From a virus, in IMG/VR virus record IMGVR_UViG_3300045391_005781: 51,153 nucleotides of DNA; one strand, 5' to 3'. Every line of letters begins with the position of its first letter. Within the stretch, counting starts at the first letter, position 1. This document shows positions 1 to 51,153 of the stretch, one piece after another. The notes below the pieces were generated by a model. The model made no database searches, had not been told where the DNA came from, and saw only the letters and a program-made list of their open reading frames with translations. The translations under genes and the position numbers were made by a program.

Positions 1-70
1 ACATTCACCATGACGTTTGTCTCGGGATTATTTTTACGAGATGACCACGTCCCAGAAAACCAATCAATTG
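1..70 (+). repeat. Terminal overlap, copy 1 (identical to 51084-51153)
   Basis: Direct comparison of the first and last 70 nt (acattcaccatgacgtttgtctcggg...caatcaattg) shows a perfect match. Confidence 0.95.
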
Positions 71-668
71 CATTTTGTAACTTTAAATCAGAACGATCAC
101 TTGCATCATTTGGATCATCTGTGACTTGGATCATTCCCCCTTCGCCCGTGATCTTCGATTCAACGCTGGTGGAAATTCTATAACCTCCCTTATTATTATC
201 AAATCTCGTTTTTGTGTTTTGATCTCCAATCAAAACAAAACGGTCGCCCCATCTCTCTTGATACCATTTAGAGGAAATCACACGCCGACATTTCACAGAA
301 TCTCTAATAGCAAGTGACGATCCATGAGATGCAAATAAAAACTGCTCTCCTGGATTTTGTAACCATACCCAAGCAGGCCACATCACACTAATCAATGTAC
401 TCTTCATACAACGAGGAGGAATATTTATTATTAATCGGCGAATTTGGCGCTTATAACATGCCTCAAGATGCTCGCAAATTGCCCCAATGTGCCACCCATC
501 CACAAACGGCTTGTCTCCTTCCACTTGTGACCACGCGTTCTTAACAAATTCATGTAAAGACCATTCACATCCTTTAATTTTCATGAGTCGCTCAAAAACA
601 ACTTCCATGAACGCCTCTCGATCAGATTCGCTCATTTGTTCCAAGGCCGCAAAGTCAAATTGATTCAT
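1..668 (-). CDS. terL: Terminase large subunit, N-terminal ATPase part. The ORF runs off the left edge and continues at 51083->50105; the joined protein is 548 aa.
   Basis: Manual reverse translation from ATG 668-666 gives MNQFDFAALEQMSESDREAF...INIPPRCMKSTLISVMWPAW (P-loop-like)...GGMIQVTDDPND (Walker-B-like)...NPETNVMVNV with no stops. The last residues equal the start of ORF 50105..51094. Confidence 0.85.
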   Translation of the reverse strand, partial: MNQFDFAALEQMSESDREAFMEVVFERLMKIKGCEWSLHEFVKNAWSQVEGDKPFVDGWHIGAICEHLEACYKRQIRRLIINIPPRCMKSTLISVMWPAWVWLQNPGEQFLFASHGSSLAIRDSVKCRRVISSKWYQERWGDRFVLIGDQNTKTRFDNNKGGYRISTSVESKITGEGGMIQVTDDPNDASDRSDLKLQNAIDWFSGTWSSRKNNPETNVMVN

Positions 669-800
669 TATTGTTGTTTTCCCCGTTTGCTTTTAAAGAC
701 TTTTTTCATATTTATTTTTTAAATCTTTCCTCTTTACTTTTTAATTTTTTGTTTGTTATGTTTGTGGTGATTATTTTCTATAACTTTTACAAAAATAACA

Positions 801-1337
801 ATGGCCTTAAAGAAAAGTTCTTATATTCAAAATAGAGATGATAACGCCCATAATCTTCAGCAAATATTCAAGGCAAAACTTGAGTTGTCTGCGATATTTA
901 TTGAGGATGCAAGACAGCACTTATCTCCGATTATTGAGGTGTTAAGAAATAAAGCTTTGGGAGGATGTATTAAATCGATTGAGATGTATTTAAATCTAGC
1001 GATCGAGAAATCACCAGAGAGATTGTACATAGAAACCAATCCTATTTCCGTAGAGACAATGGGGGAGAGAGATTTGAGTAAGGCCGCTATGTGGTATTAT
1101 GATATGAAGATGAAAAAAACTCAAAAAGAGCAAGCAACAATAGAACATACCCCTATTTTGGAGTCCCGTTCTGATTTTTCGGCTCCCCCCCTCCAAGAAA
1201 ACCCCTCTATTTCACCGGCTGATTTTTTTGCCTTGAAATCCGAACAGCAAACTCTTTGGACAGACCCCCTAGGACTCAAAGCGCAAACCAATCTATCACA
1301 AACGGAAGACCACGCCATCAGGGGGCAAAATGAATAA
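801..1337 (+). CDS. Hypothetical protein (178 aa), first gene diverging from terL
   Basis: ORF from the track; no motif recognised. Confidence 0.55.
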   Translation: MALKKSSYIQNRDDNAHNLQQIFKAKLELSAIFIEDARQHLSPIIEVLRNKALGGCIKSIEMYLNLAIEKSPERLYIETNPISVETMGERDLSKAAMWYYDMKMKKTQKEQATIEHTPILESRSDFSAPPLQENPSISPADFFALKSEQQTLWTDPLGLKAQTNLSQTEDHAIRGQNE

Positions 1338-1599
1338 TAATATCAACAACAATTTCTTTGGCTTTCTTTTGTTCTTAATTGAAAAAGAATATTTAAAAAA
1401 AATTGATAGCCCATGCGAAGGCTGTCTAATGATTATTTACGATCAAGACCCCGCAAATTTAAACTCATGCATTATCATATCATCCGAAAACGATATCCCA
1501 AAAACCGTTGGCCAACATAAATTTTACGAACCTTTACCGGCAGAAAAAATCAAAGAGCATTTTGCTGAATATTTAACGTTGTTACGAATTGGTCAATGA
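1330..1599 (+). CDS. Hypothetical protein (89 aa)
   Basis: ORF from the track; its start overlaps the previous stop by 8 nt. Confidence 0.5.
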   Translation: MNNNINNNFFGFLLFLIEKEYLKKIDSPCEGCLMIIYDQDPANLNSCIIISSENDIPKTVGQHKFYEPLPAEKIKEHFAEYLTLLRIGQ

Positions 1600-1675
1600 A
1601 GCTTGATAATACAAAATTATCACACATCAAAAAATAAACCATTGAAAACAAATAGATTTGTTTTGTCTCTATATC

Positions 1676-1695
1676 TTTACGTAACTTTCGCGTAA
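1676..1695. promoter_or_regulatory. Third, inverted and diverged copy of the bipartite GTTACGT-N4-GTTACGTAAA motif found twice upstream of int
   Basis: tttacgtaactttcgcgtaa compared with the reverse complement of the int-proximal repeat, tttacgtaactctcacgtaa (2 mismatches). It contains the palindrome TTACGTAA. Confidence 0.4.
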
Positions 1696-2203
1696 TAACA
1701 AAACATTTCTTGACATTTCAGCAAGAAATATGTTTGGCGCGAAAGCTGAGGAAGGTCGTTAATTTAAATACGCATTTATTCTTGTTTGGATGAGCAAGGA
1801 ATGATGGAAACACATTTTTATAGGGTAGGGGAGCGCAAGAGGCCAATTTCCCCTCAGCAATCAAAAAATCCACAAAACCCACATTGGAGCTAAAGTTGAG
1901 AAAAAAACAAAAAAAGGATAAAAAATAAATTTTTTTCAAAATATCCCTTGCAAGAGCTAAAAAAACATGAGAAAATGAATTAACAAGTAAATGTTGCCTA
2001 TTTGACAAGATATCGTTTCAAGTCATTTTGAGTAACTCAAAACAACACAGGCAAAAACAAAGCCCATCAACAAAAACTCCCCATTTTAGGGTTTTTTCTT
2101 ACACGATAAGCACCTTACACATCACGAAATGACAAAAATCTGTCAAAAACAGCATTTTTCATCAGGAACCTTAAGACTAAAATACTTAAAATAAATATTG
2201 ACA

Positions 2204-2211
2204 TGTATAAT
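2204..2211 (+). promoter_or_regulatory. Extended -10 promoter element (TGTATAAT) in the 1-kb non-coding region
   Basis: Sequence attgacaTGTATAATatat matches the TGnTATAAT consensus. Confidence 0.35.
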
Positions 2212-2594
2212 ATATATTTTATAAGGGATATAAGACATTTTATTTTAGGTGTCAAAATTTTTGGCATAACTCAAAACGAAAAGTTTTTTTATCTAACCGT
2301 TTTCTGAGATATCTCTACAGAAATAAGGAATATAACCATATTGTTACAACGAAGTGACAAATGCTTTGCCTAAAAAATAAGCATTTTAGAAGTTTGACAA
2401 AGGTTTTTGGCAACATTTTGAAACCCCTTGTTTTAAGCCATTTTGATTTTTGCTCGAGAAAATAGCAAACCCTTGCTAAATAAGGCTTTAAATTTTGCCA
2501 AATTCTCTGAAAACTTCAAAAAAGACCTAAAAAAACGATTTTTTGATGAGATTTTTAGATTAAAAAAATTCTTCTTTTTTAAGAAGCTTTTCTC

Positions 2595-2623
2595 TTGACG
2601 GCCAGAAATTGCCTTGATAAGGT
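2595..2623 (+). promoter_or_regulatory. Sigma70-like promoter (TTGACG-N17-TAAGGT) facing the rightward small-ORF block
   Basis: Hexamers and 17-nt spacing read directly. A small AT-rich hairpin with a T-rich tail (2571-2596) lies just upstream. Confidence 0.4.
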
Positions 2624-2630
2624 TAAACAT

Positions 2631-2753
2631 ATGAACCAAAAGCCCAAAGGTTCTACAAAACGAAAAGGGAGAAAAACAATGGAACAATATATAAAGAGAA
2701 AACCAAACCCTCTCACTATGGAAAAACGCTTCGCACAACATTTGATTATTTGA
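2631..2753 (+). CDS. Small basic protein (40 aa, MNQKPKGSTKRKGRKT...), possibly leaderless
   Basis: Manual translation; the ORF is shorter than the track cutoff. The ATG lies 7-8 nt after the putative -10. Confidence 0.3.
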   Translation: MNQKPKGSTKRKGRKTMEQYIKRKPNPLTMEKRFAQHLII

Positions 2754-2956
2754 ATGATCTTTCAAAAGTAACAGGTTTAGAAAATGCAGAGCTTTTAGCA
2801 TTAACGTCTATCATAAGAGAGCATGTTATAAAAATAAAAAATATGGTAGATGAAAATCAAGCCGTTGGTAATCTTGAAGTAGCTGTGGAAAACTTTAATG
2901 ATTTTCTTAAAGAGCAAACAAAAGAAGCTCTTGATATAGCAAATAAAATTAGATAG
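2750..2956 (+). CDS. Hypothetical protein (68 aa, TTG start in the track)
   Basis: ORF from the track. Confidence 0.45.
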   Translation: MNDLSKVTGLENAELLALTSIIREHVIKIKNMVDENQAVGNLEVAVENFNDFLKEQTKEALDIANKIR

Positions 2957-3126
2957 AGAAAACAATAGAGAGCAACCAATTAGGCAAGAGTTTATGGAAC
3001 AAAATACAGAAAACCAAAACCATGAAATTAATAAATTTAGAGAACCAATACATAAATATTACCGAACAAACAAAAATGGATTGTGATCAAATGCTAAAAA
3101 TTTTCAGACAAGAGCAAAAAAACATT

Positions 3127-3161
3127 AAAACTCTATAACCGTTATAAAAGCTTGGAAAGAA
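3127..3161 (+). repeat. Conserved intercistronic motif, copy 1 (AAACTCTATA-N3-GTTATAAAA-N3-TGGA.AGA)
   Basis: Aligned by eye with 3658-3692. It ends at the SD/ATG of ORF 3169. Confidence 0.5.
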
Positions 3162-3168
3162 GAAGAAT

Positions 3169-3384
3169 ATGGAACAATCTACAGAAATTAGAGAAAATCT
3201 ATATAATATTACTAAGGAGTTTTTAAACCGATTTTTTGAAGAAGTAACCGATTATCCTTTTTCTTTTAACAAATTTGAAATTTCAAAAATTGATGCGCCC
3301 ATTTCTTCGTCAGAGTTCCATCAATATGATATAAAAATAACAACTAATACTAATATTTATACCCTAAATCTTATAAAGAAATAG
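3169..3384 (+). CDS. Hypothetical protein (71 aa)
   Basis: ORF from the track. Confidence 0.55.
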   Translation: MEQSTEIRENLYNITKEFLNRFFEEVTDYPFSFNKFEISKIDAPISSSEFHQYDIKITTNTNIYTLNLIKK

Positions 3385-3386
3385 CA

Positions 3387-3659
3387 ATGAAACTCAAAAG
3401 CTTAAAAGAATTAAAATTGTTTCGTGAAAATCCTACTTTTGAAATAAGAAAACACACTACTGGAACTCTTATAAGAAAACCGAGTGGAAAATTAGTTTTT
3501 GAACACTTGAATCTTTTCTATAAAGATCCTGACCCCGTTTATAAACGAGAAATTTTTGAATCTGGAGGAGAATTTAATTCGGATGAAGTAAACTTAAAAG
3601 CAAGTGAAAAATTAGCAAAAAAAAATGCATTAAGAAAAGCAATAAAGAAAACCCCATGA
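3387..3659 (+). CDS. Hypothetical protein (90 aa)
   Basis: ORF from the track; tightly packed after the previous gene. Confidence 0.6.
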   Translation: MKLKSLKELKLFRENPTFEIRKHTTGTLIRKPSGKLVFEHLNLFYKDPDPVYKREIFESGGEFNSDEVNLKASEKLAKKNALRKAIKKTP

Positions 3660-3692
3660 AACTCTATAGTTGTTATAAAAATCTGGAGAGAA
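3658..3692 (+). repeat. Conserved intercistronic motif, copy 2
   Basis: gaaactctatagttgttataaaaatctggagagaa; see copy 1. It ends at the SD/ATG of ORF 3697. Confidence 0.5.
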
Positions 3693-3696
3693 ACTC

Positions 3697-3978
3697 ATGA
3701 ATCCCATCGAACACGAAGAAAACATAAACAAACTTTTCATGAATGACGAGTACAGGTTTCCGCTTCCTCATTATATTGCGCTCGATCAAGATCAGCCTTG
3801 TATAATTTATGCGGTATTTCTTGACCGAAGAGATGCGGAAGAGTATAGGAAATGTAACGCTTATAAAGCATATGTTTATTATGTTACGGATTATAATGGT
3901 GAAACAAAATATTTTTTAATAAATAGCCTAGAAGAATACAAGCTGTTTGGAAGAGACAAAATGAGAAAAAAACAATAG
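3697..3978 (+). CDS. Hypothetical protein (93 aa)
   Basis: ORF from the track; GGAGAG SD upstream. Confidence 0.6.
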   Translation: MNPIEHEENINKLFMNDEYRFPLPHYIALDQDQPCIIYAVFLDRRDAEEYRKCNAYKAYVYYVTDYNGETKYFLINSLEEYKLFGRDKMRKKQ

Positions 3979-3996
3979 ACGAATTTTGTTCAGAAG

Positions 3997-4080
3997 AACA
4001 GTTTAACAAAAGGTAAAAACAGCTATGAAATTCTACAGAACAGTTTAACAAAAGGTAAAAACAGCTATGAAATTCTACAG
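3997..4080 (+). repeat. Perfect 42-bp x 2 tandem duplication that includes the start codon of ORF 4067
   Basis: aacagtttaacaaaaggtaaaaacagctatgaaattctacag occurs twice back to back. Copy 1 gives a 7-codon mini-ORF (MKFYRTV*); copy 2 starts the 138-aa ORF. Confidence 0.9.
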
Positions 4081-4483
4081 CCATGAAGACTTTATGAAAC
4101 TTCCTGAAGGCACTTTTTTTCATAAAGGAAAGAAATACTCCTCTGGGAAAGAAGGCGAAAAAATACCCTATAGTTTTTATGAAGAAAAAAATGGAATATG
4201 CATAAAAGGTCAAACTATAGATAAAAATAAATATCTTTATAACGACCTTTTTGCCGAAATGCGCATTCCTGGTGCAGAATTAGAAGAAATGTTTATTAAG
4301 AATATTAATAAACCCCTACAAGAATGTTGGACTACTGACATAGCATTTGATGATGATATCTTTTTTGTTTACAAAGCAGCAGATCTGATTACGATAAAAG
4401 AGAAAATCGATGAGTTTTTAGAAGTGGCAATAAAACAGGGAAGACAATATGTTAGAGAGAAAACATGGGGCAAGAATCTTTAG
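4067..4483 (+). CDS. Hypothetical protein (138 aa)
   Basis: ORF from the track. Confidence 0.65.
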   Translation: MKFYSHEDFMKLPEGTFFHKGKKYSSGKEGEKIPYSFYEEKNGICIKGQTIDKNKYLYNDLFAEMRIPGAELEEMFIKNINKPLQECWTTDIAFDDDIFFVYKAADLITIKEKIDEFLEVAIKQGRQYVREKTWGKNL

Positions 4484-4773
4484 AAGATCATCAAAAGAGG
4501 ATTAATTATACAACACGGTTGAGCAGCGATCTTTATGAAACATTAAAAAAATTCCCAACACGAGATTTTATTTTATCTGTGGGATTAGATTTAACATTAA
4601 AGGCATACTTTGATTTTTGGTTCGCAATCCTTGATCCAATCACAACTCAAAAAGGATTAGAGAATGGAATTGAAGACATAGAAAAACATGTTAAATTTAC
4701 ATTTGAGCTGTTTTTAGCTAGACATCTTCATTTTTTTAAAGAAGAAGCCTTAAAAAAGATAAACAAAAAATGA
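4465..4773 (+). CDS. Hypothetical protein (102 aa)
   Basis: ORF from the track. Confidence 0.6.
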   Translation: MGQESLEDHQKRINYTTRLSSDLYETLKKFPTRDFILSVGLDLTLKAYFDFWFAILDPITTQKGLENGIEDIEKHVKFTFELFLARHLHFFKEEALKKINKK

Positions 4774-4776
4774 AAA

Positions 4777-4923
4777 ATGATTACAATGAATGAAAATAAT
4801 TTAATAGAGATAGAATGTATAAACAGAGATTTAAACAATAAAAAATTAAATAAAGGAATAAAATTTAATTTTCAAGTTAACCAATTTGAAACCTTTTTGA
4901 GAATCAATGAAACACGATTATGA
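4777..4923 (+). CDS. Small hypothetical protein (48 aa)
   Basis: Manual translation (MITMNENNLIEIECINRDL...). Same strand as its neighbours and fills the gap between them. Confidence 0.3.
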   Translation: MITMNENNLIEIECINRDLNNKKLNKGIKFNFQVNQFETFLRINETRL

Positions 4924-4955
4924 TTGATGAAAATTAATTACACAAAGGATTTTAT

Positions 4956-5306
4956 ATGAAAAATGATTTTGATAGCATAAAAAATAGTAAAGAAAATCCA
5001 TTGGATATGTTCTCGTTTCCAGAAGGGGAAAGAGAAGCAATAGAACACGCATTGGAAGAATTGTTTAACTCATCAAATAAATCTACATTTTTTGTTTGTT
5101 GCGCAAATAAACTCGCGGAGCTTCACTATAGGTATTTATTTAAATTTTATCAAGAAGTTTTAGATGATTATGCCATAAAAGGAATACAACTAGCAATGAA
5201 ATTACAATTTGAAGAAATTGTAAAATATAAATTTAATGAGTGTTTATCTGAAAGAAATAGACAACTTGAATTAAGCGAATTGAACAAAAAGCAAGAAAAG
5301 CAATGA
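4956..5306 (+). CDS. Hypothetical protein (116 aa)
   Basis: ORF from the track. Confidence 0.6.
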   Translation: MKNDFDSIKNSKENPLDMFSFPEGEREAIEHALEELFNSSNKSTFFVCCANKLAELHYRYLFKFYQEVLDDYAIKGIQLAMKLQFEEIVKYKFNECLSERNRQLELSELNKKQEKQ

Positions 5307-5344
5307 CTGATTCAAAAAAAAACAAAAAAAATACACAGTATATT

Positions 5345-5386
5345 AGTGTCCGAAAAAATCGGACAGTTAAAGATGAAAGCTTCAGA
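5345..5386 (+). repeat. 42-bp dispersed direct repeat, copy 1 (intergenic); contains the hairpin gtccga-aaaaa-tcggac
   Basis: agtgtccgaaaaaatcggacagttAaagatgaaagcttcaga matches 9462-9503 at 41 of 42 positions. Confidence 0.9.
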
Positions 5387-5411
5387 AATTTAAGAAAAGG
5401 AAATAAAGCAA

Positions 5412-5669
5412 ATGACCAAAATTAAGGATATACCAATTTTAAAGTTAAGCAAAGAACTAGAAGAGAAAATAGACAACGAAACAATAGAATATGTAAAGAA
5501 AATAGGCCATATATTGAATTTTAATTTATTTAATTCTTTATTAACCGCAAATTCTCATTTGCTTGCATTGATTGTTTATTTCATAAATAAAAATGGCAAA
5601 AATCCAATAGAATTTAAAAAATGGCTTGATGGTCAATACGAAATGAGTCTTAAAAATCAAAGATTGTAA
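5412..5669 (+). CDS. Hypothetical protein (85 aa)
   Basis: ORF from the track. Confidence 0.5.
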   Translation: MTKIKDIPILKLSKELEEKIDNETIEYVKKIGHILNFNLFNSLLTANSHLLALIVYFINKNGKNPIEFKKWLDGQYEMSLKNQRL

Positions 5670-6095
5670 ATAAATGGCAAATTCAATAAGATATTTTATG
5701 TTGTATCGTGCTTTATTATCAAGTAGTTCCAAAAATGGCAGTCAAATCTGAATTAGTGATCCAAAATTGCAACATTTTATAAATTTTGTAATTTTTAGGA
5801 AGTTTCCCCTTGCTCAACTTCTTATTTTGTGCAAAAGTTTTTTTTGATAACAGGTTTAGGAGAAATACTTACAGCGTGTCTCTTAATTTGCTATTAGGTG
5901 GCACAAAAATTGGGCTTTTGCGCAATATTCTTGCTCATTATTTTGCGTCATCTTTTTTTACATAACTATGGAGAATATCATGATAACAAAAATATATAAG
6001 AAACATGTTAAAGCTATAACAGAAATGCAATAACTTTAACTCAGCGATGTTTAAGATATAAGAAAAATTTTTATGAGGCAAAAAAAATCTAAATA

Positions 6096-6410
6096 ATGTA
6101 TTTTGATAATATTTCTCCTAAAGAAACTTTATGGCTAAAAAAGAAACTTGATTGTCTTGTATTAGAGTGCAATGCCCATATTGGTTTGCATAATATAGAA
6201 TCAATTGCTGAGATTTTTAATGTTTTGATTTCTGTTTATTTTTTGCACGCAAACAATCTTTTTCGAGAAAATAACGTTGAAGAAAAAATTGATTTTATCA
6301 GTAAATCAGCTATTTCGTTAAAAAACATGTTGGCGAATATAATTGATGAAACCTGTGTTGGGCTTATAAGCTTAGAAACAAAAGACAAATCATCTCGGAC
6401 TACGCAATGA
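6096..6410 (+). CDS. Hypothetical protein (104 aa)
   Basis: ORF from the track. Confidence 0.5.
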   Translation: MYFDNISPKETLWLKKKLDCLVLECNAHIGLHNIESIAEIFNVLISVYFLHANNLFRENNVEEKIDFISKSAISLKNMLANIIDETCVGLISLETKDKSSRTTQ

Positions 6411-6720
6411 TCAATCTCATTTTAAACATAGCATGTATGCGCAGAAAAAATATTGAAATACAATTCTAATTATGTCATAAGACCTTATTGTCTTTATCGT
6501 TCTTCAGGTATTAATCTTTCATAGATTTTTCCAGAAAAAGGCAATTCTTAAAGATTGCTCGATTGATTCTTTCAAAGTTAACCCTGGTAAATTAACTGTT
6601 TTGCGAGCAATCTTTACTATCTCATACATTGTTTAAATATGAACGCTTTTAAACAAACCGCGATGAGCTTTTAATGTATATGAAGAAAAAAAAGGAAGCA
6701 TCATTTGAAGAGATTTTAGG

Positions 6721-6879
6721 TTAATCTGCAAACGAATCCTGAGAAACAAAAGTTTTATCGGCATTTTCTATGGAGATTTCGCCCCACGATGGGTTCTTGT
6801 TTAACAAAATCTCCACGGCTTCTAATGTTGATTTGATGCTTTTAATAAGGACAATTATCGTTTCCTTGTCTTGCGTCAT
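6721..6879 (-). CDS. Small hypothetical protein (52 aa, MTQDKETIIVLIKSIK...)
   Basis: Manual translation. AAAGGA SD lies 7 nt upstream. Last ORF of the leftward 7965->6721 gene string. Confidence 0.35.
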   Translation of the reverse strand: MTQDKETIIVLIKSIKSTLEAVEILLNKNPSWGEISIENADKTFVSQDSFAD

Positions 6880-6952
6880 AAACAAATCCTTTCTGTTAAC
6901 CTTATTATAAAATAAGATAAAAGAGACAGAAGCAATATCTCTAAAAGTTGGA

Positions 6953-7216
6953 TCATTTAAAAATAACTTTGAAAACAGTCAGAAGAAAACTTAATAAAAG
7001 AATCGTTAAAACAAGTAATTGCCCTTTGCAAACAGTTTCCATTTTCTCTTCTAAATGTTCTACTTTTCTTTGTGCAGAATATAAGCAGTCAAATAAAATA
7101 GAAATTTTTTCGGTATTTGTATATTTCTCAAACACTATTTCATTCCACGCGTTTTTTGATTTAACTTCTTCGTCTTTTTTTGAAAAGAAAAAATCTTTTA
7201 TGCGTTCAAGGTTCAT
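6953..7216 (-). CDS. Tail-anchored membrane protein (87 aa)
   Basis: Charged N-terminal part followed by a single C-terminal hydrophobic helix (GQLLVLTILLLSFLLTVFKVIF). Confidence 0.55.
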   Translation of the reverse strand: MNLERIKDFFFSKKDEEVKSKNAWNEIVFEKYTNTEKISILFDCLYSAQRKVEHLEEKMETVCKGQLLVLTILLLSFLLTVFKVIFK

Positions 7217-7232
7217 TATAAAAGCCTTCCAC

Positions 7233-7577
7233 TTAAAATAAATCTGGATAAAGATAAAGTATCAACACAATAATACCAAAACAACAAATAAATAGTAGCA
7301 ATTTATCTTTTTTGTCTAGAGTTTTTAACCCTTGTTTTTCGGTTTCAATTATTTCATTAAGAATCCTTCTTGATAAATCAAACTCCCCTGTCGTTACAAA
7401 AATATTATGATTTAATTCTTGTTCCTCAATGGAATCTTTTCCTATTGACGTATTATTATATCCTGAAGAAAATTTAATATCGCCTATAAAAGTATTAATG
7501 TCTTGTACGGGTTGCGATTCTCTTGCAACCTCTCCAAAGTTTGTATTAACATCTTCCTTTTTATCTTTTCTCTTCAT
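7233..7577 (-). CDS. Tail-anchored membrane protein (114 aa)
   Basis: Charged N-terminus followed by a C-terminal hydrophobic helix (LLLFICCFGIIVLILYLY). Confidence 0.6.
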   Translation of the reverse strand: MKRKDKKEDVNTNFGEVARESQPVQDINTFIGDIKFSSGYNNTSIGKDSIEEQELNHNIFVTTGEFDLSRRILNEIIETEKQGLKTLDKKDKLLLFICCFGIIVLILYLYPDLF

Positions 7578-7965
7578 ATTGCTCTCTGTCTTCTATATAA
7601 TTTTTATCTGTTAACGGAATCACAGTTGCTTTGTATTTTTTGCGAATAATAATAAACTCTTTTTTCCATTCCTTAAACCGTGGTGCGGTAATATGATACT
7701 TCTGGAATATCTCCTTTTTTCGAGAGGTATGCGTTTCGTAATATTCTTCAATGATTCGTTTCTTTTCTAGCATAGAATACTTTTTATAGGCAATGATTTC
7801 TTCTCCATTTTCAATGCGTCTGAATGGCACTTCTTTCCCTAAATTACGATGATGATATTTAAAGGCAGGATTTAATTTCATTTCTGTTCGAAGAAATCTA
7901 CGAACATAAAAATGACGATTAGAAATTTTATCTGCTTCCATAAATTGTTTAGTTTTTTTTCTCAT
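7561..7965 (-). CDS. Basic HTH protein (134 aa), IS3-OrfA/HTH_Tnp_1-like or small-terminase-like fold
   Basis: The segment KKYSMLEKKRIIEEYYETHTSRKKEIFQKYHITAPRFKEWKKEF resembles transposase-type helix-turn-helix proteins. No catalytic transposase domain is nearby. Confidence 0.5.
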   Translation of the reverse strand: MRKKTKQFMEADKISNRHFYVRRFLRTEMKLNPAFKYHHRNLGKEVPFRRIENGEEIIAYKKYSMLEKKRIIEEYYETHTSRKKEIFQKYHITAPRFKEWKKEFIIIRKKYKATVIPLTDKNYIEDREQYEEKR

Positions 7966-8128
7966 AAAAAATATATATTCTAAATTTTTCTAAAAATGAA
8001 TGTGGCATAAATATCACTGTGCTTATTTTATGTTTTGTTATTGATGATTCAAATTGATTGGTTTTTTGTTTTTATAAACAATAAGACAACAACAAATTCG
8101 TTGTTTCAACTTAACGAAAGGATATTTT

Positions 8129-8803
8129 ATGAAAAAATTAGTTTTGCTTTTATCTGCTCTCCCTTTGGCTGCATACGCTAATGGGACAGCTATTCCATCC
8201 ACTGCCTCAGCACCCACAATCAAAGAAACAAAAGCTACTCCAAAAAGCTTTACCGGAATTTATATAGGTCTACATGGAGGACATGGAACAGGAACAAGCC
8301 ATAACAAACATTTTTTGGCGTCATCTCATCTTGGTTTAAAGGGTCTTCTTGGAGGCGTTCATCTTGGTTTCCAAAAAGATTTCTCTACAGTTATTGCAGG
8401 GATAGAAGTTTCTGGCGCCTTAAGCCAAACTAAGCATAAAGGAAAAACAGACATTTTTCAAACAACCGCAAAGACTTCTTTTAAAAGAAAGAACGCTTTT
8501 GGAGGAGCTTTGAAATTAGGTGTAAATTTAAACGATTGGCATGTTTATGCAAAAGCTGGTTATGAAAATGCGAAATTTACACACAGTGGAGCTATAGGCG
8601 CAGATTCTGCCTCAAAATCTAAACGACTGCACGCATTTGTTCCTGGTCTAGGATTTGAAACATTTGTAGATACAAATGTTTTGTTGGGAGCGGAATGGAC
8701 TTATACTTTGTATGCAAAGAAGAACTTTGGCGATAATGATTTGAGGATACATCACAGAGCAAAAATTGGGGATGCAAAACTTCGGTTGAGTTACAAGTTT
8801 TAA
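8129..8803 (+). CDS. Outer-membrane beta-barrel protein, Omp25/Omp31 (OMP_b-brl) family-like, with signal peptide
   Basis: Signal peptide MKKLVLLLSALPLAAYA. Alternating beta-strand pattern rich in G, Y and aromatic residues. C-terminal ...LRLSYKF with a terminal Phe, typical of proteobacterial OMPs. Confidence 0.85.
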   Translation: MKKLVLLLSALPLAAYANGTAIPSTASAPTIKETKATPKSFTGIYIGLHGGHGTGTSHNKHFLASSHLGLKGLLGGVHLGFQKDFSTVIAGIEVSGALSQTKHKGKTDIFQTTAKTSFKRKNAFGGALKLGVNLNDWHVYAKAGYENAKFTHSGAIGADSASKSKRLHAFVPGLGFETFVDTNVLLGAEWTYTLYAKKNFGDNDLRIHHRAKIGDAKLRLSYKF

Positions 8804-8823
8804 CGCTTAAAGTTTAAATTGAG

Positions 8824-8853
8824 AAAAGCCCAAAGGTTACTTTTGGGCTTTTT
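8824..8853 (+). terminator. Rho-independent terminator after the OMP gene
   Basis: aaaagcccaaa-ggttact-tttgggctttt followed by T residues. Confidence 0.8.
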
Positions 8854-9122
8854 GTATTTCGAAGTCATAATTAAAAAGAAATTTCGAAAGAATACGAAGT
8901 TCTTGAGTTGCAAATTTAAAACTTGTATACGGGGCATTACATGGATTTAAACCTTGAATAGTATTTATAAAATATCTATAATTTGTTGGGTTAGCTATTC
9001 ATTTTACAATATCCAATTCTTTTTCTTTATACATTTTTACGCTCTATATCATATAAAAACTTCGCTAATTTTTTACATTCTGATTTAACAAAATCGATGT
9101 TTTTGTAGGAGCAAAACAATAA

Positions 9123-9301
9123 TAGATCTGATGCGAAAGTCTTAAAAAACATTTTGGCGATTTTTCCGGTTGTTTTCACAAATTTTAGGAAAAATTTCTC
9201 ATTTAAACAGTCGTACAGCCGCGAAATAGGGTTGTGACGTATGATTTTTTAACCCTCCAACGCAAAACGGGGAGAAATTTTTGATTTTCGCATCAGATCT
9301 A
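9123..9301. repeat. 16-bp perfect inverted repeat (tagatctgatgcgaaa / tttcgcatcagatcta) separated by 147 bp
   Basis: Arms are at 9123-9138 and 9286-9301. The right arm lies in the 3' end of ORF 9249..9554. Confidence 0.8.
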
Positions 9302-9554
9302 TTTCATTAAGCTCATATAAATTAAGAGGCATAAGGTCGCCAAAATGGGCGCAATCAAATCCGAAAGCTCGTTGTTTTGGTAGCCTGTTAGGCATATCAG
9401 TTATATTGGTTAAAAACCATGAAAAAGTTAAACCTCCATGAACTTGCAAATCATTAACTAAAGTGTCCGAAAAAATCGGACAGTTGAAGATGAAAGCTTC
9501 AGACGGAAAGATGAGTTCTACTGCTTGCTCCAATACAGAACCGATTCCGTCCAT
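9249..9554 (-). CDS. Hypothetical protein (101 aa from MDGIGS...; the track offers a longer 131-aa start at 9644)
   Basis: The ATG lies 4 nt after the stop of the upstream ORF (TAAGGGGATG), suggesting coupling. Conserved-looking HGGLTFS...GFDCAHFGD motifs of unknown family. Carries copy 2 of the 42-bp repeat. Confidence 0.55.
   Translation of the reverse strand: MDGIGSVLEQAVELIFPSEAFIFNCPIFSDTLVNDLQVHGGLTFSWFLTNITDMPNRLPKQRAFGFDCAHFGDLMPLNLYELNEIDLMRKSKISPRFALEG
9462..9503 (+). repeat. 42-bp dispersed direct repeat, copy 2 (inside ORF 9249..9554, encoding PSEAFIFNCPIFSD on the minus strand)
   Basis: Matches 5345-5386 at 41 of 42 positions. Confidence 0.9.
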
Positions 9555-9558
9555 CCCC

Positions 9559-9783
9559 TTAAACCAATCCAATAAATGCTCTCTTTGATTTGCCAACAGA
9601 AACATCAAAGATAATATCTTCTGTTTCTTGATCTGAAAAATCATTATCTTTCATAAATGAGAAAGCTCCTTGCAGCAAAAAACTAGCAAGATCTTGTCGA
9701 TGTATTCCAGACGTTCTCATCCTAAAAATAAGTTCATCATAAAGATCGTGAAATTCTTCACATTGAAATGATGTCGTCTTCAT
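9559..9783 (-). CDS. Hypothetical protein (74 aa from MKTTSFQCEEF...)
   Basis: The ATG is preceded by AGGAG at 7 nt. The track's longer version starts at a TTG. Diverges from the XRE regulator gene. Confidence 0.55.
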   Translation of the reverse strand: MKTTSFQCEEFHDLYDELIFRMRTSGIHRQDLASFLLQGAFSFMKDNDFSDQETEDIIFDVSVGKSKRAFIGLV

Positions 9784-10009
9784 TTTTGTTCTCCTATTTT
9801 CGTTTACAATTACATTGTATCGTTTTTCATTAAACAAAACAACAGAAAGTTCTTAAAAAAGAAGAAATTTTTAAACCCTTGATTTTTCATAAGAAAATGT
9901 AACAAAAGTAAATAACAATATAAAATGAACGAAGAAGAATCTTGAATTTGAAATAAAAATATTTATAATATCACATCGAATATCAAATTTTCAAAGAACA
10001 GTAAAAAGT

Positions 10010-10333
10010 ATGACAAAATCCGGAAAATATCGTATGAATGAAATAGGAATTTATATTAAATCTCTCAGAAAAAAACAAAATTTAAAACTTGTTGACTTAT
10101 TAGAACGTTCTAAAATGTCTAAAAGCTATTTATATCGTATTGTATACAATACCGATAAATACAAAATAAAAAGCGACGACATATTTAGGTTAGCGAAGAT
10201 TTTAAACATTGATCCTATAGAATTTTTTATGGTATCAAAAGTTCTTCCAAAAGAAATGCATAACCATATATTTTCTAATCGAGAGTTATTCGAAAAAATA
10301 TACCAACAAACATTTTATAAGACGCAGAAATAA
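10010..10333 (+). CDS. XRE/Cro-CI family helix-turn-helix transcriptional regulator (107 aa)
   Basis: IGIYIKSLRKKQNLKLVDLLERSKMSKSYLYRIVYN fits the HTH_3 pattern (..R...g.s...La....s..yls.iE.). Confidence 0.8.
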   Translation: MTKSGKYRMNEIGIYIKSLRKKQNLKLVDLLERSKMSKSYLYRIVYNTDKYKIKSDDIFRLAKILNIDPIEFFMVSKVLPKEMHNHIFSNRELFEKIYQQTFYKTQK

Positions 10334-10336
10334 AAA

Positions 10337-10756
10337 ATGGAAGAAGAACAAGAAACAAAAACAACGTGCCCAAAATGCGGTTCTAATAATATCTATCGTA
10401 ATGGATCAAGCTACGGAAAAAAAAAGATTAAATGTAAGGCTTGCGGCAAATCCTCTACCATTGTAAATGGTACATTTTGCATAAAAAAGTCAAAATCTGT
10501 CCGTAGAATAGATCCCAATGAGGTCGAAAATCAAATTAAAAAGCTTGTATCGACAAAACAACACCTTATGTTCTTTCTCAATAGATTTCTTACAGCGCAA
10601 TGTACAGTCCAAACAAATGCTATTTCCAACAAGAAAAAACAAACAAATGAAGAACTTCAAAAATTATTTTTAGATTTTTCTGAAATTAAGGATTTTGTGT
10701 TAACTTATATAGAAAATTTTGAATACAAAAAAGAAAGAAAAAGAAAAAATGCTTAG
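10337..10756 (+). CDS. Zinc-ribbon protein (139 aa), transposase-type/InsA-like Zn-ribbon N-terminus
   Basis: CPKCGSNNIYRNGSSYGKKKIKCKACGK gives a CxxC-N17-CxxC pattern. Confidence 0.65.
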   Translation: MEEEQETKTTCPKCGSNNIYRNGSSYGKKKIKCKACGKSSTIVNGTFCIKKSKSVRRIDPNEVENQIKKLVSTKQHLMFFLNRFLTAQCTVQTNAISNKKKQTNEELQKLFLDFSEIKDFVLTYIENFEYKKERKRKNA

Positions 10757-10777
10757 TCTTTACTAGAAAAACTAAGC
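10751..10777 (+). terminator. Terminator-like hairpin between convergent genes
   Basis: gcttagt-N13-actaagc followed by agagtttt. The stem is weak. Confidence 0.3.
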
Positions 10778-10866
10778 AGAGTTTTAGAGTAGGAATAACA
10801 ATGAAACTATCTAATAATTACATAGCCAATTGCGCGTGTCCTCCGGTATACATATCACAAGGCCAA

Positions 10867-11283
10867 TCAAATTTCAATAAGTTTTTCCCATTCATGTTTC
10901 ACAATTTCTTGCCCTTCAAGTGACGATCGAGCAAGATAATATGGAACTTCAACTGATTCAAACCATCCTTGGACTGTGCGTTGAGCTGGGGATTGTTTGC
11001 CTTTAGCTCCTTTAAATTCAATTGCAAATGATCTTTTCCCTAAAAAAACATAATCAGGCATTCCTGCAATACGCCCTAACCAACTCATTTTAAGCCCAAA
11101 TATAGGTTGCTTATAAGCAAACTGATTGGGAACATGAAACCATAAAAAAGGGAAATCTTTTTGGAGGGTGCACAATCTTAAAAACTGAGTAAAATCAATA
11201 CAAATTGCATCTTCTTCTTTTAATTTAGACCATGTTAGACTTCGTTTAGGAATTAATAATTTTGCAAGATCAATTTTAAGCAT
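10867..11283 (-). CDS. VRR-NUC domain nuclease (138 aa)
   Basis: GRIAGMPDYVFLGKRSFAIEFKGAKGKQSPAQ matches the PD...(D/E)xK...Q motif order of VRR-NUC. Confidence 0.75.
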   Translation of the reverse strand: MLKIDLAKLLIPKRSLTWSKLKEEDAICIDFTQFLRLCTLQKDFPFLWFHVPNQFAYKQPIFGLKMSWLGRIAGMPDYVFLGKRSFAIEFKGAKGKQSPAQRTVQGWFESVEVPYYLARSSLEGQEIVKHEWEKLIEI

Positions 11284-11983
11284 TGCTTACATCACCAATA
11301 TTAGAAGCAACATGACAAAAAAAACGATAAGAACAATTGTAGCATGTTGAAAAGGGCTTAACACCTTCATCAATCTTAGGCGGCATTTGGGCTTCATAGC
11401 TTAAAATCCTTTTTAATTTAGATATTAGTCCTTCTGCGATTAAAGGTTCATATTCAATCACAATATTATGAATTTCATTATCGTTATTTTTATTGATGCA
11501 AATGATTAAAGCTCGATCTATCTTAAAATAATGCATGTAGAGTTGGATTTGAGAAATATAGGAATAATAACTTTTTTTTAATCCATATTTGAGAACCTGT
11601 CGAAAGTACCTTTCCTTCATTGTTTTTATTTCTAAAATATATGGAACATTATTTTTATCATATATGATTCCATCACAGTGTCCTTTGAATTTTCCCTCGA
11701 AATCAGAAAAAGATTCTTGTTGGTTAGTTATTTCATAACCAGCATTTCGTAATTTTGCTATAAAAATCTCTTCTTCTTTATGGCCACGTTCAAATGTTAT
11801 TTGTTGTCTGCCGAAAGCGAATGGATCTAAATATCGTTTTGGATTGATATTATCCTGCAATTCAAACCATATCCGCCGGTCACAATCATGGCCTAAAATT
11901 GAAGCCCCAATATAGTTGCGCGAAGGATATTCTCTATCATAATAGCTATGCCAAATTCTTTCTTGTATATCTTCAAATGGCAT
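11276..11983 (-). CDS. PD-(D/E)XK exonuclease, Cas4/RecB-like, with a 4-Cys cluster (235 aa)
   Basis: GHCDGIIYD...ILEIKTM...QIQLYMHY gives the D, ExK and QxxxY motifs. An N-terminal Cys (HDCDRR) plus C-terminal CYNCSYRFFC (C-x2-C-x5-C) match Cas4-type Fe-S nucleases. Confidence 0.8.
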   Translation of the reverse strand: MPFEDIQERIWHSYYDREYPSRNYIGASILGHDCDRRIWFELQDNINPKRYLDPFAFGRQQITFERGHKEEEIFIAKLRNAGYEITNQQESFSDFEGKFKGHCDGIIYDKNNVPYILEIKTMKERYFRQVLKYGLKKSYYSYISQIQLYMHYFKIDRALIICINKNNDNEIHNIVIEYEPLIAEGLISKLKRILSYEAQMPPKIDEGVKPFSTCYNCSYRFFCHVASNIGDVSNA

Positions 11984-12001
11984 AATAAACCTTATTCTAT
12001 A

Positions 12002-12418
12002 TCAAAAAGGAATATCATCGTTAACAAATGCGCTATCAATAGGATAATAAGTTTCTATAAAAAATATGTCTTTACCATCTTTTGAAAAGTTTTTATAAAT
12101 AAATCCACATTCTTTTCCGATTAATACACTTGAATCAAATTTGATTTTTTCTTTGTCGTTATCAGATTTTTTTACGGGACACCCAACAGATTCGCAAAGC
12201 TTTTCAAATTTATGTTTAGCTTTTAGTCTTACATTAGGATTATCTTCCCAAAGTTTAAAATTATCAGTAACAAAAAATCCTTTTGATTCAAATTTGATAC
12301 TTAAAAATTCATGCGAATCATTTTGAAATTGCTTCAATTGAATATCAGCAATTTGTCCTATGTGGCTTCCTATAGGCAGTTTTTTAATTTCTTCTTTTTC
12401 GTATGATAAAAATACCAT
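12002..12418 (-). CDS. Putative single-strand DNA-binding protein (138 aa), DUF669-like partner of the Sak4-type ATPase
   Basis: Sits immediately downstream of the AAA_24-like ATPase (TAATG overlap). The C-terminus ...FVNDDIPF reproduces the acidic DDDIPF tail of bacterial SSB. Confidence 0.65.
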   Translation of the reverse strand: MVFLSYEKEEIKKLPIGSHIGQIADIQLKQFQNDSHEFLSIKFESKGFFVTDNFKLWEDNPNVRLKAKHKFEKLCESVGCPVKKSDNDKEKIKFDSSVLIGKECGFIYKNFSKDGKDIFFIETYYPIDSAFVNDDIPF

Positions 12419-13230
12419 TATTTATCTCCTTTTGGCTGTGGTGATTGATTTTTTGTTTCTGAATATTCTAGGTAAAGATGCTGCGCGAATATATTCCATG
12501 CTTCTTGTACATCATCGAATGGAATAAATGTAGGCAAATTATAAGTATTTTTAGCTAGAGAAATGCTTTCTCCGTCAGTATAAAGTACTTTTTTTGAATC
12601 TATAATGCGCTTATTCACTCTTCCAAATCCTGATATTTCTTCCTTAAATTTAAGGATGTCAGCAGCATATAAAATAGCTGATGACCAATTGTTTAAAATT
12701 TCAGATGATTTTTTATCCAATGCTAATTTATTTATTTGATAAGTCCCATGAGAATCAGTAATACTGGTAAATTCAGTATGTCCAATAAGAATAATTCCAA
12801 CATTACGAGTTTTTCTTAGTATTTCGAGCTTATATTGCAACTGAGACCATAAATTTTTAATTAAATCTGGCCCTTTTCCGTAAGGAACTTCGCTTAATGC
12901 CCGAACATTATTCTCTCTTTTTACCTGATTTTCCATTAAAATATTCATTGAGCTTGTCGAATCAATGTTTAAAAATTTAAAATCATGAGGTTCATTAATT
13001 AGCAGAGTTATAAAATCTAAAACATTCTGAAAGGTATTTATTGGAAACTCTATGCCTTTGCTTTTATTGCTAATAACTTTATATTGGCCTAAATTGTGGT
13101 CTAAATCCATAAAAATGCTAGATGGAGCACACATCGAAAAACGAGATTTTCCAATTCCATTTCGACCATAAATTATAATCTTTGGAGCTTCAATTTCATC
13201 AACTAATTTTGCATTTTTAAAATCAACCAT
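12418..13230 (-). CDS. AAA_24/Sak4-like RecA-family ATPase (270 aa)
   Basis: Walker A IIIYGRNGIGKSRF and Walker-B-like GIILIGHTE. Typical phage recombination context. Confidence 0.8.
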   Translation of the reverse strand: MVDFKNAKLVDEIEAPKIIIYGRNGIGKSRFSMCAPSSIFMDLDHNLGQYKVISNKSKGIEFPINTFQNVLDFITLLINEPHDFKFLNIDSTSSMNILMENQVKRENNVRALSEVPYGKGPDLIKNLWSQLQYKLEILRKTRNVGIILIGHTEFTSITDSHGTYQINKLALDKKSSEILNNWSSAILYAADILKFKEEISGFGRVNKRIIDSKKVLYTDGESISLAKNTYNLPTFIPFDDVQEAWNIFAQHLYLEYSETKNQSPQPKGDK

Positions 13231-13390
13231 TATATTCTATATTCCCGTTTAAATAGCAGATAAATATATCGTTATTATATTACAATTATTATCATGTGTA
13301 ATTATTTCTGATGTAGAATACCTTTTTCTAAAATTATATAAAACATCAAATAATTCAAGCCTTTTTTTAGATTGATTGTTTTCATCAAGG

Positions 13391-15709
13391 TTAGTCTTTG
13401 TCATTTATTTCCTCCCTATATACAAAAGTCTTTGTTTTAATGCGAACTTTGTATCCTCGTTTGTATTCATTCTCAGCTCTTTCAATCTCTCCAGCTTCTG
13501 AAAGCAATTCAAGAATCTCATCTAGTTGTCTTGAATTTGCTATATATCTCACTGCTTGCCATAATTGAGATTTTTTAATCCATGTTCCATTTTTTGTTTT
13601 CTCCTTTACCTTTTCTAATATTTTCTTAACAATTTTTTCATTCGTATTATCGGAAAATGAATGAGCAATCGTGATGTTATTCCTGAGACAATGAAGTGCC
13701 ACAGCAACGCCCCATTGGATATCTGGTAATCTCATATAAGGCCATCTTTCTTTTATAATTTTATTTGGATTAATAGAATCCGAACTTATTCTATGAATAG
13801 GAATACTTAACAATGCAATTTTCATGGCTTGCTCAGGTAAATTGCCTACAAGCGAGTCAACTTGTGTACGAGCTTCGCTTAATTCTCTTTGAATAAGCCG
13901 GACTTCTTTTAAAAATTTTTTAAACCACTCTTGCGCTTCTGGTTCCATGATAGTTGTTTTAATCATGTTTTCTTTAGATATTTCTTTTAATGCTGATAAA
14001 AGTTCTTTAGGAATCACATCTACAGGACTTAAATTTTCGTCATATGGCAACCCAGGAGGAACCCAAAAAATCAAAAATCGAGCTAGCAAACCAGAAACTG
14101 CTGTTTGAGGCTTAAGAACTTCTAATATTTGCTCTGTAGATGTGCTGTATATATTTAAAAAAGGATCTTTAACACTTTCTACTTTTTCCGATTTGATCGT
14201 ATCAGTTGTTTGATATTTACAATTATAAAGAGTGAGAAGTTTTTGTTCTATTTTTTGTTCATTTGGAGATGTGTGTGCATTTAGAAAACTTTTAAAAATA
14301 TAAGCGAGTTCATCTTGCTTCCAAAATAATGCCCCTTTATTTTCATTAAGTTGGCGCAACATACCTTGATGGGATCCTATGCCTGATGTTAGCATTGAAT
14401 CTAATTCTAAAGCGGTCATAATTTGGTAAATTCGCTCAAGACCATTATTCTTACCTGAGCGACTTGGGCCAATTGCAAGAATATATAAATTTGTTTTTAA
14501 TTTTGTAGAGCTAACAAGCATATTTCTTTTTAAAAAGGCCATAATAGAAAGAGCAGTAGCTAAAGAATAAAGAGGCTGATGTATAATGGAACAATTTTCA
14601 ATCCATTGATAAAGATTTTGCATGGTAGGACATGGAATTTTAAAAATATCCTGTTCTACAAAACATTCTAATCTTCTTATACTAATCTCTGTGAGATCTT
14701 CATATGAATAAGTGGCCTCTTGGCCTTCCTCTTCTGTCTCAGAAATTTCTTCTGGTTCAAGTAATTTATTTCGCCGCGATTTTACTAACTTTTCTTGCCT
14801 TATTTCTGATTGATTTATAATTTCAGAATTATATCCTCTTTCTTTCGCCATTAATAATAATGTGCCTAAGCTAAGACCAGTTTTTTGAAATGTCGTCCAA
14901 TGAATGGCTAAATCATCTCTTCCTTTGTATTTAGATCCTTCTTTTGACCATTTGTTCCATAGATCAAACCCTCTTCCTCCAAATGCTCCTTGAAGAGCCA
15001 TCCCTATTCTAATCCAATCATTATAATCAATATCTGGGGATATGAAGCGCAGTGCACTTTCAGCTTTTGTAAAATCATTTTCTTTGCAGACTCTTTTTAC
15101 TTCATTTGATAAATGCTCAATTTGTTCATTTTTTGGATTAGGCTTAATTTTTTTAGACATTTTAGCCAAACTATATGGAGCTAAAAGCTTACCAAAACAA
15201 GCTTCTCCTTGAAAATAAGTTATAGAATTGGGCGGCATGTATGGGAAAAAGTATATTTGAGCAGCTCTTTTTGAAGCTGGATCTATTCCCTCGGGTTCCC
15301 CAAGATATAATAAACAACGCTCAAAAATATTATCCCAATCTTCTAAGATAACACTTTCATTAAATGGTAAAATTAATCTCCATTTAGGAACTTCTTCAGT
15401 ATGAGAATATGTATGATACCAAAAATGCATAATCTCTTTTTGTTGAAGTAACGAAGTTACTGATCCAACTGTTGTAGGAATTTCGATTTTATTATCAAAA
15501 TCTAAAACAAGACCTGTCATAGCAGATATATTTTCTTTTCCCCTTGTTCTCCCAGGATGATACATTGTAAAAGAAAAACATTTTTTGCGATCTTGCTTTG
15601 CACTAGCAGAGTCAAAATATGTTATTCGTTCTGCAAATTGCTCATATGTCTCATTACGAGGATGAGGCTTAACATGCTGAATGCTTTCAAAGAGATCATA
15701 TTTAATCAT
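13391..15709 (-). CDS. Primase-polymerase / helicase fusion (772 aa): prim-pol N-domain, PriCT-2-like segment, DUF3987/D5-like P-loop helicase
   Basis: LVLDFDN...WYHTYSHT (prim-pol acidic and His motifs). YNDWIRIGMALQGAFGGRGFDLWNKWSKEGSKY (PriCT-2-like). Walker A LAIGPSRSGKNNG. Confidence 0.8.
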   Translation of the reverse strand: MIKYDLFESIQHVKPHPRNETYEQFAERITYFDSASAKQDRKKCFSFTMYHPGRTRGKENISAMTGLVLDFDNKIEIPTTVGSVTSLLQQKEIMHFWYHTYSHTEEVPKWRLILPFNESVILEDWDNIFERCLLYLGEPEGIDPASKRAAQIYFFPYMPPNSITYFQGEACFGKLLAPYSLAKMSKKIKPNPKNEQIEHLSNEVKRVCKENDFTKAESALRFISPDIDYNDWIRIGMALQGAFGGRGFDLWNKWSKEGSKYKGRDDLAIHWTTFQKTGLSLGTLLLMAKERGYNSEIINQSEIRQEKLVKSRRNKLLEPEEISETEEEGQEATYSYEDLTEISIRRLECFVEQDIFKIPCPTMQNLYQWIENCSIIHQPLYSLATALSIMAFLKRNMLVSSTKLKTNLYILAIGPSRSGKNNGLERIYQIMTALELDSMLTSGIGSHQGMLRQLNENKGALFWKQDELAYIFKSFLNAHTSPNEQKIEQKLLTLYNCKYQTTDTIKSEKVESVKDPFLNIYSTSTEQILEVLKPQTAVSGLLARFLIFWVPPGLPYDENLSPVDVIPKELLSALKEISKENMIKTTIMEPEAQEWFKKFLKEVRLIQRELSEARTQVDSLVGNLPEQAMKIALLSIPIHRISSDSINPNKIIKERWPYMRLPDIQWGVAVALHCLRNNITIAHSFSDNTNEKIVKKILEKVKEKTKNGTWIKKSQLWQAVRYIANSRQLDEILELLSEAGEIERAENEYKRGYKVRIKTKTFVYREEINDKD

Positions 15710-15715
15710 GGTTTC

Positions 15716-16033
15716 TTACGCCACTTTCAAATATGCATTTGTGATGTAATTAAGACACATTAATATATCATGTAATCGATAATAAATTCCTCCTTCTTTA
15801 AATATCGGCTTAGCGCCATAATTTCTAAGTAATCGTTCAATATTTCTATGGTCTTCTAAAGGAAGAGTTTTTGTAATGTCATCAAGAGTAAATGAAATTT
15901 CTGCTTTATCTTCTATAGACACACGTTTTAATGTATCTAAAATATCTTTTGTGTTATTATAAAATCGTAATAACGATTCAGCAGTTTTTATTCCATTGTT
16001 AATCAATCTCATTAATTTATCAAATTCAGTCAT
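15716..16033 (-). CDS. Hypothetical protein (105 aa)
   Basis: ORF from the track, in the replication operon. Confidence 0.55.
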   Translation of the reverse strand: MTEFDKLMRLINNGIKTAESLLRFYNNTKDILDTLKRVSIEDKAEISFTLDDITKTLPLEDHRNIERLLRNYGAKPIFKEGGIYYRLHDILMCLNYITNAYLKVA

Positions 16034-16433
16034 TGAGTGAACTTTCTTTCTTTTGATGGTGGGGAACGTAAAAAATTGTAAGAGGAATGATTAAATTAAT
16101 TAATTCCCAACAATTTATTAATTTTGGAAGGGAAAAATATGTATTATTGTTTATATTTAAACTTATTTCATTATAGCTATTACTGTGTTTTCTGAGTAAA
16201 AATTTAAATTCTCCCTCTTTAGATTTGTTTATTGAGAAAAATTTTACTAATTCATCGTCCGAAAAAATAAGCTCTTTGTTTACATCAAATGAATCTGATT
16301 TAAAAAAAGGATAATTGTTTAAAATTTCATGAAAAATGCGTTTTTTGTGCATATCGTCAGTTAATTTATTACATACATCCTTAAGAGATGATTGAATAAA
16401 ATTATTAGAGAAAGGATTAACTTCTTGATTCAT
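16026..16433 (-). CDS. Hypothetical protein (135 aa)
   Basis: ORF from the track, in the replication operon. Confidence 0.55.
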   Translation of the reverse strand: MNQEVNPFSNNFIQSSLKDVCNKLTDDMHKKRIFHEILNNYPFFKSDSFDVNKELIFSDDELVKFFSINKSKEGEFKFLLRKHSNSYNEISLNINNNTYFSLPKLINCWELINLIIPLTIFYVPHHQKKESSLND

Positions 16434-16683
16434 TATTTACTCCTTGATTTGATACAGAACTAGATTTTTCTCTTTGGTCTTTTATATATTGAATCAAATC
16501 TTTTTTTAAATAACGATACACCCTTCCTTCTTTTAGGTATCTTGGGCCTGTTCCTTTTTGGCGCATTTCCCATAATTTTGTTTGACAACACCTTAATATT
16601 TTTGCGACCTCTCTTGAGGTTAGTAATTCTGGCACAACCTCATTATCATCATTTGGATCTTTTATTTCGTTTGTTAATGTCAT
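16417..16683 (-). CDS. Excisionase/AlpA-type (HTH_17) DNA-binding protein (88 aa)
   Basis: LLTSREVAKILRCCQTKLWEMRQKGTGPRYLKEGRVYRYLKKDLIQYI fits the MerR-like excisionase HTH pattern. Confidence 0.7.
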   Translation of the reverse strand: MTLTNEIKDPNDDNEVVPELLTSREVAKILRCCQTKLWEMRQKGTGPRYLKEGRVYRYLKKDLIQYIKDQREKSSSVSNQGVNNESRS

Positions 16684-16811
16684 GTAACACTCCTTTCTTG
16701 AGATGAAACATTCTGTTCACATTAATTTTGAAAGAAAATAAAAAGCTTTGAGATTTTTTTAAGATTGATATTTAAGATTTTTAGTCGATTCTAAAAAAGA
16801 AAAAAGATCTT

Positions 16812-16887
16812 TGGCTCCCCGAGACGGACTCGAACCGTCGACCTAATGATTAACAGTCACTTGCTCTACCAACTGAGCTATCGGGGA
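16812..16887 (-). tRNA. tRNA-Asn: tRNA-Asn (anticodon GTT), 76 nt with encoded CCA
   Basis: Manual cloverleaf: acceptor TCCCCGA/TCGGGGA; D arm GCTC-AGTTGGTA-GAGC; anticodon arm AGTGA-CTGTTAA-TCATT; T arm GACGG-TTCGAGT-CCGTC; discriminator G; CCA. Confidence 0.9.
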
Positions 16888-16896
16888 AAAAGATCT

Positions 16897-16980
16897 TGGT
16901 GGAGAACGTAGGATTTGAAGCTACATAGACGAATCGCCAGATTTACAGCCTAGGACTTTTAAGCGCACGGCCACTTCTTC
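16897..16980 (-). pseudogene. Degenerate tRNA-Tyr(GTA)-like gene, 84 nt with long variable region and CCA
   Basis: Intact anticodon arm CTAGG-CTGTAAA-TCTGG, TTCAAAT T-loop and GTTCTCC-A-CCA 3' end. Against a functional tRNA: two acceptor mismatches (A2.C71, G7.G66), no D stem and a C.C at the 53-61 position. Confidence 0.5.
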
Positions 16981-16983
16981 AAA

Positions 16984-17012
16984 AAAGTAAAAAAAAATTA
17001 ATAGATTTGCAA
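16984..17012 (-). promoter_or_regulatory. Candidate promoter (TTGCAA-N17-TACTTT) ending 3 nt upstream of the first base of the tRNA-like gene
   Basis: Read on the minus strand: ttgcaa atctattaatttttttt tacttt tttGAAGAAG. Confidence 0.3.
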
Positions 17013-17155
17013 AAAACAAATTATCTTTTACCATTTTAACGAATTTATTCTTTTAAAATCAAATGATTAAATAAAATATTTTTACCTTAACGTCTAACTC
17101 AAGAATTAAGATTTAACAAATTTTCAAGAATCCACAAAACAAACAAGTCTTCCCA

Positions 17156-17941
17156 TTATGGTATGACCTTACTCTGTATCAAAAGCTGTCGCACATTCAC
17201 AGCTGCCGGCATAAGAAATTTATTAACTTTCGTGGGTGGTATCATATAAATTCTTTGAAGATATTCTGATACAGCGCCATCTTGTTCTGGTGTAACTTTC
17301 CAATCATTATCACTCTTGTAATTATTGCAAAGATTAATAATATCTTTTTCAACATATAATTTAAAAAAAGCATTAACATCATTTTCTTTTCGAAAAATAG
17401 AATATATTTCATCTTCTTTATTAAATTCTTTAAAAAATATATTCATGCAATTTACAAGGTCTGATTCAGAATACTTCACCAAGAAACCATGTACTTTTTC
17501 AAAATTACACGAAAGAAGCTCATAAAAAGTGCTTTCTGTAAGAAATAGATCGGAAGATTTTATAATCTTATTTTCATCTGAGGAGTGCGAAATAAGATAC
17601 AAAGGTATATCTGCTTTTATAAGCATTTGTCTAAAAAGCTTAACAGAAACAATAATTTCTTCTTTGTTTATAATCTCTTGGATTAATGAATTTCTTTCGT
17701 GGGGTTGAACAAGCCCTACCCGAAGACGATCTCCGTCCTTTCTCGACAAAAAGATACCTTCTTTTTGATGAGATTTTTTCTCAAGCTCTGTTCTTATATA
17801 TTCTTCGTATTCAGCTCTGTAAATTTCTTTGGAATTAAAGAAATAACTATGAATTTCATCAAAGATAACAGTAGCTTGTAACTCCAAATTTGTATAACGT
17901 TTAACAAAAGCTAAAAACCCACTCTGCAAAAAAATCTGCAT
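17156..17941 (-). CDS. Hypothetical protein (261 aa)
   Basis: ORF from the track; no motif recognised. Lies between the tRNAs and the transporter. Confidence 0.6.
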   Translation of the reverse strand: MQIFLQSGFLAFVKRYTNLELQATVIFDEIHSYFFNSKEIYRAEYEEYIRTELEKKSHQKEGIFLSRKDGDRLRVGLVQPHERNSLIQEIINKEEIIVSVKLFRQMLIKADIPLYLISHSSDENKIIKSSDLFLTESTFYELLSCNFEKVHGFLVKYSESDLVNCMNIFFKEFNKEDEIYSIFRKENDVNAFFKLYVEKDIINLCNNYKSDNDWKVTPEQDGAVSEYLQRIYMIPPTKVNKFLMPAAVNVRQLLIQSKVIP

Positions 17942-17977
17942 TATATTTATCCCCGTTTACTTTCTTTTTGGCTTTAT

Positions 17978-19300
17978 TTAATGCAAAAATCTCATTTTGT
18001 TTTCAAAAGGAATATTTTCGTATTGTATATATGTATGTATACAATATGAAAAAATAACCCCTATGATTAACCAAGCATAAAAAATAATATTAAATCCAAA
18101 CATATCAGATAATTTATAAATAACAAAAGAAGTCAGTATATACATAACTGTTTTCCCAATAAAAAATGCTTTGTTAAAAGTTCTCGATCTTGCTTGAATG
18201 GGCAAACCTTTTAACAAAACTCCAATTGAAGGTATGTGATCTACCCCTAAGATAACAGAAAAACACTGACATACAAATATTTCTACAGGAGACGTTATAA
18301 AACTACTAAAACAAATTCCTAAGCTTAGAATCCAAATCAGCAATAAATATGATCTCATTTTTGTAATTTTTATCGGGTCATAATCATACGCTAACCAACC
18401 CCACATATAACTAGACAATCCTTGAATTAAGGCCACAATCGCATTATTTAACAAAATTTCAGAAGGCGACATTTTTGCTTCTACGAGCAACTTGACGCAA
18501 AATACATATACAAAAACAAACCCAAATCCAAAAAGTAGCTCAATCCCAACTATTCTTAAAATATTATGCTTATAATATAAATATATTTCTTTAATAGATA
18601 CTATTTTCTCTTCGGATGAATATTTAAGTATTGTATAATCTAGGCTTTCTTTTACCTTTTTTCTTGTTTGGTACCCAACAAGAGCAACAATGGAACCAAT
18701 AAAAAAAGGAAAAGTCCAACTCGGCACCTCATATATTTTTTGAGGAAGAAATCTTAAAGATATAAACGATATAACAAGACTTGCTACGACTCCTAAATTA
18801 CAAACGAGATCAAGAAGCCCTGAATAATAAGCTGTTTGCGATTTTGAGTAAGATTCCGCTATATATATATTAGAAGAAAGATACTCTCCCGTTAAAGCAA
18901 AGTCTGCAATTCCTCGAAGCAAACAAAACAAAAAAGCACTGTATAAAGTACGCTCCAAAAAGATGCCTTGAATGGGTATTAAAAAAAATACAACCGCCGA
19001 AATCATACATGACCAAATAAGAGGTACTCTGCGTCCCCTTGTGTCTGCTATATAACCCCATATCAGAGTTCCACATAAAGAACATATTAGAGTCATACAG
19101 AATCCAAAAATAATAGAATCATCAGGATTAAAATAAGGAGGAAAGAAAAGATAGCTTAAAATGGCGGCAAAGTGGATATAAAGAGCAAAATCATAATTTT
19201 CCAAAAAATTTCCCATAGATATATAAAACATGTATTTCTTTGGATGAGAAACCATCAAGACTTGATTTCGCGTAGATGTATCAGTATTATTCCCATGCAT
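17978..19300 (-). CDS. MFS transporter, metabolite:H+ symporter (MHS; ProP/KgtP-like) family (440 aa)
   Basis: GNFLENYDFALY (compare the GN..EWYDF..Y signature). ADTRGRR loop 2-3 motif. About 12 hydrophobic segments. Confidence 0.8.
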   Translation of the reverse strand: MHGNNTDTSTRNQVLMVSHPKKYMFYISMGNFLENYDFALYIHFAAILSYLFFPPYFNPDDSIIFGFCMTLICSLCGTLIWGYIADTRGRRVPLIWSCMISAVVFFLIPIQGIFLERTLYSAFLFCLLRGIADFALTGEYLSSNIYIAESYSKSQTAYYSGLLDLVCNLGVVASLVISFISLRFLPQKIYEVPSWTFPFFIGSIVALVGYQTRKKVKESLDYTILKYSSEEKIVSIKEIYLYYKHNILRIVGIELLFGFGFVFVYVFCVKLLVEAKMSPSEILLNNAIVALIQGLSSYMWGWLAYDYDPIKITKMRSYLLLIWILSLGICFSSFITSPVEIFVCQCFSVILGVDHIPSIGVLLKGLPIQARSRTFNKAFFIGKTVMYILTSFVIYKLSDMFGFNIIFYAWLIIGVIFSYCIHTYIQYENIPFENKMRFLH

Positions 19301-19402
19301 TGTTGCAGCTCCCCCTGTTTTACAGGCTTCAACATATCATTTTCATTCGTTTATCTCAATCTGTTTTTTTAATTTTTTTCTTTGATCGTCTTTTATAGAT
19401 TT

Positions 19403-19425
19403 GTTACGTGAGAGTTACGTAAAAA
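19403..19425 (+). repeat. 23-bp direct repeat, copy 1 (GTTACGTGAGAGTTACGTAAAAA): two GTTACGT heptamers 11 bp apart
   Basis: Perfect match with 19634-19656. Confidence 0.9.
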
Positions 19426-19572
19426 TATATATTCAGATGAAAATTGTTGATTTTCATAGATTTTATAAATTAAATTGATTAAAATTTGATTAACTGTTTT
19501 CGTGTATCTGATACTCTTATAAAACAAGGAATTCTTAAAAATTTTCTTAAAATTCAAGAACTTGTATGTTGC

Positions 19573-19599
19573 TTGACACGATTTGTTTGTTTCTATATT
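19573..19599 (+). promoter_or_regulatory. Candidate int promoter (TTGACA-N15-TATATT)
   Basis: Hexamers read directly. The 15-nt spacer is short. Confidence 0.35.
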
Positions 19600-19606
19600 C
19601 TTCGTC

Positions 19607-19628
19607 TAGATCGTTTTAAAACGATCTA
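19607..19628. promoter_or_regulatory. Perfect 22-bp palindrome TAGATCGTTTT|AAAACGATCTA between the two 23-bp repeats
   Basis: Self-complementary over all 22 nt. Lies 44 bp upstream of the int ATG. Confidence 0.85.
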
Positions 19629-19633
19629 ATTTA

Positions 19634-19656
19634 GTTACGTGAGAGTTACGTAAAAA
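19634..19656 (+). repeat. 23-bp direct repeat, copy 2
   Basis: Perfect match with 19403-19425. Ends 15 bp before the int ATG. Confidence 0.9.
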
Positions 19657-19671
19657 GAAAGGAACTATCAA

Positions 19672-20850
19672 ATGGGAAAACTAACGCAGACACGAATCAA
19701 CGAAGCTTTGCCGGAAAAAAAAGATTATTATATATGGGATGATAAATTTACAGGATTTGGATGCAGAATCTATCCGTCAGGACATAAGACGTATGTTTTT
19801 ATGTACACTTCTCCTCTTTATAAACGACGCCAAACCTTAAAAATAGGGAAAGATGGAAACATTGATCTCAAAAAAGCTTATGATATCGCGAAAGGATACT
19901 CAGGCGACGTTGCAAGAGGGTTAGATCCAAAAGATCTTCAGAAACAACAAATTGAAGACAAAAAGCTTGAGTTAGAGAACAAAAAAAAATCTATTAGATT
20001 TGATGAGTTTTGGGAAATATTTATGCAAAATCATGTTAATAAGCGCAAAACAGCAACGATTAGAGTTGTAATGTGTTTTAGCAAATATCACATTTTGCCA
20101 TACTTTAAAGATTTTCTGCTTAAAGACATTAAATTTAAAGATATTTTAGAATTTCAAAACCAATTAAGCCATTATGCTTCAACAAAAGTCGGGGTGATAG
20201 CTCATTTAAAAATAGCTTTTAATTTTGCAGAACGTCTAGGCTATATAGAAGATAATGCAAATCCTTGCAAAAATATTAAAATAGGAAAAACAAACCAAAA
20301 ACAAAATTTTTTAACCAAAGAAGATTTAATGCGCCTTGAAAATGAACTTGATAACAGTTTATTATCTAAAGACGTGCATATATCCACCATTATGTCCATA
20401 TATTTTGCTCTCTATACGGGGTTGAGAAAAAACGAAATTTTAAAACTTCGATGGGAAAATATAAATTTTGAAGATAAAAATCTTATTTTAGAAGATAGTA
20501 AAGTTGGAAAACGAGTATATCCTCTCAATAAAAAGGCCATAGAGTTACTCCTAAAAATGAGATCGAAACATACTAATGCATATATTTTTTATGGAAGATT
20601 TCCTGATTCTCACTTAAAAGATGTTTATACTTTTTGGGTAAATTTACGTAAAAAACTTAATCTTGAAAAAATTCGCATCCATGACTTGCGCCACTCTTTT
20701 GCAAGTTTTGCCATAAAAAATGGTGTTAGTATTGTGCATTTGTCTAAATTGCTAGGCCATACAAACATTACCACAACGATGAGATATGTACATTGCGATA
20801 TGGAAGACCTGCATAAAGCCTCAAATCAAACAGCCCAAGTCTTTAAATAG
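19672..20850 (+). CDS. int: Tyrosine integrase, P4-type (DUF4102 arm-binding N-domain plus phage_integrase catalytic domain), 392 aa
   Basis: The N-terminus LTQTRINEALPEKKDYYIWDDKFTGFGCRIYPSGHKTYVFMY fits the Arm-DNA-bind_3 pattern. The C-terminus has GLRKNE (Arg), HDLRHSFAS (HxxR) and LLGHTNITTTMRYVH (His...Tyr). Confidence 0.9.
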   Translation: MGKLTQTRINEALPEKKDYYIWDDKFTGFGCRIYPSGHKTYVFMYTSPLYKRRQTLKIGKDGNIDLKKAYDIAKGYSGDVARGLDPKDLQKQQIEDKKLELENKKKSIRFDEFWEIFMQNHVNKRKTATIRVVMCFSKYHILPYFKDFLLKDIKFKDILEFQNQLSHYASTKVGVIAHLKIAFNFAERLGYIEDNANPCKNIKIGKTNQKQNFLTKEDLMRLENELDNSLLSKDVHISTIMSIYFALYTGLRKNEILKLRWENINFEDKNLILEDSKVGKRVYPLNKKAIELLLKMRSKHTNAYIFYGRFPDSHLKDVYTFWVNLRKKLNLEKIRIHDLRHSFASFAIKNGVSIVHLSKLLGHTNITTTMRYVHCDMEDLHKASNQTAQVFK

Positions 20851-21139
20851 TTAATTTCAAAAAAGTAAACTTTTGCGAGTAATTTTTATCTTTGCAAAAA
20901 ATAAGAAATAATTTATCATAAGAAAATTAGAGGGAATAGTTCTCTCTAATTTGGGCGAGATGCCATAGTGCGATAACACCATGACACCTCTAACCATCAT
21001 CAACAACATGGTGAAGACGATGGCTTTGTACATAGTATCCAATCTTTTTCTTTTATTCCAGTTATTTCCCTTCGCTTCACGGTTGATGATGGTTTTCTTT
21101 TTGCGCCTATATTGTCCAATTTGCAAAGAAGGGTAAAAT

Positions 21140-21412
21140 ATGTTAAACAACTTGAAACATGAAATTAAGATCATCCTTGTGGAACACAAGATAACAAAAA
21201 AAGATATAACATTTATCGTCAGCCAAGCTTGTAAAGAAATAAATAATCCTATTCCAATTAATACTTCTTTTGAAAAGCTTGTTGCAAATCAGCTAGATAA
21301 ATATAATATTCAATATGTGAAGAAATTTGATATGATAACAAAAATTTGGCTAGAGATAATTAATCACAAACAAAAAAAATCTCTTAAACTTTCTGGAACT
21401 AAGTATAGTTGA
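21140..21412 (+). CDS. Hypothetical protein (90 aa)
   Basis: ORF from the track. Confidence 0.5.
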   Translation: MLNNLKHEIKIILVEHKITKKDITFIVSQACKEINNPIPINTSFEKLVANQLDKYNIQYVKKFDMITKIWLEIINHKQKKSLKLSGTKYS

Positions 21413-21531
21413 AGAGCTTAATAATACTACTAATAAATAATCAAAAATAATGATATGCGTTATCTGTTTTATTTGTGGATTTATTTTCTGCTTAATCCTA
21501 AATAAACTGATAAGATAATAAAGGAAGAAAC

Positions 21532-21780
21532 ATGAGCAATGTAAACAACAACCTTCAAGATAAATATTTTTCTACATTTGTTAACAACAAAATTTATGCC
21601 GCAGTATATCTTATAAACGGAAAAATGTATGACGGATTCATAACAGATTACGATGCTTTTACCTTTACTATTCTCAAAAAAATAGAAGGTAAAAATATAG
21701 AATCATTAGTATATAAACATGCTGTTACGGTAATTACCGTATTTATTCCTGGATTCCATGACAAAGATAAAAGAAAATAA
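21532..21780 (+). CDS. hfq: Hfq-like RNA chaperone (Sm fold), 82 aa
   Basis: NLQDKYF, VYLINGKMYDGFITDYDAF and LVYKHAVTVI compare with E. coli Hfq SLQDPFL, IYLVNGIKLQGQIESFDQF and MVYKHAISTV. AAGGAAG SD upstream. Confidence 0.8.
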   Translation: MSNVNNNLQDKYFSTFVNNKIYAAVYLINGKMYDGFITDYDAFTFTILKKIEGKNIESLVYKHAVTVITVFIPGFHDKDKRK

Positions 21781-21853
21781 CTGGTTTGTTTATTCAATGT
21801 TTTGATTTATTCCAGAAACAGAAGTTTGATTACTACGATGTAATAGGGAATTG

Positions 21854-21879
21854 CCGCAGCGTCTCGTGGCGCTGTCGGT
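21854..21879 (+). terminator. GC-rich hairpin about 75 nt downstream of hfq (ccgcagcg-tctcgtgg-cgctg(t)cgg)
   Basis: An 8-bp stem with one bulge in an otherwise AT-rich stretch. No clean U-tail. Confidence 0.35.
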
Positions 21880-21956
21880 CTTCAAAATAAAATCATTAAA
21901 CTTCAACGCAAACATTTAAAGATAATAAATAAATTTTAACTATAAAAGGATCTAAT

Positions 21957-22349
21957 ATGGCAATCGTAGAATTTGTTCCTCGCAAAACGAAACCTGACAT
22001 TGAATCTAAAGTACATATATCTTTCACTCGTAGGTTTAGCAAAAAGAAAAAAATCGTCCATGTCCTTGTACTGCGGATAGGCAAAAAAGTTGCTAAAGCA
22101 ATTAATCTTATGCCAGGAGATAGGGTGTCATTCTTTTGTAATGACGAATATCCTAGAATTTGGTTCATCAAAAAATCTCAAAATAAAGGTTATAAATTAG
22201 GAGGAAAACCTCATATGCATACTTTTACCATTCAATGTACATGGGATTTATTTATCCCTGATAAAAATGAATTTGCAAATCATTTAGTGGGCCACAAAAT
22301 TGACCAAGATAGTATAATAATTGATGCGAAAAACACAATCACTGATTAA
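21957..22349 (+). CDS. Hypothetical protein (130 aa)
   Basis: ORF from the track. A weak AbrB/SpoVT-like segment (LRIGKKVAKAINLMPGDRVSFF) is not enough for a call. Confidence 0.55.
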   Translation: MAIVEFVPRKTKPDIESKVHISFTRRFSKKKKIVHVLVLRIGKKVAKAINLMPGDRVSFFCNDEYPRIWFIKKSQNKGYKLGGKPHMHTFTIQCTWDLFIPDKNEFANHLVGHKIDQDSIIIDAKNTITD

Positions 22350-22416
22350 GTTGATCTTGTTTTTTGCACGAGAACATTCTATCATAAGTTCGAAAACGCC
22401 TATAATAGGGTTTTCT

Positions 22417-22471
22417 CCAATGCTTATCTTAAGATTGGATTTACAAACCTATTGCTCAATGGAGGATAGAA
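22417..22471 (+). promoter_or_regulatory. ROSE-like RNA thermometer in the 5' UTR of the sHSP gene: two hairpins, each with a bulged G, the second sequestering the SD
   Basis: Hairpin 2 (22449-22469): CUAUU(G)CUC-AAUG-GAGGAUAG. UUGCU pairs with the GGAGGA SD and has a bulged G. Hairpin 1 (22417-22438): CCAAU(G)CUUA-UCU-UAAGAUUGG. A TATAAT box lies at 22401-22406. Confidence 0.6.
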
Positions 22472-22894
22472 ATGACTCTCGATCTACAACCTTTTTTTCG
22501 TTCCACTATCGGTTTTGATCAAATAGCTGATATCTTAGAGAAAGCTACCAATAAAAAATTTGTTCAAAACACTTATCCGCCTTATAACATTGAAAAACTA
22601 AATGAAGACAGCTACATGATTAGCGTTGCCGTTGCTGGATTTAATGAAACAAACCTTGAAATAACAAAGCACAATAATCTTTTGCAAATCGATGGTAAAA
22701 TTGAAAAAGAAGAAGAAAAAACAATGTTCCTGCATAAAGGTATTGCAACACGTTCTTTTCAATTACAATTCAGACTAGCTGATCATATGGACGTGAAAGA
22801 TGTTTCTATTGAAAATGGAATGCTTTTACTCCACTTACAAAGAGATATTCCAGAAGAAATGAAGCCACAAAGGATTAAAATAAGTAAATTTTAA
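22472..22894 (+). CDS. Small heat-shock protein, Hsp20/alpha-crystallin family, IbpA-like (140 aa)
   Basis: TYPPYNIEKLNEDSYMISVAVAGFNETNLEITKHNNLLQIDGK compares with IbpA GYPPYNVE...YRIAIAVAGF...L.I......L.V.G. Confidence 0.9.
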   Translation: MTLDLQPFFRSTIGFDQIADILEKATNKKFVQNTYPPYNIEKLNEDSYMISVAVAGFNETNLEITKHNNLLQIDGKIEKEEEKTMFLHKGIATRSFQLQFRLADHMDVKDVSIENGMLLLHLQRDIPEEMKPQRIKISKF

Positions 22895-22895
22895 T

Positions 22896-25139
22896 TTATT
22901 CTTCTGTTTCGGAAGATTCTCCTAAAGATCCTTCCTGTTTACGTATAGCCGGAAGGATTTGTTTTAAGTAAATCTGTCTCATTTCTGTTTGGTGTTTAGC
23001 AGCATCTTTTAGTTTGTTCTGCTGGCGAGCAAGTGCAAATTTAGCTGCGGCATCGGTGTATTTTTGATTGGCAGCAAGACGGGATAAAAGATTAATTCCT
23101 GCTGTTGTTGCGGCTGTTCCTAACAATTGTCCGGTGCCTACCCCAATACCTAATATTCCATACATCATATTGCCAATTCTTTTAAAATCTTCCTGAGCTA
23201 AGGCAGTACCACTGGGATTTGCTGCTTGCTTTCCAGATTTAATGAATTGTTGAGAAATCTTTGCGAGTTTATTCATGTCTTCAAAAGAGTGTTCTCCCAT
23301 CAATGCTTTTAAAAGAGGTTTATGCCTAGATTTGTTCTCAAACATTTGAGCTAATTTTGCATAACTTATCCCACCTTCTCCCACTTTTAAAGCATCATGG
23401 ATATATTCTTCTGCTTTAGCGCGTTTTAAAGACTGCATAACTTGTTTTGCGGCAGGAGATGTTCCTAAAATTCTTGATAATTCATTAATATTTTGTGGAG
23501 AGGTCATATAATTAAAGGCTTCTTTCGGCATTTGGCCTTTATATAAAGATTCAGCAAAATCAGATCTTACACGATCAGCTATTTCTTGTTTATAAAATGA
23601 ATTAGCTGCGCGCCAATTGTTGAGGAATTCTTTGTTTTTTGTGGATGAAATATCTTTATCCAAGGCGCTAATTAAAGAAGTCATAAAACCTTTAGCTCCT
23701 CTTGCCTCTTCTCCATATTGGATATCACGCATAAAAGCTGAGCGTTGTTGGATTAATTTATCTAATGAAATTTCCGATGGAACTGATTTTAAAGATTCCA
23801 AATATTTATTTATTTCTTCTTGAGCGTTTTTTCCTAATCTTTCATCAATCTTAAGTTTTTGGGAACCTAATCCCCAAGCTTCGCTTAATTCAGCCAATCT
23901 TTTTAATACAAATTTCATATCAGAAGAAGGAACGTCAGCTGAGAGTTTGCCCTTTAGTTCTTTAATTGTGTCTAAAGTATGAGTTGGAACTACTTTATCA
24001 TTTGAGGTTAAATATTCTCTTGTTTTATCATATAATTTATTTGCTTTTGAAGAAATTTCTGCTTCTTCTTGCTTCAGTTTCTGAAAATAATCTCTTGAGG
24101 CTGTTTCTTTACCAATATTCTCTGGAGCAATAGATTCAATTTTATCTTTGATTAAATCAATCATTTTTTGATCAGCAGCTTGGATGCCTTTTTTATATTT
24201 TTCACTGCTAAAGATAGATTTAAAAACTGAGTTTGCTAAAAAGTTAGAAATATAACTATCTAGCTTTACATTAAAAGGAATATCAACACCAAGATCTTTT
24301 GCCGCTTTTAAAACATTTTCATTTGGCTTTGCTAAAAGTGATAATGCGCGTCCAACTGTCTCTTCCCCAACAGATGATTTACCAGTTAAAACATCCTTGG
24401 CGGATTTCCCAACTCCTTTTGCAAAAACTCCGGCTCCTTTTGCTGCGGCTTGAGTAAAACCACTGGCACCAATTCCTGCTCCTAATGCAGCTAAAGGATT
24501 AATACCCTCTTCTTCTAATGCTGATAAAGTAGCTCCTGTGGCTGCCGCTCCTGCAAGTTCTGTTGGCTTTGTAGTTCCAATAGTCCCCAAAACTTTCTCT
24601 CCTGTTTTCTGACCAACTTTCCCGAGCGCTTTAGCAGCTCCACCTGGCCCTGCAAGAGCGCCTGTAAATTTAGCTGCTTCATATTGGTGTTTAATGTCAT
24701 CAGGAGTTTTTGTGTATCCTCCAGTTGCTGTATCAATACTTTTCTCGATTGCTTCGGATGCTGATGGAATTAAGGGAAGTTCTTTCTGGCCTGAAACCTT
24801 TTCATAAAGCATACGAGCTAAAGAAGCTGGATCAAGATTAGCGCTTATAGCTAACATTGGATGTTTTTCTCCAAGCTGTTCACGAAGTTCAGCACTAGCA
24901 TTTGCAGCTTGAGCCGGAATATTATATGCCATTGCAGTTGTGTCCGGAATAGCACCAAGAGCACCAGAGGCCGCTCCTTTGCCTAAAACTGCTGCATGTT
25001 GAGGTAAAGATGTACCATGTTTAGGAACAATCACAGCGCCTCTTTGTTTTGCCTGCTCAACCTTATCTGACGCTATATTCCATATTTGACCATCAGGAGT
25101 CCGCATTTGAATCATAAATTCATTAGATTTTGGCTCCAT
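22896..25139 (-). CDS. Large internal virion/ejection protein (747 aa) with Gly/Ala-rich and C-terminal hydrophobic segments
   Basis: Last and largest gene of the virion operon. Contains GILGIGVGTGQLLGTAATTAGINLL. No tape-measure context. The call rests on position and composition. Confidence 0.55.
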   Translation of the reverse strand: MEPKSNEFMIQMRTPDGQIWNIASDKVEQAKQRGAVIVPKHGTSLPQHAAVLGKGAASGALGAIPDTTAMAYNIPAQAANASAELREQLGEKHPMLAISANLDPASLARMLYEKVSGQKELPLIPSASEAIEKSIDTATGGYTKTPDDIKHQYEAAKFTGALAGPGGAAKALGKVGQKTGEKVLGTIGTTKPTELAGAAATGATLSALEEEGINPLAALGAGIGASGFTQAAAKGAGVFAKGVGKSAKDVLTGKSSVGEETVGRALSLLAKPNENVLKAAKDLGVDIPFNVKLDSYISNFLANSVFKSIFSSEKYKKGIQAADQKMIDLIKDKIESIAPENIGKETASRDYFQKLKQEEAEISSKANKLYDKTREYLTSNDKVVPTHTLDTIKELKGKLSADVPSSDMKFVLKRLAELSEAWGLGSQKLKIDERLGKNAQEEINKYLESLKSVPSEISLDKLIQQRSAFMRDIQYGEEARGAKGFMTSLISALDKDISSTKNKEFLNNWRAANSFYKQEIADRVRSDFAESLYKGQMPKEAFNYMTSPQNINELSRILGTSPAAKQVMQSLKRAKAEEYIHDALKVGEGGISYAKLAQMFENKSRHKPLLKALMGEHSFEDMNKLAKISQQFIKSGKQAANPSGTALAQEDFKRIGNMMYGILGIGVGTGQLLGTAATTAGINLLSRLAANQKYTDAAAKFALARQQNKLKDAAKHQTEMRQIYLKQILPAIRKQEGSLGESSETEE

Positions 25140-25141
25140 AT

Positions 25142-26263
25142 TTATTCCTTGACTCCTAAATCAGAAAGATCATAAGGATTAGAATTTTCTGTATTTGATT
25201 TAGATTCTTCGTGTTGAATTTTGTCATTCTCATCTAACATTGGATAATAATTGCCAATGATGGCTTTTTCATAAACATTAGCTTTTCTAATATTATCTTG
25301 CGCTCTTTTTTCCCAAATATCTGATATTTTTTCAAAGCCTTTGGTTGTTAATTTTCCATGTGGAGCGGCTTGTTGAATTGCTTTTTTTAGCATATCTGTT
25401 GTGTTTCTTCCTTTTTGTCCCATAATTACATCAAGGTTTAAATCGGCAGATAATTTTTTTAAGATATCTACAGCAGCTAGTTTATTAGGATCAGATAATT
25501 CTCTCATGATTTGATTACGCCAAGATACATCGTTTTCATCATTGATAACATGCAAAAAACTTGTTCCAATATCTGGATATTGTTCAAATATGGTTTTCAT
25601 TTCTGCAATAGCTTCAAGAGCACGGTGATTAAATGGCACATTTTTTACATATTCTGAAGCCGTTGTTTCGAAATTTTCTCTAAATTTTTTAGGCAAAGAA
25701 GATAAAGGAACAGCTCCTTTTGAAGAAGAAATTTGTTCCTGTTGCTCGGGGTGGATTTCGTCAAGCTTCCTTTGCAATTGTTTTTCATGCAAATTCAAAT
25801 ATTTATTGCGATATGCTTTTTGTTCAGCAAATTGCGCTTCTCTATGTTTTCTTAATTCTTCCTGTTCTTTTTCCCTTTGCTGAAGCTCTAGCATATTCAA
25901 TGCCACTCTTTCTTGCATTTCACGTTGTTTGATAGCTTTATCCTGAAGATAGGCATTACGCTGCGCGATTCTTTGTTCCTCAGTCGTATAAGCATTCACA
26001 GCAGGCATAATACTTGCATTCAAAGCTGCTAAAGTTCCACCGAGTCCACTCCCATATCCTGGACGCGACATATTTGATCCTAAAGCTAACATAGCATGGC
26101 CAAATGCTCGTTGTTGCTGTTGGCGATCCATCTCTAGAGAATTGTTAGCTGCTTGAATTGCAGATTGTGTACCATTTAAAATGGGAGATTGATCAACTTC
26201 TTGGTTTTTTGCTTGCTCTAAATCAGATAAATTATGCAAATATTGCATAAGTATTGGGTCCAT
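25142..26263 (-). CDS. Internal virion protein, Gln/Glu-rich coiled coil (373 aa)
   Basis: ORF from the track; the call rests on position. Confidence 0.5.
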   Translation of the reverse strand: MDPILMQYLHNLSDLEQAKNQEVDQSPILNGTQSAIQAANNSLEMDRQQQQRAFGHAMLALGSNMSRPGYGSGLGGTLAALNASIMPAVNAYTTEEQRIAQRNAYLQDKAIKQREMQERVALNMLELQQREKEQEELRKHREAQFAEQKAYRNKYLNLHEKQLQRKLDEIHPEQQEQISSSKGAVPLSSLPKKFRENFETTASEYVKNVPFNHRALEAIAEMKTIFEQYPDIGTSFLHVINDENDVSWRNQIMRELSDPNKLAAVDILKKLSADLNLDVIMGQKGRNTTDMLKKAIQQAAPHGKLTTKGFEKISDIWEKRAQDNIRKANVYEKAIIGNYYPMLDENDKIQHEESKSNTENSNPYDLSDLGVKE

Positions 26264-27264
26264 TACAACATTCCTCTGGGTATATGATGCTCATTTTTCA
26301 TTTGGTGACGAGACATTGAATGAGATTTTTTATATTTATTATTAGACATAAATTTCAACTCAGATAACCCAAAAGGATGCTGCTTTATTCTTCGCGCAGG
26401 ACTTCCTCCTTTTTTAAACTGTCGAGGAATTTGAGAAGCTCCATATAACTGCGCAGCTAAAGATCCAACTTGCCCCGCTGTATTAACTTGAGGAACTAAT
26501 CCTCTTGGTACATAAAGTCCTTCTGAAGTTATTCCCTGATTTGGCAATCCATGCAATATGGCCGCATGTTGTTGTAACATTTGATGAGGATAATATGCTT
26601 GTCTTAAAAATTCAGATCTGTTCTCATTTGCTACATTTTGCCTATGTTGTTGACCAACTTGACCCGCATGCATTAAAGACTCAATATCTCCTAAATGAGA
26701 TGCTTGTGCATATCTCCCGAGTTCTGCAATATTTCGACCGGCTTCTGCGGCTCGCCCTGTTTCACGATGATGATGTTGTGCTCCCTGTTCATAACCTGAT
26801 GCTAAAAGCCTACCTTGTTCACGCAAAATTTGTTCTTGTAAATCTCTTGCGGCGCGAAGACGCAAATCATCATGGCGAGAACTTCTTTGTTGTCCTAATC
26901 CTACAAATTGCGCCTCTAATTGAGGTAGAATATTTTCCCTTAAGGTTCTTTCCCCCAATCGTGCTATATCATTAACAACAGCTTGTTGATAAGGATTCAT
27001 ATATTGTCGATATACATCACGAAAAGGTTGAGCCGCACCTGCCTGAAGATTTCTTGCTTGTTGAAAATATGGAGCAGTAACACCTGTTTGTCTTGATCTT
27101 TCAATAGCAGTTTGAGTCTCCGGAGAAAGAGGCGCGATAGTTTCTCCTCGATAATGCGCATAAGGAGTTTGCCGAAATGCTTCAGATATACCAGCTAATT
27201 CACGATACATAGCCTCCATCCATGGAGGCATTGTCTGTGAACTTATGCGAGTTTGTAACGGCAT
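26263..27264 (-). CDS. Internal virion protein (333 aa), Gln/Arg-rich, with a C-terminal basic tail carrying FKKGGS
   Basis: ORF from the track. Shares the basic-GG motif with neighbouring virion proteins. Confidence 0.5.
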   Translation of the reverse strand: MPLQTRISSQTMPPWMEAMYRELAGISEAFRQTPYAHYRGETIAPLSPETQTAIERSRQTGVTAPYFQQARNLQAGAAQPFRDVYRQYMNPYQQAVVNDIARLGERTLRENILPQLEAQFVGLGQQRSSRHDDLRLRAARDLQEQILREQGRLLASGYEQGAQHHHRETGRAAEAGRNIAELGRYAQASHLGDIESLMHAGQVGQQHRQNVANENRSEFLRQAYYPHQMLQQHAAILHGLPNQGITSEGLYVPRGLVPQVNTAGQVGSLAAQLYGASQIPRQFKKGGSPARRIKQHPFGLSELKFMSNNKYKKSHSMSRHQMKNEHHIPRGML

Positions 27265-27276
27265 AATGAAATCTCC

Positions 27277-28836
27277 TTATCTATGACGTTGTCTCATATA
27301 TGAACTTAAAGATTTTGCTTTTGGAGGTAATCCCTTAACACCTTTATGACGCATCACATTTTTTTGCAAAAGATCTAGTTTTTTAGCGCCATTTTGATTA
27401 TTCCCTTTACCCAATAATGATACTTGATGAGGTTCCACTCTATATTCTCCCTGTGAAACTTTTGCCGGAATTGATCGACGTGTATATCCTCCACTGTTAT
27501 GACGTTTATACTGACTTAATCCCATGGTATGTTCTAAATCATGGAAAAAACGATCAAGTTTTCGAGCTCCAGCCGCGCTATTTCCGTCTCCCAGATGTGA
27601 AACCGCCGTTGCATTTATAATATAAGAATTTTCTGGTAAATCCATTTCGACATCATCATCTTGCCCTCCAGAATCTCCATAAATATAACCGCCTTTGGCA
27701 AAACGAGGATTTACATCTCTAAAATATTTTTTATGATAACCAGCCTTTCGCCCCTCTGCTTCTTCTATATCATCAGGAACATCAAGTTGTTCTCTAATCA
27801 AAGGTCTTATAGGTCTTGGATATTGATCAGGTCTCCACATATCCGAAATCCCTCGAGGTCCAATTAATCTGTTAAATGCTTTTAATTCATTTTGAATATC
27901 CCCAACATTTGGTTCTGATTTATTAGGACGCATTTTTTCATTTCTCATCAACATTCCACCTAATGCAATAGGCAAAAGCCAACTTGACATGCCCCCCAAA
28001 CCTCCAAGTCCAGAAGATCCGAAAAAAGAAGATGTATCTTTTGATGCTCCTTGATTTACTCCCTGAGTTAAAGGTGCAAGTTCTTCTGTATAGATTGGAT
28101 TTCTTGATACAAGAGCATTTTCGCTTCCTCTTCCAAGCGCAGAACCAAATGACCTCATGGCATTTCCATATTGACCGCCACCTATTTGCTCCAGTCCTCG
28201 TCCTACATTTGTCATACCTAATCCAGACAATCCTTTACCTACCATAGGCAGCCCATACCCAACGCCAGCACCAACGCCTGCTCCACGCAAAGCCGCTTTA
28301 AATGGGCTTTTGCCTCTTGCCTGTCCACTTAGCGCTCCGGTCAATGCGCCTCCTAATGGAGCGCCAATACCTGGTAAAAGTGTATTTCCTGCTAAAGCGC
28401 CTGCTAAAGGAAGTGCTTTACGAAATATTCTTTTTAATTTCTTCCAGAATCCAAATTGAGGTAATCCAGTATACGGATTAATATCCATCCCATGTTCTAG
28501 ACCAAGTTCCATTGCTTCTTCAGGATTAATGTGAGCAAGAATCGTGTCATCTCCTTCACCTTCTTCCGATAAATAATCTGCCATTTCAGAAAGGTTTTGA
28601 GGATGAACTCTGCCACCGTGGGCATATCGCGCTTCTAATTGATTTGGATTGGTAAATGGAGCTTGAGGATTTAATTGTGGCGTTTGAGAGCTTGGATACA
28701 AAGGTGGCAACGATGCAATGGGAGAAGGATACATTGGCAATGGATTTTGATTCATTAAACCATATGCATATGGCATTTGATTTTGATTATTTAACATGTT
28801 GGGATTCAATCCCATATTCGGCATTTGATTAAACAT
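27277..28836 (-). CDS. Internal virion/ejection protein (519 aa from MFNQMPNMG...). It has an N/Q/P-rich N-terminus, a Gly-rich hydrophobic core and repeated x-GG motifs.
   Basis: The ATG is preceded by GGAGGG; the track start at 28854 is 6 codons upstream. Motifs seen: YAHGGRV, DDTILAHINPEEAMELG...NPYTGLPQF, ALPLAGALAGNTLLPGIGAPLGGALTGALSG and FAKGGYIY. Confidence 0.55.
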   Translation of the reverse strand: MFNQMPNMGLNPNMLNNQNQMPYAYGLMNQNPLPMYPSPIASLPPLYPSSQTPQLNPQAPFTNPNQLEARYAHGGRVHPQNLSEMADYLSEEGEGDDTILAHINPEEAMELGLEHGMDINPYTGLPQFGFWKKLKRIFRKALPLAGALAGNTLLPGIGAPLGGALTGALSGQARGKSPFKAALRGAGVGAGVGYGLPMVGKGLSGLGMTNVGRGLEQIGGGQYGNAMRSFGSALGRGSENALVSRNPIYTEELAPLTQGVNQGASKDTSSFFGSSGLGGLGGMSSWLLPIALGGMLMRNEKMRPNKSEPNVGDIQNELKAFNRLIGPRGISDMWRPDQYPRPIRPLIREQLDVPDDIEEAEGRKAGYHKKYFRDVNPRFAKGGYIYGDSGGQDDDVEMDLPENSYIINATAVSHLGDGNSAAGARKLDRFFHDLEHTMGLSQYKRHNSGGYTRRSIPAKVSQGEYRVEPHQVSLLGKGNNQNGAKKLDLLQKNVMRHKGVKGLPPKAKSLSSYMRQRHR

Positions 28837-29080
28837 TATCACCCTCCCCAGCATTACTATTTTGCATAAGTAAAAAAACTTTCATAGCCCATTCATCCCA
28901 TTTATCAAAATATTCTGTTGAAGGGATGTTATTTATATCAAAACTTTCCGATAATAATAATTCATTTCCCCATTGCTTCCAAGCTGATTCAGAAGTTAAT
29001 ATTGGAATATTATCATTAGGAAAATCTATTCTTAATGAAGCTGCCCAATACATAATATCAATTCCAACAGGTAAAATCAT
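28829..29080 (-). CDS. Small acidic hypothetical protein (83 aa)
   Basis: ORF from the track. Overlaps both neighbours, suggesting coupling. Confidence 0.5.
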   Translation of the reverse strand: MILPVGIDIMYWAASLRIDFPNDNIPILTSESAWKQWGNELLLSESFDINNIPSTEYFDKWDEWAMKVFLLMQNSNAGEGDNV

Positions 29081-30603
29081 TACGAAGCTCTCGCATCTCC
29101 TGTTCTGAAATAAAGAAGGACTTGGTTTATTTCGTAAAACCCTCCAACCGTATTGCTTTCAAATGTTAATGTCATTTCTCTTCCTTGTTCTCGCAAATCA
29201 ACTTTTGTCGTTGTTGGAGAAAAAGCAAAAGGTGTACTGGATGTCACATTTGACCTGGCATAAGGTTGAGTATTCACAGTTAAAGTCATATTACCATTTT
29301 GGATCATATCCGGCTCAAAACGATATATATCAAGCCAACGATCAGTCCCTCCCCATCCGCCCGCGGGATCTATAGCACACCATGAAATAGGCCCTGTCTG
29401 AATATAAGAATCTATTGCAGTTAAGACGCCTGCAATATTTTGATCAATCCCAGATTCATGCTGCCAAATACCGTAAGTTCCCCCTGTGGATTCGCTATCC
29501 GCCCAAATTGGATCTGCAAAAACCTGTTCAAAATATCCAATACCTCTTGCGAGAGAAGTATCATACCAAGTATTTTCTCTTTTATTATAAATTATAGAGA
29601 AATCACACACTGTATTTTGTCCACTTGGGAAATGAATCCAAATTTCACCATATTGAGGGATTTTTGTTGCCCAAACTTGTTGACGATATTGATAATTTAG
29701 TCCAGTTCCCGTTAAAGGATTATTATAAAAGAAATAGTTCAAATTCATCTGATTTGGAACTTCTTGAACAACACCATTATAAACTAAGAATCGATCAATT
29801 CCTGCCCAGAAATACAATCCATCATACTCAATGACAGAACGACTAGAAAGTATTGAACTCTGATTTGTTACTGTATCAAATTTAAATTCTAATCCTGATG
29901 CTGTATTTACAGTTGTGACACGAATTAAACTATCCAAACTCCACAAAAGACCAGCAGGGGCAGAATTTCCCCCTCTCATTGGCATGCCAGTTACAATTTT
30001 TTGAGAAGCTATAAAAGCTTGATTCAAAACAGTTGTTGGATCATTAGCATTTGAAATAATAACTTGACCTGCATTTCCAAACATAAACAAATATGGAGGA
30101 AATACAGAAATTCCCCCTGATACCATTTGTCCTGTTGGTTGCAACGGAGCAGTATCATAAACATTTCCATAATATATTGGTGTATTTACATTGTTTCCTA
30201 TAAATGAAGCATTTGGAGCAGCATGCGCAATAATAATATTTTGATTTGTTTTTGTATTATACATTTGATCAAATGTCCAAATATTATTTGGGTCGGCTAC
30301 AAATCCAACCGGCGTTCGATCTGTTAATCCTGTTAATGCATTACCAAATTGATCTATAGTGAAAACTTTAAGTGACTGATAATCTCCAACATAAACATCA
30401 AAATTCGGTGTATTGGGGATAACATATAATCCAGTTGGTTGATTAGCCAATCCACCAATTAATTGTTTATATCCTCCCATCTTTCGCGGCAATCCACGTT
30501 GAAAACGACACCATTGTCCATCGATATAAAATCTACTTGCAAATGGTGTTCCATCGCGCTTTATACCTGGTTGTGAAACTATCGGATAAAGTTTACCAGC
30601 CAT
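29080..30603 (-). CDS. Virion structural protein (507 aa), possible tail tubular/nozzle protein
   Basis: Beta-rich sequence. The N-terminus is PGIKRDGTPFASRFYIDGQWCRFQRGLPRKMGGY. It sits between the adaptor-like and ejection genes. Inferred from position. Confidence 0.45.
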   Translation of the reverse strand: MAGKLYPIVSQPGIKRDGTPFASRFYIDGQWCRFQRGLPRKMGGYKQLIGGLANQPTGLYVIPNTPNFDVYVGDYQSLKVFTIDQFGNALTGLTDRTPVGFVADPNNIWTFDQMYNTKTNQNIIIAHAAPNASFIGNNVNTPIYYGNVYDTAPLQPTGQMVSGGISVFPPYLFMFGNAGQVIISNANDPTTVLNQAFIASQKIVTGMPMRGGNSAPAGLLWSLDSLIRVTTVNTASGLEFKFDTVTNQSSILSSRSVIEYDGLYFWAGIDRFLVYNGVVQEVPNQMNLNYFFYNNPLTGTGLNYQYRQQVWATKIPQYGEIWIHFPSGQNTVCDFSIIYNKRENTWYDTSLARGIGYFEQVFADPIWADSESTGGTYGIWQHESGIDQNIAGVLTAIDSYIQTGPISWCAIDPAGGWGGTDRWLDIYRFEPDMIQNGNMTLTVNTQPYARSNVTSSTPFAFSPTTTKVDLREQGREMTLTFESNTVGGFYEINQVLLYFRTGDARAS

Positions 30604-30611
30604 CTGATGTC

Positions 30612-31247
30612 CTAATCTGCATCCCTACTGCTTGTTCTATCTGTTACTCTAAGATTATCTTGATTATTAATACTCTGAATCCCACGTTCATAATAGGATG
30701 TCCAAACAGGAACACGCTCATCATCTTTTAAAAAAGGAATAGCTTCTAATAATGTTGCATAAAGAAGAACATCTGGCGCATTATTGGTGATCCAATTTGT
30801 TTGATTGGTAACACCTAATGGTTGAGGAAGTTCCAGATATGCATATTCAAAAGGATATGTTTGATCAGGAGCTGGTCCCACTAATAAATGATCATATCCA
30901 TAATCTGAATAATAAACAGGAGGACCTTGTAATGTAGCATTATTACAATATTTTCTTATATAATCATATGTTCTTAAAAAGAGTTGATTAACCGTATTGT
31001 TTCCCGTTCCTGAACCAAAACTAAAGGTAATTGTTCGTCTCCATCGCGCTGGTTTTGCAAGTACAGGAACTCCAACAGTAAAATTTCCAGTCACATACTG
31101 CTCAAGACCAATATTTTTAGATTCGCGACAAATCCGTTGCTCTGCCTGATAAATAAAATTAGGCACTTCATTTTGAGTATCTGCGTCTGTCCGATCCAAA
31201 TAATCCATTACTTGATTTACAAGTGAAGTATATGTCATAGCAGGCAT
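30612..31247 (-). CDS. Head-tail adaptor/connector-like protein (211 aa)
   Basis: The N-terminus MTYTSLVNQVMDYLDRTDADTQNEVPNFIYQAEQRI resembles phage head-tail joining proteins. The call also rests on position. Confidence 0.4.
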   Translation of the reverse strand: MPAMTYTSLVNQVMDYLDRTDADTQNEVPNFIYQAEQRICRESKNIGLEQYVTGNFTVGVPVLAKPARWRRTITFSFGSGTGNNTVNQLFLRTYDYIRKYCNNATLQGPPVYYSDYGYDHLLVGPAPDQTYPFEYAYLELPQPLGVTNQTNWITNNAPDVLLYATLLEAIPFLKDDERVPVWTSYYERGIQSINNQDNLRVTDRTSSRDAD

Positions 31248-31447
31248 ATGTTATTTTCCTGTTTGCTTTTTTTGAGTTTTTTTATTATTTTTTTATTGTT
31301 TTTCTTATTTTTTTTCATTGCCGCTCTACATTTTTCAAAGCTGATCACGACAGCCTGTTTTTGCGGTTTACCTGCATGAATTTCTGTGCGAATGTTTTTT
31401 GAAATTCCCTTTTTTGAACAAGCTTTCTTTCCTGATACTAATGGCAT
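31235..31447 (-). CDS. Small very basic protein (70 aa)
   Basis: SKKGISKNIRTEIHAGKPQKQAVVISF followed by a poly-Lys tail. This pattern recurs in small phage virion-module proteins. Confidence 0.5.
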   Translation of the reverse strand: MPLVSGKKACSKKGISKNIRTEIHAGKPQKQAVVISFEKCRAAMKKNKKNNKKIIKKLKKSKQENNICLL

Positions 31448-31454
31448 AATTTAC

Positions 31455-32909
31455 CTACGAAGTTGAGTTGGTCGAACGATGATATTGGTATCTTACGACC
31501 CAGTTAATCGTTGTTGCCGCTATTCCTGTTACTTGAAGAACTAAGTTATTACTCGAAATCGCCCAGGCCGCAGCTACAGTAAATGATCCAGAATTCGTCA
31601 TAGTTATTGTAGGCGCCGTGCTAACGTTCGCCGTTGTAGTTCCGTTATACCAGGCTGCTGTAGTAGACGTCCCATATGCGGCGGAAGATCCTGCTGAATT
31701 TTCGCAACAAATCCAAACCGTACAAATCATACAAGGATCATTTGTTGTACCAACAGCTACAGAAAATACGTTTGCGGGTGTCGCATTAGTAGTTTGAACG
31801 CTTACTTGTCCCATATAACAATCAGTATTTGTCCAATTAGAAGTAATGCCTTTTTGCTGAAAAGTCCCAACAATATGAAGAATATTAGAAGGTGAACCTG
31901 TACCGATTCCCACATTCGTTGCTGTGGCTGTTTGCCCCAAAACAATTGCATTACTAACACCAACTGATGCATTATATCCAATTGCCGTCGCGTTACTTAA
32001 ACTGTTTGCGCTTGCATCAGCTCCAAATCCTAAAAATGTAGAATTAGTATATGTTGCCCGAGCCGCACCTGCGGTTGACCCAACCGCTGTATTTCCTGCT
32101 CCTGTATTTAAGGTTAAAGCATTATACCCAACGCTTGTTGTGTTACCATTTGTATCAATGGTTGCAGAAGCTCCTGCTCCCACTGCTGTATTTTGCGTTC
32201 CGGATGTATTGGCTTTAAGGCTTGTATTACCTACCGCCGTGTTATCATTACCTGTGTTCTCCAATAATGCTTGGTATCCTACAGCAGTTCCATTTGAGAA
32301 ATTTCCTGATATCCCTCCAGCAGCAGAGGTACCAATTAAACAATTTTGTGTACCAGTGGTGATTTTCCAGCCTGATCTATACCCAAAAGCACAATTGCTT
32401 GAACCTGTCGCAAGCTTTAAAGAACTATCTCCAAATGCACAGTTATTTGTTCCTGTAACTAAAGTAGTAAGAGCAGCAAATCCAAACGCCGAATTTGAGC
32501 CTGATCCATTTGAACTAGCCATTGCTGTTGAGCCGACGGCCGTGTTATTTGCAGCATTCGTCTCAGCCGCAAGGGCGGTATAGCCAATAGCAGTGCAATG
32601 AACAACGGAACTTGCAGCGCTAAGAGCGCTAATTCCTACTCCTGTATTAAATAAACCAGCAGCCCCAGTTGATGTTCCTATATAAAGATAGGATCCATTA
32701 TCTGAAATTTTGCTAGTCCAAGCAGGAGTGGTAGATGCCCCAGAAACAAGAATTTTATTAGCCGTAGCAGTACCTGAAAGAATTGCGCCTGCTGTTCCTG
32801 TGGAATAAAAAATACCTCCATTGCTGGCAGTCAGGTTTGCATTAGTCCCTCCTTTAGAAAGATCAAGAGATGGAAAGGTACCCGAATCTATTGAATTGTT
32901 TGAAGCCAT
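31455..32909 (-). CDS. Tail fibre/receptor-binding protein 2 (484 aa) with YadA-head (Hep_Hag)-like N-T-A-V-G repeats
   Basis: Starts directly with the junction module GGTNANLTASNGGIFYSTGTAGAILSGTATA, which is shared with the 567-aa fibre. It then has repeats NNTAVGSTAM, GTAVGYQAL, DNTAVGNTSL, QNTAVGAGA, GNTAVGSTAG and NATAIGYNAS. Confidence 0.7.
   Translation of the reverse strand: MASNNSIDSGTFPSLDLSKGGTNANLTASNGGIFYSTGTAGAILSGTATANKILVSGASTTPAWTSKISDNGSYLYIGTSTGAAGLFNTGVGISALSAASSVVHCTAIGYTALAAETNAANNTAVGSTAMASSNGSGSNSAFGFAALTTLVTGTNNCAFGDSSLKLATGSSNCAFGYRSGWKITTGTQNCLIGTSAAGGISGNFSNGTAVGYQALLENTGNDNTAVGNTSLKANTSGTQNTAVGAGASATIDTNGNTTSVGYNALTLNTGAGNTAVGSTAGAARATYTNSTFLGFGADASANSLSNATAIGYNASVGVSNAIVLGQTATATNVGIGTGSPSNILHIVGTFQQKGITSNWTNTDCYMGQVSVQTTNATPANVFSVAVGTTNDPCMICTVWICCENSAGSSAAYGTSTTAAWYNGTTTANVSTAPTITMTNSGSFTVAAAWAISSNNLVLQVTGIAATTINWVVRYQYHRSTNSTS
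32761..32829 (+). repeat. 69-nt block shared by the two adjacent fibre genes (63 nt perfect), copy 1
   Basis: agccgtagcagtacctgaaagaattgcgcctgctgttcctgtggaataaaaaatacctccatt is identical to 33560-33622. Confidence 0.9.
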
Positions 32910-32917
32910 TTATCCTC

Positions 32918-34621
32918 CTATACAACCGTTAAGTTTCCCTGTGACTCACAGACAGTAAAATCTGTATTGGCCTTTGAACATCTTATTCTCACGCAGTTAT
33001 ATTGTTGCGAAGAAGCAAGAGAACCACCTGTTCCTGTAGTAGTGTTCGTTGAGTTAAAATGAATTGTTTGCCCAGTAGCTTGAGCTATTTGCCAGCCTCC
33101 CGCTGAAAAACCAATAATTTCAAAGAAAGCTCCCAGGGCTGCCGTTGTTGGCAATGTTAAAGTAACTAATGACGCGCCATTATCGATTATATAAACTGTA
33201 TTCGTTGTCATCGTTACAGAGCTGCTTGTTTGATCAACGACGTTGGCACTTGCTCCAGATGCAGCGATTGATATGGTGCCAGCCCCATTTGTGATCGTAA
33301 TTCCTGATCCTTGTATAAGAGTAGCAGGCGTAGGAGTTGCTCCTGTCGAACCAATTAATACTTGCCCGTTCGTCATAGATGAGGTAAAAACAGGAACGCC
33401 TGAACTGTTAGTTACTAAAGTTGCACTGTTAGCTGTTGATATTCCAGCAATTGTATTTGCAGATGATGAATATAATATTTGATTTATAGTCGTTGTTGAG
33501 GGATAGGTAGCAGTTGACCATGATGGGGACGTCGAAGATCCAGAAAGCAAAACTTGGCGAGCCGTAGCAGTACCTGAAAGAATTGCGCCTGCTGTTCCTG
33601 TGGAATAAAAAATACCTCCATTACTGGCGACTAAATTAGCATTCGTTCCACCATATGCCAAAGGAATCAAAGAAGCATTCCATGCACCTGTTGTTATTGT
33701 TCCCAATGTGATAATTGATGTTTGACCGATGTAAGCTGGATCAATTGAAATAACCGGAGTTGTTGTTCCTGTTGCTACGTCAATTTGACCTGTTGTACCA
33801 GAAACATTCGTTACAGAACCTCCTCCTATACCTGGAGTAAACCAAGATCCATTATAAAAAGAGAAATTTCCAAGAGTTGTATCGTAAACCATCATACCAA
33901 CTGAAGGAGACGTCAAGGCGTTCTTCTGGGTCGTTGTCATTCTAGAAAGCAAGAAAGCACCAGTAGTAGACTGAAGTTCAACTAAAGCGCTTGGAGTTGT
34001 AGAACTTGAGGGTAGATCTCCAGTAAAAAGTGAACATACTTGATTTCCTGCGCCATAATTATTATCGATAAATTCGACAGGCATTAAACTATCAACAAAA
34101 AGAAGCCCAACACCATTTGTAAACGCTAGATGCCCCAGGTTTCCAATTTGGTTTACATTTACAAAAGCATCCAATCCTTTACTTAATTTTAATTGACGAA
34201 CTTGTTCAAGCTGAGGCACCTGCGTTACAGGTACTCCACTATCAGCCAACACTTTTCCTGTTGTATCAGCAAAAACAGCAATATCGTTTGTGACTGAAAC
34301 CCCTGGGCCAACAACATCTCCTCCACCAACACCAATTTCTGTCCATGCTCCTCCAATTCGAAGATCAAAATTTGGCTCAGTTGTGTTATAGATCATCATC
34401 CCATCAACTGGATTTGGGATTGCATCTCTCTGCGTCGTTGTCATCCGAGGAAAAAGAAGTGCGCTATCCGTTGATTGAATTTCAAGAGCAGCAGATACAG
34501 GAGAATCATTATTTCGAGATAAAACAGGAATAGAATCAGCGCCACCATTTGGTGATAAGGTAGGATCTCCAATAAGTACTGTTGTTGTAAAGGTTGCTGG
34601 AGATTTTGTATTAATAGACAT
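32918..34621 (-). CDS. Tail fibre/receptor-binding protein 1 (567 aa)
   Basis: Two N-terminal copies of the (P/S)RMTTTQ(R/K)(D/N)A(I/L).(N/S)P..GMM(I/V)Y(N/D)TT motif, then the shared junction module, then a Ser/Thr/Gly-rich distal part. Confidence 0.75.
   Translation of the reverse strand: MSINTKSPATFTTTVLIGDPTLSPNGGADSIPVLSRNNDSPVSAALEIQSTDSALLFPRMTTTQRDAIPNPVDGMMIYNTTEPNFDLRIGGAWTEIGVGGGDVVGPGVSVTNDIAVFADTTGKVLADSGVPVTQVPQLEQVRQLKLSKGLDAFVNVNQIGNLGHLAFTNGVGLLFVDSLMPVEFIDNNYGAGNQVCSLFTGDLPSSSTTPSALVELQSTTGAFLLSRMTTTQKNALTSPSVGMMVYDTTLGNFSFYNGSWFTPGIGGGSVTNVSGTTGQIDVATGTTTPVISIDPAYIGQTSIITLGTITTGAWNASLIPLAYGGTNANLVASNGGIFYSTGTAGAILSGTATARQVLLSGSSTSPSWSTATYPSTTTINQILYSSSANTIAGISTANSATLVTNSSGVPVFTSSMTNGQVLIGSTGATPTPATLIQGSGITITNGAGTISIAASGASANVVDQTSSSVTMTTNTVYIIDNGASLVTLTLPTTAALGAFFEIIGFSAGGWQIAQATGQTIHFNSTNTTTGTGGSLASSQQYNCVRIRCSKANTDFTVCESQGNLTVV
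33560..33628 (+). repeat. 69-nt block shared by the two adjacent fibre genes, copy 2
   Basis: See 32761-32829; one mismatch in 69 nt. Confidence 0.9.
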
Positions 34622-34632
34622 ATTCTATCCTT

Positions 34633-35019
34633 TCACACACTAACCCAAATTGTACCGTTGTAATATTCAACCATTGATGTAGTTGAATTAAAACGCATCT
34701 CACCTGCCGTTGGAGTTCCAGGTCTTTCCCCTGTTGTTCCAGAAGGTAGTGTCACACTGCCTGTCCCTGGTAAAATTGGATTGCTTTGAGTAACTTGATT
34801 TATATTTGAAGCCGAAGATGTAATTGCAACAGAATCAAGCTGAAAAGTTCCAACTGTACGATTAAAATTTACTGCATTAGTTGCAATTTGTATTGGACTG
34901 TTATTACCAAGGCCATCTTGTAAATTTTGCAAAACATTCGTTAATCCTTGGCCGTCGTTTGTCGTTGTGAGTAAATCCCCATAAGCAGAAGCAAACACAC
35001 GATTTGTTAAGTCCGTCAT
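34633..35019 (-). CDS. Small fibre-related protein (128 aa from MTDLTN...)
   Basis: ATGA overlap with the upstream stop. The C-terminus LPSGTTGERPGTPTAGEMRFNSTTSMVEYYNGTIW is a diverged copy of the fibre motif. Confidence 0.6.
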   Translation of the reverse strand: MTDLTNRVFASAYGDLLTTTNDGQGLTNVLQNLQDGLGNNSPIQIATNAVNFNRTVGTFQLDSVAITSSASNINQVTQSNPILPGTGSVTLPSGTTGERPGTPTAGEMRFNSTTSMVEYYNGTIWVSV

Positions 35020-35426
35020 GCAAGTCCCCAATTATATGTTTGAAGTTGATCTAAGCGTTGTGCAGGAGATAAAGCAGGAATCCCATCATCTAATCCAAAT
35101 GTATCGCTAAAACGATCGATATCATCAGCTCCAAAAGTATTAAACGTTGCATTAGACCAAGTATATTGTGTTGGTTGCTGAAGTCTCGGAAACAAAACAG
35201 GAACCGGATCAGGAGGCAAGATTGGAGGACGTAACTGTTCGTTTGGCGTGTCTACATATGGACGCCCCACAAACAATCCTGTCCAAATTAGAGCATTCCC
35301 GCGCCATTCCATTTGTTTCACTAGATCTTTTCGGTTAAAAACAAACCCTGTATAATCACAAATACCTAATGCTTCAGGAAAATCTTGATTAATATTGACA
35401 TATTTACCCTTGGGACGATAACTCAT
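35016..35426 (-). CDS. Virion-module hypothetical protein (136 aa from MSYRPKGKY...)
   Basis: ATGA overlap with the upstream stop. The track start is 4 codons upstream. Confidence 0.55.
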   Translation of the reverse strand: MSYRPKGKYVNINQDFPEALGICDYTGFVFNRKDLVKQMEWRGNALIWTGLFVGRPYVDTPNEQLRPPILPPDPVPVLFPRLQQPTQYTWSNATFNTFGADDIDRFSDTFGLDDGIPALSPAQRLDQLQTYNWGLA

Positions 35427-36478
35427 ACGCGGCTCCATCCTTGGGTATAATCCCCGTATATTCTTAATGGTTCACGTTCTACATCTTCTCTCGCCGCTAA
35501 ATTAAAAGCGTGATCATAATCAGTTCGCAAACTTTCATATTTTTCAGGTCTATATTTCAAAGCTAATTTAACTGCAACACCAGCACAGAAAGCTTCATAA
35601 AATCTTTGGGGTATTTGAGGATTATTGGTTAATTGCCCCACATCTTGCAACATAACAACGCGCGTATAAAACAAATTGTTATATTGCGCCGATGGTGTTG
35701 GCCACAGATAAATCACTGGATTAATTTGCCGATCTACGTAGAAACTTGTTGGTCTTCCTGTTTGAGATTTATTTGGCAATGCCATATATTCAGCACGAGA
35801 AATACGGGTGATTACTACATCTAAAAGTATCGTATTGAAATAAAGCTCTTGGATATTTAGCGTTGTTCCATTGGTTTCTCTCACACGAAAATATTGCGCA
35901 TTCGTTGGAACAGGAACCACAAACCAAAGATTAATACCCTGTATATAAGTTTGAGCAGGAATAGATAAAGCAAGAATCCAATTAACATTGTCGGAAGAAT
36001 ATTCGCAAACTAAAGTGTACGTCAAAGTTGCATTTGACTGTATGCCAACTAGCGCGATTGCATATTGCGCATTTGCTCCATAATTATAACTGATATACCC
36101 ATTTGGTGCAGTTTGTGTACAAGCCGTTGCCGGATTATTATCAAAAGCATTTTGAGCATTACCACCAGCGCTAGAAAATGCTGTCCCTCCTAAATTTCTT
36201 TGTGATGTCCGAATTGTTGCTTCTAAAACATCACTGGTAGGATAAGGAAGGAGATAAGCACTTTGATTTAAATTTAAATTCAACATAGATTGTTGAATTG
36301 TCCAAAGGTTTAATCCTTTATTAATCCATTCAGAAAGAAGTAAATTGGCACTACGTGTTGCAGATTGAACTTGCTCAGCAGTTATTAAATCAGGTAAAAC
36401 TCCGCAACGTTCATAGGAATCAATAATAAATTGATCATTAATTGTTGATCCAAAATTATATGTTCCAGATGTTGACAT
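35423..36478 (-). CDS. Virion protein (351 aa): adaptor/tail-associated N- and C-terminal parts with an inserted discoidin (F5/8 type C)-like domain
   Basis: AFDNNPATACTQTAPNGYISYNYGANAQYAIALVGIQ...YSSDNVNWILA...AQYFRVRETNGTTLNIQELYF fits the discoidin pattern (FD.n..T.W......wi..dlg....i..v.i...S.Dg..W...ryvRi.....i.E). Confidence 0.6.
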   Translation of the reverse strand: MSTSGTYNFGSTINDQFIIDSYERCGVLPDLITAEQVQSATRSANLLLSEWINKGLNLWTIQQSMLNLNLNQSAYLLPYPTSDVLEATIRTSQRNLGGTAFSSAGGNAQNAFDNNPATACTQTAPNGYISYNYGANAQYAIALVGIQSNATLTYTLVCEYSSDNVNWILALSIPAQTYIQGINLWFVVPVPTNAQYFRVRETNGTTLNIQELYFNTILLDVVITRISRAEYMALPNKSQTGRPTSFYVDRQINPVIYLWPTPSAQYNNLFYTRVVMLQDVGQLTNNPQIPQRFYEAFCAGVAVKLALKYRPEKYESLRTDYDHAFNLAAREDVEREPLRIYGDYTQGWSRV

Positions 36479-36486
36479 TGACTATC

Positions 36487-36690
36487 CTAATGAGGCGCAG
36501 TGTGTCTTGGTAATTTCCTTAATGTTTTGGCTAAAATAGCCCTTCTTTTTAAAAGTAAATTCTTAGAATGAGCTGCTTTATTTAATTTTTTTACTGGAAT
36601 CTTTTTCCCTTCGGGAACATGTAATTGCTCGCGCAATGCCCCAGGATGATGAATAGCTTCTTGAATAAATTGTTTTTTTGCTCTGCTCAA
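36487..36690 (-). CDS. Small basic protein (67 aa)
   Basis: ORF from the track. ATGA overlap with the upstream gene. HHPGALREQLHVPEGKKIPVKKLNKA. Confidence 0.5.
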   Translation of the reverse strand: MSRAKKQFIQEAIHHPGALREQLHVPEGKKIPVKKLNKAAHSKNLLLKRRAILAKTLRKLPRHTAPH

Positions 36691-37328
36691 TGTGAATGTC
36701 CCTGTCTTAAAAATGTTGCAACCAACGCGCCATCTGCTCCTGATGAATTAATCTTCACATTCATCCATTTCACAGGAATCGTTAAATTTCCCAATTGAGT
36801 CGTCGTGGCATTAGCTAAAGCAGTTATAGGGGCCGTTAATGTAGGAGAAGCTACGTTTGCATCATCTAATGTTACATTGAGCGTATAATTAATCGTTCCT
36901 GTCACCGCAACTTGCACAGAATAATTACATACGGGCGCATTGTAATCCCAATTTGTCCATTGGGTTCTTCCTGTTGCTCCAATTCCTGCGCTCACAGTAT
37001 TTGGATTAAAGGCAGCACTTGCTGCAATACTCGTAATTGAATCATAAATATTTGTAGATGTTACAGTGTTATTGTTTGGCCCTGCAAGAACTTCAGAAAT
37101 AGTAGAGTTATTCAAAGTGCCAGTAATGGTAAAGTTAATACCACTCAGATTAGCAGTAGATGTTAACGTAACAACTCTTGTAAATCCTGGAAAAACAACA
37201 ACAGGAGTATTTAAGCCAGGCGTTCCGCCGCCACCATTTAATACTAGATTACCGGCAGCACTCAACGTTTGCGCCAAAGCAATATACGTCGTTGAAGGGG
37301 CAGGCCATGTAACTGCAACTGGTCTCAT
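36687..37328 (-). CDS. Virion structural protein (213 aa), Thr/Asn/Ala-rich and beta-rich
   Basis: ORF from the track; the call rests on position. Confidence 0.5.
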   Translation of the reverse strand: MRPVAVTWPAPSTTYIALAQTLSAAGNLVLNGGGGTPGLNTPVVVFPGFTRVVTLTSTANLSGINFTITGTLNNSTISEVLAGPNNNTVTSTNIYDSITSIAASAAFNPNTVSAGIGATGRTQWTNWDYNAPVCNYSVQVAVTGTINYTLNVTLDDANVASPTLTAPITALANATTTQLGNLTIPVKWMNVKINSSGADGALVATFLRQGHSH

Positions 37329-37534
37329 GCATTCTCTATAACAGTTGGAGTTTCTTCAGCTTTTAAAACCTGAATTGTTGATTGATATGCTTGTATAGCA
37401 CCCGTCATCACTGAAATATTACCCTGAACAACATCAAGCTCATTTTGCAATTTTACAAGATATTCCTTATGCTGCTTGAGCTGCTCTTCAAGCCTTTTGA
37501 TCTCAGATTCAATTTTTTCAATTTTGTTATCCAT
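37325..37534 (-). CDS. Small coiled-coil protein (69 aa)
   Basis: IEKIESEIKRLEEQLKQHKEYLVKLQNELD shows a heptad pattern. ATGA overlap with the next gene. Confidence 0.5.
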   Translation of the reverse strand: MDNKIEKIESEIKRLEEQLKQHKEYLVKLQNELDVVQGNISVMTGAIQAYQSTIQVLKAEETPTVIENA

Positions 37535-37555
37535 TTAAATAATCCTTTCTTGGTA

Positions 37556-38614
37556 TTAGTCTTGGGTTGCTTTGCAAGGGATATAATACGTCGTTCCATT
37601 GATAACTACAGGGAAACTATGATCTATAGCGGTCAAAGCAACAGCAGCTACAGGGCTTACGTCAGAAAACATTCCAAGAGTACGCGTATTGACCGCATTA
37701 CTGGTAGCAGTGACTGCATAAAAAGCAGCGCTATTCGCTCCAACACCTGTAGGCGCCGTTCCAGTTGGAATAGAGACAGTATTTGTTGCAGCATTTGTTG
37801 GTGCCGCAGTTCCTAATGCAATACCTTTTGCGGAAACGTGAGCCACATTTGCACCAGCACATGAAATCCCAAGAACTCCCACACTTACATCATAAAAACC
37901 GGTTGTCGTATCCCCAGTAAAGACAATGCTAGGAGTTGCAGCCGCCCCCGCTGGATGAATTACCGCACCAGTGCCTTTAGCGACAAGACTGATAGAGATA
38001 TTGGCGTCCGTTCCGTTTGCTGTCAAAAGAAGAGGATTTCCTGTAGCAGAAGGACTTAATGAAAGCCAATTTACAGCCGAGGCAACAGGCAAAATTTGCA
38101 ATGCTTCAAGACCGTTTGTCGAAAAGTCTATAGTATTAATAGCGCTAGACCACATACCAGTCCCAGTGCTGGCTGTAAAATTATAACTAGGAGCAGTAAC
38201 AAGACCATCGCCATTTGTTACGCCCGTCAATCCTGTCATCGCTCCACCACCTGAAACAAGAACAACAGAATTTGTTAAAGCCGTTCCGCCAGTGTTTCCC
38301 CATAAAGCAATAGCCGTATTAGTTGTTGTGCCAGGAGTTGTAATTGTTGCAGACCCTGAATTTTGCCCCCAGGCACCATTAACATAATAATAAAACTGAT
38401 TATCTGTGGTGTTATAGATGAGCATTCCATCAACTGGGCTTGCTATCGCGTTCATTTGCGTCGTCGTCATCCGAGAAACAGTTAATGCCGTCAACGTTGA
38501 TTGCAGCTCAATACCACAACTAGCTGAAGTAGGCGTAACTTCAGGGGTTGTCGCCGTATAAAGATTATCTACAACCAAAAGACTTGTCGTAAATGTCGTA
38601 TTGTTAATTGACAT
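37556..38614 (-). CDS. Fibre-like protein (352 aa) encoded immediately after the capsid gene (head fibre or tail fibre)
   Basis: Carries SRMTTTQMNAIASPVDGMLIYNTTDNQFYYYVNGAW, followed by a Gly/Thr/Ala-rich body. Confidence 0.6.
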   Translation of the reverse strand: MSINNTTFTTSLLVVDNLYTATTPEVTPTSASCGIELQSTLTALTVSRMTTTQMNAIASPVDGMLIYNTTDNQFYYYVNGAWGQNSGSATITTPGTTTNTAIALWGNTGGTALTNSVVLVSGGGAMTGLTGVTNGDGLVTAPSYNFTASTGTGMWSSAINTIDFSTNGLEALQILPVASAVNWLSLSPSATGNPLLLTANGTDANISISLVAKGTGAVIHPAGAAATPSIVFTGDTTTGFYDVSVGVLGISCAGANVAHVSAKGIALGTAAPTNAATNTVSIPTGTAPTGVGANSAAFYAVTATSNAVNTRTLGMFSDVSPVAAVALTAIDHSFPVVINGTTYYIPCKATQD

Positions 38615-38629
38615 TGTTATCCTCTAATC

Positions 38630-39541
38630 TTAAGATGTTGGATTGCTTCCATAAACAGACCGAGGGTTCGAAACCCCAAACGAATAACGTTCGATCGCCT
38701 TACACATAAGGTTATCAGTCGAAAAATCGGTATAGACATCAGTTTCTACTTTTTCTCTTTGATAATGCTTGAAGCCATCAGGAGCATCCGTTTTTACAAA
38801 CCATGACAATCCGTTAGTACTGACGAAAAATTGATTTACTCTGTATGCATCCGGAATTGCTGTCACATTATAGATTGCAGATACATCGTTATTCGCAGTG
38901 TTAGTTCTGAAAGCACTTGCTAGAAGACGCTCTGCGGTGAATTGATTTTGAGGTGCTACTAATAACTTTTTGGGTTTAGTCTGAACAATCAAACCAGCTT
39001 GGTTTTTAAATTGTTGAATCGCAATGATTGCAGATTCAAGAGACGCCTCGTTTAAGTCAGCAGCTACAGTAGGCTTATTTGCAAAAGTTCCACCATCGAT
39101 AGGATGCGCTGTGGAGCAAAGTGGTTGGCCGTCCCCAATTGGATACGACGTATTAAAGGCATTATTCATAACGCTAGCACCAAGTATTTCTTTTGTTTGT
39201 GCCAATGAATCTCTTAATGCCTTTGCCATCATTGGGAATCTTGTCTTATACAAATTGTCCATTATTGCCTGACGGGTAATTGCAAAGCCCAGCCCAACAT
39301 ATTTATGAACATAGTTTGTTATGATGCGTTGTCCCATAGAATCCATTGCTGTTTGCGATCCTTCTTGACGAATTTGCGCTAACCCTAGCATTTTCATTTC
39401 AACTTCGATTTCAACTTGCTTATCTGATTCGTATACATCAAAAATCTCTGACCATTGTGATGGATACATTGGATAATCACCAAAGACCGCCGCAAGACCT
39501 GGCCGCAGAAGGTTTTGTATTTGCCCTGTATTAATTGCCAT
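38630..39541 (-). CDS. Major capsid protein, HK97 fold (303 aa)
   Basis: Size, position after the scaffold and cement-like genes, and a pattern typical of HK97-type coat proteins (MAINTGQIQNLLRPGLAAVFGDY...GDGQPLCSTAHP...KKLLVAPQN). Confidence 0.75.
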   Translation of the reverse strand: MAINTGQIQNLLRPGLAAVFGDYPMYPSQWSEIFDVYESDKQVEIEVEMKMLGLAQIRQEGSQTAMDSMGQRIITNYVHKYVGLGFAITRQAIMDNLYKTRFPMMAKALRDSLAQTKEILGASVMNNAFNTSYPIGDGQPLCSTAHPIDGGTFANKPTVAADLNEASLESAIIAIQQFKNQAGLIVQTKPKKLLVAPQNQFTAERLLASAFRTNTANNDVSAIYNVTAIPDAYRVNQFFVSTNGLSWFVKTDAPDGFKHYQREKVETDVYTDFSTDNLMCKAIERYSFGVSNPRSVYGSNPTS

Positions 39542-39565
39542 TATATTGTCTCCTGTTAAATTTTC

Positions 39566-40237
39566 TTATATTCCTGCTGTTCCTGTACCGCCTTTTAGTA
39601 TGTGGTTATTTATAACCACAAGGGCGTTATTGAAATCTTGTTTAGTGGCAGGATCTGGTTGAGAGGGTGAATCTGGTTGGTTGTTTGGATTGGGTGTAAA
39701 CCTAAGTAGTTTTAAATTAAGTGTAGCAGATGTCCCTGGACTTAAGCTTTCAAAAGCCAGATAATACGCAGATAAACCTGAAACAGTTGATCCAGAGGCT
39801 GGATTTCCTGCTCCGCCAACCGCAAAGTTAGCGTTCAAGCCAATATTCGCATACGCTATTGTTGGATGCGCTGCTGAAGATGTTGACGCAACCTGAATAT
39901 CAAATACTGTATTTGGATCATCTACGATAAATGCAGTTGCGTTTTGAGCATTGTCAGGGACAGTGCCAGCAGACCAAAAGGGAGCTGTAATATATACGCC
40001 GTTTAAAGTGTACGCGCATCCCCAGAAAACACCAAGAGTAGCACCCTGCGACCCAGCGGCTCCCCCGACTGCAATACCAATACCGCCTGTATTTAACATG
40101 GTTACAGGATCTCCAGTAAATAAGCTGGTTGCATACCCGCTCGCTATAGAATATTCAGATGTTTGATTGTTCCACGTTGCCCCATTCAGCATGTAACGTG
40201 GTTGAAGCCCAAAAGGAGCATTGACTCCATATGCCAT
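39566..40237 (-). CDS. Capsid decoration/cement-like protein (223 aa)
   Basis: Lies directly upstream of the capsid gene. It is beta-rich with GVFWGCAYT...AFIVDDPNTVFDIQ...VVINNHIL. This resembles the jelly-roll cement proteins encoded before the coat gene in BPP-1-like podoviruses (recalled, not searched). Confidence 0.4.
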   Translation of the reverse strand: MAYGVNAPFGLQPRYMLNGATWNNQTSEYSIASGYATSLFTGDPVTMLNTGGIGIAVGGAAGSQGATLGVFWGCAYTLNGVYITAPFWSAGTVPDNAQNATAFIVDDPNTVFDIQVASTSSAAHPTIAYANIGLNANFAVGGAGNPASGSTVSGLSAYYLAFESLSPGTSATLNLKLLRFTPNPNNQPDSPSQPDPATKQDFNNALVVINNHILKGGTGTAGI

Positions 40238-40276
40238 ATAAAAATCTCCCAGATTTAAAGTTTCTAATGTTTTTTA

Positions 40277-40315
40277 AATTTTCAAAGCTTCAAACGTTTT
40301 TAAGCTTTGAAAATT
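40277..40315. promoter_or_regulatory. 14-bp perfect inverted repeat (aattttcaaagctt-N11-aagctttgaaaatt) about 40 nt upstream of the cement/capsid genes
   Basis: Read directly. It forms a 5' hairpin on the minus-strand mRNA leader. Confidence 0.6.
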
Positions 40316-40342
40316 CGTAAATTCGTTTTTGAGATATGATCT

Positions 40343-40371
40343 CGACAGTTTAAATAAGGCTCTGTCCGCCT
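40343..40371 (+). repeat. GC-rich motif copy 1 (cgacagtt-taaat-aaggctctgtccgcct)
   Basis: Matches 40427-40451 apart from a 4-nt indel. Confidence 0.8.
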
Positions 40372-40426
40372 AATGTTTAAACTCGAAGAAAATGGATTGA
40401 GTTAGATCCAGAAACGTAAAGCATCC

Positions 40427-40451
40427 CGACAGTTGAAGGCTCTGTCCGCCT
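40427..40451 (+). repeat. GC-rich motif copy 2 (cgacagtt-g-aaggctctgtccgcct)
   Basis: See copy 1. Confidence 0.8.
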
Positions 40452-40582
40452 GTTGTATTTTCTTTAAGCGTTCCAAATAAACTCATCTATGTCAACAAAA
40501 AAACAAGAAAAAATTCGAATTATTTTAATCTGTTATTGGTTGTTTTCTTTTTTTAAGCTGTTTTCTTTTGTTTTGTCTTATT

Positions 40583-41740
40583 TTAATAAAATATACAAAA
40601 ACTGCCAGGTTGATCTTCCGCTGTGCCACTGCTCGCATTAACCAACAAAACTCCAACTGATGTTGTGGTTTTTGAGAAAACCATAGCAGATGGCAATCCT
40701 GTTGTAGATACGCCTGTTGCTAATGCAATATAATTTGCCGTTGCTAAAGCCGATGAAAAATTAAACGTATAATTACCAACGCTATTTCGAACCATTGATG
40801 CCACATTAAATGTAGTGTTTAGTGTTGCTGTCGCTCCATCAAAAGATGCAAATACTCGAGCAATAGGACTTGGAGAAAAACTTGTTACTAATGCCGTACT
40901 TGCTGTTATCGTTGCACCACTTATATTTCCTGATGTTGAAAGATTTCCAGCAGAGGTGATGGTAACTGGAGTTGCATTACTTCCTAGAACAACAGATCCT
41001 GTACCATTGGGGGTAATAAGGACATTCATATTACCAGAAGTTGATGATAAAATATTGGAAGTTAAATTCAAATTTCCAACAGTTAAAGATGTTAATCCAG
41101 TAACAGTGGAATTTAATGCAATTGTAGGATTTCCTGTAACACCGCTTGCGTTTGTAATTGTTACATTAGAACCACCAACAAGAGAAACATTTGCCCATGT
41201 TCCTGTATTTGCTGTGCGCACAGCAATTCCAGTTGTTGCCAGAGAAGCGATATTTGCAAGATCATTAGCAAGCGAGAAATTTAATGTACCAGCAGTTGTG
41301 ATAGGACTTCCTGTGATTGTTAATCCAGCAGTCAGAGAAGCTGCTGCAACAGATGTAACAACGGGAGTACCAAGGCCAAAAGCGATTGTGCGCCATGACC
41401 CTGCCACTGTTGTGTTGTTATAGAGATAAAGGAAAAATATATTTCCAGCCCCAATGATCGAAAGCAATCCACCCGCATTATCTAATATATTAAATGCAGT
41501 GCTGCCAGAAAGATTATTGATTATTATTCGTTCACCAACCGAAGTTTGAGTTGCATCAGGCAATGTTATTGTTAATCCACCAGATTGTGGAGTAACATCT
41601 ATGATATCTGTTACAACATTATTTGTATCTTGAAACTGTGTTGGCCAACTTAAAATTTTAGAAGCAGATAAAGTTATTGATGAATAAGATACAACAACCG
41701 ACTGTATAGGCGTGCCGCCAAAAATATTGATATAACTCAT
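40583..41740 (-). CDS. Fibre-like protein (385 aa) embedded in the head-gene block
   Basis: Ser/Thr/Asn/Gly-rich beta-repeat sequence (TAGLTITGSPITTAGTLNFSL..., GSNVTITNASGVTGNPTIALNSTVTGLTSLTVGNLNL). Followed by a 345-bp regulatory gap. Confidence 0.55.
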   Translation of the reverse strand: MSYINIFGGTPIQSVVVSYSSITLSASKILSWPTQFQDTNNVVTDIIDVTPQSGGLTITLPDATQTSVGERIIINNLSGSTAFNILDNAGGLLSIIGAGNIFFLYLYNNTTVAGSWRTIAFGLGTPVVTSVAAASLTAGLTITGSPITTAGTLNFSLANDLANIASLATTGIAVRTANTGTWANVSLVGGSNVTITNASGVTGNPTIALNSTVTGLTSLTVGNLNLTSNILSSTSGNMNVLITPNGTGSVVLGSNATPVTITSAGNLSTSGNISGATITASTALVTSFSPSPIARVFASFDGATATLNTTFNVASMVRNSVGNYTFNFSSALATANYIALATGVSTTGLPSAMVFSKTTTSVGVLLVNASSGTAEDQPGSFCIFY

Positions 41741-41765
41741 AATCTCCCCCTATAATTCATAAAAC

Positions 41766-42257
41766 TTAATCAGCAAATGATGTTTGTTCTGTCTTAATGA
41801 TAGAATTTTGATTTATAAAAACTTTTGATGGCATATAAGGATCACTCATAAATTGATCTGTTCCAGGGATTGAGGTCATCAATCTCTGTGTTTCACGATT
41901 CGCACTTTCTCTTTCGAGTTCACCATAGATTTTTTCGCGCTCACATAAAATCAATCCTCGAAAATAGATGAATCCTCGAACATGACTTGGGCTACGTTCA
42001 TCATGGGTTGTCATAAATTCTGGATGTCGATCTGCCGGAACAGGCTCCCAACCTTTTCTTTTGCATTGAGCATATCGATAAGCATCTGGTTGATTTAATA
42101 CTGAATCTCTGATCCACATATATTCCATATCAGGTGGAATATCTGCTGGATCAACGTATAAAGGATCTTGATATTGCATCCTTAAATTGCGTCGAATCAT
42201 TGCATCACGAGAACTATTCGAACGACTTTCTTCTATCCTATTGTTTTTTTCGGCCAT
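41766..42257 (-). CDS. Head-module hypothetical protein (163 aa from MAEKNN...)
   Basis: The ATG is preceded by AGGAGG. The track's GTG start lies inside the SD spacer. Confidence 0.55.
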   Translation of the reverse strand: MAEKNNRIEESRSNSSRDAMIRRNLRMQYQDPLYVDPADIPPDMEYMWIRDSVLNQPDAYRYAQCKRKGWEPVPADRHPEFMTTHDERSPSHVRGFIYFRGLILCEREKIYGELERESANRETQRLMTSIPGTDQFMSDPYMPSKVFINQNSIIKTEQTSFAD

Positions 42258-42307
42258 AAGCACCTCCTGTTTGTAATGTGTTTTGTTGTAAGTTATTTAT
42301 TGAAAAT

Positions 42308-43297
42308 TTACGCCCCACGATAATTGTTACTGTATCTTTGCTTTTCTATATTCATTTGTTCTAATTTGTGTTTTAGATAATCCTGTTCTTTTATCCCTAA
42401 TTGGCGAGCGATATATTTATCATCTTCTGTTAAAACGATTCGATTATTTGAGCCGTTATTTGTATTTGAAGAACGCTTGACGGGGGATGCAGACATCAGC
42501 CCAGATCTTCTTTCTTCGCTTGATTGATTACGTTGACGATCATAATCGTGCGCAAAATTATCAATTCTATTAAAATATTCTTTAGAAAAATATTCATTCT
42601 CACGACCTTGGCGGGCTAAACTTGCGTCAAATGCTTGTGCGTAAAGATGAACTTCTTCCGCCTTGTCAGGATCATAATGAGAAGAATTTGGATCAAACCA
42701 AGCATTTTTTTGCAACCAACGTTCAGCAACTTCATTAACAATAGGTTCTTCAAAATCCTGTTGAGAAACAGATTGTTGGGTTACTTGAGAATTGACATTT
42801 TCATTCGAAAGCTGTTGACGTACCGATTCCTGGGCTTTCCAATTTTCTAACTCTTTTATATCAGCCAAAGTTGAAAATAAATTATTATCTGCCTCAAGAA
42901 TCCCGTCGTAATCATTCAATTCCAGAGCTTTACGTTTTGCTTCTTTAGCTTGATCAAGCCGAAGTTTTAAAGAATTCTCATAATGTGATTGAGAGACTTG
43001 ATGGGATGTTTGAGTAAGTCGTTTTAGATTTTCGTTTTCTTCTCTTAACTGTTGCGCTTCAGCCGCAATTCTATGCTTTTCTCTTTGTATCTTAGAAAGC
43101 CTTTTCTTATGCGCAAGCCATTTTTCATCGAGTTCTGCTTCAACATTTTTATCATTTGAACGATCTACATCATCAGATTGATTTAAACTATCTTCAGCAA
43201 TATCTTGATTGGAATTTAATTCTTCCGATTGAATGCCTTCAGATTCAATGGGGGATTCATTTTCTAAGAAATTATTTTCTGTATTATTTTGTTCCAT
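42308..43297 (-). CDS. Scaffolding-like protein (329 aa)
   Basis: Acidic N-terminus and long coiled-coil segments. Lies between the portal and capsid genes. Confidence 0.5.
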   Translation of the reverse strand: MEQNNTENNFLENESPIESEGIQSEELNSNQDIAEDSLNQSDDVDRSNDKNVEAELDEKWLAHKKRLSKIQREKHRIAAEAQQLREENENLKRLTQTSHQVSQSHYENSLKLRLDQAKEAKRKALELNDYDGILEADNNLFSTLADIKELENWKAQESVRQQLSNENVNSQVTQQSVSQQDFEEPIVNEVAERWLQKNAWFDPNSSHYDPDKAEEVHLYAQAFDASLARQGRENEYFSKEYFNRIDNFAHDYDRQRNQSSEERRSGLMSASPVKRSSNTNNGSNNRIVLTEDDKYIARQLGIKEQDYLKHKLEQMNIEKQRYSNNYRGA

Positions 43298-43310
43298 GGG
43301 CGCTCCTCTT

Positions 43311-43736
43311 CTAATCGCGTCTTACAACTGATGGGTCATCAACAACAAGCAAGACTCGGTCATCAGGGATCACATGCATAGGGATATCTCTGTAAACAAT
43401 TTGATGTCCTTCATGACGTGGAATTACAACCCAATCACCTATCTTGCACCAAGCGCCTGATTCTTTAAATCGATCCCCCTTGTAGCATTCTGGGCCTTTA
43501 GCAATAACAAGAGCAGAGATGCTTCTATATCGATCCTCAGCGCGAGTAGATTCAGGTAAATAAATTTTCCTTTCTACACCATCATCTCCTTTTATTCTGG
43601 ATACTTCTTCAGGTCGTATATAAAGCTTCACAAGTAAATGATAGCCAGCGGGACGCGGGGGTTCAAATCCAAGTTGTTGAGTAATTAATTCTTTTGCTTC
43701 TTGTTCTTCATGTGATTCAATATAACTTAAGCTCAT
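43311..43736 (-). CDS. GroES/Cpn10-like co-chaperonin (141 aa)
   Basis: GYHLLVKLYIRPEE...KIYLPESTRAEDRYRSISALVIAKGP...CKIGDWVVIPRHEGHQIVYRDIPMHVIPDDRVLLVVDD follows the GroES pattern (drvlVk...GI.lP......g.VvAvG...vkvGD.V.f....g......g...li....diLavv). Confidence 0.5.
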   Translation of the reverse strand: MSLSYIESHEEQEAKELITQQLGFEPPRPAGYHLLVKLYIRPEEVSRIKGDDGVERKIYLPESTRAEDRYRSISALVIAKGPECYKGDRFKESGAWCKIGDWVVIPRHEGHQIVYRDIPMHVIPDDRVLLVVDDPSVVRRD

Positions 43737-43798
43737 TAAGTGAATTCTCCCTGTTTTTGGTTGTTGTTGTCGTGTTATTAATGGTGCATTTCATGATT

Positions 43799-44005
43799 TT
43801 ATCTTTTGTTGATTTGTTTGGGTTTTTCTATATCTTCAAAAAATTCCGTCATAATATCTTCAGCCTCTTCAAGTCCACGAATTCGACCACAAAGATGTTT
43901 ATATTCATCAAAAGAAGGAACAACCCCCGCAGAAATACGGTCTATATATTGCTTTTTTTGATGTCGTATCCGATCAATAGTAATTTCAAAAAATTTAATT
44001 AACAT
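43799..44005 (-). CDS. Hypothetical protein (68 aa from MLIKFFE...; the track TTG start is at 44044)
   Basis: ORF from the track with the ATG start preferred. Confidence 0.45.
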   Translation of the reverse strand: MLIKFFEITIDRIRHQKKQYIDRISAGVVPSFDEYKHLCGRIRGLEEAEDIMTEFFEDIEKPKQINKR

Positions 44006-44075
44006 AAAATCGCCTAAACAAATAAAAACAGCATAAACGAACAAATATATTCATTAAAACACCACTAATTATTAA

Positions 44076-44105
44076 ATTAGAGATCTAATTTTATTGAAGT
44101 TGCAA
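44076..44105 (-). promoter_or_regulatory. Candidate promoter (TTGCAA-N18-TCTAAT) restarting transcription inside the head module
   Basis: Read on the minus strand immediately after the terminator at 44105-44139. Confidence 0.35.
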
Positions 44106-44139
44106 GAAAAAAATCCCCTTTCTAAAATATAGAAAGGGG
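44105..44139 (-). terminator. Rho-independent terminator after the His-rich protein gene
   Basis: Minus strand: cccctttct-atatttt-agaaagggg followed by a-ttttttt. A second 10-bp hairpin (44148-44185) lies just upstream. Confidence 0.75.
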
Positions 44140-44184
44140 AAGTTAAAAACAGTTTATCAAAAATGAGAAAAACCAATAAACTGT

Positions 44185-44976
44185 TTAGTAACCCATTTTT
44201 CTTTTGTGTGTGATGGGTTTCCCAGATGAGCTCATAACGCCATGGCGTATCTTTCCTGCGCCGCCTGCTGCAAATTTATGATGTTTTTTATGACCGCCTT
44301 TGGATACCTTACCGCCTTTATAAAGATATTCTCCAAAAGATGCATCAAAAGCACCTGGATTACCATGTTTTTCGCCTGATTTGCGATGCGCATGAGAAAT
44401 ACAATGCATACCTTTCATATCTTTCTCATAATTGATATGAGGGCGTTTATGACTTGGATGCATTCCTAACATTTCGTGTTCGTAAATATTACCACCACTG
44501 GCTTTATGAACTTGTTTGTGATGTTTATGTGTTACGTGATGGCCACCTTTTTTCATCCGCTGAGCCTCATGTATGCTTTCGATGTTTAAATTAGAATGTT
44601 TCGGCAAATGTAAATTGGTCAAAGAGCCCCCCATGATTTCATGCTTGTGATGTTTATCACGATGTTTGTGCCGTTTGTGATGACCGCCTCGTGACAAATG
44701 GCTTTCTTTCTCTAAATTTGTCTCAGCTTCATGCAACCCATGTCGTTGAAGCTTGTGGAGGTGGGAGCGTCTTTTTTCTTTTTCGTCATGGTGATGTACA
44801 GAGCCGCCTTTTTTATAAAGTCTAAGCTTTTCTCTTTGAGATGATGAATGGCTTCCTGGCATATTCATTTCGGTGTGAGAAATCTCCCCTCCTAAAAGCC
44901 TTTCTGCTTTGGCTCTCATAGAATCGTGTCCAGGATATCCTGCAAGATAATGTTTTTCATCAAAGTCGTATGTCAT
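44185..44976 (-). CDS. Histidine-rich basic virion-module protein (263 aa)
   Basis: About 41 His by manual count. Runs include GGHHKRHKHRDKHHKHE and HHVTHKHHKQVHK. Nine x-G-G motifs (KKGGS, SRGGH, KKGGH, ASGGN, YKGGK, SKGGH, AAGGA...). Confidence 0.65.
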   Translation of the reverse strand: MTYDFDEKHYLAGYPGHDSMRAKAERLLGGEISHTEMNMPGSHSSSQREKLRLYKKGGSVHHHDEKEKRRSHLHKLQRHGLHEAETNLEKESHLSRGGHHKRHKHRDKHHKHEIMGGSLTNLHLPKHSNLNIESIHEAQRMKKGGHHVTHKHHKQVHKASGGNIYEHEMLGMHPSHKRPHINYEKDMKGMHCISHAHRKSGEKHGNPGAFDASFGEYLYKGGKVSKGGHKKHHKFAAGGAGKIRHGVMSSSGKPITHKRKMGY

Positions 44977-45039
44977 ACTATGTCCTTTCTGGTGTTAAAA
45001 TTAAATCAAGTCGTTATTCTTTTTTATTTGGTTAAAATC

Positions 45040-47400
45040 CTACTGATGTTTTGAAATTCCAATCTTCATTTCTGCGATATCAATTTCTTTTTGGTTTCTT
45101 TCTTCTGCTATCTCTTTTTGTGTATTTGCCTTCAGTTTTTCACCTTCAAACTTCAATTGAGATTTGTGAACATCTGTCTCTGCTTTTAATTTTGTTTCTT
45201 CATCTTTCAAATATGCAGCCTCACGTCTTTGCTCAATGTCCGCCATTAGAATTGCATTTGGGTCTATCGTTTGCGCTTGTTGAGCTTGTTGTTGCGCTTG
45301 AAGCTGTTCTTGAGCAATTTGAGCCGCTTGCAATGCAATTTGATTCTGCACTTCAGGAGATTTAATCATTTCAATGGGTGGCATTTGAATATTCATTGCC
45401 ATCTGCATCTTCACTAAATAATCATAAGCCCGATGTTCGTTTATATGGGCTTGTAAAATTGGATTGTTTTGAGCCTCTGTGCTATGTACTACGATGTGAG
45501 ATTGATGGTCTTGCCAAATCGCAGCTGTCACAGGTTTTCCCGTCATTGCTTTCATATTTTCTGTTATAGGATCAAGCGGCTCCACATTTTCCTGAGACGG
45601 CAGAAGCAAATCATCAATGCTTTCCACATTCATGGCTTCTAACACACGACGATTAACTTCCCTCATATTGTAAAGTGTTGGATTGGCCATAGAAATTTCT
45701 TGAAGAGATTTGGCCCGCAAAAGCCTCATCGTGGTCGTCGTATGTTTTGGATCAGATATGGGAACAATTTTAATTTTATCATTGAAATCGCGCCTCATAA
45801 TGTTCAAAGATTTACCAGGAACGTTAAAAGGATAAGGAGCATCGGGAAGTACTTCTCCAAAAAGATTATAGAGTAATTGCATTTCGCGTTGCAAAGACAT
45901 ATGAAGAGATTCAAAAATTGAGGCTTGGAATCGATCTGTTACTTCTAATAAAGCAAGTGTAGTTGTGGCCGGTGCGTTGACGCTATTTTCCACAACCTGA
46001 CTCTCAGAAACAGATGCAAGAACTTGCGTTTGTTGCATTAGTTCATTACGAAGATCCTTAAGTACCACGGATGGTTCATTATAGGGCATATTCATAATGG
46101 CATCTCTAATTGGAAGTCCTCCTGTCTCAACATCTAGAAACTCAGACGGCCCAATTGGCTTATCATTATTCTCTATCCTTAACCCTTTCACTTTCAATCC
46201 ACCTGGAAAATTCTTTAAAGTGCCAGCATCGAGCAATTGTCTTTGAATTGACGTTAATGTAACCGCGTTAGAACCTATAATGTGAGGAAGCCCCATTCCA
46301 TAAAGACCCAACCCTGGTAAATAATTATATTGAACAAAATATTCTCGAGCTTTGAAATGCGGATCATTCATTTTCCAGTTACGCCGAATTGAAAGAATTT
46401 TGTGACTTGATGCGCAAATAGTTACTATATATGGCAAAGGAATCGAAAGCTTTTTAGACTCCTTTTCGAAATAATCAAACTCCTCCAGATTTAGGGTGAC
46501 ATGAGATTCAAAGATTTCAAGCAAAGAGTTTTTTTCGTATGAATCAAGATTAATACCTTCAAGACGCTGTATGGCCTTAGACGTTTCAGATTGTTCTTCT
46601 AAGGGAGATGTTATTCCAGGCAGTTCAACATCTCTATAAAAGCCTGACGCTTGCCTTAATGCTATTTCCTGTTTAGATAATGAAATTTTATGTGTAATCC
46701 TATCTGAAGATAAAATAGTAACGCAGTTGTTGTTTACGATAAGATCTTGAGGATCAATCATGCGAGGAAGAGGCATATTTAAAATAGGATCTATATACAC
46801 TTTGCGAAATACGCAACCCACAATTGCAACATAAAGCAACAAACGGTCACAATCTGCGTAATATTCTTTATCTTTATCAACAAGATAATAATTCATAAAT
46901 TCTTTAATGCGACGCCCTTGCTTTTCAAGCTCTGCTGAGAATTCCCCATTGATTTTAAAATCGACTGGCCCAGTGCGAGGAAAAAGTAGCGGTTTTGCTC
47001 TTGAGTAAAATGCAATCACTGAAGTAGATAGAGTGGTATCAAATGCGCGACAAGCCGACATAAACGGAACATCTTTGAAATCTTCAAGCTTCCATCCAAG
47101 ATATTTAATTCCATTTAGATATGATTGTTCCCATTCTGTTCGAGATTCTTTGTCTTGCTCAATGCCATCTAGAATCTTAGATGCAATTCCAGCTAACGCC
47201 GTTTCCGGCATCTTTTCTGCAAGATTCTCTTTAAAATTTTCTTCTTCATCATCTTGTTGTTGGGAGGATTCTCCGAGCTCATAGACGGTTGACCCGTCTG
47301 GAAGATCTTCAATTTTTGTAAAAATTTCTTCAGTGTCTGGCATTTCATTAATAATTGGCGACTCATATGTCCCCTCCCTAAAAATGGTTTGATGCTGCAT
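45040..47400 (-). CDS. Portal protein (786 aa) with a long C-terminal helical, Gln-rich 'barrel'-like extension
   Basis: Largest head-module ORF and first structural gene after terL and its insert. The C-terminal QIALQAAQIAQEQLQAQQQAQQAQ... coiled coil resembles P22-type portals. Confidence 0.75.
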   Translation of the reverse strand: MQHQTIFREGTYESPIINEMPDTEEIFTKIEDLPDGSTVYELGESSQQQDDEEENFKENLAEKMPETALAGIASKILDGIEQDKESRTEWEQSYLNGIKYLGWKLEDFKDVPFMSACRAFDTTLSTSVIAFYSRAKPLLFPRTGPVDFKINGEFSAELEKQGRRIKEFMNYYLVDKDKEYYADCDRLLLYVAIVGCVFRKVYIDPILNMPLPRMIDPQDLIVNNNCVTILSSDRITHKISLSKQEIALRQASGFYRDVELPGITSPLEEQSETSKAIQRLEGINLDSYEKNSLLEIFESHVTLNLEEFDYFEKESKKLSIPLPYIVTICASSHKILSIRRNWKMNDPHFKAREYFVQYNYLPGLGLYGMGLPHIIGSNAVTLTSIQRQLLDAGTLKNFPGGLKVKGLRIENNDKPIGPSEFLDVETGGLPIRDAIMNMPYNEPSVVLKDLRNELMQQTQVLASVSESQVVENSVNAPATTTLALLEVTDRFQASIFESLHMSLQREMQLLYNLFGEVLPDAPYPFNVPGKSLNIMRRDFNDKIKIVPISDPKHTTTTMRLLRAKSLQEISMANPTLYNMREVNRRVLEAMNVESIDDLLLPSQENVEPLDPITENMKAMTGKPVTAAIWQDHQSHIVVHSTEAQNNPILQAHINEHRAYDYLVKMQMAMNIQMPPIEMIKSPEVQNQIALQAAQIAQEQLQAQQQAQQAQTIDPNAILMADIEQRREAAYLKDEETKLKAETDVHKSQLKFEGEKLKANTQKEIAEERNQKEIDIAEMKIGISKHQ

Positions 47401-47590
47401 AATTTATCTCAAAAATATTTTTTTATCCCCGTTAAAGAACCTAGTGGGCGAAGGAAACGAATAAAAAACAAATTAAACTTGTCTATTTTTGTTTAGATGA
47501 TTGTTGATTAGATCGTTTTTGTTTGTTATTTTCTTTACAAAACCACCACTAGATTATATCGATGATTACAATTACTGGAAGATTTTTCAA

Positions 47591-48016
47591 ATGAAAAAAA
47601 AAGACAACAAAGAGAAAGCCAAAACAAAAAAAAACAAAACAACAAAAAAAATAATAGAGAGTATTAGCGTATTAAAATTTGAAGATGTTTACAATAATTT
47701 AAAAAAATTTTGCGAAGAAAACAAACACGAATATTTAGTTGTAGCTTCAAATCCACATGATGAATATTGTGTTGTGTTAAAAAAACAAGAATTAACAACA
47801 AAACATATAAATAATAACAATCCATTTCAACCTTATGAGAAAATTGAAACCAAATATCATCCAATTATGTTTTTGATTTGGAATTGCCCGTATAAGATTC
47901 CTGCGTCTGATGAGCCTGCGTTCATTAAAGAAATGAGAAAATTCCAAGCAAAAATACTTAAAGTTTATCATTTGGAGTTATTAGAAGAAAAGATAAAGCA
48001 AATGTTTGATGTCTAG
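47591..48016 (+). CDS. Hypothetical protein (141 aa from MKKKDNKEK...; the track TTG start is at 47501), opposite strand to the virion genes
   Basis: The ATG has a GGAAG SD, and an A9 tract follows the ATG directly. The N-terminus is Lys-rich. Confidence 0.55.
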   Translation: MKKKDNKEKAKTKKNKTTKKIIESISVLKFEDVYNNLKKFCEENKHEYLVVASNPHDEYCVVLKKQELTTKHINNNNPFQPYEKIETKYHPIMFLIWNCPYKIPASDEPAFIKEMRKFQAKILKVYHLELLEEKIKQMFDV

Positions 48017-48097
48017 TAAAGTTTTCCGTTGGTCTGTTGGATATTTTTCTTAAAAAGTGGATTGAAAAAAATAAATTTGTTCTTTATAAAGAAAATT

Positions 48098-48152
48098 ACA
48101 ACACCCAAGAGTTCCAGCTCCCTTTCATGGCTTTAAAAAATTTGGGTGTTGT
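48098..48152. terminator. Bidirectional terminator-like hairpin between convergent genes (acaacacccaa-N33-ttgggtgttgt followed by tttttt)
   Basis: An 11-bp perfect stem with a long loop. Confidence 0.4.
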
Positions 48153-48160
48153 TTTTTATA

Positions 48161-49693
48161 TCACATATAAAACTTCTTAGATTTAACAATATTTGGTTCT
48201 TTTATCTTATCAACAATATGCCCTTTAATTTTATCAAGAAGATCCACATTAAACCAATAAAAGTACACATCAAAGAAAGACAAAGCGGCGTATTGATTGA
48301 TTTGTCGAAGAAATTGCTGATTGCTAAGACTTTCAGGAGAAAAGTTATTTGCTATATAAGCAAGTCCCTTCCATCCCTCCAACTCTCTTTGAGACAACTT
48401 CTCAATGGGATAAGGTGCTGCATAAAGAGCCCCAACAAAACACTTTAACGCATTTTTCCATGAAGGGGTTAATAAATTAAGTTTTATGTCTTCAGAAAGC
48501 ATCTTATCATTCAAAAACAAATCTTTCGTCAAGAAATTTATGAAAAACAAAGATTTCTCATCAGATATTGCATTGTTTTGAGTTAGCGATTTGTAAAGCT
48601 CATTGTCATCACTTGGCAAAAATCGCCCAATATCAAAAGGAATTTGTTTTCTGTGCATTTCGGCAAAAAGATTCATGGTGGAATTTAAGCTCATAGCTTT
48701 CCTGTATTTCACATCATTCAAAAGCAAATCGACTTTGCGATCTAATTTTTTTAAAACAGATATCGGTTCACCATCATCAATCAACCCTAATGGAAGTTCG
48801 AGTTTTGCCGCGGCAACATTCAAAAGAGAATCGACAACATCGCTGTTTTTTAAAAGTGTCCTTGGAACTCCGGCATCAATCAAAGACTGAACAAAATCAC
48901 CTCTTGAAATTAACTGATTGTCATTGAAATTCAGTTCATGAAGATCTAAATTTGTTGTAATTTTAATATCTTTCATTTCGTTGTATTCTTCGATTTCATC
49001 ATCTAGAGAGCTATTATTCAATGTACTCTCTATAAGCTTTTTCCCAAGTTCTTTAATTTCCTTTTTTATAGCATCAATATCCTTTTCTAAGATTTCATGG
49101 TCGCAATCGAGCAAAGCAATAACACGATTAATTTCCAAAACCTCAGTATCATTTTCGACCTTCAAAAGAATCAAAGCTTTTTCTACTTCGTCGCTATACT
49201 TTTGCGTAATTGCGAGTCTCTTTTGAGAAAGCTCTTCTTTCGCCTTGTTTTTCTGTATCAAAGACGGACTGCCTGGAAGTTTTAATTCCTGAAATGCAGA
49301 GCAAAGTTCATCCAGTGCTGTTGATTTTCTGATTAAAAGATCTTCTTTTTCCTTTAATTGATCTTTGATTTCCTCAGACTTTTGAATTGCTTGAATAGAC
49401 ATGCTTTTACTAAAAATTGCCTCTTCGCAAATCTCTCTCTCAGATTTATCTTTTAATTGCTCTGAGATATTGCTCTTGAACAAACGATTAAATGCCTCTT
49501 CGTCAGATTCTTTTTTTGTCATCGTTCGAGAAGTAGACGCAGCAGAAGTTCTAATGGCCGCTCGAGACACAAAAGTAGGCAAAGTAATAGTTGTTGTTGT
49601 AGTAGTAGTTTCTCGAAGATCGTCTGAACCTACGACGTTTTTACTAAAACAAAGCGCAAGTATAGCTCCAGATATAATTAATTTTCTTTTCAT
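48161..49693 (-). CDS. Secreted coiled-coil protein (510 aa) with signal peptide and a poly-Thr tract
   Basis: MKRKLIISGAILALCFSKNVVG signal sequence, then RETTTTTTTITLP, then long Glu/Lys-rich helical regions. GGGGAG SD. Confidence 0.65.
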   Translation of the reverse strand: MKRKLIISGAILALCFSKNVVGSDDLRETTTTTTTITLPTFVSRAAIRTSAASTSRTMTKKESDEEAFNRLFKSNISEQLKDKSEREICEEAIFSKSMSIQAIQKSEEIKDQLKEKEDLLIRKSTALDELCSAFQELKLPGSPSLIQKNKAKEELSQKRLAITQKYSDEVEKALILLKVENDTEVLEINRVIALLDCDHEILEKDIDAIKKEIKELGKKLIESTLNNSSLDDEIEEYNEMKDIKITTNLDLHELNFNDNQLISRGDFVQSLIDAGVPRTLLKNSDVVDSLLNVAAAKLELPLGLIDDGEPISVLKKLDRKVDLLLNDVKYRKAMSLNSTMNLFAEMHRKQIPFDIGRFLPSDDNELYKSLTQNNAISDEKSLFFINFLTKDLFLNDKMLSEDIKLNLLTPSWKNALKCFVGALYAAPYPIEKLSQRELEGWKGLAYIANNFSPESLSNQQFLRQINQYAALSFFDVYFYWFNVDLLDKIKGHIVDKIKEPNIVKSKKFYM

Positions 49694-49810
49694 GTTTAGC
49701 TCCCCTTTTTCGAAAAAAATATTATTTTTTTATGTTTGTGTGATTGAACTTACCATATTAACATACAATCCGCATAGTCAATTTTTTTGAAAAGTGTACA
49801 ATTTTGTGCC

Positions 49811-49839
49811 TTGACATAATGTTCTGACAGATATAAAAT
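49811..49839 (+). promoter_or_regulatory. Near-consensus sigma70 promoter TTGACA-N17-TAAAAT, orphan, pointing toward the 3' end of terL
   Basis: Hexamers and 17-nt spacing read directly. Confidence 0.55.
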
Positions 49840-49846
49840 ATTACCC

Positions 49847-49905
49847 ACGCCGTAACTGCACCGAGTTGCAGGAAAGCTCCATAGCTCATACGGCGTCGTT
49901 TCTCT
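49847..49905 (+). ncRNA. Candidate small RNA or bidirectional terminator. An 8-bp outer stem (acgccgta/tacggcgt) encloses two small hairpins and is followed by a U-rich tail.
   Basis: It starts about 8 nt after the -10 box. The inner stems are ctgca/tgcag and agct/agct. The tail is cgtttctctctt. Confidence 0.3.
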
Positions 49906-50104
49906 CTTGACGTTTCAAAAAAGACTTTGGCACTATATTTTTGGTGGCCGGATATTGTTGAACACTCGGGATCTTTCAGAATTGTTGCCTTTTCTAATTG
50001 ATGTTTGCTTTATCTGTCCACTCCATAAGTTGCGCTCAAAATACGTGCAACTCAGAAAGTATCTCGTCTTGAGGTGGATTTCTCTTTAAATCTGGCCATA
50101 GAGG

Positions 50105-51153
50105 CTATCCATACAATTTCATTTTTATCCTCATAGATGTATCTTCCATCTGTTGATCTGTTTGATTTGCGATCCATCCACTTAGGCTTAACCGAATTAA
50201 AGCTTGAGAAAAGGCATCAACAACATCTCGAGAATCTCCATTTGGAAACATAGCGCAGTTCTCAACAAGCATTTCGGAAGTACGTCGCAAAAAAGTAAAG
50301 TTCGGCGGTTTAGCAGCAACCCAAACGCGCCCAGATTCAATTAAAGGAGAGATCAGCTGTAAACGTTTGTCTTTTGCTTTCCCATCCCCAGGAAGCCTAT
50401 TAAATTGAGAAGGATCAAATCCAACCGCTGGTATGCCAGCGCGACGAAAATCCTGAATTAATGTATAGCCTGTCGCTTTACCTTCGATCAGCACCAACGA
50501 AGGTCTGTGTTTACCATCTGGTTGGACTTTAGTAACCCCATTATTTCGATAATCAAGATAAAATTCCTGCGCGATCTTTCGCAGTTCCGGATACTCCAAA
50601 CGGCCTTTCCAAAGATTTAATAAAACAACCTTGTAAACTTGGTTCTCATCTTGAAAAACACCGAGCGTTACACAAGCCGATGAGGCCGAATCCTTTGTTC
50701 CTAAAAAGGCTGTGTCCCACGATTGAATCACGAAAGATAGCTTTGGAGGATTTGCCTCTTTCCAAATCTGAAACCATTCCTTTTTTACCCATCCACCTCC
50801 TACAGGCGCCGGACGCTGTTGAAATTGACCCGCAATATTATATTCACTTCCCAAATCTTTCTTTTGTTTCTTAACCGCATCTTCTTTCCAATACTCAGGC
50901 CATAGTAATTCCCCCTCTTTTTTTCGGGGATCGCTCCATAGCGCTTCTCCAGTTGAAGAAAGCACCACAGTAGAACATCGACGAGATTCTTCAAATTCCA
51001 TCGGCAAACAAAGATGCACCCATCCATCTTCTTTTTCCTTTAGCAAATATCCCGTTACATCTTTTTCGCTTATTCTTTGCTGAACATTCACCATGACGTT
51101 TGTCTCGGGATTATTTTTACGAGATGACCACGTCCCAGAAAACCAATCAATTG
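50105..51153 (-). CDS. terL: Terminase large subunit, C-terminal nuclease part (continues from 668->1 through the overlap)
   Basis: ORF 50105..51094 starts MVNVQQRIS, identical to the end of the 1-668 reading frame. FVIQSWDTAF...LVLIEGKATGYTL...DVVDAF fits an RNase-H-like terminase nuclease. Confidence 0.85.
   Translation of the reverse strand, partial: IDWFSGTWSSRKNNPETNVMVNVQQRISEKDVTGYLLKEKEDGWVHLCLPMEFEESRRCSTVVLSSTGEALWSDPRKKEGELLWPEYWKEDAVKKQKKDLGSEYNIAGQFQQRPAPVGGGWVKKEWFQIWKEANPPKLSFVIQSWDTAFLGTKDSASSACVTLGVFQDENQVYKVVLLNLWKGRLEYPELRKIAQEFYLDYRNNGVTKVQPDGKHRPSLVLIEGKATGYTLIQDFRRAGIPAVGFDPSQFNRLPGDGKAKDKRLQLISPLIESGRVWVAAKPPNFTFLRRTSEMLVENCAMFPNGDSRDVVDAFSQALIRLSLSGWIANQTDQQMEDTSMRIKMKLYG
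51084..51153 (+). repeat. Terminal overlap, copy 2 (identical to 1-70)
   Basis: Direct comparison with bases 1-70 shows a perfect match. Confidence 0.95.

Follow-up and report, generated by a model that had tools for sequence, protein, structure and literature searches.

An Hfq-family protein without rim arginines encoded in the cargo block of a phage genome

Results

An hfq gene in a plus-strand block beside a phage integrase

We analysed a stretch of viral DNA of 51,153 nt (IMG/VR record IMGVR_UViG_3300045391_005781), referred to as a whole as the window. An 82-codon open reading frame, hfq, lies in a plus-strand block ordered int, orf90, a small ORF, hfq, orf130 and hsp20, which is flanked by two minus-strand modules. 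A preliminary description of the sequence had assigned the gene to a plus-strand cargo block and given it its own Shine-Dalgarno (SD) sequence. Both statements held, as all genes from int to hsp20 are on the plus strand and an SD precedes the hfq start codon. The features of the locus and of the rest of the genome are as follows.

8129-8803: cargo gene for an outer-membrane beta-barrel protein
16812-16887, minus strand: tRNA-Asn (GTT), next to a tRNA-like remnant
17978-19300, minus strand: transporter of the MFS metabolite/H+ symporter family, on the other side of the integrase
19672-20850, plus strand: tyrosine integrase with Arm-DNA-bind_3, SAM-like and catalytic domains, first gene of the plus-strand block
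21140-21412, plus strand: orf90, kept 5' of hfq in two phages (40% identity) and possibly co-transcribed with it
21450-21518, plus strand: putative ORF of 22 codons encoding a hydrophobic peptide (MICVICFICGFIFCLILNKLIR), with a stop codon that abuts the hfq SD
21521-21527, plus strand: SD AAGGAAG, read directly from the sequence, 4 nt 5' of the hfq ATG
21532-21780, plus strand: hfq, ATG start, 82 aa; Hfq family, Sm fold, rim patch VNNK
21821-21904, plus strand: long hairpin between hfq and orf130, G+C-rich at its tip; candidate terminator, processing site or 3'-UTR RNA
21957-22349, plus strand: orf130, absent from the related phage L011
22391-22471, plus strand: hsp20 leader, candidate cis-regulatory element, with the SD GGAGGA in a weak local hairpin
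22472-22894, plus strand: hsp20, small heat-shock protein of the IbpA/IbpB type, last gene of the cargo block
22896-51083, minus strand: structural and packaging module (ejection protein, virion proteins, SU10-type adaptor, capsid, portal), with the large terminase subunit continuing into 1-668
51084-51153: 70-bp repeat of positions 1-70, based on sequence identity and junction-spanning contigs

The Hsp20 protein scored 128-139 bits against the NCBIfam models of IbpA and IbpB, and the family matched by the MFS transporter includes ProP. The predicted orf90 product had no match in Pfam, PHROG, PADLOC or PDB sequences, and PDB sequence searches with orf90, orf130 and orf261, the last also on the minus strand beyond the integrase, returned nothing meaningful. 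A counterpart of the 22-codon ORF (MEYVIFFYILGCLVTLIFDKFIIK) occupies the same place in L011; judged on this positional conservation alone, the ORF is putatively coding. The cargo region has about 30% G+C, compared with 37-42% across most of the structural module. No defence-system model in PADLOC was matched by any cargo gene, and a reading of the block as a defence system was dropped on this result.

The window is a complete phage genome

Positions 1-70 are identical to positions 51084-51153, indicating that the assembly is circular and that the true genome is 51,083 bp long. Four independent contigs from other datasets spanned the junction at 100% identity, and the gene for the 548-aa large terminase subunit (TerL) runs across it (50105-51083 joined to 1-668). 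A 100.6-kb JGI contig likewise read through the junction in the order portal-terminase-orf177 and had no host flanks. This read-through ruled out an integrated prophage flanked by host DNA, and the gene order across the junction indicates a concatemer of about two copies. Together with the virion and packaging genes, the repeat and the junction-spanning contigs bear out the earlier claim of a complete phage genome.

Between 10.8 and 16.4 kb, the genome encodes a YqaJ-like exonuclease, an AAA_24 ATPase and a PriCT_2/DUF3987 primase-helicase. It also contains an HTH_17 gene, a possible excisionase, and an HTH_3 gene; with the integrase, these indicate that the phage is probably temperate. The nearest cultured phages were Roseobacter phages CRP-901 and CRP-902 and Pelagibacter phages HTVC023P and HTVC027P, with 30-41% identity in TerL and 34-39% in the portal protein. 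The virus appears to be a temperate podovirus with a complete genome and a distant relationship to the CRP-901/HTVC023P group; Hfq is nowhere mentioned in the paper on these phages.

We scanned a genome collection for the host with alignments of the MFS transporter and of TerL. The former gave no match, and the latter gave distant matches only (at most 48% identity) from many phyla, none of which shared other genes of the phage. A metagenome collection scanned with the phage-Hfq alignment and a viral-contig collection scanned with the protein yielded no match, the window included, and evidently lack these contigs. The literature search returned no paper citing the accessions of the samples. 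No attB site was found for this integrase-bearing phage. A Gram-negative host of low G+C is suggested by the beta-barrel gene, the IbpA-type Hsp20, the strong SDs and the fact that the nearest cultured phages infect Alphaproteobacteria.

The 82-aa protein belongs to the Hfq family

The preliminary description had claimed that the protein matches Hfq over the whole Sm fold. In a profile search, the protein matched the Pfam Hfq family, PF17209, significantly (E = 1.4e-12; 47.5 bits, the gathering score being 27). The match spans positions 1-59 of the 64 in the profile and takes in both the Sm1 and Sm2 motifs. The three motif pairings on which the claim had been built, including NLQDKYF with SLQDPFL and, in Sm2, LVYKHAVTVI with MVYKHAISTV, were regenerated with MAFFT and with HMMER against PDB Hfq chains. 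The protein scored 55.6 bits against the NCBIfam Hfq equivalog model TIGR02383, slightly under its cut-off of 61.7, and 44.3 bits against NF001602, whose cut-off is 95. These scores place it inside the Hfq family and not among its equivalogs. At E <= 1, a phmmer search of PDB sequences returned 35 chains named Hfq and one named Hfq-like protein; Thermotoga 4y91 matched best (E = 1.2e-9). PHROGs contained no family matching the protein.

We then modelled the monomer with AlphaFold2 from a 33-sequence alignment. The model (mean pLDDT 90.4) consisted of an N-terminal helix (residues 8-18) followed by five beta strands, and thus showed the Sm fold. In a Foldseek search of the PDB with this model, the best 50 matches were all Hfq, with TM-scores normalised by target of 0.65-0.91 and an rmsd of about 2 A for most. 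Sequence and predicted fold together indicate that the ORF almost certainly encodes a true Hfq-family (bacterial Sm) protein, in agreement with the earlier reading.

The proximal pocket is kept and the rim arginines are absent

The proximal uridine pocket was intact: Q9, F43, Y61, K62 and H63 of the phage protein correspond to Q8, F42, Y55, K56 and H57 of E. coli Hfq, and E. coli D9, G34 and D40 were likewise kept in the alignment. On the distal face, E. coli Y25, N28 and G29 were retained as Y26, N29 and G30, while I30 was replaced by K and K31 by M; the specificity for A-rich RNA cannot be read from the alignment. The subunit interface is formed by the Sm2 strand, LVYKHAVTVI, which was well conserved.

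The rim differed. The RRER patch of E. coli Hfq (positions 16-19) is VNNK in the phage protein, with no arginine, and the patch reads VKNK in its relative P0006 and IKNE in P0011 and P0054. In a comparison set of 284 Hfq domains, which is biased towards relatives of the phage protein, position 16 was arginine in 236 and the rim patch lacked any arginine in 20. The loop between beta3 and beta4 carries a 4-residue insertion that, within the alignment, is unique to the window protein; the structure of an E. coli Hfq whose L4 loop likewise carries an insertion, a long one, has been solved (6xyj). The C-terminal tail is short and basic (HDKDKRK), there is no long or acidic C-terminal domain, and a KDK motif in the tail is common to three aligned members of the clade. 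The basic tail and K20 might partly substitute for the rim charge.

The gene is held in place in two diverged phages

An identical protein was found in identical context on 7 contigs, with the places shown coming from 5 datasets. The closest non-identical protein, P0006 (82 aa, 48-49% identity), is encoded on a 19.6-kb contig from another metagenome, which represents phage L011. Its genes run in the order YqaJ, AAA_24, primase, HTH_17, orf260, MFS, integrase, orf90, hfq and hsp20, followed by structural genes. Orthologues of the two phages were 33-70% identical (hfq 48%, integrase 55%, MFS 64%, Hsp20 70%), indicating that hfq has been held in place through deep divergence. Between the two hfq genes pN was 0.33 and pS 0.63, in line with the neighbouring genes and consistent with purifying selection, although synonymous sites are saturated (pS 0.62-0.79) and any dN/dS value is rough only. 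These comparisons make it very probable that hfq is a functional phage gene under selection.

An HMMER search over 1.84 billion representative proteins returned 49 matches at E <= 1e-3 and 3 at E <= 1e-10. The next relative after P0006 was P0002 (45% identity), an ordinary cellular hfq in a mutS-mutL-miaA-hfq locus, and identity to cellular Hfqs in general was 24-45%. With so few close matches and no cellular Hfq nearer than 45%, hfq is, by these comparisons, not a recent capture, and its recurrence in context shows no sign of an assembly artefact. We built a profile from the three closest sequences and ran it on 5.8 billion proteins in clusters of 90% identity, which recovered only four clade members, namely the window protein, P0006, P0011 and P0054. 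Beyond these, the score fell from 137 to 111 bits, to Hfqs of about 165 aa, two of which carried Sphingomonadales source names. The P0011 contig resembles a large phage: it encodes a phage-type topoisomerase II large subunit (phrog_543, E = 4.5e-126), RNase H and a phosphatase, many of its ORFs have no assignment and lie on one strand, and the listed best matches of the topoisomerase were phages of 195-229 kb. On this sequence evidence, the window protein is a member of a very small, phage-associated clade without rim arginines.

We found one further Hfq, P0036, on a different phage-like contig (L108) that encodes large and medium subunits of a phage topoisomerase II and a phage phosphoesterase. 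The core of this protein resembles that of E. coli Hfq (46% identity, including VYLVNGIKLQGQI), which suggests that it was captured separately, from an Hfq of the proteobacterial type, and its rim reads LNSK, the arginines being gone. The occurrence of this loss in two lineages, that of P0036 and that of the window clade, suggests that it was convergent. Rim loss is not exclusive to phages, since P0039, a rim-less Hfq with HNNK, is cellular and lies in an LptD/OmpA/RelA context.

RNA elements near hfq and elsewhere in the genome

The preliminary description had combined hfq with several RNA elements into a kit for RNA-based host takeover or lysogenic conversion. The core of this proposal, the Hfq itself, stood; most of the proposed RNA elements found little support, and the kit as a whole is neither refuted nor supported. 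Orphan promoter-plus-hairpin units had been placed at 1.6-2.6 kb. The surrounding region (1.3-3.4 kb) contained 5 promoter-like sites compared with 7.9 in shuffled sequences, two weak terminator-like sites and no Rfam match, so the units were not upheld. For a similar unit at 49.8 kb, the promoter half was recovered: the spacer at 49.6-50.2 kb contained 5 promoter-like sites against 1.6 +/- 1.3 in shuffles, among them a near-consensus TTGACA-17-TAAAAT on the plus strand (49811-49839), which would read antisense towards the terminase gene. The hairpin half was not recovered, as the RNA downstream folded no better than shuffles (z = -0.9); no homologue of this spacer RNA was found for comparison.

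An RNA thermometer had also been proposed for the gene two ORFs from hfq, namely hsp20. Its leader was about 86% identical to that of L011, counted on the alignment, compared with 64-74% for neighbouring DNA, and the SD does lie in a weak hairpin. The fold was not significant in either phage (z = -0.7 and +0.7), and Rfam gave no match, thermometers included, over 19.3-23.0 kb at E <= 5. The helix is invariant between the two phages and therefore offers no covariation. Conservation of the leader makes a cis-regulatory element likely, and a thermometer is a plausible form of it.

The 145-nt spacer between hfq and orf130 folded at -35.4 kcal/mol (z = -3.1). Directly 3' of hfq in L011, the spacer formed an equally stable hairpin (-39.5, z = -3.3) of unrelated sequence. 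The sole Rfam signal near these hairpins was a DUF3800-V match in L011, on the opposite strand and sub-threshold (31.7 bits against a gathering score of 37.4). This match and a SymR-like one (41.7 bits against 61) were set aside, being sub-threshold and not common to both phages.

Phage-borne Hfq in deposited genomes and in the literature

The window protein, the core of E. coli Hfq and P0002 served as tblastn queries against 50,697 deposited phage records. Seven records matched, none of them with a credible phage Hfq. Two were 501-kb Salmonella contigs that look like host DNA. Two were labelled Acinetobacter phage, and the one inspected was a chromosome with mutL-miaA-hfq-glnS-lpxH. One UNVERIFIED record carried mutS-mutL-miaA-hfq. 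The remaining two were unannotated Staphylococcus records (386 kb and 1.6 kb). The seven were rejected as precedents because, in the three of four record groups checked (the Staphylococcus pair excepted), they look like host DNA.

A library of predicted viral protein structures contained only distant Sm-like folds, with at most 22% identity to the window protein and with the 'Hfq-like' mycobacteriophage proteins among them, and a full-text literature search found no description of a true phage-encoded Hfq. Hfq was first discovered as a host factor for a phage. In the recent literature it is again a host factor, which phages exploit through their own sRNAs, and phages are known to encode Hfq-dependent sRNAs (bioRxiv 10.64898/2026.06.19.733364).

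Discussion

The phage protein shares the Sm fold, the Sm1 and Sm2 motifs, the proximal pocket and the distal Tyr and Gly residues with the canonical Hfqs of E. coli, Pseudomonas and Caulobacter. It differs from them in being only 24-30% identical, in having VNNK for RRER, in its 4-residue loop insertion and in its short tail. Genomic context differs as well: cellular hfq follows miaA, with mutL upstream in many bacteria and hflX adjoining, whereas the phage gene lies between integrase/orf90 and hsp20. Firmicutes Hfqs resemble the phage protein in being short, with few or no rim arginines (KANQ in S. aureus, RKEN in B. subtilis) and short tails, and Firmicutes and Thermotoga Hfqs were among its best PDB matches by sequence and by structure. 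They are, however, chromosomal housekeeping proteins with R or K at position 16, where the phage clade has V or I. In Firmicutes, the sRNA matchmaking role of Hfq is limited or unclear (PMC3753642).

Additional Hfq paralogues beyond the housekeeping copy, such as Burkholderia Hfq2, sometimes lie on mobile DNA (PMC3474761, PMC7074383). These differ from the present case in being plasmid or chromosomal paralogues of a known host, as are Burkholderia Hfq2 and the Hfq3 of B. anthracis, and not part of a virus genome. The Hfq3 gene is encoded on the B. anthracis plasmid pXO1. Proteins called Hfq-like are encoded by actinobacteriophages (Adephagia gp39, Tonenili, Phabba) and have an Sm-like fold by structure prediction. 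The two from named Mycobacterium phages were 14% identical to the window protein, a likeness in fold only; unlike these, the window protein is an Hfq at the sequence level, above the Pfam gathering score.

The closest functional analogue predicted from the protein's surface is an engineered one, the rim-arginine-free R16A/R17A/R19D mutant of E. coli Hfq; the phage protein, by comparison, is a natural, conserved variant known from sequence alone. E. coli rim mutants retain hexamers and RNA binding (Panja, Schu and Woodson 2013, PMC3753642). In the triple mutant, annealing is wholly abolished, and the protein is even inhibitory through a stable yet inactive complex (PMC3753642). By analogy, the phage protein would assemble into a ring of the Hfq type, with affinity for the U-rich 3' ends of RNAs and probably for A-rich RNA as well. 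Since base-pair formation is catalysed by the rim arginines, a protein lacking them would keep its RNAs in passive complexes instead of pairing sRNAs with mRNAs. Produced from the cargo block, the protein would sequester certain RNAs of the host or the phage, or protect them, so that host Hfq-dependent regulation would be dampened or re-routed, or phage transcripts stabilised. We give even chances to the proposal that the phage protein binds RNA and anneals it poorly, and judge the explanation as a whole, an RNA-holding, non-annealing phage Hfq carried as accessory cargo beside the integrase, in a block whose role may be stress-related, to be our best one, with the balance of probability standing level. 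The specific role, sequestering or protecting RNAs, is offered tentatively, as a possibility and not as the expected outcome.

Gram-positive Hfqs with few rim arginines remain functional RNA binders with roles of their own, so rim loss alone does not imply sequestration.

The preliminary description had left open whether a phage Hfq would supply, replace or titrate host riboregulation, and the absent rim arginines favour titration or sequestration over supply or replacement. Were the protein a fully competent chaperone, it would add Hfq capacity where this is limiting or absent and enable phage or host sRNA regulation. The conserved proximal pocket and distal Tyr/Gly residues, the existence of phages that encode Hfq-dependent sRNAs (bioRxiv 10.64898/2026.06.19.733364) and the structured spacers adjoining hfq in both phages agree with such a role; a patch with no arginine and a hydrophobic position 16, a state that abolishes annealing in E. 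coli, does not, nor do the two spacer hairpins, which are unrelated in sequence, have sub-threshold or no Rfam matches and yield no conserved sRNA candidate. We consider supply quite unlikely. A stress-tolerance conversion module, in which hfq is one of several host-fitness cargo genes (with Hsp20 and MFS) flanking the integrase, seems to us unlikely too, though less markedly so. It is not exclusive of an RNA-holding Hfq, with which it overlaps, and the main difference is who benefits. The unit MFS-int-orf90-hfq-hsp20 is kept in two diverged phages, the Hsp20 and MFS products have their IbpA/IbpB and ProP affinities, the block is low in G+C relative to most of the structural module, and hfq mutants are stress-sensitive in many bacteria. 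The argument is nonetheless one of guilt by association, as no regulatory link between the genes was found.

Poisoning of host rings is harder to reconcile with the data. Here the phage protein would enter mixed rings with host Hfq, lower their number of rim arginines and act as a dominant negative; the well-conserved interface strand and the missing rim would allow this, but an identity of just 24-45% to cellular Hfqs and the 4-residue loop insertion make mixed assembly uncertain, and we regard the idea as improbable. Still less credit can be given to a neutral passenger or decaying gene without function for the phage. The gene is small and lies in a variable cargo region, where one of the two phages lacks the adjoining orf130, yet its frame is intact, its position is the same in both phages despite 33-70% protein identity, its functional residues are kept and pN is about half of pS. 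An artefact, in which assembly wrongly joined host DNA to a phage contig or a bacterial island was taken for a phage, is scarcely credible. Such errors are common, to judge by the deposited phage records whose Hfq matches look like host DNA; against an error here stand the identical context on 7 contigs from several datasets, the circular assembly with its junction-spanning contigs, the syntenic orthologue in a second phage, the lack of miaA or hflX context and the identity of at most 45% to the nearest cellular Hfq.

Extending the RNA-holding proposal, we can imagine, as a rather improbable generalisation, that phages captured Hfq more than once and that each capture lost its arginine rim. 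The result would be an 'anti-chaperone' ring that holds on to the U-rich 3' ends of sRNAs or the A-rich leaders of mRNAs without releasing them into duplexes, and in infection or lysogeny it may blunt sRNA-based stress and defence responses of the host or shield phage RNAs from RNase E. If true, such rings would make up a new class of viral counter-regulators that target the hub of riboregulation itself. The surface of the phage protein is altered at the single site where RNA binding and RNA matchmaking part.

For users of databases, the findings carry a caution, as the Hfq genes now filed under phage records look like host DNA. For mechanistic work, the phage protein offers a natural rim-less Hfq. 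More broadly, it raises the question of whether the central hub of post-transcriptional regulation in bacteria can be disturbed, or privatised, by a virus.

Small ORF and RNA elements around hfq

The region around hfq was compared with L011, a contig of a related, diverged phage. The features were as follows:

window 21450..21518, +, small ORF directly 5' of hfq
L011 about 9921..9995, its counterpart, directly 5' of hfq
window 21821..21904, +, long hairpin just 3' of hfq, z about -3
L011 10251..10350, long hairpin just 3' of hfq, z about -3
window 20954..21025, -, G+C-rich (49%) two-hairpin element in the integrase-orf90 spacer
window 22391..22471, +, hsp20 leader

In both phages, the small ORF encodes a strongly hydrophobic, Cys-rich peptide of 22-24 codons, and its stop codon abuts the SD of hfq. 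The product may act as a small membrane protein, as a leader peptide whose translation is coupled to that of hfq, or as a peptide resembling a toxin. The hairpins 3' of hfq were very stable in both phages, yet their sequences were unrelated; the L011 hairpin gave a sub-threshold Rfam match to DUF3800-V on its minus strand (31.7 bits vs a gathering score, GA, of 37.4). The two-hairpin element scored 41.7 bits against the SymR antitoxin RNA family of Rfam, below the GA of 61 (E=1e-5 in a 3.7-kb search), and had no counterpart in L011. A minus-strand gene call of 89 aa, doubtful as a coding sequence, overlaps it.

The hsp20 leader was about 86% identical between the window and L011, while the flanking DNA was 64-74% identical. 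It contains TATAAT at 22401-22406, the L011 equivalent being TATGAT, and its SD lies within a weak hairpin that is invariant between the two phages.

Genome-wide features and other cargo

Elsewhere in the window, the following features were recorded:

16895..16980, -, tRNA-like remnant adjoining tRNA-Asn
50105..51083 plus 1..668, -, terminase large subunit, 548 aa
49811..49839, +, predicted near-consensus sigma-70-type promoter, TTGACA-17-TAAAAT
8129..8803, +, outer-membrane beta-barrel protein (PF13505), unusual cargo
10337..10756, +, ORF with an IS1/IS1595-type zinc-ribbon N-terminus, also unusual cargo, in which a transposase domain is absent

The tRNA-like remnant was called by neither ARAGORN nor Rfam; it ends in ...TTCAAATCCTACGTTCTCCACCA, corresponding to T-arm, acceptor and CCA. 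Possible readings of it are a decayed type-II tRNA and the attP core. The window begins at an arbitrary point, which cuts the terminase gene in two, and the ORF list contains its C-terminal 329 codons only. The predicted promoter sits in a 411-nt spacer, oriented antisense towards the terminase gene, with no plus-strand ORF downstream; 5 promoter-like sites were observed in this region vs 1.6 expected. At 1600..2432, about 830 bp carried no called gene in any contig covering the region; nothing in Rfam matched there, and promoter-like sites were not in excess. Base composition was split in two between 1..23000 and 23000..47000: the half with the early, replication and cargo genes had mostly about 27-33% G+C (36% in the first 2 kb), and the structural half had about 34-42%.

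Other Hfq-bearing contigs and records filed as phage

Three further Hfq-family proteins were located:

L108 4724..4960, P0036, on a phage-like contig
L015 10001..10288, P0011, on a phage-like contig
L016 5243..5710, P0007, a tandem two-domain Hfq of 155 aa

Besides Hfq, L108 and L015 both encode subunits of topoisomerase II, together with numerous unknown ORFs. P0036 combines an E. coli-like core with the rim sequence LNSK, which suggests that Hfq was captured independently and that the rim arginines were lost afterwards. P0007, the third-best relative, is neighboured by ThiF and Prok-E2 genes, an intein-containing UvrD, FtsH and NurA.

Finally, the following six records under phage labels gave Hfq matches:

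CAKLQH020000029.1
CAKLQF020000030.1
MT835489.1
AFYI01000007.1
AGRM01000005.1
OR844988.1

Chromosomal hfq loci (mutL-miaA-hfq and similar) were present in phage-labelled records, and the Salmonella contigs among them are plainly bacterial from title and size. The four records covered by inspection (CAKLQH020000029.1, MT835489.1, AFYI01000007.1 and AGRM01000005.1) are, or look like, host DNA, and OR844988.1 and CAKLQF020000030.1 probably are as well. Anyone surveying 'phage Hfq' would be misled by such mislabelled entries.

Follow-up and report, generated by a model that had tools for sequence, protein, structure and literature searches.

By its architecture and homology, the leader of a small heat-shock protein (sHSP) gene carried by a temperate phage genuinely belongs to the alphaproteobacterial family of ROSE-like RNA thermometers and is conserved; its response to temperature is predicted. 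The window, by which we mean the whole stretch of DNA analysed, is IMG/VR record IMGVR_UViG_3300045391_005781 (51,153 nucleotides). Its bases 1-70 are identical to 51084-51153, so the ends overlap and close the genome into a circle, and it contains terminase, virion, ejection-protein, primase and integrase genes. The window is therefore the circular genome of a temperate phage, and the element is phage-borne, as an earlier note on this DNA had stated. For a specialist, the leader is a new example of an already known regulator and is expected rather than surprising.

We propose that the phage sHSP mRNA carries a ROSE-like thermometer leader within a host-derived cassette, a model that we regard as likely as a whole. 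At low temperature, a weak hairpin next to the start codon (hairpin III) would block binding of the 30S subunit. Upon warming, this hairpin would open in a zipper-like manner, and the IbpA-like chaperone would be translated. The imperfections in the pairing of UUGCU with GGAGGA would be a U.G wobble and the bulged G22454, with the AUG left free. Two stable upstream hairpins (I and II) probably aid the correct folding of hairpin III, as reported for other ROSE elements. The cassette of promoter, leader and gene may have been acquired whole from an alphaproteobacterial host chromosome and retained by selection beside the integrase, which would give the lysogen, and perhaps also the cell during infection, an extra heat-inducible holdase. 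Both the temperature-gated translation of the phage sHSP and the temperature-gated lysogenic conversion suggested in the earlier note would follow from this model.

The features discussed below are as follows.

19672-22349, plus strand: cargo and lysogeny module upstream of the sHSP gene and on the same strand (Pfam matches)
19672-20850, plus strand: integrase (Pfam), in the upstream module
21140-21412, plus strand: ORF90, in the upstream module
21532-21780, plus strand: Hfq-like gene, in the upstream module
21957-22349, plus strand: ORF130, in the upstream module
22357-22362, plus strand: putative, weak -35 hexamer TTGTTT, 17 nt 5' of TATCAT
22380-22385, plus strand: putative -10 hexamer TATCAT, at the position of the relatives' hexamers
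22392-22415, plus strand: hairpin I, GAAAAC-(G22398)-CCUA / UAA / UAGG-GUUUUC (minimum-free-energy fold, 10-50 °C)
22416-22439, plus strand: hairpin II, UCCAAU-(G22422)-CUUA / UCU / UAAG-AUUGGA (minimum-free-energy fold)
22440-22448, plus strand: A/U-rich linker UUUACAAAC, unpaired in every predicted fold
22449-22469, plus strand: hairpin III, CUAUU(G)CUC-AAUG-GAGGAUAG, the presumed thermosensor (sequence and folding)
22472-22894, plus strand: sHSP gene, 140 aa, IbpA-like Hsp20 with a C-terminal I-K-I motif (open reading frame and profile matches)

The gene begins with the ATG at 22472-22474 and encodes, as proposed earlier, an IbpA-like small heat-shock protein. The protein matches Pfam HSP20 (1.4e-16), PHROG 432 Hsp20 (5.9e-36) and the NCBIfam IbpA model (9.5e-41, under the equivalog cut-off), is IbpA-like over its full length and ends in ...R-I-K-I-S-K-F. 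Its nearest protein relatives are alphaproteobacterial (56-70% identity); when genome, metagenome and viral collections were scanned with the protein, the relatives reached at most 54%. A 100.6-kb contig encodes the same protein. The earlier note had allowed an alphaproteobacterial or a gammaproteobacterial host. The named relatives all belong to the Alphaproteobacteria, which points to the former and leaves the latter without support. The gene order of the upstream module recurs on other metagenome contigs and in a sister phage (L247), there without ORF130. A blastn search of GenBank phages with 19600-25200 found no match, and neither did a search of IMG/VR for the exact 21-mer of hairpin III.

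The three-hairpin leader

In the predicted fold, the leader spans about 80 nt (about 22392-22471) and forms three hairpins, each with one bulged G in its 5' arm. Hairpin III consists of C-U-A-U-U-(G22454)-C-U-C, the loop AAUG and G-A-G-G-A-U-A-G, with 8 pairs. [quoted passage not shown] The hairpin ends 2 nt 5' of AUG 22472, which is unpaired in all folds. Sequence and fold thus bear out the hairpin with a single bulged G that had been described directly before the start codon. The description of two hairpins with one bulged G each also corresponds exactly to the minimum-free-energy fold of 22412-22490; hairpin II is the "hairpin 1" of the earlier note. The leader of about 60 nt proposed there is too short, however, since a third conserved hairpin lies at 22392-22415 and the TATAAT from which that leader had been counted (22401-22406) forms the loop and upper stem of this hairpin I.

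When 20 relatives were folded, nearly all had a bulged hairpin at the position of hairpin II, and the linker between hairpins II and III varies among relatives. A terminator or attenuator was ruled out, because none of the hairpins is followed by a U-tract.

ROSE-like elements are defined by a 3'-proximal hairpin in which a U(U/C)GCU pairs imperfectly with the SD, by a predicted bulged G, and by two to four hairpins upstream of an sHSP gene (PMC3669281, PMC11342760). The window shows this anatomy: an sHSP 5'UTR, anti-SD/SD pairing, a predicted bulged G with a wobble, and three predicted hairpins. In such elements, NMR or crystallography has revealed tertiary contacts as well.

Homology, covariation and enrichment

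At the gathering score, the sole Rfam match in the window is a tRNA, and ROSE is not matched. The Rfam ROSE model (RF00435) scores the leader at 20.1 bits (E 0.8 when 351 nt are searched) against a gathering score of 45, so the covariance search proposed in the earlier note falls short of its threshold. In a permissive Rfam scan, ROSE was the top match and aligned hairpin I and the anti-SD/SD core; 22392-22415 was assigned to ROSE hairpin I at a high posterior, whereas of the last ROSE hairpin the window lacks the 6 outer pairs. Positive controls scored 54.6-77.8 bits, whereas none of 20 other alphaproteobacterial sHSP loci matched at the gathering score. Since the model misses all 20, it is too narrow to decide. 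Rfam also holds the families ROSE_2 and ROSE_3, neither of which matched the leader at E <= 10.

A covariance model built without the window (R1) matched it at 22388-22474 with 65.4 bits (E 2.4e-15). A second R1 match (28774-28832, minus strand, 17 bits) lies inside an open reading frame and was dismissed. R1 also matched 63 of 98 distant sHSP loci, each match ending at the sHSP start, among them loci recognized by Rfam ROSE itself (L046 and L081 exceed its cut-off, and L020 falls narrowly short of it). A further model (R2) was built only from these 63 distant alphaproteobacterial leaders, three Rfam-ROSE-matching loci included, with the window and its close relatives left out. It found exactly 22388-22474 as its sole match in the window (44.3 bits, E 3.2e-8), covering model positions 1-93 with all pairs standard. 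As regards hallmarks and homology, the earlier proposal of a ROSE-like thermometer therefore stands; as regards the Rfam threshold it does not, and thermosensing by the leader is a prediction.

The alignment of the leaders points to selection on the RNA structure. In the covariance-model alignment, 94% of cells are paired. Shuffling gives 78.7%, with none of 500 shuffles attaining the observed value, and sliding the partners gives 40-60%. Compensatory changes occur in 10 of 16 pairs of the 63-sequence alignment A5. Hairpin I shows them in 6 of 8 pairs across the 63 distant leaders (97.8% of cells paired) and in 2 pairs within the close clade (100% paired). In hairpin II, 4 pairs are changed on both sides within the close clade, for example U:A to G:C. 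Hairpin III has compensatory changes in 4 of 8 pairs in A5, and the window shares it at 100% identity with L247 and three further relatives (L248, L252 and L257). MAFFT with RNAalifold, applied to 109 distant leaders, recovered only the core of hairpin III, as hairpins I and II were misaligned; it was replaced by the covariance-model alignment. The RNAalifold consensus of the 109 leaders is (((.(((....)))))), with the G unpaired, and the letters U.GCU are invariant among them.

The leader is also better conserved than the gene it precedes. Compared with the sister phage L247, the leader is 85% and the coding sequence 68% identical; the corresponding values are 77.5 and 62.7% for L248 and 77.5 and 60.7% for L257. 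Immediately 5' of hairpin I, identity to relatives drops to about 50%. The motif TTGCTC-N3-8-GGAGGA occurs once in the window (0.06 expected). Within 48 nt of the start, the ROSE-like motif is found in 161 of 213 distinct sHSP leaders but in only 20 of 1942 other open reading frames of the same loci, an enrichment of about 75-fold at sHSP genes over other genes.

Temperature and alternative readings of the leader

The earlier note had named an SD left single-stranded at low temperature, together with the lack of a covariance-model hit, as evidence against a thermometer. In the predicted fold the SD is paired throughout 10-50 °C, its probability of being unpaired rising from 0.18 to 0.30, and G22454 is unpaired in the minimum-free-energy fold over the same range. 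The predicted energies at 37 °C are -9.0, -7.1 and -5.3 kcal/mol for hairpins I, II and III, respectively, so that the hairpin holding the SD is the weakest of the three. Deleting G22454 in silico stabilizes hairpin III to -9.1 kcal/mol; the bulged G thus costs about 3.8 kcal/mol. In published ROSE-like elements with the same motif, which are thermoresponsive, deletion of the bulged G abolishes induction (PMC11342760, PMC3669281). Nearest-neighbour folding lets hairpin III melt only above about 60 °C, with the SD about 75% paired at 42-45 °C. The Rfam-ROSE-matching leader L062 likewise stays folded in silico, without melting below 60 °C, and computed melting therefore neither supports nor refutes thermosensing. 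The folding energy of the leader is not unusual relative to shuffles (z = -0.76), as expected for a deliberately weak structure, and the sHSP initiation region is the second most structured among 57 ATG open reading frames.

An alternative that we consider unlikely is that the leader serves mainly as a binding site for the sHSP itself. The chaperone would then repress its own mRNA until titrated away by protein aggregates, and aggregation rather than temperature would be sensed. IbpA represses its own mRNA through 5'UTR stem-loops and requires an IX(I/V) motif for this (PMC10410725), and the phage protein is IbpA-like up to its I-K-I-bearing end. Hairpins I and II are conserved and covary despite having no contact with the SD. 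Moreover, three relatives (L254, L249 and L250) keep the bulged-G hairpin but have their best SD immediately downstream of this hairpin, which may thus have a role beyond SD masking. Against this reading, the mechanism has been demonstrated for E. coli IbpA only, binding of alphaproteobacterial sHSPs to such leaders is putative, and the invariant letters are exactly those of the anti-SD and SD, as SD masking predicts. Autoregulation by the sHSP and thermosensing could also coexist.

The position of the promoter bears on the length of the thermometer. We give little credence to the reading in which TATAAT at 22401-22406 is an active -10 box and the leader comprises about 60 nt with hairpins II and III only. 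The hexamer is perfect, and two-hairpin ROSE-like thermometers exist in Pseudomonas (PMC3669281). However, it has no usable -35 box at 16-18 nt and no TG extension, it was not called in the promoter scan, and it lies in a covarying hairpin where relatives carry TATGAT, TATGGT or CTTATA. Conservation begins at 22392, not at 22412, and the relatives' TTGACA-17-TAnnnT promoters end about 7 nt before hairpin I. The promoter of the phage gene is probably a weak TTGTTT-17-TATCAT upstream of hairpin I (22357-22385), which would place the transcript start near G22392. At the site of TTGTTT, L248, L257 and L252 carry TTGACA or TTGACT, and the counterparts of TATCAT are TATTCT (L248), TAGAAT (L257) and TAGGTT (L252), with about 7 nt between each of them and hairpin I. 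In rhizobial ROSE-controlled genes, a sigma-70-type promoter lies directly upstream of hairpin I. The scan called no promoter on the plus strand near the leader, TTGTTT/TATCAT included, a point in favor of the TATAAT reading. It is possible that the sHSP gene is transcribed by read-through from the Hfq and ORF130 genes, and CTTG...TCTATCAT was considered as a candidate sigma-32-type promoter.

We attach very little probability to a temperature-blind leader, that is, a relic cassette captured with the gene and kept for mRNA stability, processing or initiation. The computed melting far above physiological temperatures would fit such a leader. Similar leaders of marine viral contigs that follow a late-promoter-like ATAAATA box and also precede groES, groEL and dnaK could likewise mean a general expression signal. 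However, the thermoresponse of the published elements and their requirement for the bulged G argue against this reading, and stability alone would hardly account for purifying selection on the imperfect pairing, with its invariant bulged G and wobble. The ROSE element was originally named as a DNA repression element. The reading as a DNA operator (a repressor-bound inverted repeat) or as a chance hairpin in AT-rich sequence, which the low folding z-score would allow, is effectively refuted by the covariance-model E-values (3e-8 to 2e-15), the enrichment before sHSP genes, the asymmetric bulge on one strand only, and the frequent G.U pairs at covarying positions (e.g., CG:38 vs UG:24), which indicate RNA rather than DNA.

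Known thermometers and other phage chaperone leaders

The closest known family is ROSE (RF00435), whose founder ROSE1 precedes hspA in Bradyrhizobium japonicum. Both form the 5'UTR of an alphaproteobacterial sHSP gene of the class-A/IbpA-like type, and they share the hairpin I layout (6 bp, bulged G, CC/GG) and a last hairpin with a bulged G in which U(U/C)GCU faces GGAGGA. The window element differs in its G+C content (36% vs about 66%), in having three hairpins instead of four and 8 rather than about 16 pairs in the last hairpin, and in its location on a phage. In canonical ROSE1, the AUG is paired within a lower stem that the window lacks.

The window resembles the short ROSE-like ibpA elements of Pseudomonas putida and P. 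aeruginosa, in which a stable 5' hairpin likewise precedes a short U(U/C)GCU/SD hairpin and the AUG is unpaired (PMC3669281). The gene under control is of the IbpA type there, as is the gene predicted to be controlled in the window. The Pseudomonas elements, however, are gammaproteobacterial, have a sigma-32 promoter and form two hairpins in 61-62 nt, compared with three in about 80 nt here (PMC3669281). The ROSE-like thermometers of ABC-transporter genes share the U.G wobble, the bulged G and the C-G opposite the SD (PMC11342760, PMC12857270), an arrangement seen in the oppF crystal structure (PMC11342760), and deletion of their bulged G abolishes heat induction (PMC11342760, PMC12857270). 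They differ from the window in the class of the downstream gene, their chromosomal location and the lack of a common 5' hairpin architecture (PMC11342760, PMC12857270).

The three-hairpin plan with 1-nt 5' bulges recurs in sHSP leaders outside the Hyphomicrobiales (Rhodobacterales, Rhodospirillales and Holosporales-like MAGs). These leaders lie on chromosomes, in most cases behind a strong TTGACA -35, whereas the window element is phage-borne with a weak putative -35. The chromosomal L248, L252 and L257 have an identical hairpin III and leaders 67-78% identical to that of the window. The window extends the ROSE-like family to an AT-rich, uncultured alphaproteobacterial lineage and to a temperate phage. 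Most of the family escapes the curated Rfam model, so that annotation pipelines under-report ROSE-like elements.

RNA thermometers are known from other temperate phages. Phage lambda encodes one in cIII. As is predicted for the window, the lambda cIII and SPbeta blyA thermometers lie in 5'UTRs on temperate phages, but they use unrelated motifs (alternative structures and fourU) and control lysis/lysogeny genes instead of chaperone cargo. The SPbeta blyA element is a fourU RNA thermometer (PMC10586365). The predicted cassette of promoter, thermometer and chaperone beside an Hfq-like gene would be a compact natural regulated cargo, and it may help the lysogen survive heat.

It is possible, and we put this forward tentatively, that ROSE-like leaders are a common regulatory module of phage chaperone genes and not the passenger of one phage; in the literature, we found no paper describing them as such. 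If true, phages would gate their own chaperone set by temperature or by sHSP feedback during infection. In many AT-rich marine viral contigs, hairpin I and a CU(U/C)GCUU..AAGGAG hairpin precede hsp20, and several such contigs carry a ROSE-like leader before groES, groEL and dnaK as well, which suggests a common post-transcriptional control of phage chaperones. The marine viral leaders often directly follow the ATAAATA box, which resembles a T4-type late promoter. The same pair of hairpins is present before hsp20 in the isolated phages Pelagibacter phage HTVC115P, Sinorhizobium phage Phosso and Kyanoviridae C48C1.

Leader layout and the Shine-Dalgarno hairpin

The bases TATAAT (22401-22406) and ATG (22472-22474), quoted in an earlier note on this DNA, are confirmed by direct reading of the sequence. 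The note took TATAAT as the promoter of a leader with two hairpins, each with one bulged G, and these two hairpins are exactly the minimum-free-energy fold of 22412-22490. Comparison with relatives corrects this layout. The leaders of the sister phage L247 and of the chromosomal sHSP loci L248, L252 and L257 can be aligned with the window from ~22392 up to the ATG, and the hexamer position reads TATGAT, TATGGT or CTTATA in them. In the window, TATAAT forms the upper stem and loop of a further hairpin, GAAAAC-(G)-CCUA/UAA/UAGG-GUUUUC (hairpin I), and compensatory substitutions, A:U to G:C among them, have kept this hairpin paired in the relatives. In L248, L257 and L252, TTGACA or TTGACT, a 17-nt spacer and TATTCT, TAGAAT or TAGGTT end ~7 nt 5' of hairpin I. 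The equivalent place in the window holds only TTGTTT-17-TATCAT (22357-22385), which we infer to be the promoter; a promoter scan called none at the leader region. It is therefore unlikely that TATAAT is the main promoter, because the hexamer varies, sits in a covarying hairpin and lies downstream of the relatives' promoters, although it may act as an internal one.

Sequence identity to the window
Locus; leader; coding sequence; 62 nt upstream of hairpin I
L247; 85%; 68%; ~50%
L248; 77.5%; 62.7%; ~50%
L257; 77.5%; 60.7%; ~50%

Since the alignment, the promoter placement and this identity profile all point there, transcription most likely begins near 22392, and the leader is most likely ~80 nt long, with three hairpins:

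22392-22415, hairpin I, with a bulged G
22416-22439, hairpin II, with a bulged G
22449-22469, hairpin III, with bulged G22454

In the 20 related leaders that were folded, as in window positions 22392-22469, each of the three hairpins had one unpaired nucleotide, in most cases G, located on its 5' arm at 3-4 bp below the loop. Structurally, the hairpins resemble one module present three times. Relatives at 59-64% identity, the sHSP loci L254-L256 (~2460-2500), L249 and L250, preserve the bulged-G hairpin in their leaders as CUAUUGCUCAUUUGAGAAUAG or CUCAAUGCUCAGAUGAGGUUGA. The best Shine-Dalgarno (SD) sequence of these leaders, AAGGAG, lies just 3' of that hairpin and is not sequestered by it.

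Hairpin III, CUAUUGCUCAAUGGAGGAUAG, is formed by the pairs C:G, U:A, A:U, U:A and U.G, the bulged G22454, and then C:G, U:A and C:G below an AAUG loop, so that five of the six SD bases (GGAGGA, 22461-22466) are paired with UUGCU. It is 100% identical across all five close-clade sequences. In silico, at 37 °C, it is the weakest of the three: hairpin I is predicted at -9.0 kcal/mol, hairpin II at -7.1 and hairpin III at -5.3. Removal of G22454 stabilizes hairpin III to -9.1 kcal/mol; the homologous Bradyrhizobium hairpin is predicted at -12.2 kcal/mol. The folding energy of 22412-22490 is no better than that of shuffled sequences (z = -0.76), an unsurprising result given that such a structure is expected to be weak. 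Three local controls speak against a chance origin. The pattern TTGCTC-N3-8-GGAGGA has a single occurrence in the window, where 0.06 would be expected, the sHSP initiation region ranks second most structured among 57 ATG-initiated ORFs of at least 90 aa, and covariance models built without the window match this site only.

Relationship to the ROSE family

The Rfam search that the earlier note proposed yielded no ROSE element at the curated threshold in the window, and the leader is thus outside ROSE as Rfam delimits it. When 351 nt were scanned permissively, ROSE (RF00435) came out on top with 20.1 bits, where the threshold is 45; the alignment was good over hairpin I and the anti-SD/SD core and deleted the last hairpin's outer stem. 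The same model gave 54.6-77.8 bits on control Bradyrhizobium and Xanthobacteraceae-type loci, 35.7-37.1 bits on Dongiaceae and Rhodospirillaceae loci, and no gathering-score match in 20 other alphaproteobacterial sHSP loci. The Rfam model is narrow, and we therefore built our own models with the window left out.

Model R1, made from 10 relatives in which hairpins I and III had been annotated, matched the window at 22388-22474 with 65.4 bits (E 2.4e-15); no other match in the window exceeded 17 bits. It also matched 63 of 98 distant sHSP loci (E <= 0.01), always ending at the sHSP start; among these are L046 and L081, which exceed the Rfam ROSE cut-off, and L020, which falls just below it. Model R2, made only from those 63 leaders (proteins at most 54% identical; close clade also left out), recovered the window at full length with all pairs standard (44.3 bits, E 3.2e-8). 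In the 63-sequence alignment, 94% of cells are paired. Shuffles give 78.7%, none of the 500 reaching the observed value, and sliding the partners gives 40-60%. Compensatory changes support six of eight pairs in hairpin I and four of eight in hairpin III, and four pairs of hairpin II have both sides changed within the close clade. The alignment contains many G.U pairs, a point in favor of RNA over a DNA operator. Across 109 distant leaders the letters U.GCU do not vary, and for this set RNAalifold returns (((.(((....)))))) with the G unpaired. Of 213 distinct sHSP leaders, 161 have the motif no more than 48 nt from the start; the corresponding figure for other ORFs of the same loci is 20 of 1942. 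Membership in a broadly defined ROSE-like family is thus well supported, and a chance hairpin or DNA operator is effectively excluded by the motif association, the model matches and the covariation.

Proposed temperature sensing and its alternatives

ROSE-like thermometers have been defined by U(U/C)GCU imperfectly paired with the SD, a bulged G and two to four hairpins before sHSP genes (PMC3669281), and the anatomy of the window leader agrees with this definition. The bulged G has a U.G wobble on one side and a C-G pair on the other, as in the oppF element, in which its deletion abolishes heat induction (PMC11342760). The AUG is unpaired, as in short Pseudomonas elements. Most likely, hairpin III would open with temperature and so gate sHSP translation, with hairpins I and II as putative folding helpers; the leader is a probable thermometer. 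Nearest-neighbor folding keeps hairpin III closed to ~60 °C, but cannot discriminate thermosensing because the Rfam-ROSE-matching leader L062 also stays closed.

Alongside or instead of thermosensing, an aggregation-sensing sHSP could feed back on its own leader. E. coli IbpA represses its own mRNA via a structured 5'UTR, using an IX(I/V) motif (PMC10410725). Such feedback could act here, since the phage sHSP carries I-K-I near its C-terminus and L254, L249 and L250 retain the bulged-G hairpin with the SD outside it. It is also possible that the leader is purely a stability or expression signal, but this would leave the selection for bulge and wobble unexplained.

Phage setting and related viral leaders

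Bases 1-70 are 100% identical to 51084-51153, so the window is a phage genome, either circularly closed or terminally redundant, rather than a prophage within host DNA. Together with genes for terminase, virion and tail-spike proteins, a DNA-ejection protein, primase, YqaJ-type exonuclease, tyrosine integrase and tRNA-Asn, this indicates a complete temperate phage of 51,083 bp. The hairpin, motif, gene and phage context described in the earlier note are borne out.

8129-8803, +, outer-membrane beta-barrel protein
16812-16887, -, tRNA-Asn
17978-19300, -, MFS transporter
21532-21780, +, Hfq-like protein, 82 aa
22472-22894, +, sHSP, 140-aa Hsp20

The sHSP matches Pfam HSP20 (1.4e-16), PHROG 432 (5.9e-36) and, over its full length, NCBIfam IbpA (9.5e-41), yet under the equivalog cut-off; it is IbpA-like, not IbpA. 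Its closest homologues (56-70% identity) are metagenomic, the named ones being from Alphaproteobacteria, and one cluster includes Holosporales MAGs. The Era protein beside the L248 sHSP, the closest chromosomal copy, has only alphaproteobacterial named relatives.

The gene lies on the integrase strand, 3' of the Hfq-like gene and ORF130, and converges with the virion genes; no terminator-like site was predicted at 22892-22898, where 1 nt separates its stop codon from that of a 747-aa virion gene. The integrase/sHSP module recurs on other metagenome contigs and in L247 (sHSP 70% identical), which shares the order integrase, ORF90, Hfq, sHSP and also has an MFS gene preceding the integrase. The Hfq-like protein matches Pfam Hfq (1.4e-12) and scores 55.6 bits with TIGR02383, just under the cut-off of 61.7. 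That a phage RNA chaperone adjoins an RNA-regulated chaperone gene may be no coincidence. Between its Hfq and sHSP genes, L247 has an Rfam match to DUF3800-V RNA (3726-3821, -; 31.7 bits, below the cut-off of 37.4) where the window carries ORF130. Two 26-nt direct repeats, TTTGTTACGTGAGAGTTACGTAAAAA (19400-19425 and 19631-19656; 96% identical, 231 nt apart), lie just upstream of the integrase gene and are possible arm or operator sites of the attP/int region. Positions 3995-4078 hold a perfect 42-nt tandem duplication, and a separate 42-nt repeat occurs at 5345-5386 and 9462-9503 (98% identical, 4.1 kb apart).

Hsp20 genes are common in phages: 509 GenBank phage records, most of them from cyanophages, contain a homologue, and none of these reaches 60% identity. 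That ROSE-like elements precede sHSP genes is textbook knowledge, and the window element is therefore not a new kind. A literature search of incomplete coverage found no paper on ROSE-like leaders of phage sHSP genes. The combination is frequent: the motif is present in every one of the 68 distinct viral sHSP leaders retrieved from IMG/VR, and R2 matched 55 sites on 80 viral loci, with few exceptions ending at the sHSP start. Among isolated phages in GenBank, Pelagibacter phage HTVC115P (L258), Sinorhizobium phage Phosso (L259) and Kyanoviridae phage C48C1 (L261; R2 16.9 bits) have bulged-G hairpins U(C/U)GCU..AGGAG before hsp20, with a GCC..GGG hairpin I also visible in the latter two. Further R2 matches lie directly upstream of groEL, dnaK and groES on IMG/VR marine viral contigs, clustered with hsp20, a ClpS-like gene and a 2OG-Fe(II) oxygenase.

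R2 matches before groEL, dnaK or groES (viral contig; position)
L176; 1198-1255
L183; 817-893
L194 (also L196, L197); 938-995
L209; 974-1033
L221/L222; 958-1022

We consider ROSE-like leaders on viral hsp20, groEL, dnaK and groES the most interesting lead of this analysis. In 50 of the 68 distinct viral hsp20 leaders, ATAAATA, which resembles a T4-type late promoter, lies ~60 nt before the ATG.
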